A program made the translations under genes and the position numbers. A DNA stretch of 64,000 nucleotides from Klebsormidium nitens (lineage: Eukaryota; Plantae; Klebsormidiophyceae), in contig DF237422.1 in NCBI GenBank assembly GCA_000708835.1, positions 9,229 to 73,228 of the forward strand. The letters run 5' to 3'. This document shows, in pieces, positions 1-64,000 of this stretch. How positions within the stretch are numbered: the stretch's first letter is position 1; each line of letters begins with the position of its first letter. Below the pieces are notes generated by a model, which saw only the letters and a list, made by a program, of their open reading frames with translations, made no database searches and had not been told where the DNA came from.

Positions 1-1590
1 TTCCTGATCTCTACAGGACTCTGAAGGATCAGTTTCTATGGGGCGAGGCCGATCAGGCTCTGTGGTGCACTTTGACTCCCCTTAGATCCTCAACTTAAAT
101 CTTGGAGATGTAGGCAGATCAGTTGGAATATTTTCCTCACATTTTCGATTTGCTGAACGTTTGGGACTGCCTTGACTGCAGGTGACGAAAGTTGACGCCT
201 ATGGACGACCGTCAGGATTGGCTCCAGTCCTATACATCGAAGTTTCACAATGACTTTGGAAAACCTTGACTGTTTCCTAGCAAGTTCAGCTCCGACATCT
301 AGGGTAGCCCCTAGCTTCCTTAGCTCCTGTGGATACCAGCTTGTGTGTTGACGAATCCGTTTCCAGCAATTAGACGTTCAGGGTTTGCCAACAGCCTCAC
401 CAATGGTTTTGTAAGACAAGTCTAACCAAAGGATGTGCATTCTTCTTGGCATAAACAGAGCAGATATTGCAAACGGTAGCATTCAGTGGTTGGTGCATGG
501 ACAGGCTGGGAAGCATGCTTGCAGCAGTGGGTTTGACCAAATGTCTTTCAATGTGTCTGAGTCAATTGCCAGCATATCATTGCTGTCATGATGAAGTACG
601 TGGCAGGGTTTGACCTTCCGTAATTGGCATGTGAAATGCGACCCTGCCGCTGCATTGCTGTATATCGTTGCCAACCGTCGTGGCGCCACAACCATCATGG
701 CATCTGGTCTCTCACAGCCTCTGACCTTTTGATATCTTAACGTTGAAGATATATTGCCCAAGCTTGACTGGTATACGGTTCGGATCCAACCCGTGGGTTG
801 GCTACAGCCTCTGACGGTACACGTCAAGAAACTTGCCAAGTTAAGCTCCAAGTGCGCACTATATGATAGTGCCATGATGAGCCCGCGCTGTCAAGAGGGT
901 TGTGCGGCCCCGCGCGGCGGCGCCGCGCCTTTGCCAAGCACTGCACAATTTGGCAAGTATAGTGCAATAAGTTCCGGATTAGTTCAGTTAAGTTCCGTCG
1001 GAAGTTCAGCTAGATCAACATGAACATGTATCCTGACCGTCGGCAGGCAAACATGCCACGTGATATGCTCCTAGTGCATGCTCTGTTTGCAGCGCCCACG
1101 TGCCATGCAGCTGAGATCATTATTGGATGCATATTACAAACAAGTCACGAGTGGACTTCAATCAACGTCAGGATGTGCACCGTCACGCTCGCGCGGTCTT
1201 CACGTCAGATTGGGATCGGTCACTGAATGATATGATCACTGCTCCCATGCGCAATCGAACTTTATTGGAACCCAGGTCAACATTGAGCCGCTGCCAGTCG
1301 ATCACGCATGACATGACAGCTTCCTCAGTATATGACTCAGACGAGCCTCCCACGGGATACGCGCCATGTGCCAGCACGCCCAACTGGCATGTGTGGAGTA
1401 CGTACAGATTGACAAATTGAGAGATTGGTGCCGCGCGCGCCCATGCAGACGATTGTTTACAGGCACTGAGTAGTGAAGTAACGTGTGTAGAATAGATGAA
1501 ATCAATTTGATTGCACAGGTCATTCAGAGACTACCAGCATCGCTCAGTGCCAGTCGGCCAGACGTACGGTGACTTCCGTTCTATAGACGA

Positions 1591-4500
1591 CTAATTTGAC
1601 AACGACAACGAATGTCGTCGCACGTTGGACGCGGCAAGCGGCGCCCCAAGCTTCAGCCCTTTGGCTATCAACGCCACCTTATTCGCGACCCCGACCACTT
1701 CTTCCCCGGACTCAACGCCCACCGTCGGATGCACCCGGTGGTTTGCCCCGGTCACTTTTCTCGAGCTCCTCCGGCGACCCTGCGGCGCCCACTCTAGTTG
1801 CGAGGTCGCCCCTTCGGACTTTCGGTGCACGCGCGCGCTCGCGGCCGCGGCCGCGAGCAGCTGCGACAGCGACGGCTGACACGCGTCGCTCAGCTTGCAG
1901 CTGCTGACCTCCCCCTCGGGCACGTGCCGCAGCGCGGGCAGGGAAAGCCGCCCGGGTTTTCCGGGCCTGCTGACGACACTGCTGGACGCGCTTCGTTCGC
2001 TCTCCCGCGACTCCGGTCGACCTTCCGGTCCCCGTTCCGCTCTCCATTCCGGTCTCTGCTCGCGCACCACCTTTTTGCTGAACAGAGCCATCCAGCTGCT
2101 GACCTCAGCCTCCCGCGGACTGACCGTGTTGCTGACGTCACTCCTCCGCGCGAACCGTTCCGCCGCGGCCGTGGCTGGCCCCTGCGCCTCCAACCAGTCT
2201 TTAAGCGCCACGTGGCTTCCATCAGTGTCGGCCGCAACGGATTCCGGCGGAGCGCCCACATCGATTGCCGAGAACCGGAACACCGGTCGGTCCAGTCTCG
2301 GGTCCGGTTTCCTGACGATCCCCCGCGGTTTGAGCAGCTTTTTGAGCTGCTCGACCGTTTTCCGCACCGGTTTTGACGCTCGCTCTAGTTCCTCCTGCTC
2401 CTGCTGCCGCCGCTCTTCCGAGACTTGCGCGATGCGCTTGCGCACTTTGATTTCCTGGTGCTCTGCAGGAATGGTGAGTGGGTTTTAGCGGGACGTGCTA
2501 TGCGCGAGCGGCTATTGAGGCGCAGAATGTGCGCGCACAGCGTGCGAGCTTCGCATTAGCTGAGTCCATTATACGAACTCATCTTTCCGTCTCGATTGAT
2601 CCGCCAGGAAGCGGAAGTAGCGGGCGCGCTTTCTCACAGCAGAAACATTGAAGTTGCGGCATTTGCTTCGAACGAATGGTCCAATTACGGGATCCCAGAA
2701 AACAGACACCGTAAACAGGAGCAATCTCGAGACTAAGAATCCTCAGGTCAATACAACGGTTTGCCTTTCTTGACGCTTCCTTAAAGATTCTGTGGCGCAG
2801 AATGTGTCGCTGAAGTTTGAAAGCAGCGGTGGCAAACTCACACTGATTGCAGATTATTTGAGCGAACGATTGCCCACCTTGGAAAACGGCCTGCGCCGCC
2901 TGTTGCAACCTTTCGTACTTGGCAGCCATTGCCGGGTCGCTCGAGGGCAGTATGCGCTCATACAGCACCTGAAAGTGCGCCACGAACAGACTAATAATTT
3001 GTCCAACAACTTCGTTGCGTCAGCAATACTGACACTTGGTCAGGAAAGGCTCCAAAATGCAGAGCGGAAGGGAACACTCCAGTGAAGCCTAATGTAACTA
3101 GCCGTGAATGACGAACTCGTTGAGAGAAGCAAATTTCGATTCGATTTTCAACAAGACCCGACACGAGTTACAGGGTCTGATTGGAGACCGGAAGCCCTAC
3201 GAATTTTCTTACTAAGAGCGCTCTGGCATCACATCGATGATTCGATTTCGACCAATCGCCGGGTGACTCTCTCGAAAGATCATTCTGATTGGAACAAGTA
3301 GAACCAGCGTCTATGGTTGATTTGAGTTGACCTCCTATTTTGACATCTCCCCAGCAACTCACCATCGTCTTGTCTTCGAAAGCTCGCCTCGACTCCAGCA
3401 ACGCCTCTAGTTCTTTCCGCCGTGTTGCGGCGCCGTCCGCTGACGGCTCCGCTTCAACGTCGCTAACCGACCCCAAACCCATTTTCTCAACGAAACCTCC
3501 TGACACCGACTTGGCCGCTTCCGGTTCCGCCTCACCAGTTCCGCTGCTTTCCTCGACAGAGACGGAATGCTCTTCCGTTGCGCCCACTTCAGAGACTGAA
3601 CTTCGGTCAACCCGATTTGACTCCTTGCTAGACGACTCACAAATTTGATTAAACCTCTCGACACCCTGCTTAACCGACTTCAAACCAGACTCGGAACCCG
3701 ACGGCAACCCATTTCCGCCCGCGTTCCGCTCCTTGGCTGACTCCAGCGGATTCCGTCCGCCGCCTCTTCCGCCGGGATCCTTAGGCCCTGTTGCCGCAGG
3801 TTGGTTCTCTTTTGCGCTGCTTCGTCTGCGGCTGTAGAGCCGTGACAAGGCCCCCGATTTCTCCCCTTCTTGGTACTTCTGGATTTGGCGATGATCTAGG
3901 TTAACGAGGTTGAGGGTTTCGAGGATGAGGGATTCTTTGATGCGGAGGTCGAGCGGGGTGTCGGTGGTAAAAGACGGGGAGTGGTTCACCTGATCAGGAA
4001 AAGCCGTAGAAACGTGTGAGGTCTTGAACAATTGATCAATAACTCGACTGAGGATTACCGAATCTACGATGGCACATCTTGGAGAAAGTCCTTTTTTTTT
4101 AGACCCAAGGTTTCCTCCGGGGAACTGTTCCAAGTTCATAAACGCAAAGGGAAAGTTTGGCGAATTGCGGGAAATTGACAGTGTAAGCAGAACCAGAAAA
4201 AGTCCTCAATTTTCTCTTTACTACCAATCAAATAATCCAGAGGATCCTATTTTGACTCTCTTGTGAATCGTATCCTCCCGGTAGTCTGACGCCCAACAGG
4301 AACCGCTTGAAAGAGTTCTGCGCAAAGTCTGCTAACCGCAGGCACTTCAACCCATGTCAGAGCGCCACGTGGCGCACCTCGAGCAGCCAGGGCTTGCATT
4401 TGTGGTCCAGGATGACGTCAAGTCCGAGCAGCTCGAAGCACGAGAAGGGGTCGCGGCCGTCGGGGATGCACGTGCGGTAGTTGTGCGCGAGCAGCGGCTG

Positions 4501-7500
4501 GATGGAGATCAGGGTTTTGCACGTGACGTCCTGCACACGTCAGCAACGGCTCGGTTTAGGGTTTGAATCTCTGGATTGTGGAATCAACAGAAGCCACAAT
4601 TCCGTCGGGGATGCACGTGCGGTAGTTGTGCGCGAGCAGCGGCTGGATGGAGATCAGGGTCTTGCACGTGACGTCCTGCACACGTCAGCGAAGGCGGGTG
4701 CTAAAAAGTCCCTGCCTTTGGATTCAGTGGAGGTTCATACTTTCATTGACAATCTGCCGACTTTGAAGACGTCTTGTTCTGTAAAGTCGAACGGACGCTC
4801 AAGGGTATCCCTCAGACATTCCTCTGAGAAAAAGACGTCACTATCAGTGGGCTACACAACTTTTGAACCTTAAAGAATTCAGCTAAGCTTCAAAGTACAT
4901 GAAGGAGTAAGCGGTAAGCAACAAGCTCCTGAAAGTATCTAAGATGAATTTTCCTAATTCCCTGATAAAGCCGTACAAATATTCGATGAGACATAGCTTC
5001 TGCAATAGTTCCCTTTCGAGTACAGTTGCCACGCGTCAAGTGGGCTTACCGCAATCTGCTCCCATAGTTTATCGACGTCGTGGCCCTTTTTCCGAAGCGC
5101 CACCAGCATCGCCGTCAAGCTCCTGCAATGCATGAAGTCATGCTGACCTCATTATCAAACAGAAACCGAAGCACACCTGCCCGCAAACCCAGCGTTGCAC
5201 GTAAGCAGCTGGGTTTCTAGAGATCTTTGTACTAGACGTTGGCAAGCCGATGTGCGCTTTATGCGTTTCTGATTCGACTCCGCAAAGAATGCCCAGGAGA
5301 TTCCACAAGACTTTTCAAAAGAGTGTTCCTATCCTTACCCCAGATCAACGACGACGTACAAAAATATTTTGCTGCTTACGCCGGCAAGTTTTGAGCCGGT
5401 GGTTGAGTCAAAGGTTTCAAGGTTTTCAAGAAACCCTTACCACTTGCTGCCCTCGTCGGCCGCGGCCGCGTCTTTGTTGAACGCAAACTTGTCGTTCCGC
5501 TTGTTCACCGCGTAGTTGGTCAGATGCATGCAAGCCTGGGCCTGGGGTACCAGCAAGATAGTCTCAGCCGAATGACCATCATTCAGCTAAGTATTTCTCG
5601 TTCTCTCCGGTACAAAGTGGATAAAAGTCACTCATTACCGATTTTCTTTGGATGAATCTGCATTGTAGAAAAGCGCCCCAGATTTCTCGCTGCTATGTGA
5701 AGCAAGCCATCGCATTGGCTCGAATACGCTTTCCGTAAGGTCGGACTGCGGTTGCATCCTTCGATAAGAGCCCATCTCACGGGTTGCTGGCGTTTTTTCA
5801 GCATCACTTGAAAAGAGACTGGCCAGCTAAGTGCTCAACGGCCAAGCCCGCACGACGCAAGTGAATCATGTGCCAGCTCCGTTGGATAGTGCGCCTTAAT
5901 CCTGCCACGTCAGCAACATCGCTTTGACTGGAAGTGGGCTCTTACCAGATTGCTCCTCTGCGGGGCGACGTACTTCTCGGTGCAGAAGCGGGCCAGCCCC
6001 TCCTTGTACAGAAAGACCCGCAGAGGATCGCACGAGAGCACGAGCACGTAGATCCGCAGGTCGAACTTGAAGTCGTTCACCAACATGGGCTGCGGAAAAG
6101 GACCACGTGAAGCGATTTCAGAAGCGTTGATTCCGTCCTTGTCTTCTGCTATGATCATACCCCGAAATGGTCAAGATGGTTCGATGGCTCTTGCCGTTTC
6201 CCTAGTCTTCTGCCTTCTGCCTCTTGCGAAGCGATTAGATGCTCGTCGCAGCTTTGATCCTGTGAGCGCGCCAGAACCCTTGCGAATGTTTGAATCAATC
6301 CCTCGATCAAAACATACATCGCCAACATTGGGGAGATACTCCTGCGCGACGAGCGCCACAGTTGACAGGTTGCGAAGCGCTTGTGACCCTCCGGCACATT
6401 TTTCACAGCTCGCCAGGTTTCTTGCAACTCGAAACGCCTCATCCGTAAAGCCGAAAGCCCCTTGCTCACCTTGGAAAGATACTTTTGCGCGACAAGCGCC
6501 TCCGTTGGGAGGTTTCGTAGCGCCTCGTAAACCCCGGCCTCGTTTTGGACGAGCGCGATGCCGCGGCCCTGGCAGCCCGTGTCGGGCTTGAGGATGAACG
6601 TCTTAACCGACTTCTTCGTGAACTGGGTTAGGAACTCGGGGAGTCTGCAGGAAAAATTTTCTTAAAACGATGAGGGTAATGCATGTAAAGGCTGTCTTAT
6701 GCGGGGAAGCTGGATTGGGCTTGAAAGACAAACTCTTAGCCGGTTTTCGTGAAGTGGGTTAGAAGGTAAGGCAGTCTGCGCCGAAGGTGTTTTAATGGTA
6801 GCTACTCTTGTGCCAGGATTACGTCACAGGGTTGAGATGGGGATTCGAATTTGAGGACGACTACCTATAGCGAACTCTCCGTAGAGAGTGGATATAAAAG
6901 CTGAGCAGCCTGCGGCAAAACATAGAGCAGAGTATTCCAAAATACTGACCCAGGCGCATTGGTTGATGCGCGAGTATTGCACGCGGCCGCTTTGAGACAC
7001 GAAGCCGGCTCCTTGAAAAGCCGAATGCATTCGATCATTCGTTTGTTGGACACTTACTCGATGGGCAGCACGAAGCTCTTGGGCATGAAGTTGTACTCGT
7101 TGGAGGCTAGCTTTTTCAGTTTGTATAGTTTTTATTTACTTCTAATAGGGAAAGCCCAAATGCAGCTATGAACGCGACCGCTTTCTTGAGCAAAGCAGAC
7201 CGTCTCTTAAAAGGCCCACACTCGACCCCCTTTGCCAGCGTTGATAACTTACTCAATCGGCAGCACGAAGATCTTGGGCATAAAGATGTCCTCGTTCCAT
7301 GCGAGCTTCTTCTTTTTGCACAATTTGAATTGTGTACTTATGATAGGGGGTGCCCGAGTGCAGCTATGAACGTGACCGCTTTCTTAAGCCAAGCAGACCG
7401 TCTCTCAAAATGGCCACACTCTTCCCTCGTTAACTCACTCGATGGGTAGGACGAAGCTCTTGGGCATAAAGTTGTACTCGTTGGGCGCGAGCTTCTTCAT

Positions 7501-8865
7501 GGCCGCAAAGTTGCGCGAGAGTGCCTTCTTGCGGCAGACCTCGAGCATGCCGAAAAAGTGGTTGATCTTCTGCGCGCGCACCGGGAGAAACTTCACATCA
7601 GCGTCAGCACTACGTCGTAGCTGGAGTTGCACATTCACAGGAGTACGTCCGTACTACGAGAGCGGACACTTGAGCCGCACAGGTATATACCCGGCCTGCC
7701 AGCATCTTATCGAACAGTCTCCTTGGCTGGTCCACGGTGCCACTCCTTCAAAGCTCACTACGTCCGGTTTCGAATCTGTGTTGCGGCTTCGAGGTCGTTG
7801 CGCTTCGTCAAAGGCTCAAAGAAAGGGCGTTCTTTGCATAAGCGAGAATGGCATACGCTTGTTCAATGCAGGATGCAATTTGTAACCGCTAGGGTGTACT
7901 GTTCCGAACCGCATCGTGCTTACAGTCAGCAAAGATGGGTCAAACACAAAGTTGGAAGTAAGACTAGAGCGGGGAAACCTTTACCTGGTAAGGCTCTAAG
8001 CGGAGCAGCCGGTCTGCCCCGATTGACGTGTCGGTCCAGTAGACGTGCCATTCGTCCTCGTCTCCGACTTCCTTCCATCCTAGAGTCCGCTGAACCCGGC
8101 GCACTGTAAGGTAGAATCAGTTCCAAAATGAAAATGAGAATGAGAATGGTTTTGCTTGTTGTAAGTCTGACGGTTCTTCTCGTGGATTCAAGCCCTTATG
8201 CCTCTCGTCAATTTGTTCAGCGGAGTTTCAGGACAGACGACGACTGGAGGAGCTCAAGGACTAGACATCAAAAAGGCGATGTGTCATGAAGACGCTACGT
8301 GTTATCATAGTTCTTTTTAACGGTGCCATTCGTCCTCGTAAGTTCGCTGAACCCGGCGGACTGTATCATACAAAGCAACACAAGCTAAAACTTGTGAACC
8401 ACTTTGTAAACATGATTTTAAGGGCTCTACTCTCGGACTTTATTTCCCTTGCCTCTTGTTTGAATTGTCCAGCAGGGGCTTATGTTTCACACACAAAAGT
8501 GCGAGTTACGACAGAACGCGACTGAGGGAGGTTATGTTTCAAAAAGCTGGATAGCGACCTCAAATCAAGAAGTTACGGGAGTTTTGCGAAGAGGCCTGAT
8601 GTCGGTAAGAGCATTCGCTGATCCATGTTTCGAGGGTTGTATGCCTGGGTCCTTGGCACCTTACACCGCAAACAAGAGTTACGAATCCGCTGAATGATCC
8701 TCAGAGTTCTCATGTAATATCAACAGCGTCGATCCGATTCTTACCGACTTCGTACTTGCAGTTGCTCAGATTGAGGGCCGGTTTCAGGGTCTTCTTCTTG
8801 ATTTTTTTCCCGCTTGAGACACGTTTCCGAGCATCCTTTGGAGGGAAGCGGCTTTCACCAGCCAT
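1591..8865 (-). CDS. TTLL6: Tubulin polyglutamylase, TTLL6/TTLL13-like (multi-exon)
   Basis: Spliced minus-strand exons give family motifs in order: 8745-8865 MAGESRF...LNLSNCKYEV; 7985-8103 VRRVQRTLGWKEVGDEDEWHVYWTDTSIGADRLLRLEPYQ; 7439-7569 KINHFFGMLEVCRKKALSRN; ~6550-6645 KTFILKPDTGCQGRGI; ~5948-6088 PMLVNDFKFDLRIYVLVLSCDPLRVFLYKEGLARFCTEKY; ~5441-5543 MHLTNYAVNK; ~5050-5122 GHDVDKLWEQI; 4378-4530 KTLISIQP...CFELLGLDVILDHKCKPWLLE; ~3360-3990 VNHSPSFTTDTPLDLRIK; ~2870-2965; last exon 1591-2462. Junctions are GT-AG; the 6.2-6.4 kb exon limits are uncertain. Subfamily assigned from recalled motif similarity. Confidence 0.9.
4602..4689 (-). repeat. Near-identical duplicate of TTLL branch site, acceptor and exon 5' half
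   Basis: 4602-4689 is almost identical to 4457-4544 (gctgacgtgtgcag|GACGTCACG...CCCGACGG). Confidence 0.9.
7030..7300 (-). repeat. Exon-echo copies of TTLL exon 3 3' end plus donor
   Basis: actc(g/a)at(g/c)ggcagcacgaag(c/a)tcttgggcat at ~7056 and ~7251 copies the exon end at 7439-7470. The intronic flank is also repeated, with a period of ~190 bp. Confidence 0.8.
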
Positions 8866-9808
8866 TCCTTTAACACAGGAAAAAGTACTCCATCAGTTGC
8901 TCTGTTTCAAGTGGTTGCCCAATTTCTGTACAGGGGACAGGAGCTCCTTAGAAAGGAGGCTGATAGAAGCGGAGTCTGAGGAGTGGCACCAGCAGTGCGG
9001 TGAGTAAAGGGAGAGTTGTCTGCCATCAAAGAGATATGGACCCAGATACAGCATCAGCAGCTAATCTTTTCAAGTTCAATTTCGAGGGACGAATTCTGGA
9101 GCTCGTTTTTGGTTGCAGTTCCACCAGCAAAGTACGGCAAGAAAAGTATCAGAAAACCATACTGTTCCTTAAAAGAGCTACGAAAACACAGGAATCTCCT
9201 TCATGAGAAGAGCTAATGTCGACGTTGCCAGCTGCTAGCGCCCCAGGTACGAAGACTGAAGGAATCCTTAATCACAATCATTGTCAATGAGTGCTTCGTA
9301 AGATGGAATACGGGCCTGCTCCAAAGGTGCTACTTCCACTCTGCGCAAGAGACATACCTTTCAACCAGAGCTGGCCTGTGAAGAATTAACCATGCTCCTC
9401 CCGAATCGAAGGCGCACCTCAAACAGAGAAAGTCCGTAGACCTGTTTGAATCACATCAGCTCTCTCTGAGAAGTGAACGCTATCACCAGGAGCTGAGAGT
9501 CTTCACTAGTTATAAGAGCAGAGGTTACTTTGTTACACTTGGGGAGCATGTTCGCCCTTTCTGGGAAGAGTTGTCACGAAGGGCAATCCCTGATGCAACA
9601 CCTAAGCCTTGTCGGTTTTCGCCCTAATATACGCCAGTTTTCCTCTACCAACGAATGTCACCTGGCCGTTGCAAGTACGTAAAAACAACTGTAGTACTAC
9701 AGCATTGCACGTTCCACCAGAGTGTTGATCGCCCTCGAAGCTGCCAGACTTCGTCTAGGAAGCATACTGACGTGATTTTCTGAAAACCTCAACGCCCCTT
9801 CCAGGACA

Positions 9809-10008
9809 TACTGGTAACTCCCATTTCACTTAAGGGCCATTTCAGTTAACATACGAGCTACCCGGGCAAACTAACAAAAAACCCTAACCAACAGAATCAC
9901 CCGCTCCGCACCCGAACCCACCCTAACCACCAAACCAACCCTACCCGTCTCCCGGGCGCCTATCCTAGGTGAAATGGCTCTCAAGTGAAATGGGAGTTAC
10001 CAGAGTTT
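9809..10008 (+). mobile_element. MITE-like family 1, copy 1
   Basis: Terminal inverted repeats: ctggtaactcccatttcacttaagggccatttca (9811-9844) pairs with tgaaatggctctcaagtgaaatgggagttaccag (9970-10003). The core cacccgctccgcacccgaacccaccctaaccacc is shared with three other copies. No TSD resolved. Confidence 0.75.
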
Positions 10009-11006
10009 CATGGACACCAGCACAGGTCTCCATGAGTCAATCTGCATTGCACGCGAATGCAACCTTGTCTTCTACCTCCTCTTTCCTGGCCGCAGTGTGA
10101 CAAAGCGTTTGGCTATCTCGCCGCCTCTCGCTCACTATAATATCATTCATCAAGAATCTTGAAGGTCTCCTGCGTGTTGCATGCATATCCAAGATCCTAC
10201 GTGTAAATACATGCACAATCTTTTTCCCAAGTGATCTGCATACGGAATCTAGGACAGTTATGTCCGGTTAAGCATTCTGACACTGCTGATGATATGCAAT
10301 ATGACGCGACAGCACAGTATCATATCTTTCCTCAAATCCTAGAATCTGTTTTCTTCACATTGTTACCCACTACAGACTACGTCGACAAGAAGCGGCCTTA
10401 GGGCGCCGCCTTAGCAGCTCAGTGGCTCAGGCCTCTTTCTCGACATTGAAGAACCTCCTTTTCATAGTTGATGATATTTTAGGTGCTGGACTAATTAACG
10501 TTGGAACGTTGCACCAAATTGCACTGATCTCATCGCTGTCAATACAAACTCTACCGTGATGTGCACAAGATATTCCATAAGGCCCTTAATCCAGTGCTGC
10601 TCACGTGTTACAGTAGGCCTTAGAATAGTGCATCAGGCTCGGAGTCCAAATGGCTTGAACCGAGTGTAAAATGAGTTCAGCCGGCTGAGACGCTCTAACC
10701 GTCGCCTGTTTCATTTACCACACTTGATTTGACTTGACTGAGTAATGATCACAGAGTTTTATCGACGGCATATTTTCAGAAGGAATATCGGACGGCACAA
10801 AAATCACGACCGTGTACATATGCTGCATTATGCATCCACGGGACGAAGAAGCAAGTCAGCATTAAATATGAAATGATTTGCTTGTTTTTCTGGAACATTT
10901 CACAACAGCAGCCCCATCCGAAAAGCTCTTTGAACAACAACCTGAAGGACAAAAGCTTGCTAGCTCCAAAGCAAGGAGAGAAGAGTTTCTAACCAAGGGC
11001 GTAGCC

Positions 11007-14000
11007 ATGGAGCGTCTGCAGCAGTCCCTGGAGGCATTGCAGCTCCACTCCTTATCCAACTCAGCTCAAGCTGTAACCGTCTTGACTGGTCTTCTGACCG
11101 TTCTCCTCTTCTCGGTGCGCATCTTCGTCCCAACAAGGGCGGCCCGCTGGCTGCGCAAGGTTCCTGGGCCTCCTTCTTATCCCGTCGTAGGGAACCTCAT
11201 TGAGATTTTCAGCAAAGGGTATCATGAGTGCCATAAGGAATGGCTATCGATGTATGGCTCGGTGTATAAGTATGTGATGGGGGACACGTTGCTGGTGGTT
11301 TCAGACCCTGATGTTGTGCAGCAGGTGAGCACTCTGCAAGCCTCTGGCGGCGTCTGATTGCGCCTGAGCTGGTCGTATGCATGCAGTACAATGCTGTACG
11401 TTGTTTTGGTGATGATCAGGAGAGGATGGAAGCGACTAGCATTGCTGCAAGATGATTAAGAGATGAGGAGGTTCACAAGTATATCTAGCAATGTCTTCTG
11501 AGGTTCTATTTGAAGTTGAATAATGAAAGATGAAATGACCTCAAAAAATGTTAGTGGTGGTATGATTGTCGGCGACCATTCTTCAAGTAGTCGCAAGGGC
11601 AGCATTCGTGTGTGAGCCCTTCAATATGTTTCATGTGAGCAGCATCAAACCTCTGAAGTCAAAAGTCATAGCTGGTTCTTAACAAAAGAGTACGCGATTC
11701 CACAGTGTTGCAAAAATGGGGTTTGCATCATGCAATTCAAGCCGCAACCCCAAGTGCTCTTTTTCCTTTTCATTATTGTGATATATGACAGCACCTTCAG
11801 TGGTCATTTCTGGTTCTACAAGTCTGTGTATGAACATCTCTATCAAGGGGCAGTTTGGACAAGAAACTGGACAGCCAAGAGCTGCCAAGGGCAAAAGTTT
11901 GTCAGAGAGGTCTATGAACATTGCAAGCGCTTTCTCTAGTCATGACAACTGCAACAGCATGGAGATTGCTTTTGGAACTTTTTGGCCAAGGCGCTGCTTA
12001 GGGCGCATACCAACAAAAACCTCGTGAAGCTGTCACTCAATACCATACCAAAACCATGCTTGTTGGAAGGACTGTTTTCTCATTAAATCAGACACAAGCC
12101 CGGCACTGGAGTTCCTAAAGAGAACCTCGTAAACGACACATGAACCCCTGACACTCCCTTCTCTCCGGAAGGGAAGCAGACACTATCTGCCTTGCAATCA
12201 CAACGAAGAAAAGACGCTTGTCATTGAGAATCCTGACTGTAGAGAAGGCCATTTCCTTGGAGTAGAGCTGAACAATGAAGCTCTAATTTTGCAGGTTGGG
12301 ATCCGTATGTTCAAGACTTTTCACGACCGGCAGATGCCAGGCTTTCTGGATGAGAATCAAGCGGGCAAGGCGCTTGTCTTCAGCAAGTGAGCATCTGTGC
12401 TTGTCTTTATCTGCCAACTGACCTGCATAATTGAAACGTTTGGAGCATCGAAATATGATTTCGTAAATTATCAGTCGAGCTATATCCTTTCTACAGAGGC
12501 CAATACTGGACATATGTGTGCAACGCAGTGCTCACACCCTTGATAATCACAACCCTATTTCTCTGAAACGTTATCTTTGTTCCATGTACAGGGGCCCATA
12601 CTGGTCTGGCGTGCGTAACGCAGTGCTCCCCCTTTTTCACACCGCAAAGCTTCAGCACTTTGGGCGTACCATGCATGAGTGTGCAGAGCTCTTGGTAACG
12701 CGCCTTGAGAAAGCCGCTGCGAACAAGGAGCAACTCAACCTGCTGGAATGGGCGGGGGAAATGACCATGGACGTGTTAGGGTCTTCAGCCTTTGGGGTTA
12801 CTTTCAACAGTCAGGTGAGATCTTGATTGCAGTTAGGGAAGGTTCTGATTTTGCTCTTTGTCGCTTATAGTCTTAGGTGTGCCCCTCGAGAAAGTGGATG
12901 AGAACGGGTTCCAAGTTGATCCGCTGAAGGGTGAGGAACAATTGACCGTGGACGTGTTGGAGTCTTCTGCCTTTGGGTTTCTTCCCAAACAGTCAGGTGA
13001 GATTCTGGATCTTGGTTAGGGAAGGTTTGGTGTAGTAATTCGTCAATCTCAGTTCCAAATGTGCACCCGGGAAAGGCTCTGAAGAGGAAGCAAGTCAAGC
13101 TGCTTAAATGGACGGGTTGGGGTCTTCCTCCTTTGGGATCACTTTCAACGGTCAGGTAAACCCTGGGTCTTAACTATTAATCTTGTGACCTGTCAACTGA
13201 GTTCGCTCTTTGAGAAAGCGAATGCAAAGGGCGAGCAAGTTGCGTTGCTATAGTGGGCAGGGGCGATGGCCATGGACGCATTCAGAATCTCCTCTTTTCG
13301 TCCATTTTAGTTGGTGCTTCCTTCTCTCAGTGTTGGTTGGAAAATGGCGTTTCCAACCTAAGTTTAGCGTGAGCCAATCTTCGGACAGCACGGTGGCAAC
13401 TGTGCTTTCGCATTCTGCTTGCTTCGGTAGAAAATGAGGTCCGAAGAGAAGCAAATACCATCAGAATCTGATTTCATCAGCTGGGATCCAAGCCCAAACA
13501 AAGATCGACCGCTTTTGTCAGCCAAGCAGGATTTGCGGACACATTCATCTTCCCTTTCTATTTCCGCAGGTCGGCGAAAAGACCGAGGGCCTCAATTTGA
13601 CAAAGGCCGTGAGCGGGAATCTCGCCAGCATGGCGGAACTGCGCTTCAGCACTCTCCTGGCGATCCTGTGCCCTCCTCTACGGAAGCCCGCGCAATGGCT
13701 GATGTCACTCATTCCCGGGACGGGTGACAACGTGGGTAAAAAGCGGAACGTCTACATGATGCGGGAGAGCAAGAAGATCATCCAGGCTCGACGGAAAGTG
13801 AGGGCCATCTTATTCTCTGATTTTCTATTCTCTGATCCTCTTTTGATTCTTGTACGTGTCGTCGTATCAGAACTGCCCGTTCGCGTTTCTGCAAATGCCC
13901 TTCGCTCGTTACTGCTCTTCTGACCTTGTTTGTATTCAATAAGGAGTATCTTTGTTTTTTGGTGTATTCGCGTACGTATCGTCGTATCAGAACTGCCCGT

Positions 14001-17000
14001 TCGCGTTTCTGCAAATGCCCTTCGCTCGTTACTGCTCTTCTGTTCTTGTTTGTTGTCAACAAGGAGTATCACTGTTTTTCGTTTATTCGCGTACGTATCG
14101 TCGTATCGGAACTGCCGCGTTTCTGCAAACGCCCGTCGCTCCTTGCTACTTCCCTGTCTCTGTTCTTGTCGATGAGCAGTCTTCTTTATGCACTGAAGTA
14201 CGTCTCGTCATATCACAGTCGCCCGTTCGCTTTTTCTAGCCGGGCTCGTCACTCTCCCTCTGCCTTTGTTTTTAGTCGATAGGGAGTATCTCTTGTTTTC
14301 ATTTTCTCGAACGCCACGTCGTATTGGAAATGTCCGTTCGCTTTTCTGCGAACGCCGTTTGCTTGTCACGGCATTTGTGTCTTTGTTCTTGTCGATGATT
14401 AGTATTCTTTATGCCCGTACGTGTCGTCGTAACAAAGTCGCCCGTTCGCTTTTTCTGCCCGCGCTCGTTACTGATCTTCCGTCTTTGTCAATAGAAACCT
14501 TCTTTCGCTAGACTCGCGCTTGATTTTCAAGGCCTTGCTCTGATTCTGTGCTAGTCGGTCGAGGTCACCCCGCTAATTCCAAAAGCTTCCTGGTACATTC
14601 AGAACACAAATTGAGGGTCCACTGACTCAAAATGTAAAGGGTCTGTTGAGAGCCTTCGTCACGTAGTTCAGTGTGATCGAGCGCTGCGGGGTTTTGGAAG
14701 CAAGCCGACGTCATCTGTTCTGCGGTCTTCTATACAGCAGGCTCAATGCCGACGCTTTACCGCTGTCACGAACGATATGGAGTGGGGATCTAAGCATGCT
14801 AAAGTTCTGCGGCGTGTTAAAAGCGCTTGGGTGAAACGCCTGGGTAAAAGCTTTCCGACCCCTTTTGCGTCATCAAAGATCAAGCTGCGTCTCTCGAGCG
14901 CGATAGCCTTCGATTTGCAAGTGTTCTGACCCGAAGCAGCTGTTTGCAGAAAGGAAGAATTTTAACAAAAACAAAACAGCAAAACGAATTAACAATTAAA
15001 AGTCAGAATGGAAGGTGAAGAGGCAATCTGGGAGCAGAACGACGAGGAGTAGATGAAACTCAAGAAAAATAATATTTAGCCCAGATAATAATAAGGTAAC
15101 CGCACTTTGACGGGTAGGGTTAGTATGGTGGTTAGGGTGGGTACGGGTGCGGAGCGGGTGTTTCATTATAGGTCAGGGTTTTTATTGTTAGTTGGAGCTT
15201 ACTATTATCTTGGCTTACTATTATCTTTTTTGAGAGCTATGGGATGTAGAGGAACGAGACTGTTAGAAATCATCCGTGCAGGAGGCTGACGTGGCAGAGA
15301 CCCGTCACGATTTTCTGAGCATGCTGACGCAAGCCCGGGACAAGACCACGGGAGAGCCTCTCTCGGACGCGTCGATCCAGGCGATCGTGTACGAGTTCCT
15401 TGGCGCGGGCACGGACACGACAGCCAACACGTTGAGCTTCGCCGGTAAGCTATGGGTATGCTCATAAGCTATCATAAATTTCTGCAGTAGTACTGCTGCG
15501 CGTTTTTGAGTATCCAACGGAAGGAGTCAGTTGCTTTTCACTTTCTTTGGTGCGGGGACGGATACGACTGCCAACACAATCAGCTTCGCCGGTAAGCTAT
15601 GGGTATGCTCATAAGCTGTCATAAGTTCCTGCAATAGTACTGCTGCGCGTTTTTGAGTATCCAACGGAAGGAGTCAGTTGCTTTTCACTTTCTTTGGTGC
15701 GGGGACGGATACGACTGCCAACACGTTAAGCTTCGCCGGTAAGCTTTGGGTTGGCTCATAATCTATTAGAAGCCATTAAGTTCCTGTAATACTACTGCTG
15801 CGCGTTCTGAGTCTTCAACGGAAAGAGTCAGTTGGTTTTCACTTTCTTTGGTGCGGGGACGGATACGACTGCCAACTTGATCAGCTTCACCGGTAAAACA
15901 CGGGTGAATTTATGCAGAAGTACTGCTGCACATATTGTGGCTTTTGACCGAAACTTTCAGTTGGTCAATCTTGGATCTGTTGGCGCCGTGACGGTTACGA
16001 CGGCCAACGCGATTAGCTTTGCCGGTAAGCTATGGTTACGTTGTTAAGCTATTCATTAGATGCAACTGCGCCTCTCAGAGAACTGCTAGGGGGGCCTTGC
16101 TGGGATCTAGTCGCTCATGTATGAGGAATGCGACTGCTGACACAATCAGCGTCGCCGGTAATCGATAGGCAATGCTTGAAGCAAACGTTTTCTCGAGCAA
16201 AGTGATGAATCTTTCTTAGTTCTGGATTCTGCGGATAAAACAAATGATGGTCAATAAGGCCGATTTTATTAAGAGTCGCGCTCGACTTCTGACACCGTCA
16301 GCTGCGCGGATAAGCGATGGGTATTGCTCATAAGGTAATGATGGCTTGACCCGTTGATGGTGCTTCTCCTAGTCCGCTCTGTTTGGTTCTGTTTGGCGCA
16401 AAATAAACGAGGCGATAAAGATGACCCAACTCTGCAATCCTTCTGTCTGATCTGGCTATTTGGACTAAAATTTTCCGTCGACAAAAGTTTTCCATCCAAA
16501 TCTTCGAGCTATCTTAGGCCAAAGGCGGATATTTGTAACATTTTCCGGACTCCTCCGAAGTTTAAGTTGGCCGGAATAGGATCCTGAATGGCATAAGCCA
16601 CGAACTCGCTTTGATCCGGCCGGTCTCTGCAGTGTACTCGTTGACCAACAACCCGGCGGCCGAGGAAAAGATGCGCCGCGAGATCCGCGCCTTTTACGAG
16701 AAGCTCGAGAAAGAAGGAGTGAAGGACACGGCATTCCGCCCGACGTACGACGAGCTGGCCCAGTTTCCGTACGTCGAGCAGGTAAGGATCGGCGGAGGGT
16801 TGTTTTGTGCAACTTTGTTTACACAGGGTTTTGCCCGGGCGTGAAGACAGGGTGTTTGGTTGTTTTGGAGAGTGTTGCACCGTTCTTACGAGAGATGGAG
16901 AAGATACTAGATTGGTTTTGGTTGGCGCCCTCTTCTGTTATCGGCAGATTGAATGACGGATGGTTTGTATCTGCCCTCTTCTCTTGTTTGCAGATTGAAT

Positions 17001-18643
17001 GAAAGATTTGTGCATGGTGCCCTCTCCTCTTGTTAGTCGAGGGAAACGTAGAGAAGACTTTTTCCAGCAAAGCTCACGAGTAGTACTTATTGTCAGACAA
17101 GCACAACTTAGCGCGGGGTTGAAATTTCCGGATTTCGGGAGAGTACGAAAGGCAGTATTTATTACAACTATTGATACGTCGCGTTAGGACACAAGCCGCT
17201 ATTCTCGACAAGAATCACGACCACCCGTTCGTTTCTCTTGACAAGTCTCGCGGCTACGGCACTGTCTGTTTCGGCTGTCCGCACGAGATGTCAGTCCGCT
17301 TTTTCGCTTTTCCGCTTTTCCGCTGTCTTCGCTGTCTCATCTGGCGGAACAGTGGTCAGTCCAGTCATATGCTCTTGCTTTTGGTCCATGTGAAAGCTCC
17401 GAATTTTGAGGGCTTCTGCGGGGAAGATTTCAGGACGACTCTGGTCAGTCCGACTTCTAAGGCCTCGTGCGAGGGGAAAATCGAAGTGATTCTTGGTCGC
17501 TCTCCTCACAGGTGGTCCAAGAGACTCTGCGGCTCTACCCGACGGGAGCCGTTCTTTCGCGCCAGGCGTCCGAGGACTGCCAGGTGGCGGGCATCCACCT
17601 GCCCAAGGGCGTCAATGTACGGTGCCGATGAACCCTGCCAAAAAATATCCATTGCATTGGCATACGCGTTGTTTTCATCGGTGGTTGAAATCATTTTGCT
17701 TCCGCATGCTTGAGGAGACTGCACCCTTCTCCTTCAAATGAATGTTTCTTACCGCAGCTCTTGTCTTGGTTCAGTCCGGAGGGGTTCAACTTGAAGTGGT
17801 CTTTAGATCTCAGGTCTGGTCACTAGGTTCGACTGCGGGTTCTCAACTTTTAGTCGACTTCCATGGACGAACCCGCTGGACCCCTAACTTTTGGTTCTGC
17901 TCCGCAGCTCTCACCAGTCTCTGCAGTTCACGTTGAACAGAGTAGCGTCGGAATTTGACGACCGTTAAGTATGCCGACGTTGGATACATCTGACGTCAGA
18001 ACAGCATTTCTAACATGACTCTCGCGGCACCTTCCATTTTGAAAAGGTCGTCCAAGTCCTTCTCCTTGAAGCTCCGATTCCGTTCCACAGGTATTGATTC
18101 CGGTCTACGCCATGCACCACAACCCGGAAGTCTTTCCCGACCCAGAAGAGTTCCGCCCGGAACGGTTCGATCCGGCGGAAGTTGCTGGAAGGCATCCGTA
18201 CGCTTACATCCCGTTCGGGTAAGTACTATCTCAATCGCAAGTGCACCAGACATTTGATGCTTTGCCAGAGCCCTCGCGCAGTTCCGCGCTTCCTCGTTGC
18301 CTTGCCAACTGGGAATGCTCCCATTTGTTAAGAGCCGGTGTCATTCTCTCCGGTTCTTTGAAGTTTATTGAGGGAAAAGAGCCTTTGCCCCTTTCATCTT
18401 GAAATATGATCCTCAAACCCACCGCTTATCTCCATGTCTTACAGGCTTGGCCCACGGATGTGTCTGGGACACCGCTTTGCGATGGAAGAAGCAAAGCTCG
18501 CGCTCATTCGGCTTTACAAGACACTCACCTTTTCGGTGGTCAACGAGAAGATTCTGCGGCCTGACGGAAAGCTAGATCTTCAAGTGGGAATTGTGCTGAA
18601 GCCAAGGAACGGCATGTGGGTCGTGCCGCAAGTACAGCGTTAG
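11007..18643 (+). CDS. Cytochrome P450 paralogue A (CYP711-clan-like), 9 exons, apparently intact
   Basis: Exons ~11007-11324 (TM anchor, PGPPSYP hinge), 12295-12386, ~12592-12813, ~13571-13797, 15282-15444 (I-helix [13 protein letters not shown]), ~16632-16781, ~17511-17617 (ETLR), ~18091-18217 ([13 protein letters not shown]), ~18445-18643 (heme motif [10 protein letters not shown] across the junction). Clan is inferred from the [20 protein letters not shown] and HPYAxIPFG motifs. Confidence 0.93.
13850..14500 (+). repeat. Intronic minisatellite, ~110-120 bp unit, ~6 decaying copies
   Basis: The unit start gtacgt(a/g)tcgtcgtatc(a/g)gaactgcc recurs near 13853, 13972, 14091, 14198, 14312 and 14417. 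Confidence 0.85.
15063..15230 (-). mobile_element. MITE-like family 1, copy 2 (P450-A intron 4)
   Basis: Reverse complement of the shared core at 15111-15190, flanked by inverted 16-bp-period repeats (agataata... on the left, gcttactattatcttg x2 on the right). Confidence 0.65.
15530..16165 (+). repeat. Exon-echo array of P450-A exon 5 3' end ([13 protein letters not shown]|gtaagc), ~5 copies
   Basis: ggtgcggggacggatacgactgccaac...cgccggtaagct recurs near 15550, 15697, 15850, 15985 and 16140 with decay increasing downstream. Confidence 0.88.
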
Positions 18644-19399
18644 TGAAGTTGTCAACCCTGAGTTCGCGCCGTGATGATCTTAGTAATCTAGTAGCGTGTA
18701 AAGTTGCATGCGATTCGTACCGGAAGCCGGTTCTGGTGCCGTTGCATGTTTTCTACAAAGATAGACGTTCGAGTGGCTCGCAATTTGTACCATCCAAATA
18801 AGGTCATTGAAGTAGTAGACAAATCGGACGTATCACTGTATATCTTGAGACCGGAAGAGAGTGTGACAGGGGGGCCGGATCAGTCGGATGATGTGTTTGA
18901 ATTTTTTTGCTGCAGTGGTAGCTTGGTCTCGCCGGCGGCACCATCCCACGATCAGGGACTTTAGCAGATCAAGTCTGCTGAAAGCCTCAATGTTTGCAAG
19001 AGTTGCCTTGTGAAAGGCACCGGTGAGGCACCGGCCGTACGTACCCAGTTAACAAACATATGGTTGATATATTGGAATGTTTGGAGCTATACCATCACAA
19101 TATCGTCGCGCCGAGTGCAGAAAACCCAAGTCATTGACGAAGTTGAACGCGATGTATTTGTGCAACAATATTCGATGTTCTCTGATCATTGCATGAAGTT
19201 GAACGCCAGTGAAAATACTTACCAAGCGGCTGCCGCCGCGATACATACATAGGACTTTAAACTAGGATCGACTTTAAACGGTATATGTTGATATGTTAGC
19301 AGCTCTAGAAGCGGATCGAATATTCCAACAACAAGTGACCTCCGCGTGAGAATTGTCACTGCGTAAGTCGCATGGATAAAAGTGGACGGTCGCTCTGGA

Positions 19400-20220
19400 G
19401 CTTAGCGTTGCACGAGCATGCCGAAAAAGTGGTTGATCGTTTTCGCGCGCACAAGGAGAAACCGCCGTTCAGCGTCAGCATGTCCAAAATCATAAACAGA
19501 GTACAGTGGCAACTTATAAGGCTGCATCCATCTATTTTTGGAAGATCGTACGCGTTTTCGAGGCGGACATTATTACATTTTGCCTGCACCTTTTTGATGG
19601 GTTCCTTGACATATACGTTTACCTCTCTTGTAAACTTCGTGTGAATGGGACCTACCGGTTCGATCGTACGTGCAGGTCTCCGGTTTGGGGCGCTGTTGCT
19701 CGTGGCAAAAAAGCTCAAGAGCTTGCCTCGATACACGCAAGGGTGGCAGAATTTTCTCAGGAGTTCACAAGCGCAGAGAGTCGAGAATCGTCCGATCGAA
19801 CATCCAGCAAAAAATAGTAAACACTGATTAGGAGATACAACTAGAGCGACGAACAATTCGCATACCTGGTAAGGCTCCAGGCGGAGCAGCCGGTCGGCGC
19901 CCATGGAGGGGCAATGAAGGTGCCGGTAGTCCGACTAAACTCTCGGCATGTGACCTAAGAGGCATGTGACCTAAGATACGCACCCGGGGGTCGGGTGGGT
20001 TAGTTAGGTGGTTAGGGTGGGTTGGGGTGCCGGAGCGGGTGATTAATTTGGTTAGGTATCTAGTTTGAAGTGCCCGGATAACTCAAATCTTTTACCGGTA
20101 TGGTGCCCGTATGGTGTGGATCCAATAAATTTGCCATTTGTAAATTTGCCATCCCCATTTTCGTCCTCGTCCCCGACTTCCTTCCGTCCCAGACTCGATT
20201 GAACCCTACTACGCACTGCA
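19400..20220 (-). pseudogene. Decayed duplicate of TTLL exons 2-3
   Basis: 19404-19450 matches TTLL exon 3 (cgagcatgccgaaaaagtggttgatc, KINHFFGML-like). 19862-19900 matches the exon 2 end (ADRLLRLEPYQ plus donor) and 20160-20192 the exon 2 start (GRKEVGDEDE). Exon 2 is split by a ~240-bp insertion; exon 1 and exons after exon 3 were not seen. Confidence 0.85.
19937..20100 (-). mobile_element. MITE-like family 1, copy 3 (inside the TTLL pseudo-exon)
   Basis: Reverse complement of the shared core at 19985-20055, with a ggcatgtgacctaaga x2 arm. The other arm is largely deleted. Confidence 0.7.
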
Positions 20221-21645
20221 AAACACAAACGTACGCATCCAGACTGAATTCGATGCAAGCAAAATGGTCTTACAAGGATATTTACAGCTAGTCTCAATAA
20301 TAGTAGGCTAATAGGCTGACCGGACTTTACCAGTTGGTTTCCTGGATTGGAAGTCGACCGCGCAACCGAGATTTGGGAGGAGCATGTTTGCTCGTCCGCA
20401 TGCCAGCTCTGTTTAAATGGTAGATTGCTGCGGCGGCAGTACCAGCTGGAAGCTGTAAGTCTAGACGTCCAGGTTTACACACGAAGAGAGTCCTTCCTGA
20501 CGCCTACGTCGCTCACTACAAAGCAGACTTTGCCTTTTCTCTTGCCTTATTCTGTTGGCCGTAATTGTGAAACGAAGGTCGAGCTCTAAACAAATTCGAT
20601 CCTTAGAATTAGCTGTCTTGGTTGGAGCAGGGTCAAGGGTGAGAGGCCGCGGGGCGCGGGGGGAATGAGGGGGTTAGCTGCTGAGGCTGCATCAGGGCAA
20701 ATGGTAGTTCAATAGCAGAGCAGCAGAGACTCCTCGCCTTTGCTTACCACTTTCGTGTTTCAGATCTCAATTCCCACCCACTTCCAGCTGCAGCTGGGTT
20801 CCAGCTGCACTTCCCACCTCTATATATCCTAGCCTCATACAGAGGTACCACTGGTACCACTTTTGCACTTTCCTCAGTCTCTGGTACACTGAGCCGGACA
20901 GGCACCTGAGCAAAACAGAGTAAGTACAATAGACTGACTGGAACGGAGCAATTGAGTAGCCTTGTGCATGTCTCAGATATTATGGCTGGTAAGAGCCGAG
21001 TTCCTCCAAATAATCATATTTAATGCGGGCTTCAAGTTGAAACTCAGTGTGTGGTATAATCGTATAAGCTTTGGAAATGTATAATCCCCCCTATTCTTGA
21101 TTCTAGACAGTCAAGACTGCATTATGCAGCCTTGTAGACCAGCTGTATACGCATCCGTCGAGAGAACCATGTTAAAAGTATTTCGAGGCCCGCATTAGAT
21201 CTGCGGAAGATTGATGCAATGAATGCAAAAAACGCCAGAATGCAAAAGCGAGTCCAGCCGGCCTAAGTTAGGCTATAGCCTGCTGACTGGAAAGTTTCAA
21301 ACCGCCGCCTGATTGATCAGCCTTCCCACGGTCCAGTGAACTTCGCGCGACAATTGTCAATCTTTCTGCGTCAGCGACGGCTGAAGTTGCATAACTGATT
21401 CGAAATCGACGGCAAAATATGCCCGAGCTTGCACAACGTACATATGCAAGTTTCATAATCACAGCAAGAGGCAAGCCAAGAAATGCGCACGGGTGCATTA
21501 TGCAACCACGAGAAGCCTCTCCGGCTCCTGAGTCCTTTGTTGCCTTCTGCAGAGGAGCTTGCATTGAATCATGATTTAGACAGAGCTCGCCCGCACAAGA
21601 GAGGGCCAAAGACGGACTCTCTGACTCTCGCAAAGGACATTCGCC

Positions 21646-24600
21646 ATGGAGCTTCTGCAGCAGTACCTGGAAGCATCGCACCACTTTGTCTCAGCCCAAA
21701 GCGTGACTGTTCTGATCGGGCTTTTAACAATTCTGCTCTTCTCCGTCCGCATATTTGTTCCTACAAAGGCGGCCCGCGCGCTCCGCAAGGTTCCTGGGCC
21801 GCCTTCTTATCCTATTGTAGGAAACCTGGTTGAGCTCTTCAGCAAAGGGTATCATGAATGCCACAAGGAATGGTTGAGGACTTATGGCTCAATGTATAAG
21901 TATGTGATGGGGGACACGTTGCTGGTTGTGTCAGACCCTGATATTGTGCAGCAGGTGAGCACCGTCCTAAGGTCTCAATTTTGTTAGCGTCCGCGCCCGA
22001 GCTGCCTGTATGCTTTCATTATAATGCTGTCGTTGCGGGTCAAGATGAGGACTTGAGGCGACTACCCTTATTGCAAGATGATGGTTGGAAAAGAGATTTT
22101 GCAGAAAGGACAATGCAAAGCTTGCACAATTCTCAGGATAATGTCCTGTAGAACTGTACATGGCACTGGGGCTTTGGCAGGACAATTGTAGTGTGGCCTG
22201 ATGATCTCGTAAAACATTGGGTGGTACAATTTGCGGGTGAAACATTTCATGTGAGTCACCAGCTCCCCATTTATTGTCAGCTCTCAATCAAATTTCCAAG
22301 CAAGCAACAGCAGCCCTTCTGAGTACCTTGGCATGGTTGGGCTTCTCCAGAGAATAATCAGCGGGTATCATAGTTTTGCGCCATGGCTGGGGTATCGCAA
22401 GACGCGTTTCACCATCTTGCACTTTCGCACGATGTATTCAACATGTGTCTCAGTTTTGCAGAAGCTGGGTTTGCGTCAGGCAGTCCCACGCCCCTTTTCT
22501 TTTTTGTTGTCGTTATGTATCACAGCAGCACCAATGGCTCAGTTCTGTTTGAACAGCTTGTTTCCTGAATATCTCTTGAAAGGGGCAGTCTGGCCCAACC
22601 GAAAGTACGGCCCAATGCTGCCTTGGCGTGGGAGTTTCTCTGAGATCATTATTTCATGCAAGCACTTCCTTCGATCAATGACAACTTGCACCGCACAGAT
22701 AGTGCCTGAATAAAGACTTGTGGACCAAACGCTGCTGTTCGCGAGTCTGTGAAAAGCGCATGAAGCCGTCACTCAGTCTTGGTCCAGAACCATGTTTCAT
22801 GCAAGGCAAACTTCAATCCTAGAATCAGACACAAGCCCAGCATTGTGGTGTCTCAAAGAACCGACCTTATAACCACACATGAACTCCTGACATTCTTCAT
22901 ATACCCGGGAGGAAAGCCCATACTATCCTCTCACAAGAAAAGAGAGGCTCGGTTGAAACCCGACTGTCAATAAGAAATGTTCCCCCGCGGTAGAGATGAT
23001 GAAACTCAACTGCGGTTTAGGCTAAACCAAGCGCTTCGATTTCCCTTCACAGGTGGGGGTGCGGATGTTCAAGACGTTCCACGACCGGCCGATGCCAGGT
23101 TTTGTGGATGAGGAGCGTGCCGGGAAGGCGCTCGTCTTTAGCAAGTGAGAATCTTGCCCTTCTTTCCATTCTGCGATGCTCGTAGTTGAGATTCCTTCTG
23201 AAATAGAGCGTGTCTGCAGATGCTTCTCTCCACCACAGACATAGGTAGAAGCTTTTGCGATTCGGCCGCACCATGCATCTTCGGTTGTCCCACACTCACG
23301 CCGTATGTTGTTAAAGAAACCCTTATTTCTGAAAACCCAGGCTATCAAATCTGTCTTCCTTCTGCAAGGGCCAGTACAAAACGGGGCGTCTGCAAAGCAG
23401 TTGTGCTCCCCCTTCTTCATTCAGAAAGCTCAAACACTTTTAGCCTTATCAGGCACGCATGCTTGCCAGAATCAAAACGATGGAGCGTCACAATTCCAGT
23501 CGCCATATTGAGTTCAAACCACCTCCATATCCCATGTACCGAGGCCATACAGCATGGGCCTGCGCAACGCTGATCTCCCCATTTCCAGCACTTTGGCGGC
23601 ACCGAGGCATGCACTGCTCTTCCAAACTCGAAACGCTTGAAGCATCCAAATCAGAACCCCGAACCAAGCCAATCCATCTCCATGTCGGAATCTACAAAGC
23701 GCAGTACTGGACTGCCGTGCGGAATCGCTGTGCTCCCCCTTTTCCACACAACAAAACTCCAGCATTTGAGCCGTTCCAAATTACGCCCTACAGCAAAACA
23801 ACCCAATGCTTTTGAAACCCAGAATATAACATCTTTCTTCCGTCTACAGGTGCCAGTACTAGACTGGCGTGCGCACGGCGGCGTATCTTTTTCACACCGT
23901 AAAATCCAACATTTCGATGTTCATCAGCCATGCATGCCCCCCCAAATTAAATCGCCCCGAGCCAACCTATCTTTATTTCCCATCTACAGGGGGCCGATAC
24001 TGGACGGGCGTGCGCAATTCAGTGCTCCCCCTTTTGCACTCCGCGAAACTCCGGCACTTTGGCTGATGTCCTTGGTTCTCAATCTTTATACCACATAGTA
24101 TCATAACCGCATTTTGCCAAAGCCAAAACCATCATCCTATGTCCCACGCTTGCAGGGGCCAATACTGGACGGGCGTGCGCAACGCAGTGCTCCCCCTTTT
24201 TCACACCGCAAAGCTGCAGCACTTTGGCCGTACCATGCACGAATGCGCGGAGCAATTGGTGGCGCGACTCGAGAAAGCGGCTGCAAACGAGGAGCAAGTC
24301 AACTTGCTGGAGTGGGCGGGGGCGATGACCATGGACGTGTTGGGGTCTTCTGCCTTTGGGGTTACTTTCAACAGTCAGGTGAACACAGTCATTTGCACTG
24401 ATTCTTGAGAGCTTCTACAACGCTTTCGGGAAAGCAGCTGAAAACAAGGAGCTGATCAACATGCTGGAATGGGACTATGGACGTGTTGGGGTCTTCCGCC
24501 TTTGGGGTTACTTTCAACAGTCAGGTAGGTAATGGCCTGGGAATTTCCATCAGAGATCGGTGATCTTCTTTAAAGTTTTTGTCCTTGAATTTTGGGCTTC

Positions 24601-27600
24601 AAGAAAGCGGCTTCAATATGGAGCAGATCAACTTGCTGGACAGGGGAGATGACCATGGATCCGTGTCGGGTTTTCTTGCGGGTTTCGAGTCGCTTCCAAC
24701 TTTGTGGTGAGACTCTGGGATGTTCGCTTGGAGAGTCCATTTTGCGTCAGTGATTCGTCTCTCTTCTACACAACCGCGCCTCGAAAAGTCAATTGTAAGA
24801 GGAGAACAAGTCATGTAGAGTGGTCGGATAAATGCTCATGGACGTCTTGGGAATGCTTGCCTTCGGCATCAATCCCAGGTTCGATCGGCGTTGCAAAAAA
24901 CCGGAGTAAGAGGCGGCTTTTGATGTTACACTTCTTTCAGATTTCCTTGTTCATGCCAGGTACGACTTCTCGTGCTCAATCGTCTTCTCTACTGAGCTCC
25001 TCTCATTATTCCAGGTTCACCGAAAGACGGAAGGCCAAACCTGACGAAGTTCCTGAACCTAGTCTAAAAAAGCATGCCAAGTCGCGCTTGAGCTCTTTGT
25101 TCTCGTCACTGGTTGAATAAAATGTTCCGGATGAATTTGCTGTTAATTCAAGCGGCTTTTCAAAATTTCCAGTCACCTCAAGGTGGGCGAAGAGACGAAG
25201 GGCCCCAACCTTAAGCAATTGACTCGAGCAGCATCGCAGTTTCTGGATCGCTCAATCTTTCCAAATCCACTTCAGAACCTTGAATCCGAATACATACGCG
25301 CGGTTCTGATTCCCGGAGTTGCTAAGCCCCATCGTGTGCCATTCCATCTAGTAGGTCTTTTCTTTCCTCAGGTAAGAGAGGTTCCAGCCTAGCCGCGATA
25401 GCGTTCTCTTCTTTGCGGTCTTGGTTCCTTAGATGGAAGATCAGGAAGAAAAGCAAGACCCATATGCACGGTCTGAATGACATTCAATTCCCGGTTATGT
25501 CATCCGAAGATCAAACGCCCATCATGTCCTCTTCTAAGGCAGCCTAGGCACAATCACCCGCACTGAAACGTCCTTCGCTCCTCTTTGCGCAGGTCGGCGA
25601 AAAGACCGACGGCCTTACCCTGACAAAAGCCGTGAGCGAAAACCTCAACAACATCGCGAAATTGCGCATCAGTACTCTCCTGGCGATCCTCTTCCCTCCC
25701 CTCCGGAAGCCCGCGCAATGGATGATGTTACGGATCCCTGGGTCGGCCGATTACGTCCATAGGCAACGGACCGCGTATATACTGCGGGAGAGCCAGAAGA
25801 TCATCGAGGCGCGACGGAAAGTGAGAGAGTGTGTTCGGACTTTCGTCTTTGCATTCTGGTCATCTCATACGTCGATGTATGGCTTGGAGAATCTGCTTGG
25901 TTTCTATTGCTTCTTGGGAAGGCGGCTACTCTTAAGGCATCTCAGCAATCTGGATCTTTGGAACGTGGGGAACATATCTGGAGCGCACGAGATGAGAATC
26001 TATTCAAATCCTGTTACCTGTAACACGTTCAGATGTCCCTTGTTTTCCGCCAAGCTCTTAACCCGGAATTTGGTTAACGTTCCCGTGCAAGACGCAGACA
26101 CGTGGCGCCCCGTTGAGCATCCAAAGCAAATGTATCACTCCTGCGTACAGCCGAAAACTGTGACCCAGCCCCAGATCGGAAACATTGGCAGAGCTTGCTG
26201 ACGTGGCGGTTCCACAATCAATTGATGGCGCCCCGGGGTGGAAACGCGGACAGCAATTTTAACAAGAACTTTACACAGCCGACTCTCATCTTAGTAACGT
26301 CAGAAACTCGCAGTCGGGACATTTTAAAAAGAAACACGTTCTTGTAGGCAAGCGGACGTTCTTTGTGCGGCGAAACTTCTGAGCGCGCACGGCAACCGAC
26401 TCGCGTTTACCAGACTCCAGAGGCGCAACAGTGTGAACAGACCCTCAGACCAGGGTGTAAATAGGCCCCCTGTTTGAGGAAAAACGAGCCGTCAAGCCCA
26501 AGCCTCGAAGCACGTGTCTCGCTTCGTGACGTGCTGACGTCGTACTGCGTGCACGGGACGCCGTCACGAAGGCAGATGCATAAACTCGGTTACTCTACTT
26601 TAGGTTGCTGACGTCTCCTGTGCAGGAGGCTGACGTGGCGGCTTCTGAGGTTGCTGACGTGTCCCGTGCAGGAGGCTGACGTGGCAGAGACCCGGCACGA
26701 CTTCCTGAGCATGCTGACGCAAGCCCGGAACAAGACGACAGGGGAGCCGCTTTCGGACAAGGCGATCCTTGCGCTCGTGTTTGAATTCCTCAGCGCGGGG
26801 ACGGATACGACCGCAAATACGCTCAGTTTCGCCGGTGAGCCAATAGCCTATGAACTTTGCTGATAGCTTATTCGTTACTTCCGGTGAATAGACGGTTCGT
26901 ATCTAGGAGCGCTACTATGATTTGCACGTGGAAGAAAACGAGTTCCTCGGCGTGGGGACCGGATACGACCCCAAACACTTTCAGTTTCGACAATAAGCTA
27001 TAGCATACGAGATATTGTTGATACTTAATCTCTTACTTCCGATGACTAGACGCCTCAGATCCAGGAGCGCTATTTTCATTCTTATCTTTCTAAGGGGAAA
27101 CACTTGCGCTCGTGTACGAGTTCCTCGGCGCGGTAAGCTATCGCTTATGGGGTTTGCTGATCGCTTATCTCTTCCCCGCTCGTGTACCAGTCGTCGGCGC
27201 TGAGACTGATATGACCGCAAGCACAGTCAGCTTGCTGGTAAGCAATGGGGTTTGCTGATAGCTTGTTGCCGAATTTCCTTGAGTCGATGGTCCGACTGAA
27301 GAACTGCTCTCTGGTTTATGAAGTTTTTGAAGGAAGAGAGTGTGAGCGTTTCTTTACGAGTCCCTTGGCGCCAAAACGGACACAAATTCACACACAATCA
27401 GCTCCACCGGTAAGCTATCGCCTTCGCCCTAAGCTTTTTCGGATATGCGATTGTTCCTGCTATTTATTTCAGGAAAATGCAGCCGGAGCGTCACACAAGT
27501 TAGTGATAGTTGAAACGCTCTAGGCGCAAGAACGGGTACAGTCGCAAACCGCAACGCAACCAGCATCACCGAAAGATGGAACCGAGTGCCGATTTTTGAG

Positions 27601-30234
27601 TAACCGGGTACCGGATACCAAGACTCCCCACAGAGCGGCTTGCATCAAGGGTCTGAATATTCTCTTCGCTTTAAAGTACACCCCCGAAACAACACCGTTC
27701 CTTTTGTGCATTGTAGTCATTGGCGAAGAGCCCAGCCCCCGAGAAAAACCTTTGCGAATCGCAACAAAGATGCGAAAGTCTGGCGACCAATCAGCTGTTG
27801 CCAGGTGTCTGGTCTCTGTCCCTCTCTAAATCCCTAAAGGGACGGCGCTGGCCTTATGAATCTGCGCAGTCTACTCTTTGGCTATAAGTTGGTGACAAGC
27901 TGTCCCGCGTTGTCCGGGGTTTCACGTGAATTCACGAGAGAAAAGGAATGACCAACCCCAAGTCCAAATGCCAAACACGAACTGCCACGTGTCTGGATCG
28001 CGGCCTCGATTCTCTATCCAAGCAAACAGTTCCGCCCTTGTTATTCCTGGCAGTGTTCTGTTTGACCAACAACCCGGCCGCCGAGCAAAAGATGTGCCGC
28101 GAGATCCGCGAGTTTTACGAGAAGCTCGAGAAGGAAGGAGTGGCGGATAGCGAGTTCCGCCCGACGTACGACGAACTCGCCCAGTTTCCGTACGTCGAGC
28201 AGGTAAATGATTGGTCTTTCCCAACTTTCTTTGAATGCCTCGTTCAGGCAAGCTTCTGCGAGAGCTCTTTTTCGGAGCCGTCTTCAGCCTTGACGCTTTC
28301 CCAAAGGACGTGGTCATATTCGTAGCGATTCTCAGTCACGTATACACCACAAAGCCTGCGCGTGTCGCTTGAGAGCCGCGTCGGGGGAAGCCCACTTTTA
28401 ACGTCAGAGATACTGGCAAATCAAGTGTGACTGAAGCGGCGTATGACTTAAGATTCATGTACCCCGACCAAACAAACTAAAAACCCTAACCTGAACAATC
28501 ACGCGCGCGGCACCCCAAGCCACCCTAACCACCAGACTAACCCCACCCGTCCCCCGGGTGCCTTTCTTAAGTCACGCGGCTTTTGAGTCACACTTACGTT
28601 ACCAGAGTTCCTCAGAGTTGTGAGTTGACCTACTCCAACTTTATCCATACAGGTTGTCCAGGAGACGTTACGGCTCTTCCCCACGGGAGCCGTCATTTCG
28701 CGGCAGGCCTCCCAGGATTGCCACGTGGCGGGCATCCACCTACCCAAGGGCGTCAATGTACGGTCACCCTTGGACCTCCCTTACTGTTTCTTTGTGCTTT
28801 CCTCCCTTTCTTCTCCTCATCGGTCCACTCGTCCCGAGCGTTGCTGAAAAGTGCGACATGAAAGGAACACGGAATCCATTCCCGCGCACCTCGTAGCCTT
28901 CCAGAACAGAATGTACACTTGTACGTACTGGTTGAGAACTGAGTGTGGGCAGAAAAGTACATACAAAAACTATGCAGCTGGGGACTTCTGTTTGTCGGTG
29001 GTCGCACTTTTCGAGAGACGTACTGACCCTGCGTTGCCCGATGCAATTGCTTATCATGTATTACCGGCCAACGATCTTGTCTCGGGACAAGAGCCGAGTC
29101 AATTTCCGGTTCTGTCCACGGGTTCCGGACAGCGGCTTGTAGTCCTCACGTGCCGGAATCGATCTGTTACAAAGCGTCGACGACTATGACAGGAGATCCA
29201 ACTCTTTGGAGCATTGAATCGGGTCCGCAGTCGTGCCTGGCTCAGAATTCTGGTCCGGTTAAATTGCTGGTTCCGTTTCGCAGGTCTTGATTCCGGTCTA
29301 CGCCATGCACCACAACCCGGAAGTTTGTCCCGACCCAGACGCGTTCCGCCCGGAGCGCTTCGATCCGGCGGAAGTCGCAGGAAGGCACCCGTACGCCTTC
29401 ATCCCGTTCGGGTGAGCGCTGCGTCATATGCTCTTGGCCGTCAAGACTGGAAAAGGGATCCTTTGTGAGAACCCTTGAGCGCTTCCTCGCTCTGTTATTC
29501 TCCTGGTTAGTGCCATTCTGGCTAGCTGATCTTGGGTACTCTTGCTGCGTGTCAGTTCCTATTCTAACTACTGAGGATCTTTCTTGGTCGCAAAAGATTA
29601 AAGGAAGGGCTTTCCCTTGTTTGGAAAGGGCTGTGATCCAAGATGGCGAATTTTGCGGAGGTCTTGCATGCACCCGTGCAAGTGGTTATCCTTCTTGACC
29701 TAGTAACTCATCCGCTGTTCGCATAGCGTAAGTTTCTTTTCTCAGTACTCTTCTCCTTCATTCAACCCCAAAGTGTGCTTATTATCGCAATGAACGCGCA
29801 ACGCTTTACAAGCACAATCTCCTTCCCACTCCAAATGTCATGCCCTTTTTCCGGGGCGTCTATCTGAGAATCGTTTTCCCCTTTCAGCTTTGCTCCGAGT
29901 TGCGCTTCAGCGACCGCTATGGAAGAAGCAAAGCTGGCAGCCATCCTGCTTTCTTCTCGCCTAGCCCTTTTGCATGACCCCCTCGCTCCAAAGCTCCATC
30001 AGAGTTTAAACGCTTTCGTTCATCGCTTATAGGCTCGGTCCACGAATGTGCATTGGGCACCGCTTCGCGATGGAGGAAGCAAAGCTCGCGCTCATTCGGC
30101 TTTACAAGAGACTCACCTTTACGGTAATTAACGAGAAAATCTTGCGGCCCGACGGAAAGTTAGATCTTCAAGTAGGGATTGTGCTGAAACCAAGGAACGG
30201 CATGTGGGTTGTGCCGCAAGTACAGAGTAAGTGA
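21646..30234 (+). CDS. Cytochrome P450 paralogue B (CYP711-clan-like), 9 exons, apparently intact
   Basis: Same exon structure as paralogue A: ~21646-21954, ~23053-23144, ~24156-24378, ~25593-25820, 26672-26834 ([13 protein letters not shown]), ~28054-28202, ~28653-28758 (ETLR), ~29284-29411 (PERF), ~30033-30234 (LGPRMCIG). Confidence 0.93.
23355..24065 (+). repeat. Exon-echo array of P450-B exon 3 acceptor and 5' end, ~5 copies
   Basis: Variants of ...acag|GGGCC(A/G)xTACTGGACGGGCGTGCGCAA...GTGCTCCCCCTT near 23362, 23535, 23695, 23845 and 23985 precede the real exon at ~24156. The period is ~150 bp. Confidence 0.85.
28411..28609 (+). mobile_element. MITE-like family 1, copy 4 (P450-B intron 6)
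   Basis: Shared core at 28470-28560. Left arm tactggcaaatcaagtgtgactgaagcggcgtatgacttaaga is an imperfect inverse of right arm tcttaagtcacgcggcttttgagtcacacttacgttaccag. Confidence 0.7.
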
Positions 30235-31995
30235 AGCTGCCGCCCTCGGGTTGCGCCGTTATACTCTTTGAATCATAGTAGGGTGTATATTGAGGACATC
30301 TGCGGTCGTTCGAGAACCGGGTGCTATGCATGTATTGTACCAAGATAGATAGACCAGTTGCTCGAGATTTGTACCATCCTTTGAATCCAGATGGGACCAA
30401 TGGACTGGCAGACAGTCGGACGTATTTGTTCTTGAATTCTTCTTGAGAAGTGAAAGAGGCTGTGACATGGTCGGCCGCATCGGAATGATGCTTTCCGGGC
30501 CGATTGAGATATCTTGCTACAGCAGTATTTAGGCATGCGTGCAAAATTGTGAACATACGTACATGGCGCGGCCTTGCCGGCGGCCCCAGCCCCCAATTCC
30601 AAGAAGGGGTTGTCAGCACAATTGCCAGAAGTTGCGGATGGCAAATTGGCATATTTGGAGCATGCGTACCATTTACACCGGCACATCTACCGTAGCCAGA
30701 GGAAATCCCATTCCCGGCCCGGAAGAGCGACAAAGTCTAATGGTACATCCAACCAGTACGGTACTGATACCGTTTCAGCCATGTAATGCTGGTAGATAAA
30801 AGTCAGAGCTAGCTCCTGCATGTGGGGCTGCCGGCGCCGGCCTGTCATAGATATGTAGGATCGACTATACGGGGCCCAGGTTGTTGATAGCAATTATTAA
30901 AGCGCGGGCGGCAAAATCCATTATACACCGCGACAATTGCATGTCGAATGGTATGATGCAGGAATTGATACTGGACTCATGGTGCGCCACGTGGCAACAT
31001 AACCTAGGGTACCGTACGTCTCTCTGACCACATCTGACATATCACCAAGGGTAAGGTCATGTTGAAGCTGACCCCCTATGTTCAGTTCAGAGGGTGGGGG
31101 GTTGGGGGTTTGGAATAGTAAGGGCAGCGAAAGGGGGGGGGGGCTTGGCCGTTCGGGTCTCGAGGGGCTCTGGACTGAACATTTAGGGGGGTCACTACAA
31201 AATGACCTTACCCTAAGTCTCAATCCAGCTGGCGCCGCCGGGTCGCATAGAAGATACGGCGGCCACTGATGTGTGCCAGCCACATCTGTATGATCCCGGC
31301 TAGATCGATCATTGTATATAGCACCCGCCAACCACTGCATGCAGGCCATGCAGAGAAACACTAGCTGCAATGTCGAACTGTGGAACTCTTCCGGCCTGCC
31401 AAAATCATTGGATGACACTGACAGAAACGTATGTCAGGATCGGACTCATCGCATGCCAATACTATTCCATTCCAATTCCATTTCAGTGACTCATTGATAA
31501 TGATTGACTTAAAGTAGTAACTTAACAACTCATCTCACGAGCCACAGTCTTCCCGGCATGAAACGCATGCAAGCCCCTGATTGAGACGAGAAGGATCACA
31601 TGCAACTCTATGTTTGCAACCATCGCCACGGCGGTCAAAAGTGGGAGCCGGAGCCCAGCTATGGCAAGATGCAGAGCCGCAGCACTTTCAAGTTTCTAAG
31701 CCCTATGATTAGCAACGCATAGTTTCTGCAAAGGCAGCGCATATCAGATTCCTACTTTTGAGTCGAGAGTTGCTCGAACAGTCGTACACCTCTTCCAAAA
31801 TCAGCAACCGAACAAATGACGTGATTAGTCTCTTCGGATTAGCGAATTTGACGTTGACCAGAGCGGCCAGCTGGATGTCGGGCCCTTCCGGTCCATCTTG
31901 CTATCAACAGCTTATTGCTACAGAATCTAAACATCAACTCTAGGATGTATTAACAACAAATGGCGAAAGCGCGTGCATTGGTCGGGACGATCCGG

Positions 31996-34900
31996 TTAGT
32001 AGCAGTGCTCACTGTACACCTTGTCTACATTCTGGCCCCACTCGTTGTGGTACTTGTCGAGGAGCTTGTCGGCAGGGCACATGCCTGCATACGGCAAAGG
32101 TGGCCACATAAAGCGATGCTCAGGAGATTGAACTCTCAGGTGGAGCAAAGCAAGCGCAGTAAACAGAAGACTTTTGAGCTGACGCCGTGCAGCCAGGCGA
32201 CTATCGGTACAGCGAGCGAAACAAGGGGAACAAAGTCTTCTGTGCAATATTCCGAGGCCGACAACAACTCGGGCCGCCATTAGGCAGGACAGCAGGACTG
32301 CGGTTGTATTGACTCCCATGTTTACGACGCCGTTCGAACTTCAAACTCTGCCGTGACTCCAGAAACATGGGTTACTTTGAGCAGAAAAAGGGATATGATG
32401 CAGGCGACCCGCCGATGACACGTGTACCCAGGCTGTTCGCTTTTGCAGAAGAAGGAGAACGCCGACCAAAGGAGAAAGCTGTACACGGATGTTCAGAAGT
32501 GATAGATACCAACGAAGCGTCACCTTACCTGTGCGCGCAATGTCTTCCAGCATCTCAACGTACTTCTCTTCCTTCAGACCCCGCCTCTCAAGGCCCTCCT
32601 GCGAGGAGCGAGGCTATAGTCAGTTACTTGTGTTGTTAAGACTGTCGTTTTCCAAAACGGCCTTCTGTTACGGTATACTTCCAAGGAAGTGACGGAAGCT
32701 TAAATCTGCACCACTTGACTACCACCGGAAGAACAAGTACAAAAATGAGAAAAACACAGAAAAGACTGGCTTCACAATAGCAAGCGACTGGTTCCTGCGC
32801 AACTGGCTGGGCAATCGCTCCTCGGAACGGCGTCAGACGGCGTCCATTCCGCTGCACTCCAAAACAAGCTGAAACCTTCGAGACGGAACGAGAAACTGAA
32901 TTTGCAAGTGACAGAAATGAGACAAGAAATTCGATTTTTTTAAGGCAACCTGCGATATTATGCGCAATCCTTTTGACCGGTCGTGTCTCGAATCGGCGTT
33001 GAATAACGTTCCGATCCGCTGCACTTCAAGTCAAACTGAAGCTCTGAGAATGAAATCGAGAACTGAATGTGCATGGGCGGAATGTAAGAAGGGCGGATCG
33101 GCTTACTTTAGCGAGCTGCACGACTTGATTTGAAAACCTCAAAACTTAGCCGGGACAAGATTTTGCAAGGACGAAACGAGACAAGGGCGGATTCGGCTTA
33201 CTTTGGCGAAGTGCACGACTTTTTGGGCAACCTTTGGACTGTCCGGTCGTTTCTTCAAGGGGCGTAAAAAAGTCGTTCCATTCTGCTGCCCTTTAAGACA
33301 GACAGAAACCTCCAAGACGAAACCAAACAAATAGAAATCACCAAAGACAAACCCACGACGAGGAGAGACTGTCTTACTTTGGCGAGCTGCACGACCTTTT
33401 GCGCAACGTCTTGAACGGTCGTGCCTCGAAACACCGTCTTCAACCCGGTCCTTGGCACGTTGTTGCGCAGCGCATCGCGCTCCTCTGCGGTCCAATCCTT
33501 GATGAGCTGGAGCGCGGCCTGGAGCGACTTGTCATCATAGAGGAGACCAACCTGGTGCCGCAGAGGAAAAGGTTTAGGAAGGAGCAACTTAGCAGCTAAG
33601 AAAAGGGCGCTCCTCTGCGGTCCACGCTGCAGTAAGCTGGAGCGTGGCCTTGATGGACTTGTCGTCGTAGAGGAGACCAACCTGGTGCCGAAGAGGAAAG
33701 AGTTTCAGGAGGGAACAACTTAGCGGCTGATAAAGCGTTCCTCTCCGGTCCAAGCTGCAATAAGCTGGAGCGTGGCCTTGATGGACTTGTCGTCGTAGAC
33801 GCGACCAACCTGATGCCGAAGAGGACAACGTTTCAAGAGGGAGCGACTTAGCGGCTGATAAAGCGTTCCTCTGCGGTCCAAATTGCGATGAGCTGGAGCG
33901 CGGCCTGGAGGCACTTGACTTCGCAGGAGAAACCGACCTGGTGCCAAGAAGGAGAAGGCGTGAATTGATGGCATCCATTTTCTGTTTGGCATAAGCAGCT
34001 GAGGTGTGATTTTGAACGCCTTTATGCACCCAACAAAAGGGCGCTCCTCTGCGGTTTACGTAGCTATGAGCTGGAGCGCGGCCTGGAGCGATGCCAAACG
34101 TGGCATCGTAGAGGAGATCAAGCTGTTTCGGAAGAAGGAAACATTTGGGATGGTGGCTGTCACATTCACCAGCTACCAAAAGGGGCAGTCCTTTGCGGTG
34201 CAGTCGGGAACAAGCTGTACCGCGGACTGGAGAGACTTGTCGGCATAGGGAATTCCACTCTGATGCCAAAAATATAACGGGAGGCTTAAACAACCAGATG
34301 CCCGGGAGGAGTGGCAAAGCTTGCGAAGGCCCTGAATTGCTATTGTTTTGCGGTGCGTTCTCCTCATCGAGCTCGGTAACAGACTAGAGCGACTTGCTGT
34401 CGTGAAAATGACCTAGTGCCGAGGAGAAGTCAAGAAATAGTTCGAAGCGCAACATGCCAGATACGACAACAGTGGCTGACAGGAGAAGAAACTTCAGAAC
34501 GAATGGCGTTTTCACGTGCCCGCCGACAAAGACAATCAAGTCGAGGGGAGGGGTATTGATCACGACGACAAAGTCCAAACGTGTGAAGATCAAACACCAG
34601 TTTAGAAGACTCTGAAGAAGTCGGCTATGAACAGCAATCGTCATCAACCGACTCCCGATTGTGTTGGGGGAAGGAACTACTGCACCAAGACGAATGCCTG
34701 TAGCCGGAAATGGCGTATCAAGTTTGCAGGACTACGGCTGCAGGCGAATAATCGCTTGGATGAATGAAGGACGGAGAAAGCACGGGTCTTTCGATGTGCT
34801 CACCCAGAGAGCGGACTGCGCAGTGATGTGCTCGGGCGGGCCGTTGTCCGAGCCCCGCATCTCGACGATGTTCTTTAGCCGCACCTGCGTTGACAAACAA

Positions 34901-37900
34901 AAGGGATGAGCCGAATTTTCAAAGCTAGAACGGGGTCAGGAATCTCGCTCATGAAGACGCCATGAAAGTGTCTCTTACTTCAAACCCTGATTCTGGCGAA
35001 CCCAGTTCCTTAGAGCTCCAATCTGTCGCAGCTCACCAGAAACACTTCCCTACGTAAAGATGTACAAAATGGAAGAGGAGCGGTTCAGGACGCGCCTGTC
35101 GTGATCTTAACGATCCTATAAAATCTGCACAGACTGCCAGATGTATTCTAATGACGTGCGTTGCAATATCGTGTCCTGTCTTTGTCGATTGCCTTCTGAT
35201 GGATCCATTCGCTCTGACAAAGTACACAAGACAACGATCGTCATCGAAGATGCTATCATCTGAGTGACTAGCCTCACCTCCGACAGTATGCTGTTGAGCT
35301 GGTTCAACCAGTCCGCCATAGTTGGGTACTTTCCAGGGAGGGGCTCGAGCTTGCCAGCCATGAAGTCCTGGAAACAATGCACCGTGGTTGAGGGTTGGAG
35401 GAGAAAGCAAATGGGTACAATATCTGAGCTGCTACCGTCGTTTTGCAATTGACACCGGCTAAAAGTTTTGCACTTGACATCGGCTGAACGAACTGTACTT
35501 ACGACTCCTCCTTCTGTTCCGTTGAGCGGACAGGAGTGTGGATCTTCCACTGTTTACCAAGTAATTGAGATCGTTAGCAAGGATACTGCGCGTCTCAGCG
35601 CAGTGCCATCGAACCCTCGAGCTAGATCCCACAGCCCGCTGCCTGTTGGGTGAGCACCGAATGCAAAAAACCCTCAAACTCTACGAATGCACAGAACCCT
35701 CCATGAAAAGATGCAGCACAAAGCGTCAGTTTCTGAGCCTTGACACATTGAAACTTACCTTGAAATCCAGTCCCAGGGCCTTGACGTACTCCTTCCCATT
35801 CTGGACGTAGTACATGGGCACGTCGAGCGCCCAGTCTACAAATTTCTCAAACCTGTAACGAACAAGGTTGCCGCATTAGGGCATCAACTTACAAACATGG
35901 CCACAATTGTCGTAACGTTGATTGTTATTGCGGAGTTCGTCCGAGCTGATACCGTTTCTTATTCTACCATCGTAATTCTAAGACAGTCAGTCTGGCCCAA
36001 TGGCAATTTGGGCGATCGCATGGTGTATGTGGGCAGGGGGCGGTTTCCTTCGTTAGTAAAAAGCGAAGCTACACAGCGTGTCCGCAACTTAGTCCGTCGC
36101 GGCGCTCATCTTTTCCAACCAATGCATGGATTCAAGCCAATCAATCGTAGACGGCCTAGCTTTGCGAATCCCAGGGATAGCCCCCCGTTCGCAATGGAAA
36201 AACATGCCGCTATCACCACTGGAAAATTTTCGAATGAAACCGAAGCGAAGTATTGTAAAGGCAAACGTTCTCAAAACGCACCCAAAGTCGTCGTCGAACA
36301 CGAACGGCAGCATTCCGGTGCGGTCCGGGTCGGTGTCGGTCCACGTGATGCTGCGGTAGCTCACGAACCCGCTGGGCTTCCCTTCGTAAAACGGCGAGTT
36401 GGCGAAAAGCGCTGTGGCAATCTGGGGGCAGAAAACTCGAGAATTCAAAAACCCCGCTACCCGAACCACGCTTCTTTGTTTTGGCCGCAAGCCTGGTGGC
36501 TCGGAAAAACTACCACCCGCCGCCGCGACAGTCAATCTGCATTCTCCACCTTGCCGACTACGCTGTCAGCGAGACTTTGATCAACCGCAGCCTCCATCGC
36601 TAAGTAGGTCCAACAGGAATGGTGTACCAAGAGAATAACAAGTTACGTTCGCGTTCAAAGAAACTCACCGGTTGCAGCGCCAGACCGACGCGCATCTTGT
36701 TCACCATGTCCTGCTCCGACTCATAATCGAGGTTCACCTGCACAAAAACGACGATAAAATCATTCTGAAGTTGCGGGATCTCATAGGTGTTTCTATCCGC
36801 AACGCAGCCGTTTATCCAGGACCCAGCTGTCTTCTGACGGGTGCCGAGACATTCAGATGCCGCGCACAACACACCACCTTTTTGCTGTCAGACCAAAGTT
36901 GACAACGAGCCCTGGTTCGTACCTGGACCGTGCACGTGCGATACATGACGTCATGTCCGTGCTCCCCCTTCTGTGAGATGAGGTCACTGGCCAGGATGTG
37001 CCGCTCCTTGGGAATAGTCGGAGATGACGTCCACTTCGGATCGAAGCCTAGGGTCAAGAAACCTGCGCCGAGCTCCTTGCAGACTGCCTTAACCTGGAAA
37101 TGAACCCGGATATGATGTTGATCTGAATGACCCGAGTTGAAACCGAGTTTGAAGACCGAAACTCATTTTGGGCCAAAGCCAAGGGTCAAAAAACCTGCGG
37201 CGAGCTTCTTGCAGACTGCCTTTACCTGGATATGAAGCTGGATATGAAGCCGAATATGACGCCACTTCAGATGGGCTGAAAGAAACAGAGTAAAAACATC
37301 TCCAGATTGACTTGAGCGGACCCGAATATTTTTAGACTAACCCGAGGTTTCTAGCTAATCCCCTAAGCTCTTCCACCCGAAAACCTAAACGTTTATCCTG
37401 CAACATAATCACGATCACGGTGGAGTAGATAAGCCGGCTTCAACTTCAACTAATACAGGTTTGGTGAGGCAGGTTGCCCGGCTCTTCACGAATCGCTTCG
37501 ACCTGAAAAGTTCTGTAATCGAGTACATTGACTCCTAGCCATTGACGCAAGGTTTCGAACCACTGGCGGAGTGCTCCCCCGCTGTATCACATTCTATACT
37601 GTTCTCATGAGCACCCCAGAAGGGCGGCGTCGAACGAGCTGCTGAAATCCCACGTTTGCCGAGGGGGCATCTGAAAATCAAGCAATGCATATTACACCCA
37701 CATACTGGAACGCTCCCAACCTGGAACGACACTGCTGACAACACGTCCAGATGGGAGTGTCCGCCTGTCACCTTCGTTCCAGATTGTTGACTGATCTTCA
37801 ATGAAAACATTCGACATTCTTTCTGCATCTTGTGGAGCCTGCTGGAAAGTGATCAATGCTCGCGATTGGCCCCCGAAGCCCTGACAGTCCCGACTTCTCA

Positions 37901-40166
37901 TGCAAACCATACGTGTGCATCTTGCTTACTTCAGCGCACTCCTCTTCGCTTCATACAATTGGGCCGAGCTTGCTGAGATCATAAGGACGCGATGTGAGCA
38001 GACTCCGTACCCAGTACCTCATTTGAGCACTGTGAAAAAGAGGAACATGATTGGAGTATGAAGAAGAGGTTAGTTGAACCGACCTGACTGATGTGGTTGT
38101 TAACCTCCTCAAGCGTCTCATGCAACGTCTTGAACGGCGCACCACTCAACTCGAGCTGGCCCCCAGGTTCCAACGTGATGCTGGCACCGTTCTGGAAATG
38201 AAATTCTGTCAGCATATGGTGCAGTTTACAGTCAAAAACCAAATGAGGACAAGGATTCGGATCAAGCTCAAGATGAGGAATGAGATCGATTCTCTGCAGC
38301 AACGGTCCGTAGTATCTGCATTCTTGATGACAAACTTGTGGCCCGATGAGAAAATAGTACTGTGTTGATGCAGCTTGTGTGCCAGCAGCTCTTACCGCCA
38401 GCATTCCAGCTTGATGCGTGCATGGATTCCAAAGCAATCCTTGGTTGCGACGCTAACATGCTTCAAAAAATATCATGTGCCAGAATGTCGACTTTACTAA
38501 ATGTTGACCAGTACAGTCTTAAGAGGCCTGCCGCTGCCAAAAGTAGCGATTGCTTTCTGCGGCTCGGAGGATCAGGGGGTGATATGACAGACTCAACGCA
38601 GATTTACAGATCTGTTGAAAACATCTCCAGAATCGTGTCTGGAAAAGTCTGATCTGAAGGACGATTAGAAGACGAAATTTCCACGGAGAAAGCTAGGGAT
38701 TCCGAAAGCCGTTCACATGAACGGTTGCGTCGCCAATTGTGAAAGTATGCTATGCGAAAGAGATCTCTTATGATTGAATTTAAGCTTTTTTCCAGGGGAG
38801 ATTCGAGCGTAAGTGAGTTGAACCAGCTTAGCAGAAGACTCGTTCAATCCTGATTGTAGGCAGTAGAATCTTCCGATGACATACCCCAACAGAACAATAT
38901 GCCAATCTTTTCAATCAATCTGAGCAAGCTTACTTAGGTAATTCCTGTCAAATGCATTCCAAGATGTTTTGAAGGTCACCTGCTTGAGCGCGAGCAGGTT
39001 GCCATGTTCAAACGACCGCTCCCACCCAAACTTATCCGCTAGCTTTCCCAGAATGGTGCGGATCTCCTCGTAGGTCAGACGCTTCTTGTCGCTGACCCGG
39101 AAACCAATCTTCTCATGCTCGGTCCCAATCCTGTAGACATTTCAAAACATCCGATAAGTTTGAAAATTCCTGCTCCTTGACATTAGCTCTGACAGATGCC
39201 TCTTGTCACAGCCCGGAAGTTTTCTTCTTCTCATCCTCAGGTTCAGTGGCAAGGTGGACAGACGCAGTGTTACAGATGCAAGGCTCTTTCATTCAAATAT
39301 TGCAATATATCTCCCAATTCAATCTGGCATTGAGCAAAGAGTGCCTCTGCTGTAGGTTTTTTCGCGGAAAGTGGACCTCCTGGTCGCTTTGACTGAGCCT
39401 GTGGTTGACCCGACAGCCCGGTCTACTTATGAAAGCCATAACAACTCTTGTTAAGAGATTCCAATTGTGGCTCATTGGTTTTGATGAAGAAGCTGAGTTG
39501 TAGCCACATAGTTTGTGGTCCATTCTTTGTTGAATACATTGTGACTTAACAGTAGCTTTCATATACCCACCCATTTGTAACGACCACCTTAGAAACAACA
39601 TGGTGAATGGCAAACCCAATGCTTCAGAGCTTATTCTTGGCTGAATGAGCTAGCAAAGTGCAAAGAACACTTGAGCTAGAACCACATACAAAAGAAAGGC
39701 GCTGTGAATCCATTCTCTTATGGACACTAACACACTTACAGAAGTCTTATTCAACCATGGCGGCATGTGATACGTCATGCATGCAAAGGAATAGCATCTA
39801 CAAGCAGATGCAACCTGCATCCTCTACCAGGAATTCTCATGAAACAGGCGCCAATGTGTACATCGGCTTATCACACATGCAAAAAAGTAAGTTCCCAGAG
39901 CATGAGAGCAAAATCCTAGTTGCACTTCACATACCACCACATTGCATCACAACATCAAAGATAGGACTGGATCAACAATTGAAATTCTGATGAATTACCA
40001 AGGTGGTCTCTATATCCTCTCACACAGCCGGATTGAAGCATCAGACTCACCGCCACTGGTCCCTTGGAGTGCACGCCTTTTTGAAGAAGTCAACAAGATC
40101 TTGCTTCGTCAACCTGGCTTCCTCTCCATTTTCCCCCTTGGAGCCGCTCGCTTTCTGATCAGCCAT
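31996..40166 (-). CDS. GSH1: Glutamate-cysteine ligase-like paralogue A (divergent, no N-terminal transit peptide), 12 exons
   Basis: Exons: 40051-40166 MADQKASG...[21 protein letters not shown]; ~38980-39130 [10 protein letters not shown]; ~38085-38190 [16 protein letters not shown]; ~36920-37097 FDPKW...RTCTVQ; ~36668-36730 [23 protein letters not shown]; ~36283-36422 [11 protein letters not shown]; ~35758-35853; ~35277-35368; 34804-34884 [13 protein letters not shown]; ~33377-33552 VGLLYD; ~32528-32598; 31996-32086 ending SEHCY*. An in-frame TAG lies just upstream of the ATG. Confidence 0.92.
33570..34260 (-). repeat. Exon-echo array of GCL-A exon 10 acceptor and 5' end (VGLLYDDKS...), ~5 copies
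   Basis: Variants of ctctgcggtcca...agctggagcg(c/t)ggcct(g/t)ga...gacttgtc(a/g)tc(a/g)taga recur near 33612, 33740, 33868, 34047 and 34190. Confidence 0.85.
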
Positions 40167-41227
40167 CTTTCTTGACAAGTCGAATGATACCTTTTGTCCC
40201 TACCTGTCCGACTGACCTTCCCCCTGAAATTCCCAGCTTCGCGAAGATCACGCTGCTCTGTTCCTCCAAACAAGAACGTCTGTGTGGGAAAAATGGCAGT
40301 GGCAATTGTTGCCTTCCTTTTCGAAGCTGGGAGGGATTCTCTCTGCTGCGTCCATAGGGGATCACTACCGTTCGATAGCACGCCATGCACGCCAAGAAGG
40401 CCACGTTTGGCGCCAGCGCTGTTCTGCTGCACCGCCATGTTCCAACTTCCACCACTTGTCGCTTCCACTGCAATTGGCGCAATTGCGGGGCATAAGCTAT
40501 GCCCTGGAAAGTCAAAAGTTTGGCTCCTCTAGTTACAAGCCTGCTGAAGTTACTACGGTAGTACTACCGTGGTATGTACCAGCCGACCAGGTACCGGTAT
40601 TCATTGTGCAGAGTCGGACCTTTCAATCATTGAGCTCTTCAGGCCACTGTAATTGCGTCAGAATGACGACAACGTTGAACGCAGAATTCGCTCTGTCTTA
40701 TCTTCAAGTTCTGTTCTTAACCGCAACTTCTCCCGCAGCCAAGTTTCTGGCGCTTCTGAGATTTGTAGAGTAGGTATCGAAGGTAGTACTAGAAGGGAGG
40801 TCCTTTAAACTTTTAATATCCGCTGTAACCATGTAGCGGGTTAGGTCTTACCTACGTTAGCAATCCAATCCAAATCGGGTTACGAAAACAACATGGAATG
40901 ATCCTGAATCTTAACACAGCATTTCTAGCGCTATCATCATGTACGGTTCCTCCGTATTTTGGTGTTCAAAGCGCTTTCCTGGTCCTGCTGGACTGCAGCA
41001 GCGCTGCCCCGTCACTCATCCCTGGCGAGTCCGCGCAATCTGGATTGGCTCTTTTGCGCTGCTCTGAACATTTTGTGGCGGCTTCAAGTTGGTCCTGTTG
41101 ACAATCTCTGAGCGAAGTGCAACCTGCCACATTCATCGCTTCCATGCAGATCTTCATGCAGCTCGTCTTGCGCACGGAGGGCGTCGTTGGCCAGACTTAG
41201 GGGTAAGGACGGATCGGCATTTGCTCG

Positions 41228-44200
41228 ATGGCGGACGGGGCGACCATGAGGGCAGCCTGCGGGCACGCTCTTCCTCACCACGCGCCTCTTGGTCAGCGGC
41301 AGGGATCCAGGCAGGAAGCATCCGTTTCTTCTAGGCTTGTGAATGTGGGCCCAGGACGAGTCCACAGGCATGCTTCAAATGCACGCGCCGGCCCACAGAT
41401 CTTGCCTCGGATACGACAAAATTGTCTTGCTTCTGCACCGGTTGGTTGTAGAAAGAAAAGCTTAGAGCATGCAGTTCACGGGAGGCATCGGCTAGAGGGA
41501 TCGGTATCGAGGTTGAGCGGAGGGTCTGACTTGAAGTCAGAATCGACGATGCACAGAAGAGGGAAAGGGACGATTGTTGCCGCAGGACCGCCGACTGAGG
41601 AGGTTGTCACGGATACGAAGATGCTGACAAAGGCTGACCTTGTTGAGTACATGAAGAAAGGATGCAAACCGAAGGAGAATTGGCGGTAAGAACCGCTGCA
41701 GTTTATTGTCAGATTCAATCCACAAGATTGACAAGATTGATAGATTGTTATCCTGGTCTTAAGGACCGACTTGAATCTATCTCAAATGTGGCTTCAGCTT
41801 TTCGATGGTGGTACATCTGTTCGCTAACCCTAATCTGCCATTCTGTGCTTATGTTTTGAAGATGCATCAACGGTGCATGTCATGGCGATTTCTGGATATG
41901 TGATTGGTCCGAGATTCAAAAGGCCGCCAGCCTTTCGGCATTGGTGGATGAGGCCCAAACATCAACACTATTGGCCTCTTTGAGAATTTTCTAAGCATGA
42001 CACTACGGTTTGTATTCTTGCCTGGCTTGTTGGAAGCACATTCTGATGTCCTGGGCGGAGCTAAGAGAGCAAAGGGCTGCAGATTGCTCACGATCAACAG
42101 CGTCCAAGCGCTGTCACCTTCCCGCTTCGAACTTGACATCTGATACGATCCACCTTCAAGTTCCAGCAATTTGTGTGACAACTTGATTACCACAAGCTGA
42201 AAAGCTGGCCTCTGAGTTTTATCTCTGCTTGTTTTGAAAGAAAGTCTGTTGAAAGAAAGAGAGGATGGATTCTCTACAGCACAGATTCGAATCAAGCTGA
42301 CGGTTTCCGTTTCTTTTTGTAACCTGCATGAAACAATTGCATATTTAGTTGATGTTTTCTGAGTCCGTTTATAACCTGCACAAAATGCTTGAACTTTTTA
42401 CTCTTATCCCTCCCTGCATTTCAGAGCAGATGTGTAACACAGAGGTCATGAAAAGTAAGGTCAGAAAACTCACTCTAATCATATCAAGTTAAGATTTGTC
42501 AGGGTCTGACTGTACAGCACCTGCTCTGCAGCATAGGGACTGAACACGAAAAGTTTGGGTTCAAGTTTGAGGACAAGCGGCGGCTAAACTACGAGGAGAT
42601 CCATCAGCTGCTTGAGGCGCTGGCTGACCGGTTTGGATGGGAGCGGGTGTTTGAGAACAACAAGTTGATTGCACTTAAGCAGGTAAAACAAGAAGCAGTC
42701 CCCTTCCATATGATCTGGAATTTGCAGTTCATGGATGAAAGCAATCGTGCTTTCTGAGGGCGTTCGGCGATTGGTTTTACACTACTCATCATTGGCTTTT
42801 CGGAAAGTGGTATAAGGTACATAATGATGCTAATGAAGACAATTGTTGCTTGTCCATCCATACAAACGCTGCGAGCTGATGCATATTCAAATATACTGTA
42901 GTGACAATCAAAGACTTTGGAGTTAGCAGCTGACAGATGTGATCAAGTGGACGAGCCTTTTCCCCCCGAGGAATACTAGCAAGTGCTTTGAACCTTGAGA
43001 CACGCTTCATGCTCAAGCAGGGGTGCTAGGCTCGAGCTAGATGACCTGCCTCCTTCACTACTTCCTTTATTACAAGTAGCTGATTAGTAATTTGCTTCGT
43101 CCTGCAGAGCGGCCAAAGCATCACGCTAGAGCCAGGGGGTCAGTTTGAGCTGAGCGGGGCCCCCTTGAGCACTCTGCACCAGACATGTGGAGAGGTCAAC
43201 AGCCACCTGTATCAAGTGAGGCTGCTGAGCAGCCTTTGTTGCCACTGTCCCTCATTTGACATTGCCATCTGGTGGGAGAAATCCTGCTATCTGCAGTTGC
43301 CACCTATGATTAAACCACCACCCCGGGTATAACTCGGGGCAAACCGGCTGGCATTCGCTCCAGCGGCCACCGAAATTCAAATTTCGGCCCGAAGGCGCCC
43401 GCTTCCAGCTTGTGCATTTTTGACCTTATACATCAAAGAAACTAAAGCATTACTTCACCGTTTTAGGCGGTCTTGCTTTCTAGAGCTCTATCTTAGTGGT
43501 ATCAGCAAGGCCAGGTCGAAACCGCCGCTTAATTCGTGAAGGAACGGCCTGTTTTAATGTAGGCAAGGGTACCTTCTTTATGTGTGCGTCCAGTGTGCGC
43601 CCGTCGCGAATTCAAGTTGCGAACTTGATTATGAGCATTCCTGGTTACCAGGAGTATTTATACCTTGGGTGGTGGTTTAATCGTGGAGGATTGGTCAAGG
43701 GGGTTTGTGAACTGAAATACCTGTCGTTGTGTCCAAGGGCTAGGAGATGCTGAGTCTCCTTATGGAAAGGACGATATAAAAGTTTGCAGTCATTCGAGAC
43801 AGGATCAGGAACTCCCTAGGTCTGACAGAAAGGCTGCCAGAACAGCAGATTCGCAATAGTGAAGGCTGTGTTCAAGAGTCCACTTCAGAACGACTTCCTG
43901 TGTTCAGCATGGTCTGGTATTTGGATGCCGGCAACCCCTCACTGATAAAAATAAGGAAAAGAAGGCAGAGGACATTCACCTCACTGATTGGTACCTGACC
44001 ATAGAAGCTGAGAACAAGCACGTATGCAATGAAATGCTCTGTAACGAGCAACAAAGGAGTGCGCCCTATCATAGATCAGGTCCACAAGAGACTGGTGCCA
44101 CGTAGTGTGCCACCGTAGTGTGCGACAATGACAGTACTTTCAAATAGTGAGTTTGCAGTGCCGCTGTGACAGGCTCTTTCAGTTTACATATTTGCTTTGA

Positions 44201-47200
44201 TTGCCCTTTCAGGTGAAGACAGTCTGTGAGGAGATGGGTGCCGGCTTTCTGGGGCTCGGTTTCGACCCCAAGTGGAGCATCGAGGACATTCCGATCATGC
44301 CAAAGGGCCGCTACAAGCTGATGAAGGAATACATGCCGCGCGTGGGGTCTCACGGGCGCGACATGATGTTCCGCACATGCACCGTGCAAGTCAACCTGGA
44401 CTTTGACACCGAGCGCGACATGATCAACAAGATGCGGGTCGGGCTGGCTTTGCAACCGGTGAGTTTGGGGGTTGGCTCGCAGGGGTGAGATGACGTGTCA
44501 GAGGGGAATTCATAATATCATCGAAAGGATGGTACTGTTGACACCGAGCTCGACATTGTGTAAGAGATGCGGGTCGAGCTGGGTCTCCAACCGTTCGGAT
44601 CTAACTCGCTCAGTTGATGAATGGCCTGCTTTTAAACGGACATGACATGTCATCAAGGGATATCATGATCATATTGTGCCGGCAAACACACGGAACATCC
44701 GGACGGCTGGAGCTGCATCTGGTGTCTTCCAGAGGTCGATCTAAACGTAGAAAAGGCAGTAGTTTACGATAGTCAGAAGCCATCTTCCAGAGCTCCCATT
44801 GTGCCAACCGCTCGCGCTTTGCTGACCCGTCTAGTTCCACCAGCAGCCCCGTGCTGACTCCCTATCTCGATCATGTTTGGCAGAAGCTTACAAAGGCTCA
44901 AGTTTCTCGCTTGATCATTGAATTCTTTTGCTTGTGACATGATGGACTTCTCACACTCTCTTCTGCACACCGCTCGCTCTTCGCTAACCAACTCCGATCT
45001 ACACCCCTTCAGATCGCGACGGCTCTGTTCGCCAACTCCCCATTCACTGAGGGCAAGCCCAACGGCTACCTGAGCTTCCGAAGTCAAATCTGGAAAGACG
45101 TGGATCCCCACCGGACGGGCATGCTGCCGTTTGTCTTTGACGATGATTTTGGGTGAGCCGTTTTGCTGGACGCTCGGCCATGGTCGACCCAGATGCGACA
45201 TGCAACTGACTAGTTAGAGTAGCTTTGAATGGAATGGAGAGAGAGGACTTGTCTTTCGTGCTTCAGCAGCTATTACCAGATTTACAGTAGCCGCTGTCAC
45301 GGAATGCTGTCAGTTGCAATGATCATCTGGAGGGGTGGGGGGGAGTCGAGACCTGAAACAGTTGCTTCTCGTCACGGTTTCAAAGCCTATGTTTCGGAGG
45401 CAGACCGCAGATATAATCCAAGAACCAGAGATCGGGATTTGGACGCTTGTGTTTGGACTATCCACAGACCGACTCTGAGCTCTGGCCTCGAATATCGAAG
45501 CTCTTTGGGCCTAGCACTCGTTTGATCAGAAAGCCTTAACCCCGCTCTCGAACCCTGACCTCTAACCTTGAATTAGAAGCCTGGCATTCACAATCTGGAT
45601 TGCGACCGTCCTCTTCAGACTTGTCCGGAAGATTGAATCTCGGAGCGAATGTTGCAGGTTCGAAAAGTACGTAGACTACGCTCTAAATGTGGCAATGTAC
45701 TTCGTGTACCGGAAGAAGGGGTACGTGGACGCTCTTGGGCTGGACTTCAAGGTATTGACCGCAGCCTCGTTGATTTTGCCGCGTTAATCTGTTTTCCGTA
45801 AATGTCGCTTTTACTTCCATCAGCATATTTGCAAATATGGTTTTGTATGTTGAGTGCGAGTACTTTGGCTTGCTTTCTCATGACCGATTGCCGTCTGTCT
45901 ACTTTTACGGTTTGCCTCCTTCCGGCCGATTCTCTTTGGTCCATCATTTTTCTTTGGTTTGCCTTTCTCCTTAAGCGACCAGTTTGAAAGGAGGACACTC
46001 ATGGCGAGCACGACTTTCGAATTTTGGGCTTTTGATCCCTCATTTTCAATCTGGCTCGCCAGAACGATGCCTACAGACACCTGGCATACCTTATCGGTGA
46101 CATTACGTCCCAACATGCAGCTTTTGATCGCTTGACTTCCCATTCCGGTGGTGCATCCACCGAGATCGTATCGATCAATCATCACTGGCACAAACGTAGC
46201 CGGGATGATTTAAGATTCAAACCTACTGTCAAACCTACTGTAAACCACACCCGCTCCCAGTGTCATCTGCTAACCTGTTTCGCTCTGCCACGTGGCTAGG
46301 ATTTCATGGCGGGCAAATTGTCGGCCCTGCCCGGAGAGTATCCGACAATCAACGATTGGGAAAACCACCTAACCACCATCTTCCCCGAGGTAAGCAAAGC
46401 GCGGCCAACTTCCTCACATCCCCGTACTCCTAGGACGGTTGTGAACTCCCATCTTCTCCATCGTCAAATCAGCACCATTGTTTGCCCTACTGCTCTAGTG
46501 GACCATTGAGTGGATGTGTATTTGTACGGTGCAAGCTATACGAAGGAGCCTTTGATCACAATCCAGCCTTGCAGGCCGCCACGACAGAGACCTTAATTTC
46601 AGCTGTCAAGAAACTCACCTCATATTCGACCTGTGTCGGACCTGTGATGTTTCGAGGAACATTTTTGCTGTGAATCTCATCTTCCTTTTGATTGGCTTTG
46701 AACAGTTCTTTGCGGCCTTATTTAAGGGCCAGACACGTGGCACTGAAAAACGATATTAGTTCATCCCTTCTGACGTGATTCTCAATTGTCAAGGCTCGGC
46801 GCTATCGACAGCCGTGGTTTGCGTTTAGCCAGGGATGACACGTATCGCTATCGGAGGCAAATGTGGACATCACTTGAGAGTCGCCAAACTGGTCCACACA
46901 CAACCAATCAATCCCCTCACTTCAACCATTGCTGCCAAGAGATATTTCAAAAGCGACGTATTTGACGCAGCAAGTGCCTCGGATTGAATGTCTCCCGAGA
47001 CGAACCCCTTTGTGACCACGCCATCTAGAATCCGCCCAAGTCCGAGATGAGAAAACTTTCTCGAACCATTGGCAACATTTACATCGCACATACTCATGAG
47101 CACCCAAACGCTCGCAAAAACGTACCTCCAAGCCCATTCCACGCACAGTAGGCCGCCTCTTACCCGCCCCACTCTCGCCGCAGGTACGCCTGAAGAAATA

Positions 47201-49333
47201 TATCGAGATGCGCGGCGCGGATGCGGGCCCGTGGAAGTCGTTGTGCGCGCTGCCCGCGTTGTGGGTATGTCCCCGCAAACCCTAAACCCCGGACCGCTCT
47301 GCTCACGCACCGTCTTTTTCCTCGTCCGAATGCTGCAGGTGCGACTGAAACGGTACATTGAAATGCGGGGGGCGGATAATGGGTGTGTAGACCTGATTCT
47401 GGGGCAGTCGGCCATGTGGGTGAGTCGAGAAGGAGGCGGTTAGAAGGGCCTCCGTACCGCTGTCACTCCCATCTTCCGAGTCGGTTTTAGAAAGGCCTGC
47501 ATCATGTTTCATGGAAGCAGACTTTCCTTACATCATCGGTGTGTGAGAGCTGGATGTTACGAGGATTTATACATCGGGTCTGGAACTCTCGAGCTGTTGC
47601 TAGAGGGCTCAACTTGAAACACACCACCTTGTGGGGCAAGGATAACGCTCAACCGAGTGCATTCCACATCTGGTTTCTCAGATTTGTGCTGCAAAGAAGG
47701 TTGCTGAAGGGAATCCGCTGTTTCATAATCTGTCGGGCCAGTCGTTTCGCCCAATATTGTTTCCATCCTTTTATTACAAGAAGTCCTCCTTAAATCGTGT
47801 CATGAAGGCCTTTCTGCTTGATAAGCTCCCCCCTTTCCTTTCCCGCACCCCTCTGTATTGGAAGAAAGTCTCGGGCTCCTTCTGGAAACAGGGGTGTCCC
47901 AATCACGGTCACCCAGTCCTTGCTGCAAGCGACTACCAAAGTGATTCCCCTGACTCTCAGTCGCCCAAAAGGCGGTGGATCGGAGGACGCCATCTACTGT
48001 AGCCCCTCCCGATTGCTTTGCCCCACTCTCTGCGCAGAACACGTCACCTTAGCATACTCTAGAGCGGCAACCATGATAATTGCCGTCCCGACCACATTGG
48101 AATGTTCAGCTGGAACGCAACCGTTGCCTAGTGATGAACCGTTTAATGAAAGGTGTAGAGTAGATTTTCAATCCGCACTGCCTCTGTCCCATCGCAGCTG
48201 GGGCGGTCGGACCTTTGTTTTGACAAGGAGTCGCTCTCAAGGGTGCCTGGACCCGAACCCCGACTGTTTGAACCCTCTATTCAAAACCGTAGTCGTCCAC
48301 AAGCAGGATCAACCTCAGTGTACCAAAATCCTTTTCTCCTTTCCCCCGTCACAGGTCGGGCTTTTGTACGACGAGGAGTCGCTACAAGGCTGCCTGGACC
48401 TGATCTCCGACTGGACGACTGGCGAGATGCAAATGCTGCGCGACAAGGTCCCGGTCACCGGCCTGCGCACGCCCTTCCGCGACGGCATGGTCCGCCACGT
48501 GGCACAGGATGTTCTCAAGCTTGCGAGGGTGAGCGTTCGAGGACCCTCCTTTTGCATACCGTACAGAACATGACATCGTAACAGCACAGAGGGGGGATCA
48601 TCAAGTGCATGTACACGCAACTCTTTTTGACAGCACGGCCACTGTCCTGAAGCTCGCGCGGGTGAGCTCCCAAAAAACGCGTTTTGATTCGGAGCGGCTT
48701 GAAAGCTGCAAGCTTCGAGAGGTGCACTTCCTGAGTACCGTGCATTATTGCGCGCCCTCTGGAGAAGTCAGTTTGCTCAAAGTCCTTTCCAAGTCGCATT
48801 GGTTAGCGTACAAAGACTTCCAATCTGAAAAGCCTGTTACTGCCCAGCGTACGCATTTGTGTGGTTTATGCTAAATGGCTTAGTGCTTTGATTCGTTCCC
48901 GTTGTCTGGGTTTGCCATTTGTGCATTGTTGGAACAGGACTTGGAGGTCACGCTTATAGGAGCATTTACGTGCATACTAGAACCGTTGCTGACAGTCTGT
49001 TTGCTTGCTTTCCACAGGAGGGCCTGGAGCGACGCGGCTTCAACGAGGCTGAGTTCCTGAAGGGTCTGGAGGACATCGCACGAAAAGGTGAGGCATTTGC
49101 GCGGGACAAGTTCGAAGTAGGAACAGATATGCAGACTCCGACGGCGCTGAAATATCAACGGACACGTACTCAGACAAGTGGGTTCTAATAGTAAAAGGTG
49201 TGCATATCTCACGCCCTCTGAACAAGTGCCTTCTTCTTCTGCAGGAGTGACGTCCGCTGATGTCCTGCTTGACAAATATCACAACGAGTGGGACGAGGAC
49301 GTAGACCGAGTCTACGACGAGTTTCTCTACTGA
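41228..49333 (+). CDS. GSH1: Glutamate-cysteine ligase paralogue B (canonical, probable plastid transit peptide)
   Basis: Exon 1 (start ATG uncertain, ends 41685) has a basic Ser/Ala-rich extension then [10 protein letters not shown]...GCKPKENWR. Then ~42532-42682 [10 protein letters not shown]; ~43108-43215 [28 protein letters not shown]; ~44212-44458 IMPKGRY...[11 protein letters not shown]; ~45011-45151; ~45658-45751; ~46312-46388 [11 protein letters not shown]; 47184-47264 [17 protein letters not shown]; ~48355-48528; ~49018-49088; ~49245-49333 ending EFLY*. Confidence 0.95.
43305..43685. mobile_element. MITE-like element, family 2 (GCL-B intron 3)
   Basis: Inverted termini gattaaaccaccaccccgggtata (from 43308) and tataccttgggtggtggtttaatc (to 43682); ~380 bp, non-coding. 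TSD not resolved. Confidence 0.6.
47339..47419 (+). CDS. Candidate alternative (mutually exclusive) exon of GCL paralogue B
   Basis: 81 nt, the same length and phase as exon 47184-47264. Flanked by a pyrimidine tract plus tgctgcag and by gtgagt. Encodes [27 protein letters not shown] with EMRGAD intact. Confidence 0.75.
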
Positions 49334-51491
49334 GGGCGCTGCCTGAGCAAAGGCACTCTTTCTGGCAGTACTTTGAACGGCGGGCAATCCCTTGCAATAT
49401 AAGCTGTATCGTTTTAGTCTCAAGCACAGGCGAGTATCTCGATTCTTTGCTAGATGCAGGAGGCTCCGCTTCTGCGTGATCATATGCACAGCTCCGGTTC
49501 GGGTGTGAGTTACTTATGTCCGGACTGTGCTCAAGTAGTGTTTGCTGATCTGGTGCTCGCTTTTGCCGCTTGTACCTTAACGAGTCAGCCTAGGAATGAG
49601 ATCGAAAGATGCATGGACGGTGCAGGTAATTAAATAGAACGAACACGCTCTCAGGAATGTGCTCATATGCCCTCCTTTATGATGACGACGAAGCTTGCAA
49701 GCAGATTGGACAACAAAAAGTTTGTCAAAACCACCCGTTCAGCCTCCCAGTTGGTTCGCTCTGGCATCATTGCCAGCAGCGCAATACGTTTCAGGCGGCC
49801 CGTCATCATGATGGTTTGGACGGGCTTAGGTACATGCGTGCGGGGGGGACATATTATGTCGATCGAATCGTAATGATTGCATATGTCTGAATTGACCACA
49901 TAAATTTCACTGTTGTCCCCGATTGGGAACGCATCAAAGAAGACGGATCAACGAACAGATACAGCCGCCGACATAAGATATGCTTGCCGAGTATTTGCCA
50001 ATAAGCAAATCCTATTGTACTGAAGGTCACCTTTATAAGTTCTGGATTGCGTACATCGCCGATATCCTCGTGTCTCGGATGTACTTGGCTGGCATGTGCA
50101 GCTGGGCGCCCCGGCCGGCCAGAAAAGTACGGTAGGATCTTGCATGCATGTTTGATGCTATTGACCTAGCAGGATCTGGGTAGGCCATATAGTCGAATAT
50201 CGTCGGACCGGCATGGCCCCTCACCATAAACGTGAGCATAAGAACATGCTTGCATGACGTTCCAGCTAGAAGCTATCATTCAAAAAATAAATGTTCAACG
50301 GTTGCTTTCAATCAGGTCATCAGCCGGGCAGCTGGCGTAAGGCACGGTAAGGGTTTGTGGTAAGTTGACATCCACTTCATCTTCGTTCCTTGCACTGGCT
50401 GCCACGAACTCGTCCAACGGGACTCCCCTAGTCTCCATTGTGATGGGTTCATGCCGCCGTGACTATTTGATCAAAGCCGTGCATGCACGCGCATCCAAAA
50501 ATGTGAAACTCACTGGTTCAAAAGATCGCCGTTGGCTTCCAGGCTCAGCCTAGATAATCCTTGCGAGAGAAGCACGCATTTGCGTGGCCAGATGTTCAGG
50601 GCCAACTCGCAAGCGCGTCTCTGCTTGCCAGCAATCACCCGTTTGTATCAGAAGGTTCCCAAACGGCGCCAAATGAGCCTCGAAGCGTTGAAGTATCCGG
50701 CGCCCGCCCGACCGTACAAAAGGCGCCCGGCCGGGGCGGCTGCGGGCATGTCCGATCGTCACCTGCCGAAACCCTGAACCTCGCCGGCTTCATAGGCAGA
50801 CACGTGGTCTCTTGGATTGACGGCGTCGCGTGACCGTACATCTTCGCGCAGCTGCCAAAGTTTTCGATCAACGTTTTCCGCATGATCTTGTAAAGATAAT
50901 AAAAACGGTTGCCTTTCATATGTCTTTGACTGAGGACAGGTCAGAGGGGTGGTCAAATGAGCTGGGCTCGCGTTCCGCCCATCAATCTTTTCACGATCAA
51001 AAAGTGAAGCCAGAAACGGCATGTCCCTGCGGTGAGTGAAACCACGTATTGTACTCGCGCAAATAGCGGATCTGGCAAGGCAGGATTACAAAAAATGGGA
51101 TTGTCGGCTACAAATCCGAGCGCTAAGAGGCGTTGTTTTCGCTAGATCTTGAAAGAATGGTAAAGCTGTAGCCGTGCGCAGCGTTCGGAGCAAAAGCGCA
51201 CGAAGCCTTTGCTGGGTCCTCTTGAAGAAAGTATTCGGGTCGCGGAAGCTGCACAAAGTGCTCAGAGGGCAACACAGAACCCTAGGCTCTGGTAGCGTTC
51301 GTTCAATCTGCCAAGATTGTAGGCAAGATTCTGCTTCTCGTAGCTTGGAGCTTAAGACCTCGTATCCCTTTGCAAACAAGAACCCTCAAGTGCTGCGCCG
51401 TCGATTTGGCTGCAGAACAGGCTTTCCAGGGTTTGCGACGTTCAATCAGATTCTAGGAGTTGTGATTCTCTGAGCTGCATTTTGCCCGCAG

Positions 51492-53590
51492 ACCTGGCTG
51501 AAAGCATTGGGCTCCCAAATACCCGCGAGGATGATTGTATTCATCAGATTTCTGGGGGTCATCGCCGGTGGGCTGTGCTCAGCTTTGCTGCTACGTGCAT
51601 GCTTTGTTGAGGAGAACGAAAAGGCGCCTGGAGAGACCGGAGAAGAGCCCGGGGAGAAAGAGAGCGAAAAATTGGCTCTGGTGGGCGGGGGTGATTTGGA
51701 GCCCGGTGAAGATGACCGAGCAGTCACGGATTCAGTCGGTGGGAATGCAAGCGGCTCCGAAGCGGATGCTTCCGAAGAGAGGAAGGCTGGGAACGAGTCA
51801 TATTCCAACAGAGAGGATCTTGGATCCGGTTCTGAAGCGGACGTAATTTCACAAGACAGCAAAGTTGGAACAAAACCAGAGTCGCCCAGGAAGGAGCTTG
51901 GATCCGAAGAGGAAGACTCGGACTGCGAGACAGGCCCCTGTGAAGAGAGCATTGCGCAGACGACTCTAGCGCCACCTGAACGCGGCGGCAGTTCTCAGGG
52001 TGCTCGAGAGTGCGAGCCCGGTACGAGTCCCCGAGCAGATGCGAAGCCTCAGAATGGCGGTGTCAAGCGCAACTCTGAGATTCTGAGGGAGCTGGGCCGG
52101 AAGATTGGTTCGGGGGACTTCACTGGGGATGCGGATCTGAGCGCTGTTTTGAACACCGGGAAGCAGGTGGGCACTTCTAACCTGATACTGAAAAGCACGA
52201 CAAAAAAGGGAGAAGCAGCGAATTAACGCCCAAAGAGGCAATTTGTGAGGCAAAGGGCAGCTCCGCAAAGTCGGCGTCGACAGAATCTGTTTAGACACAA
52301 CCCACACCTTATTCTTGTATTCGGTGGCATCATTGGGCAGTCTCTGACGTCAAGGAAGAGAAGCAGAACTCCAAGTTTTTGCTTCTGCTCCCGCCGAGAT
52401 ACATACTTCGTGACTTCCCCACAACAGAAAGGTTCTAGCAGACTCTTCGATGGACGAGATCCAATAATGTGATGAGATGTTCACTGAATGTAATAAGGAA
52501 TCCAATAGAGGTGATTTGTGAATCTCAGATTTTATTCATTCGTGTGCAGGAGATAAGGGCGATGGAAGAATTTGCTGTTCCTCTCTACTCCTTGTCCGAA
52601 CAACAGATTTTTCTAAGATGTCGAGCATGCAATGACATTCGAAGGAATCTGACTATAGAACGGGGAAGTCGAGGCTCACGGTGTTTTAGCTCTCGAGCAG
52701 TTGTGCTGACCTGCGTTTTGCGATTCTTAACCTTTTCTGACACCCTCCTTCAGCGAGGCCCTGAGAATCGAGATCAAACCGCCTTCCTACATCCCTTCGA
52801 TACCGGTCTCATACTCTCAACTTCACCAGTTGTTCTGGAAGAACACAGCGCGTATTCCCTGTAATCAATTAAGAGTCTGCATTTGCTATATTTCTGGAAG
52901 CCATTATTTCCTCATTTGCAGATGCACCCAGCAGCTTCCGCGCCAGTCAGCGTCCCCTCGAGCGGAACGGCCCGCCAGAACGCGCACGCAACAGAAAAGC
53001 GGACCGCGCAGAAGCAGTCAACCTGGTTCGGGGGGTTCTTCCCGTCCAGTGTGAAAGCCCCCCCAAAGTGCAGTGCCAAGAGTGGAGAGCTCGGCAGCGG
53101 AAGCATTTACACCGGGCCCGAAGAAGACTGGGAGACGGTCGGGTATCGGAACGTTCCGGCGGAAGGATGCGGCGCTCCGGCGGAACACATGCTGGCGTCC
53201 ATGATTGTGATTGGGGAGGAGGAGAAGAGTGCGCTATCAGACGTGGGGACGGAATCCGTTCACACCGGAGCGAAGTCTGGGGCGACGGAAGCGGAAAGGT
53301 GTGGCTCAGAGATCTGGGCTTCGATGATATTCGTTGATCCGCCGGAAACGGAAGCTTCGCCGGAAAAGGGCGACCAGACGTGCCGGGAAATCATGAAGAC
53401 GTCGCCGCCAACGGAAGTCGTAGCCAGGTCGGAAACGGGACAGGGAAGGAGTGTTAGAGAGAATTTTAATGCAGAAGAGAGGGCGAAGGGGTCTTATCAA
53501 GAATTAGAAGGGGCTTTGCGAAAGGCAGCGATCGAGGAAGATTTGCCTGTGTCTGAGTCGCCCAGCGAAGACGGGAGTGCAGATTTCTAG
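51492..53590 (+). CDS. Hypothetical protein: one hydrophobic/TM segment plus long acidic low-complexity tail (5' exons unresolved)
   Basis: Open exons 51492-52166 (cag|ACC ... CAG|gt) and 52922-53590 (cag|ATG ... stop) join in phase 0. Hydrophobic segment MIVFIRFLGVIAGGLCSALLLRAC is followed by E/S/G-rich sequence. No family recognised. Confidence 0.6.
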
Positions 53591-55998
53591 TAGGGCTTCT
53601 GTTGCTCAAACCCCGCGTTCGCGCCGTTCTCAGGAGATTTTGTATTCGGAGTTTTAAGCAGGAAACGAGAGATTAGATTGCGGAACTCAGCTGTTGAGAA
53701 AGCAGCTAGTGCCTCATGGCTATCGGAAGGCAAGACTGGACGGGTAGAATCGGTCGAAAGGTGGGGCGGGGCAGGGTGCTACTGATCGAAAGATCGACGA
53801 TACTGTTCTCTGGGGGTGTGTGTAAACAGGGGGTCAGGTGGCTTGTGATAGATCCGGAGTTTTAGTCGAATACGATAGCGCGCCAGGATGAGGCAGGGTC
53901 TGAACACAGGAATGAGTTCGAGACGGTTTACACGTTCAGCTGGTTTAGGGGCCTTGGCTTGAGTTTTGTAGGCACCAAAAATGAAAGGCATTTGCTTAAT
54001 GGTTGCGAGTTTATTGACAGTTTGAAACCGTTCTGCTACTTGGTGCGTCGAACCTCAAATGTCTAACTCTCTTGTTGAGTTCTTGGAGACGAGCTTACAC
54101 ACCAATCGACCGTCACGATATGCTATAGGATTGAAAGTCCACGCCCATATATATCGCTCGCGCAGGCTTCCGAAAACGGTACTGGATAAAGATGGACAAG
54201 CTGCTTACGGTTATTCAGTGGTCGAACTTTGCGTCACGCGCCTTTTCATGATTTGAAAAGTCCCACCGGCCAGCTTTGCATTGGGCTACAACAGGCGGCT
54301 GGTTGGTCCTCCCAGCTGGGACCCGTCAGAATCCTTGCCCCTGATCGCTCCCTCAATCGAGAGTGTACGTTGAGTACTTGTTTTCCTCCTCAGTCAGCTG
54401 CTAGGCAATCATATGCATAGCTAAGTATTCCAATTCCTTTCTGTCCTTTTAACTATGACAACCGACATTGAACTTCAAGGACTGTTCTCAGGTTGTCTGC
54501 AACGTTCATCATGCTCCAAACCGGATCACAGCAATGCTTAGGAAAGTTGCAACTTCGATATTCAAGGGTCGAAGCCGTCCTCTCCAGGCTTTTTGGCATG
54601 GACGAATTATACAGTTTGTTCCAAGCTGTAGCGGTGGTGAGCCGATCATATGGTCAGCTCACGGTGGAAAGATCAGAGATTCGGGAGTCCCGGCTCCTGT
54701 GTGTCGAGACGTCGACGTTATACTCATCATTGTCATCATATGTTGGAGGCATTACCTAAATCAATCATTGCACGTCGTTAATTGGTCCTACGATTCTCTG
54801 TGATTGCGGCTGGATGGCCGCCTCGATGGCCGAGCCTCCGAGTCTCCGAACCAGTGATTACATGCGCCTCTTCAGAATACGGGCAGAATTCTTTCATATA
54901 TAAAATCAGAGACGTTGCGAGCTAGGCTTTGGATTCTTCCGAGCTGAGCTAAGCTGGGCGGAAGCTTGGGCAGCCTAAGCCTTACCTAGTAGCTAGCCTG
55001 CCAGCCTGCCTGCAGGCCCCGGCGGCCTGCAAAGGGATAGCTAGAGGTCATCGTTGGTGGTATTGTTGCACGATATCGTATCTAACAGTGGGCATTCCCA
55101 ACTTGACCAGCTCGACAGTCTGGCGCTTTGCTGCAAGGGCGCTTTTCAGCTCGGCTAGCTCATAGGGGGAATGCCCCACAGATCTTGAGGCACCCACGCA
55201 CCTACCGCAGCTCCAGGTATGTTGTCCTGCCTTATGGCAGCTCGCCTCCCCGTTGTTTGGCTCGCGGCTGCTTTCTTGCGCGTTTTGGCAGGTTTTCGCG
55301 GCTTTCTTTGTACCAACTTTACGCTGGCTACAAGCAAGCTGACTGACCCACCCTGCCAGGATGACTGCCATAAGAAAACAAACCGACTGCCAAGCCATTC
55401 AACTGAGAGCTCTTGTATAGAACATACCTGTCTTGCATTGCGTGTCGTTGTGGTAATTGTCCTTAGGGTTGTGTTGCTTCTCATTTTGCTGTTTTTAAGT
55501 CTTCATGTAATTGCATCCCTACCACTCTCTCGCCTACTGGCAGTACAAGCTGAAACCCTCTGCCAATTGTCTGCTTCTTTCCAAAACAACACCTTGCTTA
55601 CCCATTTCCATGATTCTCTACAATCATCCAGCTCCACACTCTCTGTAAACCCTTCAGGCCTTCTTAAAACCGGAATAGGCACACTCTTTGTTCCAATCTC
55701 TATCTACCCCGTCTCCGTCCTCGTAACTCCCACCTCCTTCTCTTGCTTCGCAACGTGCAAGAAAATTAGGGTTCCACATCAAATTGATCAGGCTAATGTT
55801 TCTGTGCCCCACCTTTTAGCTAGCAATGCTTGCACTGCCACCAGTTTCCACATGGGTCTCAAGTTTCAAACATTGTTCAAGCTCGTACTCACTTTTCCCA
55901 TCTTGCCCAACTTTCTCTTGACCCTTCCTTCTTTCCCTCCTTGCAACTTCATTGAACCCTGCGCCAATCTTCTTTTCACCCAGGTTCCTCCAGCCAGC

Positions 55999-58850
55999 AT
56001 GGCTACGCCTCTCAAACCCTGGGCTTCCCCTGCGGCGCTGACAACACTGTCTCGCCGCACAGATAACCCTTTCCTGACGGGCACGCATGCTACCAACTCC
56101 ATTGCCACCTTCACCGCTGCTTGCACAAGCGGGAAGCTTGGCCCAGCACTGGTGCCTAACCTTTCGACCACAGCAGCTGAACATGGCGGCGTCATGCAGG
56201 GCGACCACTCGCTCGCACTGAAGCCAGGCCAGCGCATTCGTGCCATTCGCTTCCATCATCTCGAGTCCCCGCTGCTTTCCTCTGACGATACCACCGACCC
56301 CCCCTACCCCGTCCGCTACTGCGCAGTTGAAATTGCTGGCGTTCATTCTAACGTCAAGCTAGCTGCACAGACAGGCGTTCGCACATCTGTTACTGTGGTC
56401 GGCGCAGACGGGTCGGAGCAGCCAGTTACCACTAAGCCGTCTCAGCCAATGATCGTCTTTGCGCCTCTCGCCTCTGCCGTTGAGCTAGTGGACGGTCCAC
56501 TTCAGCTCCAGGAGTTTTGCACCCAGCACCCTGCTCGTCCAGCTCTTCCTGTTTCTCAGCCCCAGAGGCCCAGTAGCCGCCTCCCTCATGTTTACGACTC
56601 CGCCCTTGCGGACATGCACGTCGTCTGGCTCTTTAACCCCCCTTCTCAGGCTGACGTTGAGGAGACGTGCCGCGCTCTCGAGATTCTGGGGTCTATCAAG
56701 GCCATTAACACCATGGCAGCAGACTCTGGCAAGCCGTACCAGGAGCTCTACTTTCGCTCTGCTGACAGTGCCCACAAGGGGCTCGCTGCACTTGATGAGG
56801 TCTACGACGTGAGTTCTCTCCCCTTCCTGCCTTTCTCAAGCCACTCTTTGTATTATTCGGTTTCATTGCGCTGTGCTTTAAATGTGGCATTGAAAGCCCC
56901 CCTTTCTCTACTCCTCTCTGGCTGTTCACCGTATGCCCCACCGTTGCCTCCCTCTCGTTCCTTGACGCCCTGGTGCACATCTCACTCTCTAAAAGTATGC
57001 ATCAAACAGAGCTTCTGCTCCCCTCCCCTCTGCCATGATCAGTGCCCTTTCGAAACTTCACCTCTCTTCCTTCAACCCCAGGCCCCAACTAGTCTGGCAC
57101 ATGTCTCTCTCTTTCTCTTAACTTCGTCAGGTGACAACGAGCTTTCACATTTTTGCTTACTATCCTGCCACTTATGCTCTGGAAAGCACATCATCAACGA
57201 GCATCAACGGTGGCAAAGACAAATAGGACACCACCCTCACACCACTGCTTTCTCTTGTCCGTTCACTGATATCTCCTTCTTCTTTGCTCCCTTTCAGGTC
57301 TGCCCCGCGCAGTACATCGCCAGCGAGAAGCACCCCCTGCAGCAAAGAGTCAATATCCCTAACGGGACCGTCGGCCCCACTGGCTTCAAGACCGTGAAGG
57401 AGCTTGTTACGGCCCTCACCTCCGCTGTGACTGCACGCGCGCCAGGTGCTACCGTTAAACCGCTGCGCGAGGACAGCGACTCGTCGAGCAACACGCCTTG
57501 AGCACAAGCTGATCGTCCACGTCCAGGTACCTCGCATCCTCCCCTCTGCAAGCTTATTAAGTCACTACCTCAGGTCTTCTCTCTTCAAGGCAACCGTCCC
57601 TGTTTTTCTTGCCTTCCAAGCTTCTGACTATGCTGCGTTTTCCTGGTTCAGCGGCAGCTTTCCGGATTTTTCGGTGCAGCGCTGCCCAGGGCTGTTTTTG
57701 CAGCTCTATAGGCTTCCCTGTCCAGGAAATTGTTTTACCGGGTTTTCCATTGTTTCCTGTCCGTTTCCCTCTCTCTCTTCGGCACAGAACCTCTACGCTT
57801 GCTCGTCCCTAACGCCGCACGAGCTTCGTACCTACTTACCACTTTCTCTCACCTATCTGCAGGCGTTTATGCAGTGGTCGTCGCTGATTCTCGATCCTAT
57901 CACGATTACTGCACCTGAGAATGAAGCTTCCAGCTTCACCCTCACCATCAAGGGCCTGCCGCTCTTTGATCGCATTGGCTCGCTCGTCATCTTGCCCCCC
58001 GCGGCATTCCACGTCGAGGACACCAAGCAGGTAGGTCTTTCCCCCACCCTTCTGCGAGCGCCCGCCCCTAGCTTGAAACACCTGCTCCCCCCTTCCTGTG
58101 CACCTTTTTGCCTCAATTCTGCATCCATGATTCTTGCCTCACCTCACCTTGCGTCCACTCTGAAACTAAAATCAGGCCTTACCTTCTCACGATTAGCCCC
58201 TCCACTTTTCTCACTGTTTCCTCGTTGCTCACTGCCTTCCCTCCTTCTGCAGCTGGAGGAGAGCCTCGAAGAAGCCCGCAAACGTTACTCCATTCCCATC
58301 CGCGCCGGCGCTCCCGAGAACCGGGCAGTGGAGATCCTCAACGGCCGCAACCGCGTCCACTGTTACTACGTGTCAGGCGATCAAGCGGTGCTTCTCAGCA
58401 TCGCCCAGTCGCCGGGCCTCATTGTGGGGACACAGATCTGCCGTGCTCAGCTGGCCTTCGAGTACAACACCTGCCAGGTCAAGCGCAATTTGACTGCACC
58501 CCAAAAGCAAGCCGGGCTTCTGAGCCAATGGCTTGCGCCTGCGCACATCGCTCAAGTTGACGCGCATAACTCCCGCAAGCGCCCCGCCCCGTCGGCCCCC
58601 GTCGTCACTCTTGCCGAAGAGGTCGGGGACTCGATGCAGCAGGTACAATCCTTCCCTGCTGTTGCACCGCCTTTGGACCTTTCTCGTGTCTCTCCAATCA
58701 CCGGGCCTAGATTCTGTTCTTGCACTTGTCGAATTTCTGAGTTTCCTGATGCTTATTGCCTTTCAAATCACTCCCTGCATCTTATTTGCACCACCTCCCA
58801 TCGGTTCCATTCCTTAACTCAACGATCCCTTGTGCGTGTTGCAGGACTAG
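55999..58850 (+). CDS. LINE ORF1-like protein (predicted spliced form, ~530 aa, RRM-like segments; one frameshift in this copy)
   Basis: GC3-rich exon-like blocks 55999-56808, 57298-57526, 57863-58030, 58253-58642 and 58845-58850 (GAC TAG) are separated by C/T-rich GT-AG segments. VWLFNPPSQADVEETCRALEILGSIKAIN...YQELYFRSADSAHKGLAAL resembles an RRM fold by eye. The 57298-57526 block is 229 nt (3n+1). Confidence 0.65.
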
Positions 58851-59953
58851 ATGCAGCGCACATTGGCCCTCTTCCAGAACTAGTGGGGCCTGCAAGCTCG
58901 CTGCTTGCTCCTGGATTCTCTTGTCGAACATTGTATCCCTCAAAACCGAAGCACTCTCCCACTGCACTATTACAAGCTGGCATCCAACTTGCAGAACTCT
59001 ATCAAAATAGCCTTTTGCTAACTCGGCTTTTATACCATCGGCAGATCTTTGGGCGCCTTGCTTTCACTCTCATTCGCGTAGACGTCCAGTCGCATTTGCT
59101 TGTAGCGCGACCTTCTATCTGCATGTCGGTTTTACTTACGAGCCTTATATCATTACCCATCATGTTTTACCACCTGGCTTTAATACTACGCCTACGACCA
59201 GGCTCCGCACTGTTTAACAACCTCCTTGCCGAATATAGTTCACGATCCTCATGCCGCCAGTCTCGCCATGCGCGCTCTGTTAAATCTCGTATGCGCCGCT
59301 ACATGCGTCTACAAATTACTTACCGTCACCGCATACTACTCTGTTGTATCATGCTCTATCTTAGCATATCCAAAGTGCACTCACTGGGCCCACACGGATT
59401 TTCTCACACCTCCCTCGTCCAACCAAATAACGTGCGCCGACGAAAATGCTTCTCGAAGAGATGGCAGCCTCCCCGCTACCTTGTGCACCTTGCACACAAT
59501 ATTGACAATATGCTCAGCAGTTATTCCACAGCCCTTGCCCATAATGCTGACTCACTTCATCCTGAGCACTGGCATGCCTCTTTATGGTTAGTGGGCTGGC
59601 CCACAGTCGCTCTACACCTTGAATTAATTTCTTTTGCACCTCCATGCTTATGCTTACTTCCGGCTCTCGGTCTCATGTACCTTCTGCCATTCCTAGCTGT
59701 TAGCTTCTACAGTGCGTTCCTTTCTCGTCCTCTTCGACACTGTCTTGACTCCACATGGTCGGTATGCAGCCGCCTGCACACTTTTATCATATACCACCTA
59801 ATAACTTATACCTGGTATTTGCACCATCTCTCCTGCAAGTTGCTGCGCCTTCATATATTATTTGTCCATTCACAAACTCTGGCTACCCGTTGGCTCACTC
59901 TGCTTGCAACCTGCTTACTGTTCCTTGCATCTCTTCTTTTGCTGCGCGCAGGC

Positions 59954-59977
59954 GATATTGAGCCCAATCCCGGGCCG
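59954..59977 (+). other. 2A-like (StopGo/ribosomal skipping) peptide motif DIEPNPGP
   Basis: LLLLRAGDIEPNPGP matches the D(V/I)ExNPGP consensus, in frame and ~40 codons before the APE start (HLNILNWN). Confidence 0.85.
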
Positions 59978-61122
59978 TTGCCTACCGGTGCCACGATGAC
60001 TTCTATTGAACACCCGCCTCATCCCACTCCCAATAACGCAGCACAAGGTTCCACCACTGACATTCCCCCTCCTCATCAGTCGGGCCATTTGAACATCCTA
60101 AACTGGAACTGCCAAGGTATTAACTCCAAGCTTGCACACCTACCAGCTTTACTTAAACAACACGATGTCCATCTAGCGGTACTTACCGAAACACAGCGCA
60201 CAATTGGGGTCGAACGAAGCAAGCAGAGTCACACATCGGATGGTTATACTTTTCATTTTTCATCGTACACGGATGCCTCACACACTTCGTTCTTTCTACC
60301 AGTCCGTTCACGGGAGTGGGGCGTTTGTATTGCCGTACGCACTGGTCTCGCCTATCAGTCAGTGGCTTTGGACAACACAGTTTTCAAAGCTCGGGTCCTT
60401 CATGGCATTCTTAGTATTCCGACCCGCACTTCCGGAATCCTCACTCTTGATCTCTTAGGGGTAGACCTATGCTCCCGCACGTGATGATCTAAGACATGCG
60501 TTTTGGTCCAACTTTACAAGCTATGTGACCACTTTGGCCCCGGTCATTCATGCCGATACCAACCGACATCTTCTTCTGGTTGGTGACTGGAATAGTTGTG
60601 TTGATATAGAGCGCGACATCTACCGCTCTGACCCTCCAAACACTGACGCAGCTCCGCGTAACCACTATTTAAAACGCTTCTTGCAGCGAATGAACCTCAC
60701 CGGTATGCCGCTTTTCGACCCTATGGCATTCGACAAACTGACGGCTGTTCACGACTTTACATTTTCGACACACAGCTGCCGCTACCGATCTATTTTAGAC
60801 AAGATATTCACAAGTTTTCCGGCAGGGCACTGTGATCGCTCTGAGGTTCTCACTTGGGAACGTCAAAAGGGGGTCCCTTATTCCGATCACCGTCCAGTCG
60901 TTACAAAAGTGAATCTCACCACCCTTTGCAACGGTTGGATTGAATATCCTTTGCACCCAGTGCAACGGCCCCGTGTCAAAATCGACCCTTCACGGATTAC
61001 TGTTGAGCAGATGAACGAGCTGAAGCTTCAAATTGCCACCTGGAAAACGAAGCTGCCCACATCTGTTCGACAAGTTCTCTTTACCCCCAATCTGGTCTAC
61101 CCAAGTACATCTCAAACTCTTG

Positions 61123-61360
61123 NNNNNNNNNNNNNNNNNNNNNNNNNNNNNNNNNNNNNNNNNNNNNNNNNNNNNNNNNNNNNNNNNNNNNNNNNNNNNN
61201 NNNNNNNNNNNNNNNNNNNNNNNNNNNNNNNNNNNNNNNNNNNNNNNNNNNNNNNNNNNNNNNNNNNNNNNNNNNNNNNNNNNNNNNNNNNNNNNNNNNN
61301 NNNNNNNNNNNNNNNNNNNNNNNNNNNNNNNNNNNNNNNNNNNNNNNNNNNNNNNNNNNN
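61123..61360. other. Assembly gap (238 N) inside LINE ORF2
   Basis: Run of n characters between the APE and RT regions. Confidence 0.99.
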
Positions 61361-64000
61361 CCAGTGGCATGCACACATGACAGCTGTCCAGGAGTCACAT
61401 CTTCACTGGAAACGGCAGTATGACTCCGAATTGCTCACAGCTAAACGTGAACGAACTAAAAAACACCAAGAGACGGTCTTTAGCACCCCTATCAACTCAA
61501 AAGCCCGCCGCAATTATCACTTACCCCACAAATATTCTCAACAACCTTTACCTGCAGTAATGAAATCCCCCACCGACCCTACTCAATTAATTACCGGTCA
61601 GTCCGTAAACGAGACATGGGGCTCGTCTGCTACTGCAACGCGCCCCAACACCATGCCGGCGGTCTCGACCGAAGCTGGGACTCCACCTTGGCTTCACGCC
61701 AACCTTTGGACCAATGCTCATTCACAGATTTCTCCGCTGCAAGACCAGCTTATGGCTCCTATTCAAGCTGGCGAGTTGCGTAGCTTTCTTTCTAATACCG
61801 GCGCTTCTTCTCCAGGCTTGGATAAGATTCAATACGATGTCCTACGTTTCATGCTTTTCCGTCCCGAATTTGCTGATCTTCAGCTTTCCCAGATGCTCTT
61901 GCGCTTCCTCAATCTCCTGCTTCATATTCAACACATGCCTACCACAATGAAAACGGCCCTTCTCACCTTCATACACAAAGCTGGAGATCCCCTTCACTTT
62001 TCAAACTACCGCGGCATCAGTTTACTCAGTTGTTTGTTCAAAATAACTTCACTGGCACCCTCAACGGCCGTCTTCAAAACATCTTGCATTCCCAGGATGG
62101 TTTCGATTGCAACCAAGGGGCTAATCGCAAGGGCGTCCATGCAGCACATAAAGCAACAGTGCTCATGAACATTATTGCGGATGCACGCCTTCATAAAAAA
62201 CCCCTCCACATCATTTACACAGATATCAAGGGTGCATTCCCAAGTGTACCCTATCAGGCCTTCTCCGATGCTCTCACTACTCTTGGCCTCTCTGGTTCGT
62301 TTTTGCACCTAATCAAAGATACTCAAACCGACTTCACCGTCACCGCAAGAGGCCCCACAGGATATTCCACCCCCCGTCCAAAACACAACGGCGTTCATGA
62401 AGGCGATTGTTTGAGCCCAACCTTATTTTGTCTTGTCTTGAACATGTTTTTTGTATGGCTGAAGTCACATAATCTAGGTTACTCAATGCAGACTAGGCCC
62501 CTGCACGAGTTGGCAGACTTAGCCCCCAATCCTCGCATTCCTGTTAATGGATATGCTGACGATATGGCTCTTATTGGTAATAATAATGCTGAGGTAACAA
62601 CCACTTTGCAAATGCTCGAGCGCTTTCTTTCCTATTACGGCATGGCACTAAACCCAGCCAAGTGCGGCTATCAATATCGATTGGACCGTTTTGCCAGCCG
62701 TCCTGATCCCCCCTCCACACGATGGGGCCGAATACCTGTATTCCATGGCAAAACGTCTTACAAATATCTGGGCTACTATGTTAACACCCAGCTGGATTTC
62801 ACCTACCAACATCAAATGATGGCGGAAAACCTTCAACAAGCTTGTCTGGATTTTTATAGCACACGCTCTATGAGCCTTACCGAAGCAATCACGTACGTCA
62901 ACTCGGATCTAGTCTCCAAGCTTCGTTATCGAATGTACTTGATTAGCTTTCCCAAAACGTACCTGAAAAAATTTGAAACATCGCTTGCCGGAACAGTCAA
63001 ACGACTTGCTCGCCTTGCAAGTTCGACACCTACCGACTTGCTAATCAACCAAGGTCTTCAAAACGTGTATCTTCTGCAAGCTATCACACGAGCTGATTAC
63101 CTTCAGGCAGCTCTTCAGGCTCCTGACATGGCATGTCGCCTTACCTCGCAGCTTAGTTACAATGCACTCTGTGATCTTCCTGTTCTACAAGGACGTCCAC
63201 CATTTTCTCCAGCAGGTCTACCGATTGGTTGGAAGGAATCTCGATTTTCTCCACTCCTACGCGGGGTTCGTGATCATCTTGTCTCCACGAATTGCTCACT
63301 TTTCATCAATTTCGACAAGTCAGTACAACTTGCTAGTCGAAAATATGCACACTCTCCTTCCGCTAGCGTACTCAGAGTTGTCAAATCTTCTTCACTGCCA
63401 CCTTACTCGTATCCACATTGTTCGTCTGTTTCAGAATCTTCACAACGCTGGGCTTACAGAGTTAGCCGATCTTTCGCCCCTTTTTTGAACATCCAATTGC
63501 TACTCCCGAATCCGAAAATTGGACCCTACAAAAGGGTCGACTCTCCAAAACATTTGCACAAACTGCCGCGAGCACTACCCGGGTTTTGCATGCTGATCTT
63601 CATATTCCAAATTGCAGCGCTGCTCAACTTCGTCTTCTCCGACTTCTTCTCCGACTTCTTCTGGAACGCCTGCTCGCACCATACTCGGACGGAATGCCTC
63701 CTTTACATGCTGCCCCTGCGGAAACGGCTTCACATTGGGGCACGCTACCGAAATACACCAGCCTCGCCACATCAATATACACAGACGGCAGTGCCATGCG
63801 CAATGATACACGGGCTGGCTTTGGTTTTTAGTACTTTCCGGATTTGCCAGATGCCGATCCTCATGCACGCGTACGGCTTCGTATCCCTGGCCATCAAACA
63901 ATTGCCCGCGCAGAGGCTTTTGGCGTTCTTGCTGCCGTCTTACATTGCGCACGCCCCACCAATATCACCATCTACTGTGACCGCCTTCCTTTGATCCAAC

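What the first reader, a model, noticed from the sequence alone, without database searches (positions are those of the whole stretch)
55217..60484. LINE with open, in-frame introns: candidate splice-controlled switch between ORF1p and an ORF1-2A-ORF2 read-through polyprotein
Seen: the ORF1 region has GC3-rich exon-like blocks separated by C/T-rich GT-AG segments with branch-like ctcac/ttcac motifs. These are 55217-55983, 56809-57297 (489 nt), 57527-57862 (336 nt), 58031-58252 (222 nt) and 58643-58844 (202 nt). The three internal introns are all 3n and stop-free. The ATG of the 760-aa ORF (55219) sits inside the first donor (cag|gtATGt), so only unspliced RNA has it. Splicing the last intron gives CAG|GAC TAG and ends ORF1, whereas retaining it keeps the frame open to the 2A motif and APE. 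About 1040 intron/linker codons are stop-free. The single frame break (~57490) falls in an exon and damages both forms, as decay would. Inference: spliced RNA makes compact ORF1p, and only unspliced RNA makes RT, released by 2A. With LINE cis-preference, RT would copy the intron-containing RNA, explaining how a retroelement keeps introns. Intron-retaining retroelements are known (Penelope-like elements), but I do not know this read-through design. Caveat: C/T-rich sequence is naturally poor in stops.
Basis: partly seen in the sequence, partly recalled or inferred. Interest (0 to 1): 0.92.

Follow-up and report, generated by a model that had tools for sequence, protein, structure and literature searches.

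The report
Algal LINE with translatable introns
A jumping gene (LINE) of the alga Klebsormidium carries real introns that selection keeps free of stop codons and in frame, so unspliced RNA can be read as one long protein up to its copying enzyme while spliced RNA yields only the small first protein; this could explain how a retroelement keeps its introns.

Summary
The window is Klebsormidium nitens. It holds a decayed APE-type LINE: a conserved ATG, an ORF1-like gene of four exons, a hydrophobic leader, a 2A motif, APE and RT.

- **Open introns.** In the window, the five GT-AG segments and the linker have 0 in-frame stops, against 36 and 37 in the other two frames. Dinucleotide shuffles of the introns give about 1e-8.
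- **Other copies.** Copies from two more lineages keep every internal splice site. Their ORF1 exons are about 80% and about 50% identical, and their introns cannot be aligned. Across five copies the introns hold 2 in-frame stops against 126 off-frame.
- **Lengths.** Twelve of 13 distinct lengths of introns 2-4 are multiples of three.
- **Intron 5.** It is always 3n+1, and splicing it ends ORF1 within one or two codons. RNA contigs from two runs of one study show this junction.
- **New context.** A relative without the ORF1 block shows that the block sits inside the pre-2A leader ORF.

Not supported: the start-codon-in-donor idea is not universal, because one lineage has AT there. No RNA evidence covers introns 1-4 or the retained form. 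The splice switch is therefore well supported by comparison but only partly shown.

The scan had noted leader-2A LINEs elsewhere in this genome, but not the open introns.

The parts
55093..55218 (+). Probable 5' UTR of the LINE. Similarity to other copies begins at about 55093.
   Evidence: Alignment with L002, L003, L005 and L001. blastn similarity to L002 starts at 55214.
55219..55221 (+). Conserved ATG that opens the long frame (context CAG-TATGTT).
   Evidence: ATG invariant in five copies. The preceding GT is AT in L003 and L005.
55217..55983 (+). 'Intron 1', also the N-terminal leader segment. It has 255 stop-free codons. The first ~78 codons are conserved.
   Evidence: 0 in-frame stops against 10 and 13 off-frame. 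Homologous to the N-termini of L002 and L001. Differences by codon position are 20/21/21, which points to nucleotide-level constraint. An RNA contig covers 55889-56110 without a splice.
55999..56808 (+). ORF1-like exon 1, starting at a conserved Met.
   Evidence: P0002 (KFL_004730080) is 100% identical. dN/dS against L002 is 0.09.
56809..57297 (+). Intron 2: 489 nt, phase 0, stop-free.
   Evidence: Lengths in other copies are 378, 636, 570 and 642, all 3n.
57298..57526 (+). Exon 2, with this copy's frame break at about 57497-57502.
57527..57862 (+). Intron 3: 336 nt, phase 0, stop-free.
   Evidence: Other copies: 276, 171, 144, 144.
57863..58030 (+). Exon 3.
   Evidence: dN/dS 0.10 against L002.
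58031..58252 (+). Intron 4: 222 nt, phase 0, stop-free.
   Evidence: Other copies: 237, 198, 198, and 194 in one decayed copy.
58253..58642 (+). Exon 4.
   Evidence: dN/dS 0.08 against L002.
58643..58844 (+). Intron 5: 202 nt (3n+1), stop-free in the retained frame. This is the frame switch.
   Evidence: A spliced contig in run X8 joins 58638 to 58841 (GT..AG). A loose end in run X10 reads into exon 5. Length is 202 in L002 and 205 in L004 and L006.
58845..58850 (+). GAC TAG: the end of ORF1 in the spliced form.
   Evidence: L002 has GAT TAG and subfamily B has ATC AAC TGA.
58845..59923 (+). C-terminal part of the leader protein, hydrophobic, read in the frame of retained intron 5.
   Evidence: Aligns with leader residues 201-530 of P0001. 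Codon-position differences against L002 are 36/27/58. 0 in-frame stops against 13 and 11 off-frame.
59924..59977 (+). 2A / StopGo motif (...LLLLRAGDIEPNPGP).
   Evidence: Translation. The motif is kept in L001 (twice), L004, L005 and L006.
59978..61400 (+). APE endonuclease region, with a frame break between 60484 and 60525.
   Evidence: Pfam Exo_endo_phos, weak at 17.6 bits. 48-54% identical to the APE of L001 and L006.
62030..64000 (+). Reverse transcriptase. The element runs off the end of the window. A frame break lies near 62030-62168.
   Evidence: Pfam RVT_1, 74 bits. 59% identical to L001 RT.

Best explanation
This is a decayed copy of a Klebsormidium-restricted APE-type LINE whose whole sense strand is kept as one reading frame.

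**Layout.** The frame runs from a conserved ATG about 125 nt inside the element, through an ORF1-like gene of four exons, a hydrophobic leader and a 2A StopGo site, into APE-RT. In relatives it continues into RNase H, a zinc finger and OTU.

**Introns.** The ORF1 block has genuine GT-AG introns. Selection holds introns 2-4 at phase 0, 3n length and stop-free, so they behave like exitrons. Intron 5 is 3n+1.

**Two RNAs (inferred).**
- Spliced RNA ends ORF1 one or two codons after the last junction and makes only the compact ORF1 protein.
- Unspliced RNA is read straight through introns and leader to 2A, which releases APE-RT.

**Why the introns persist (inferred).** Only intron-containing RNA can make the enzyme. 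If LINE enzymes prefer the RNA that encoded them, that RNA is the one copied, so the introns persist.

**Shown:** frame conservation, 3n indels, conserved splice sites, and splicing of intron 5.
**Inferred:** read-through translation, 2A activity, cis-preference, and use of intron 1.
For: - **Window statistics.** 0 in-frame stops against 36 and 37 off-frame. Shuffles give about 1e-8.
- **Independent copies.**
  - L002: ORF1 exons at dS above 1 and dN/dS 0.08-0.10, with introns that blastn cannot align. It keeps one frame from the ATG to position 4266, apart from one 1-nt shift.
  - Subfamily B (L003-L006): about 50% ORF1 identity, the same layout and frame, and only private breaks.
- **Pooled counts.** 2 in-frame against 126 off-frame stops in 2251 intron codons. 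Twelve of 13 distinct lengths of introns 2-4 are 3n.
- **Splice sites.** 18 of 20 internal donors are GT and 20 of 20 acceptors are CAG. They sit where conservation drops.
- **Intron 5.** Always 3n+1, with a stop 1-2 codons after the junction. The junction is present in RNA contigs from two runs.
- **Leader.** The C-terminal part is coding and conserved as far as L001. In the window and L002 the conserved motif ELYQNSLL lies upstream of the first in-frame Met.
- **Linkage.** The ORF1 block is always linked to the LINE and is flanked by both halves of the leader seen in ORF1-less L001.
Against: - No RNA contig covers introns 2-4, and none shows retained intron 5.
- The two spliced contigs come from one study. 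A processed DNA copy lacking intron 5 cannot be excluded.
- A fast-evolving coding linker would also be stop-free and change by 3n. Only the splice-site evidence makes these segments introns.
- The intron 1 donor GT is missing in subfamily B, and one RNA contig is unspliced at its acceptor.
- In subfamily B and L001 a Met precedes the conserved leader motif, so internal initiation is possible there.
- 2A activity and cis-preference are untested.
- Every copy seen is broken somewhere.
Confidence: 0.6

Rival explanations
1. There is one giant polyprotein, and the 'introns' are essentially coding linkers. The element is normally translated unspliced, the C/T-rich segments are disordered spacers between ORF1 domains, and the splicing seen at intron 5 is incidental host processing of the kind known for human L1.
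For: Stop-free sequence and 3n indels are exactly what a coding linker shows. The only RNA evidence for splicing concerns one intron in one study. The region before ORF1 is coding in the ORF1-less relative L001.
Against: Splice-site consensus and CAG acceptors with pyrimidine tracts are kept at all four internal introns in three lineages, although the interiors are unalignable. A stop lies right after the intron 5 junction in every lineage. The segments lack any codon periodicity. A Met is conserved just after an acceptor-like CAG at the start of ORF1.
Confidence: 0.17
2. The introns are kept open to protect the RNA, not to make ORF2. Open introns stop nonsense-mediated decay of the unspliced template RNA. 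APE-RT is made from either RNA by reinitiation or internal initiation in the leader.
For: In subfamily B and L001 a Met lies just before the conserved leader motif. LINE ORF2 reinitiation is established for human L1 (general knowledge).
Against: In the window and L002 the conserved leader motif lies upstream of the first in-frame Met. The retained intron 5 frame matches the leader frame in all lineages. Once the frame is open, ribosomes reach 2A anyway.
Confidence: 0.15
3. A host gene merely lies next to a LINE insertion, and the open frames come from chance or composition.
For: The block is annotated as an ordinary hypothetical gene, KFL_004730080. Its GC3 (0.61-0.76) is higher than that of APE and RT. 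C/T-rich DNA is poor in stops.
Against: Off-frame controls and shuffles exclude chance. The block occupies the same place and frame upstream of 2A-APE-RT in at least five contigs from three lineages. It is flanked by both halves of the LINE leader. A search of 1.84 billion representative proteins found only 11 relatives; every one whose locus was fetched is LINE-linked, and none carries a source name other than this locus's own hypothetical-protein annotation.
Confidence: 0.02

Closest known systems
2A-bearing APE-type LINEs: L1Tc/ingi of trypanosomes, and CR1, Crack, L2 and Rex1 elements of animals (Odon et al. 2013, PMC3708506; Luke et al. 2013, PMC3894237)
   Same: A D(V/I)ExNPGP StopGo motif sits in the N-terminal region just before APE. 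It is thought to set how much ORF2 protein is made.
   Different: In those elements 2A correlates with absence of ORF1 (abstract of PMC3894237). Here an ORF1-like gene with introns sits inside a leader of roughly 600 codons ahead of 2A. The host is a streptophyte alga.
Exitrons (Marquez et al. 2015, PMC4484396)
   Same: GT-AG introns inside coding sequence that are 3n and stop-free, so that retention keeps the protein frame.
   Different: Exitrons have exon-like composition and occur in host genes. Here the segments are intron-like in composition, lie in a retrotransposon, and the last one (3n+1) acts as a frame switch.
Penelope-like elements, which retain introns (Arkhipova et al. 2003; Craig et al. 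2021, PMC8557442)
   Same: Retroelements that keep spliceosomal introns through retrotransposition.
   Different: PLEs use a GIY-YIG nuclease and a telomerase-like RT. Their introns lie mostly in the 5' UTR, and their retention is ascribed to an unusual copying mechanism. Here it is an APE LINE with introns in the coding region held open.
Retroviral splicing and Gag to Gag-Pol ratio control; the spliced intron of Ogre LTR retrotransposons
   Same: Unspliced RNA is both the genome and the mRNA for the polymerase. Alternative processing sets the ratio of structural protein to enzyme.
   Different: These are LTR elements and viruses. The ratio is set by frameshift or read-through, or splicing removes rather than gates the upstream gene.
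L001-type relative (Logan SRR23617307): a single ORF of leader, 2A, 2A, APE, RT, RNase H, zinc finger and OTU
   Same: The same start context and N-terminal motif, the same C-terminal leader, 2A, and APE/RT 47-59% identical.
   Different: It has no ORF1 block and no introns in the leader. RT identities form a trichotomy (54-59%), so gain versus loss of the block is unresolved.

Membership tests
APE-type non-LTR retrotransposon (LINE) | Reverse transcriptase domain of the non-LTR type | tested here: met
   Pfam RVT_1 at 74 bits against a cut-off of 29.6, at 62030-63991.
APE-type non-LTR retrotransposon (LINE) | APE (Exo_endo_phos) endonuclease upstream of RT on the same strand | tested here: met
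   Below cut-off in the broken window copy (17.6 bits). Above cut-off in the relative P0001 (28.9 against 24.5). The order APE then RT holds in all loci.
APE-type non-LTR retrotransposon (LINE) | Multiple dispersed copies, some 5'-truncated | tested here: met
   Related copies lie on contigs L002-L010. L004 is 5'-truncated within ORF1 exon 1.
APE-type non-LTR retrotransposon (LINE) | 3' tail and target-site duplication | not testable with these tools
   The element runs off the window at 64000.
2A-bearing LINEs (Odon/Luke 2013) | D(V/I)ExNPGP motif N-terminal to APE | tested here: met
   DIEPNPGP at 59954-59977. The motif is conserved in L001, L004, L005 and L006.
2A-bearing LINEs (Odon/Luke 2013) | Single ORF, no ORF1 | tested here: not met
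   An ORF1-like four-exon block under purifying selection lies upstream of 2A.
2A-bearing LINEs (Odon/Luke 2013) | Demonstrated ribosome skipping | not testable with these tools
   Needs an in vitro translation reporter.
Exitron | GT-AG intron within coding sequence, 3n long, no in-frame stop | tested here: met
   Introns 2-4 in five copies.
Exitron | Both spliced and retained isoforms observed | tested here: inconclusive
   Only the spliced form of intron 5 was seen. There was no coverage of introns 2-4.
Exitron | Exon-like composition | tested here: not met
   No codon periodicity. The segments are C/T-rich like introns.
L1-type ORF1p (RRM-containing) | RRM fold | tested here: inconclusive
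   No Pfam hit. AlphaFold2 gave mean pLDDT 43, with a beta-alpha-beta-beta-alpha stretch at residues 207-269. Atlas feature hits lean to RRM families but score 0.86 or less.
Penelope-like elements | GIY-YIG endonuclease | tested here: not met
   The endonuclease is of the APE type.

The most novel reading that the evidence does not exclude
A lineage of LINEs has made spliceosomal introns part of its expression strategy. Translatable, exitron-like introns and a terminal frame-switch intron let one RNA species make only ORF1 protein. The intron-containing RNA alone makes the 2A-released APE-RT. That both sets the ORF1:ORF2 ratio and ensures that only intron-bearing RNA is copied. The pre-2A leader may also be a general landing pad for cargo: L008 carries a different, non-homologous block in the same open frame.
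Probability: 0.5. Interest if true: 0.88.

Novelty: new variant of a known kind. Interest (0 to 1): 0.8.

Why it matters
LINEs are expected to lose introns, because they copy themselves through RNA. Retention of introns is regarded as a peculiarity of Penelope-like elements, and its cause there is unknown (PMC8557442).

Here the sequence comparison gives a testable reason. Introns survive because the enzyme can only be translated from RNA that still holds them. The price is that every intron must stay readable.

This would be a new way for a LINE to set the ratio of ORF1 protein to ORF2 protein, a long-standing question in the field (PMC3894237). It would also be a natural case of selection acting on intron sequence solely to avoid stops and frame shifts. 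Finally, it shows that a gene annotated as an ordinary hypothetical protein (KFL_004730080) is part of a transposon.

Tried and rejected
- **ORF1 family.** Pfam on the two long ORFs and on P0002 found no family.
- **ORF1 structure.** AlphaFold2 with a 14-row alignment gave mean pLDDT 43, too poor for a fold search, so none was run. ESM Atlas gave only weak leads to RRM families.
- **Second copy in the window.** The repeat finder found none.
- **Reads.** Read laying (one call allowed) returned few contigs and none over introns 2-4. It neither supports nor refutes their splicing.
- **LINE clade.** The RT search found about 11 close unnamed relatives, then generic LINE RTs at 30% identity or less. 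No clade could be named.
- **Gain or loss of the ORF1 block.** RT identities of 54-59% form a trichotomy, so this stays unresolved.
- **L008 cargo.** BLASTP of P0002 against the L008 upstream ORF showed no similarity.
- **Precedent.** Searches for LINEs with coding-region introns or with OTU domains found nothing in the held library.
- **Chance and neighbouring host gene.** Both were considered and rejected.
- **Intron alignments.** Forced amino-acid alignment of introns between copies is not interpretable.
Full report
**What is there**

The window is from Klebsormidium nitens. Exon 1 is 100% identical to the annotated hypothetical protein KFL_004730080 (P0002).

- Five GT..AG segments lie at 55217-55983, 56809-57297 (489 nt), 57527-57862 (336), 58031-58252 (222) and 58643-58844 (202).
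- They separate exon-like blocks.
- After the last one the spliced reading is CAG|GAC TAG.
- The unspliced reading stays open through a 365-codon 'linker' to DIEPNPGP at 59954-59977.
- It then enters an APE domain. RT follows at 62030-63991 (Pfam RVT_1, 74 bits).
- The element runs off the window end.
- This copy is decayed. Frame breaks lie at about 57497-57502 in exon 2, between 60484 and 60525, and near 62030-62168.

**Is it more than chance?**

Yes.
- In the read frame, the five segments plus the linker have 0 stops. The other two frames of the same DNA have 36 and 37.
- Dinucleotide-preserving shuffles of the five introns give stop-free fractions of 0.0006, 0.012, 0.047, 0.18 and 0.17. 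Their product is about 1e-8.
- Exons have strong codon periodicity and high GC3. The introns have none.
- The introns therefore look non-coding, apart from the absence of stops.

**Comparative test**

Protein searches found very few relatives. There were 11 in 1.84 billion representative proteins, and those whose DNA was fetched are all linked to the same LINE.

*L002, an ENA metagenome contig.*
- It has the same layout.
- Its ORF1 exons are 76-84% identical to the window's.
- Synonymous divergence is above 1 and dN/dS is 0.08-0.10.
- blastn cannot align the introns.
- Every splice site is in place.
- Its introns 2-4 are 378, 276 and 237 nt, all 3n. Intron 5 is again 202 nt, and the spliced form reads GAT TAG.
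- One frame runs from the ATG to position 4266, apart from a single 1-nt shift.

*Subfamily B (L003-L007, JGI metagenomes).*
- ORF1 identity to the window is about 50%. The layout and frame are the same.
- Intron 2 is 636, 570 and 642 nt in three copies.
- Intron 3 is 171, 144 and 144 nt.
- Intron 4 is 198, 198 and 194 nt. The 194 is private to L004.
- Intron 5 is 205 nt (3n+1), and the spliced form reads ATC AAC TGA.
- The breaks are private to single copies. Where one copy is broken, another is intact.

*Pooled over five copies.*
- The introns have 2 in-frame stops against 126 in the two off-frames, in 2251 codons.
- Twelve of 13 distinct lengths of introns 2-4 are multiples of three.
- The distance from the leader ATG to the ORF1 ATG is 780, 771 and 903 nt in three copies, all 3n. 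It is 922 nt in a fourth copy that carries a frameshift.

**Are they introns?**

- Eighteen of 20 internal donors are GT and 20 of 20 acceptors are CAG after a pyrimidine tract.
- These sites coincide with the points where exon conservation ends.
- A contig from RNA-labelled run X8 joins 58638 to 58841, skipping exactly the 202 nt with GT..AG ends.
- A contig from run X10 ends at the donor and continues with the first letters of the next exon.
- Both runs belong to one study and their RNA label is a guess. A processed DNA copy cannot be fully excluded.
- No contig covered introns 2-4.
- A run X17 contig covers 55889-56110 without a splice at the 'intron 1' acceptor.

**New context**

- *A relative without the ORF1 block.* L001 (Logan) is a single ORF: leader, two 2A motifs, APE, RT, weak RNase H, zinc finger and OTU. 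It has no ORF1 block.
- *Shared N-terminus.* Its start context (ccaggtATGt) and N-terminal motif (WLAAALLRVVGCFRG) match window 55210-55310.
- *Shared C-terminal leader.* Its leader residues 201-530 align with the window's 'linker'.
- *What this means for the window.* The ORF1 block with its introns sits inside the pre-2A leader ORF. The 'linker' is the C-terminal half of a conserved, hydrophobic leader protein. Codon-position differences against L002 are 36/27/58.
- *Translation of the leader must start upstream.* In the window and L002 the conserved leader motif ELYQNSLL lies upstream of the first in-frame Met. Through retained intron 5 is the simplest route.
- *Gain or loss.* RT identities among the window, L001 and subfamily B are 54-59%, so whether the block was gained or lost is open.

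**What does not hold**

- The GT that overlaps the start codon is AT in subfamily B. That subfamily has a donor-like CCC|GTGAGG about 38 nt upstream instead.
- The first 78 codons are conserved evenly across codon positions (20/21/21). This suggests a nucleotide-level signal, such as an internal promoter, rather than a selected peptide.
- An acceptor-like CAG 12-15 nt before the conserved ORF1 Met is kept in four of five copies. A 5' intron that uncovers the ORF1 start therefore remains plausible but unshown.

**Mechanism**

The best-supported reading is a splice-gated LINE.
- Spliced RNA makes ORF1 protein only.
- Unspliced RNA is read through the open introns and the leader to 2A, which releases APE-RT.
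- Because that RNA is also the template, the introns persist.

*Shown:* selection for one open frame, 3n indels, conserved splice sites, the frame-switch geometry of intron 5, and its splicing.
*Inferred:* translation through the introns, 2A activity, cis-preference, and use of intron 1.

*Main rivals.* The segments may be mostly unspliced coding linkers. Or the openness may protect the RNA from decay while ORF2 starts internally. Chance and a neighbouring host gene are excluded.

**Comparison with what is known**

- 2A in LINEs is known, but it is reported to go with absence of ORF1 (PMC3894237; PMC3708506).
- Intron retention is described as highly unusual among retroelements and typical of Penelope-like elements (PMC8557442).
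- Stop-free 3n introns are known in host genes as exitrons (PMC4484396).
- My searches of the held library found no LINE with coding-region introns held open.
- I rate this a new variant of a known kind.
- The scan had noted leader-2A-APE LINEs elsewhere in this genome (s1-326899, s1-267625), but not the open introns.

**Limits**

- The nature of the ORF1 protein is unresolved. It has no Pfam hit, its AlphaFold2 model is low-confidence, and the RRM leads are weak.
- The LINE clade is not named.
Copies were only compared.

Noticed in passing
window 60617-60726: High-depth RNA contigs (depth 36-123) from three runs in three studies match this part of the APE region exactly. At 60617 they join 255 nt of unrelated sequence. 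This may be a 5'-truncated copy inside a highly expressed gene, or an exapted fragment.
   Followed up: no
window 55025-55201: One contig from run X10 skips 55026-55200 with CT..AC ends, which is a GT-AG intron on the minus strand. It suggests an antisense transcript running out of the LINE 5' end across its boundary at about 55093.
   Followed up: no
L008:1459-8310: A related LINE has a frame of about 2284 codons with a single stop. Blocks with codon periodicity alternate with open blocks that lack it. The region upstream of its leader-2A-APE has no similarity to P0002, so it may be different cargo under the same open-frame rule.
   Followed up: partly
L001:1750-1930: The ORF1-less relative has two 2A-like motifs about 45 residues apart (GDIERNPGP and GDIHPNPGP). 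A C-terminal OTU protease domain scores 30.5 bits, above the Pfam cut-off.
   Followed up: partly
window 55984-58642: The ORF1 exons have GC3 of 0.61-0.76, against 0.46-0.58 in the element's leader, APE and RT. This hints that the ORF1 block has a different origin (perhaps a captured gene) or is under stronger translational selection.
   Followed up: partly
L004:1-125: A 5'-truncated LINE copy starts within ORF1 exon 1. It directly abuts an open reading frame (…FLGHMVNPIGLKPQEVKVAAIMRIP) that I did not identify; it may be a fragment of another retroelement.
   Followed up: no
window 55171-55188: A short upstream ORF (ATG plus four codons, then TGA) lies in the putative 5' UTR. It is not conserved in L002.
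   Followed up: partly
window 11000-18700 and 21700-30300: Many repeat pairs lie about 11.4 kb apart at 72-90% identity, which suggests a tandemly duplicated gene region. A 147-nt tandem array lies at 15357-16052.
   Followed up: no
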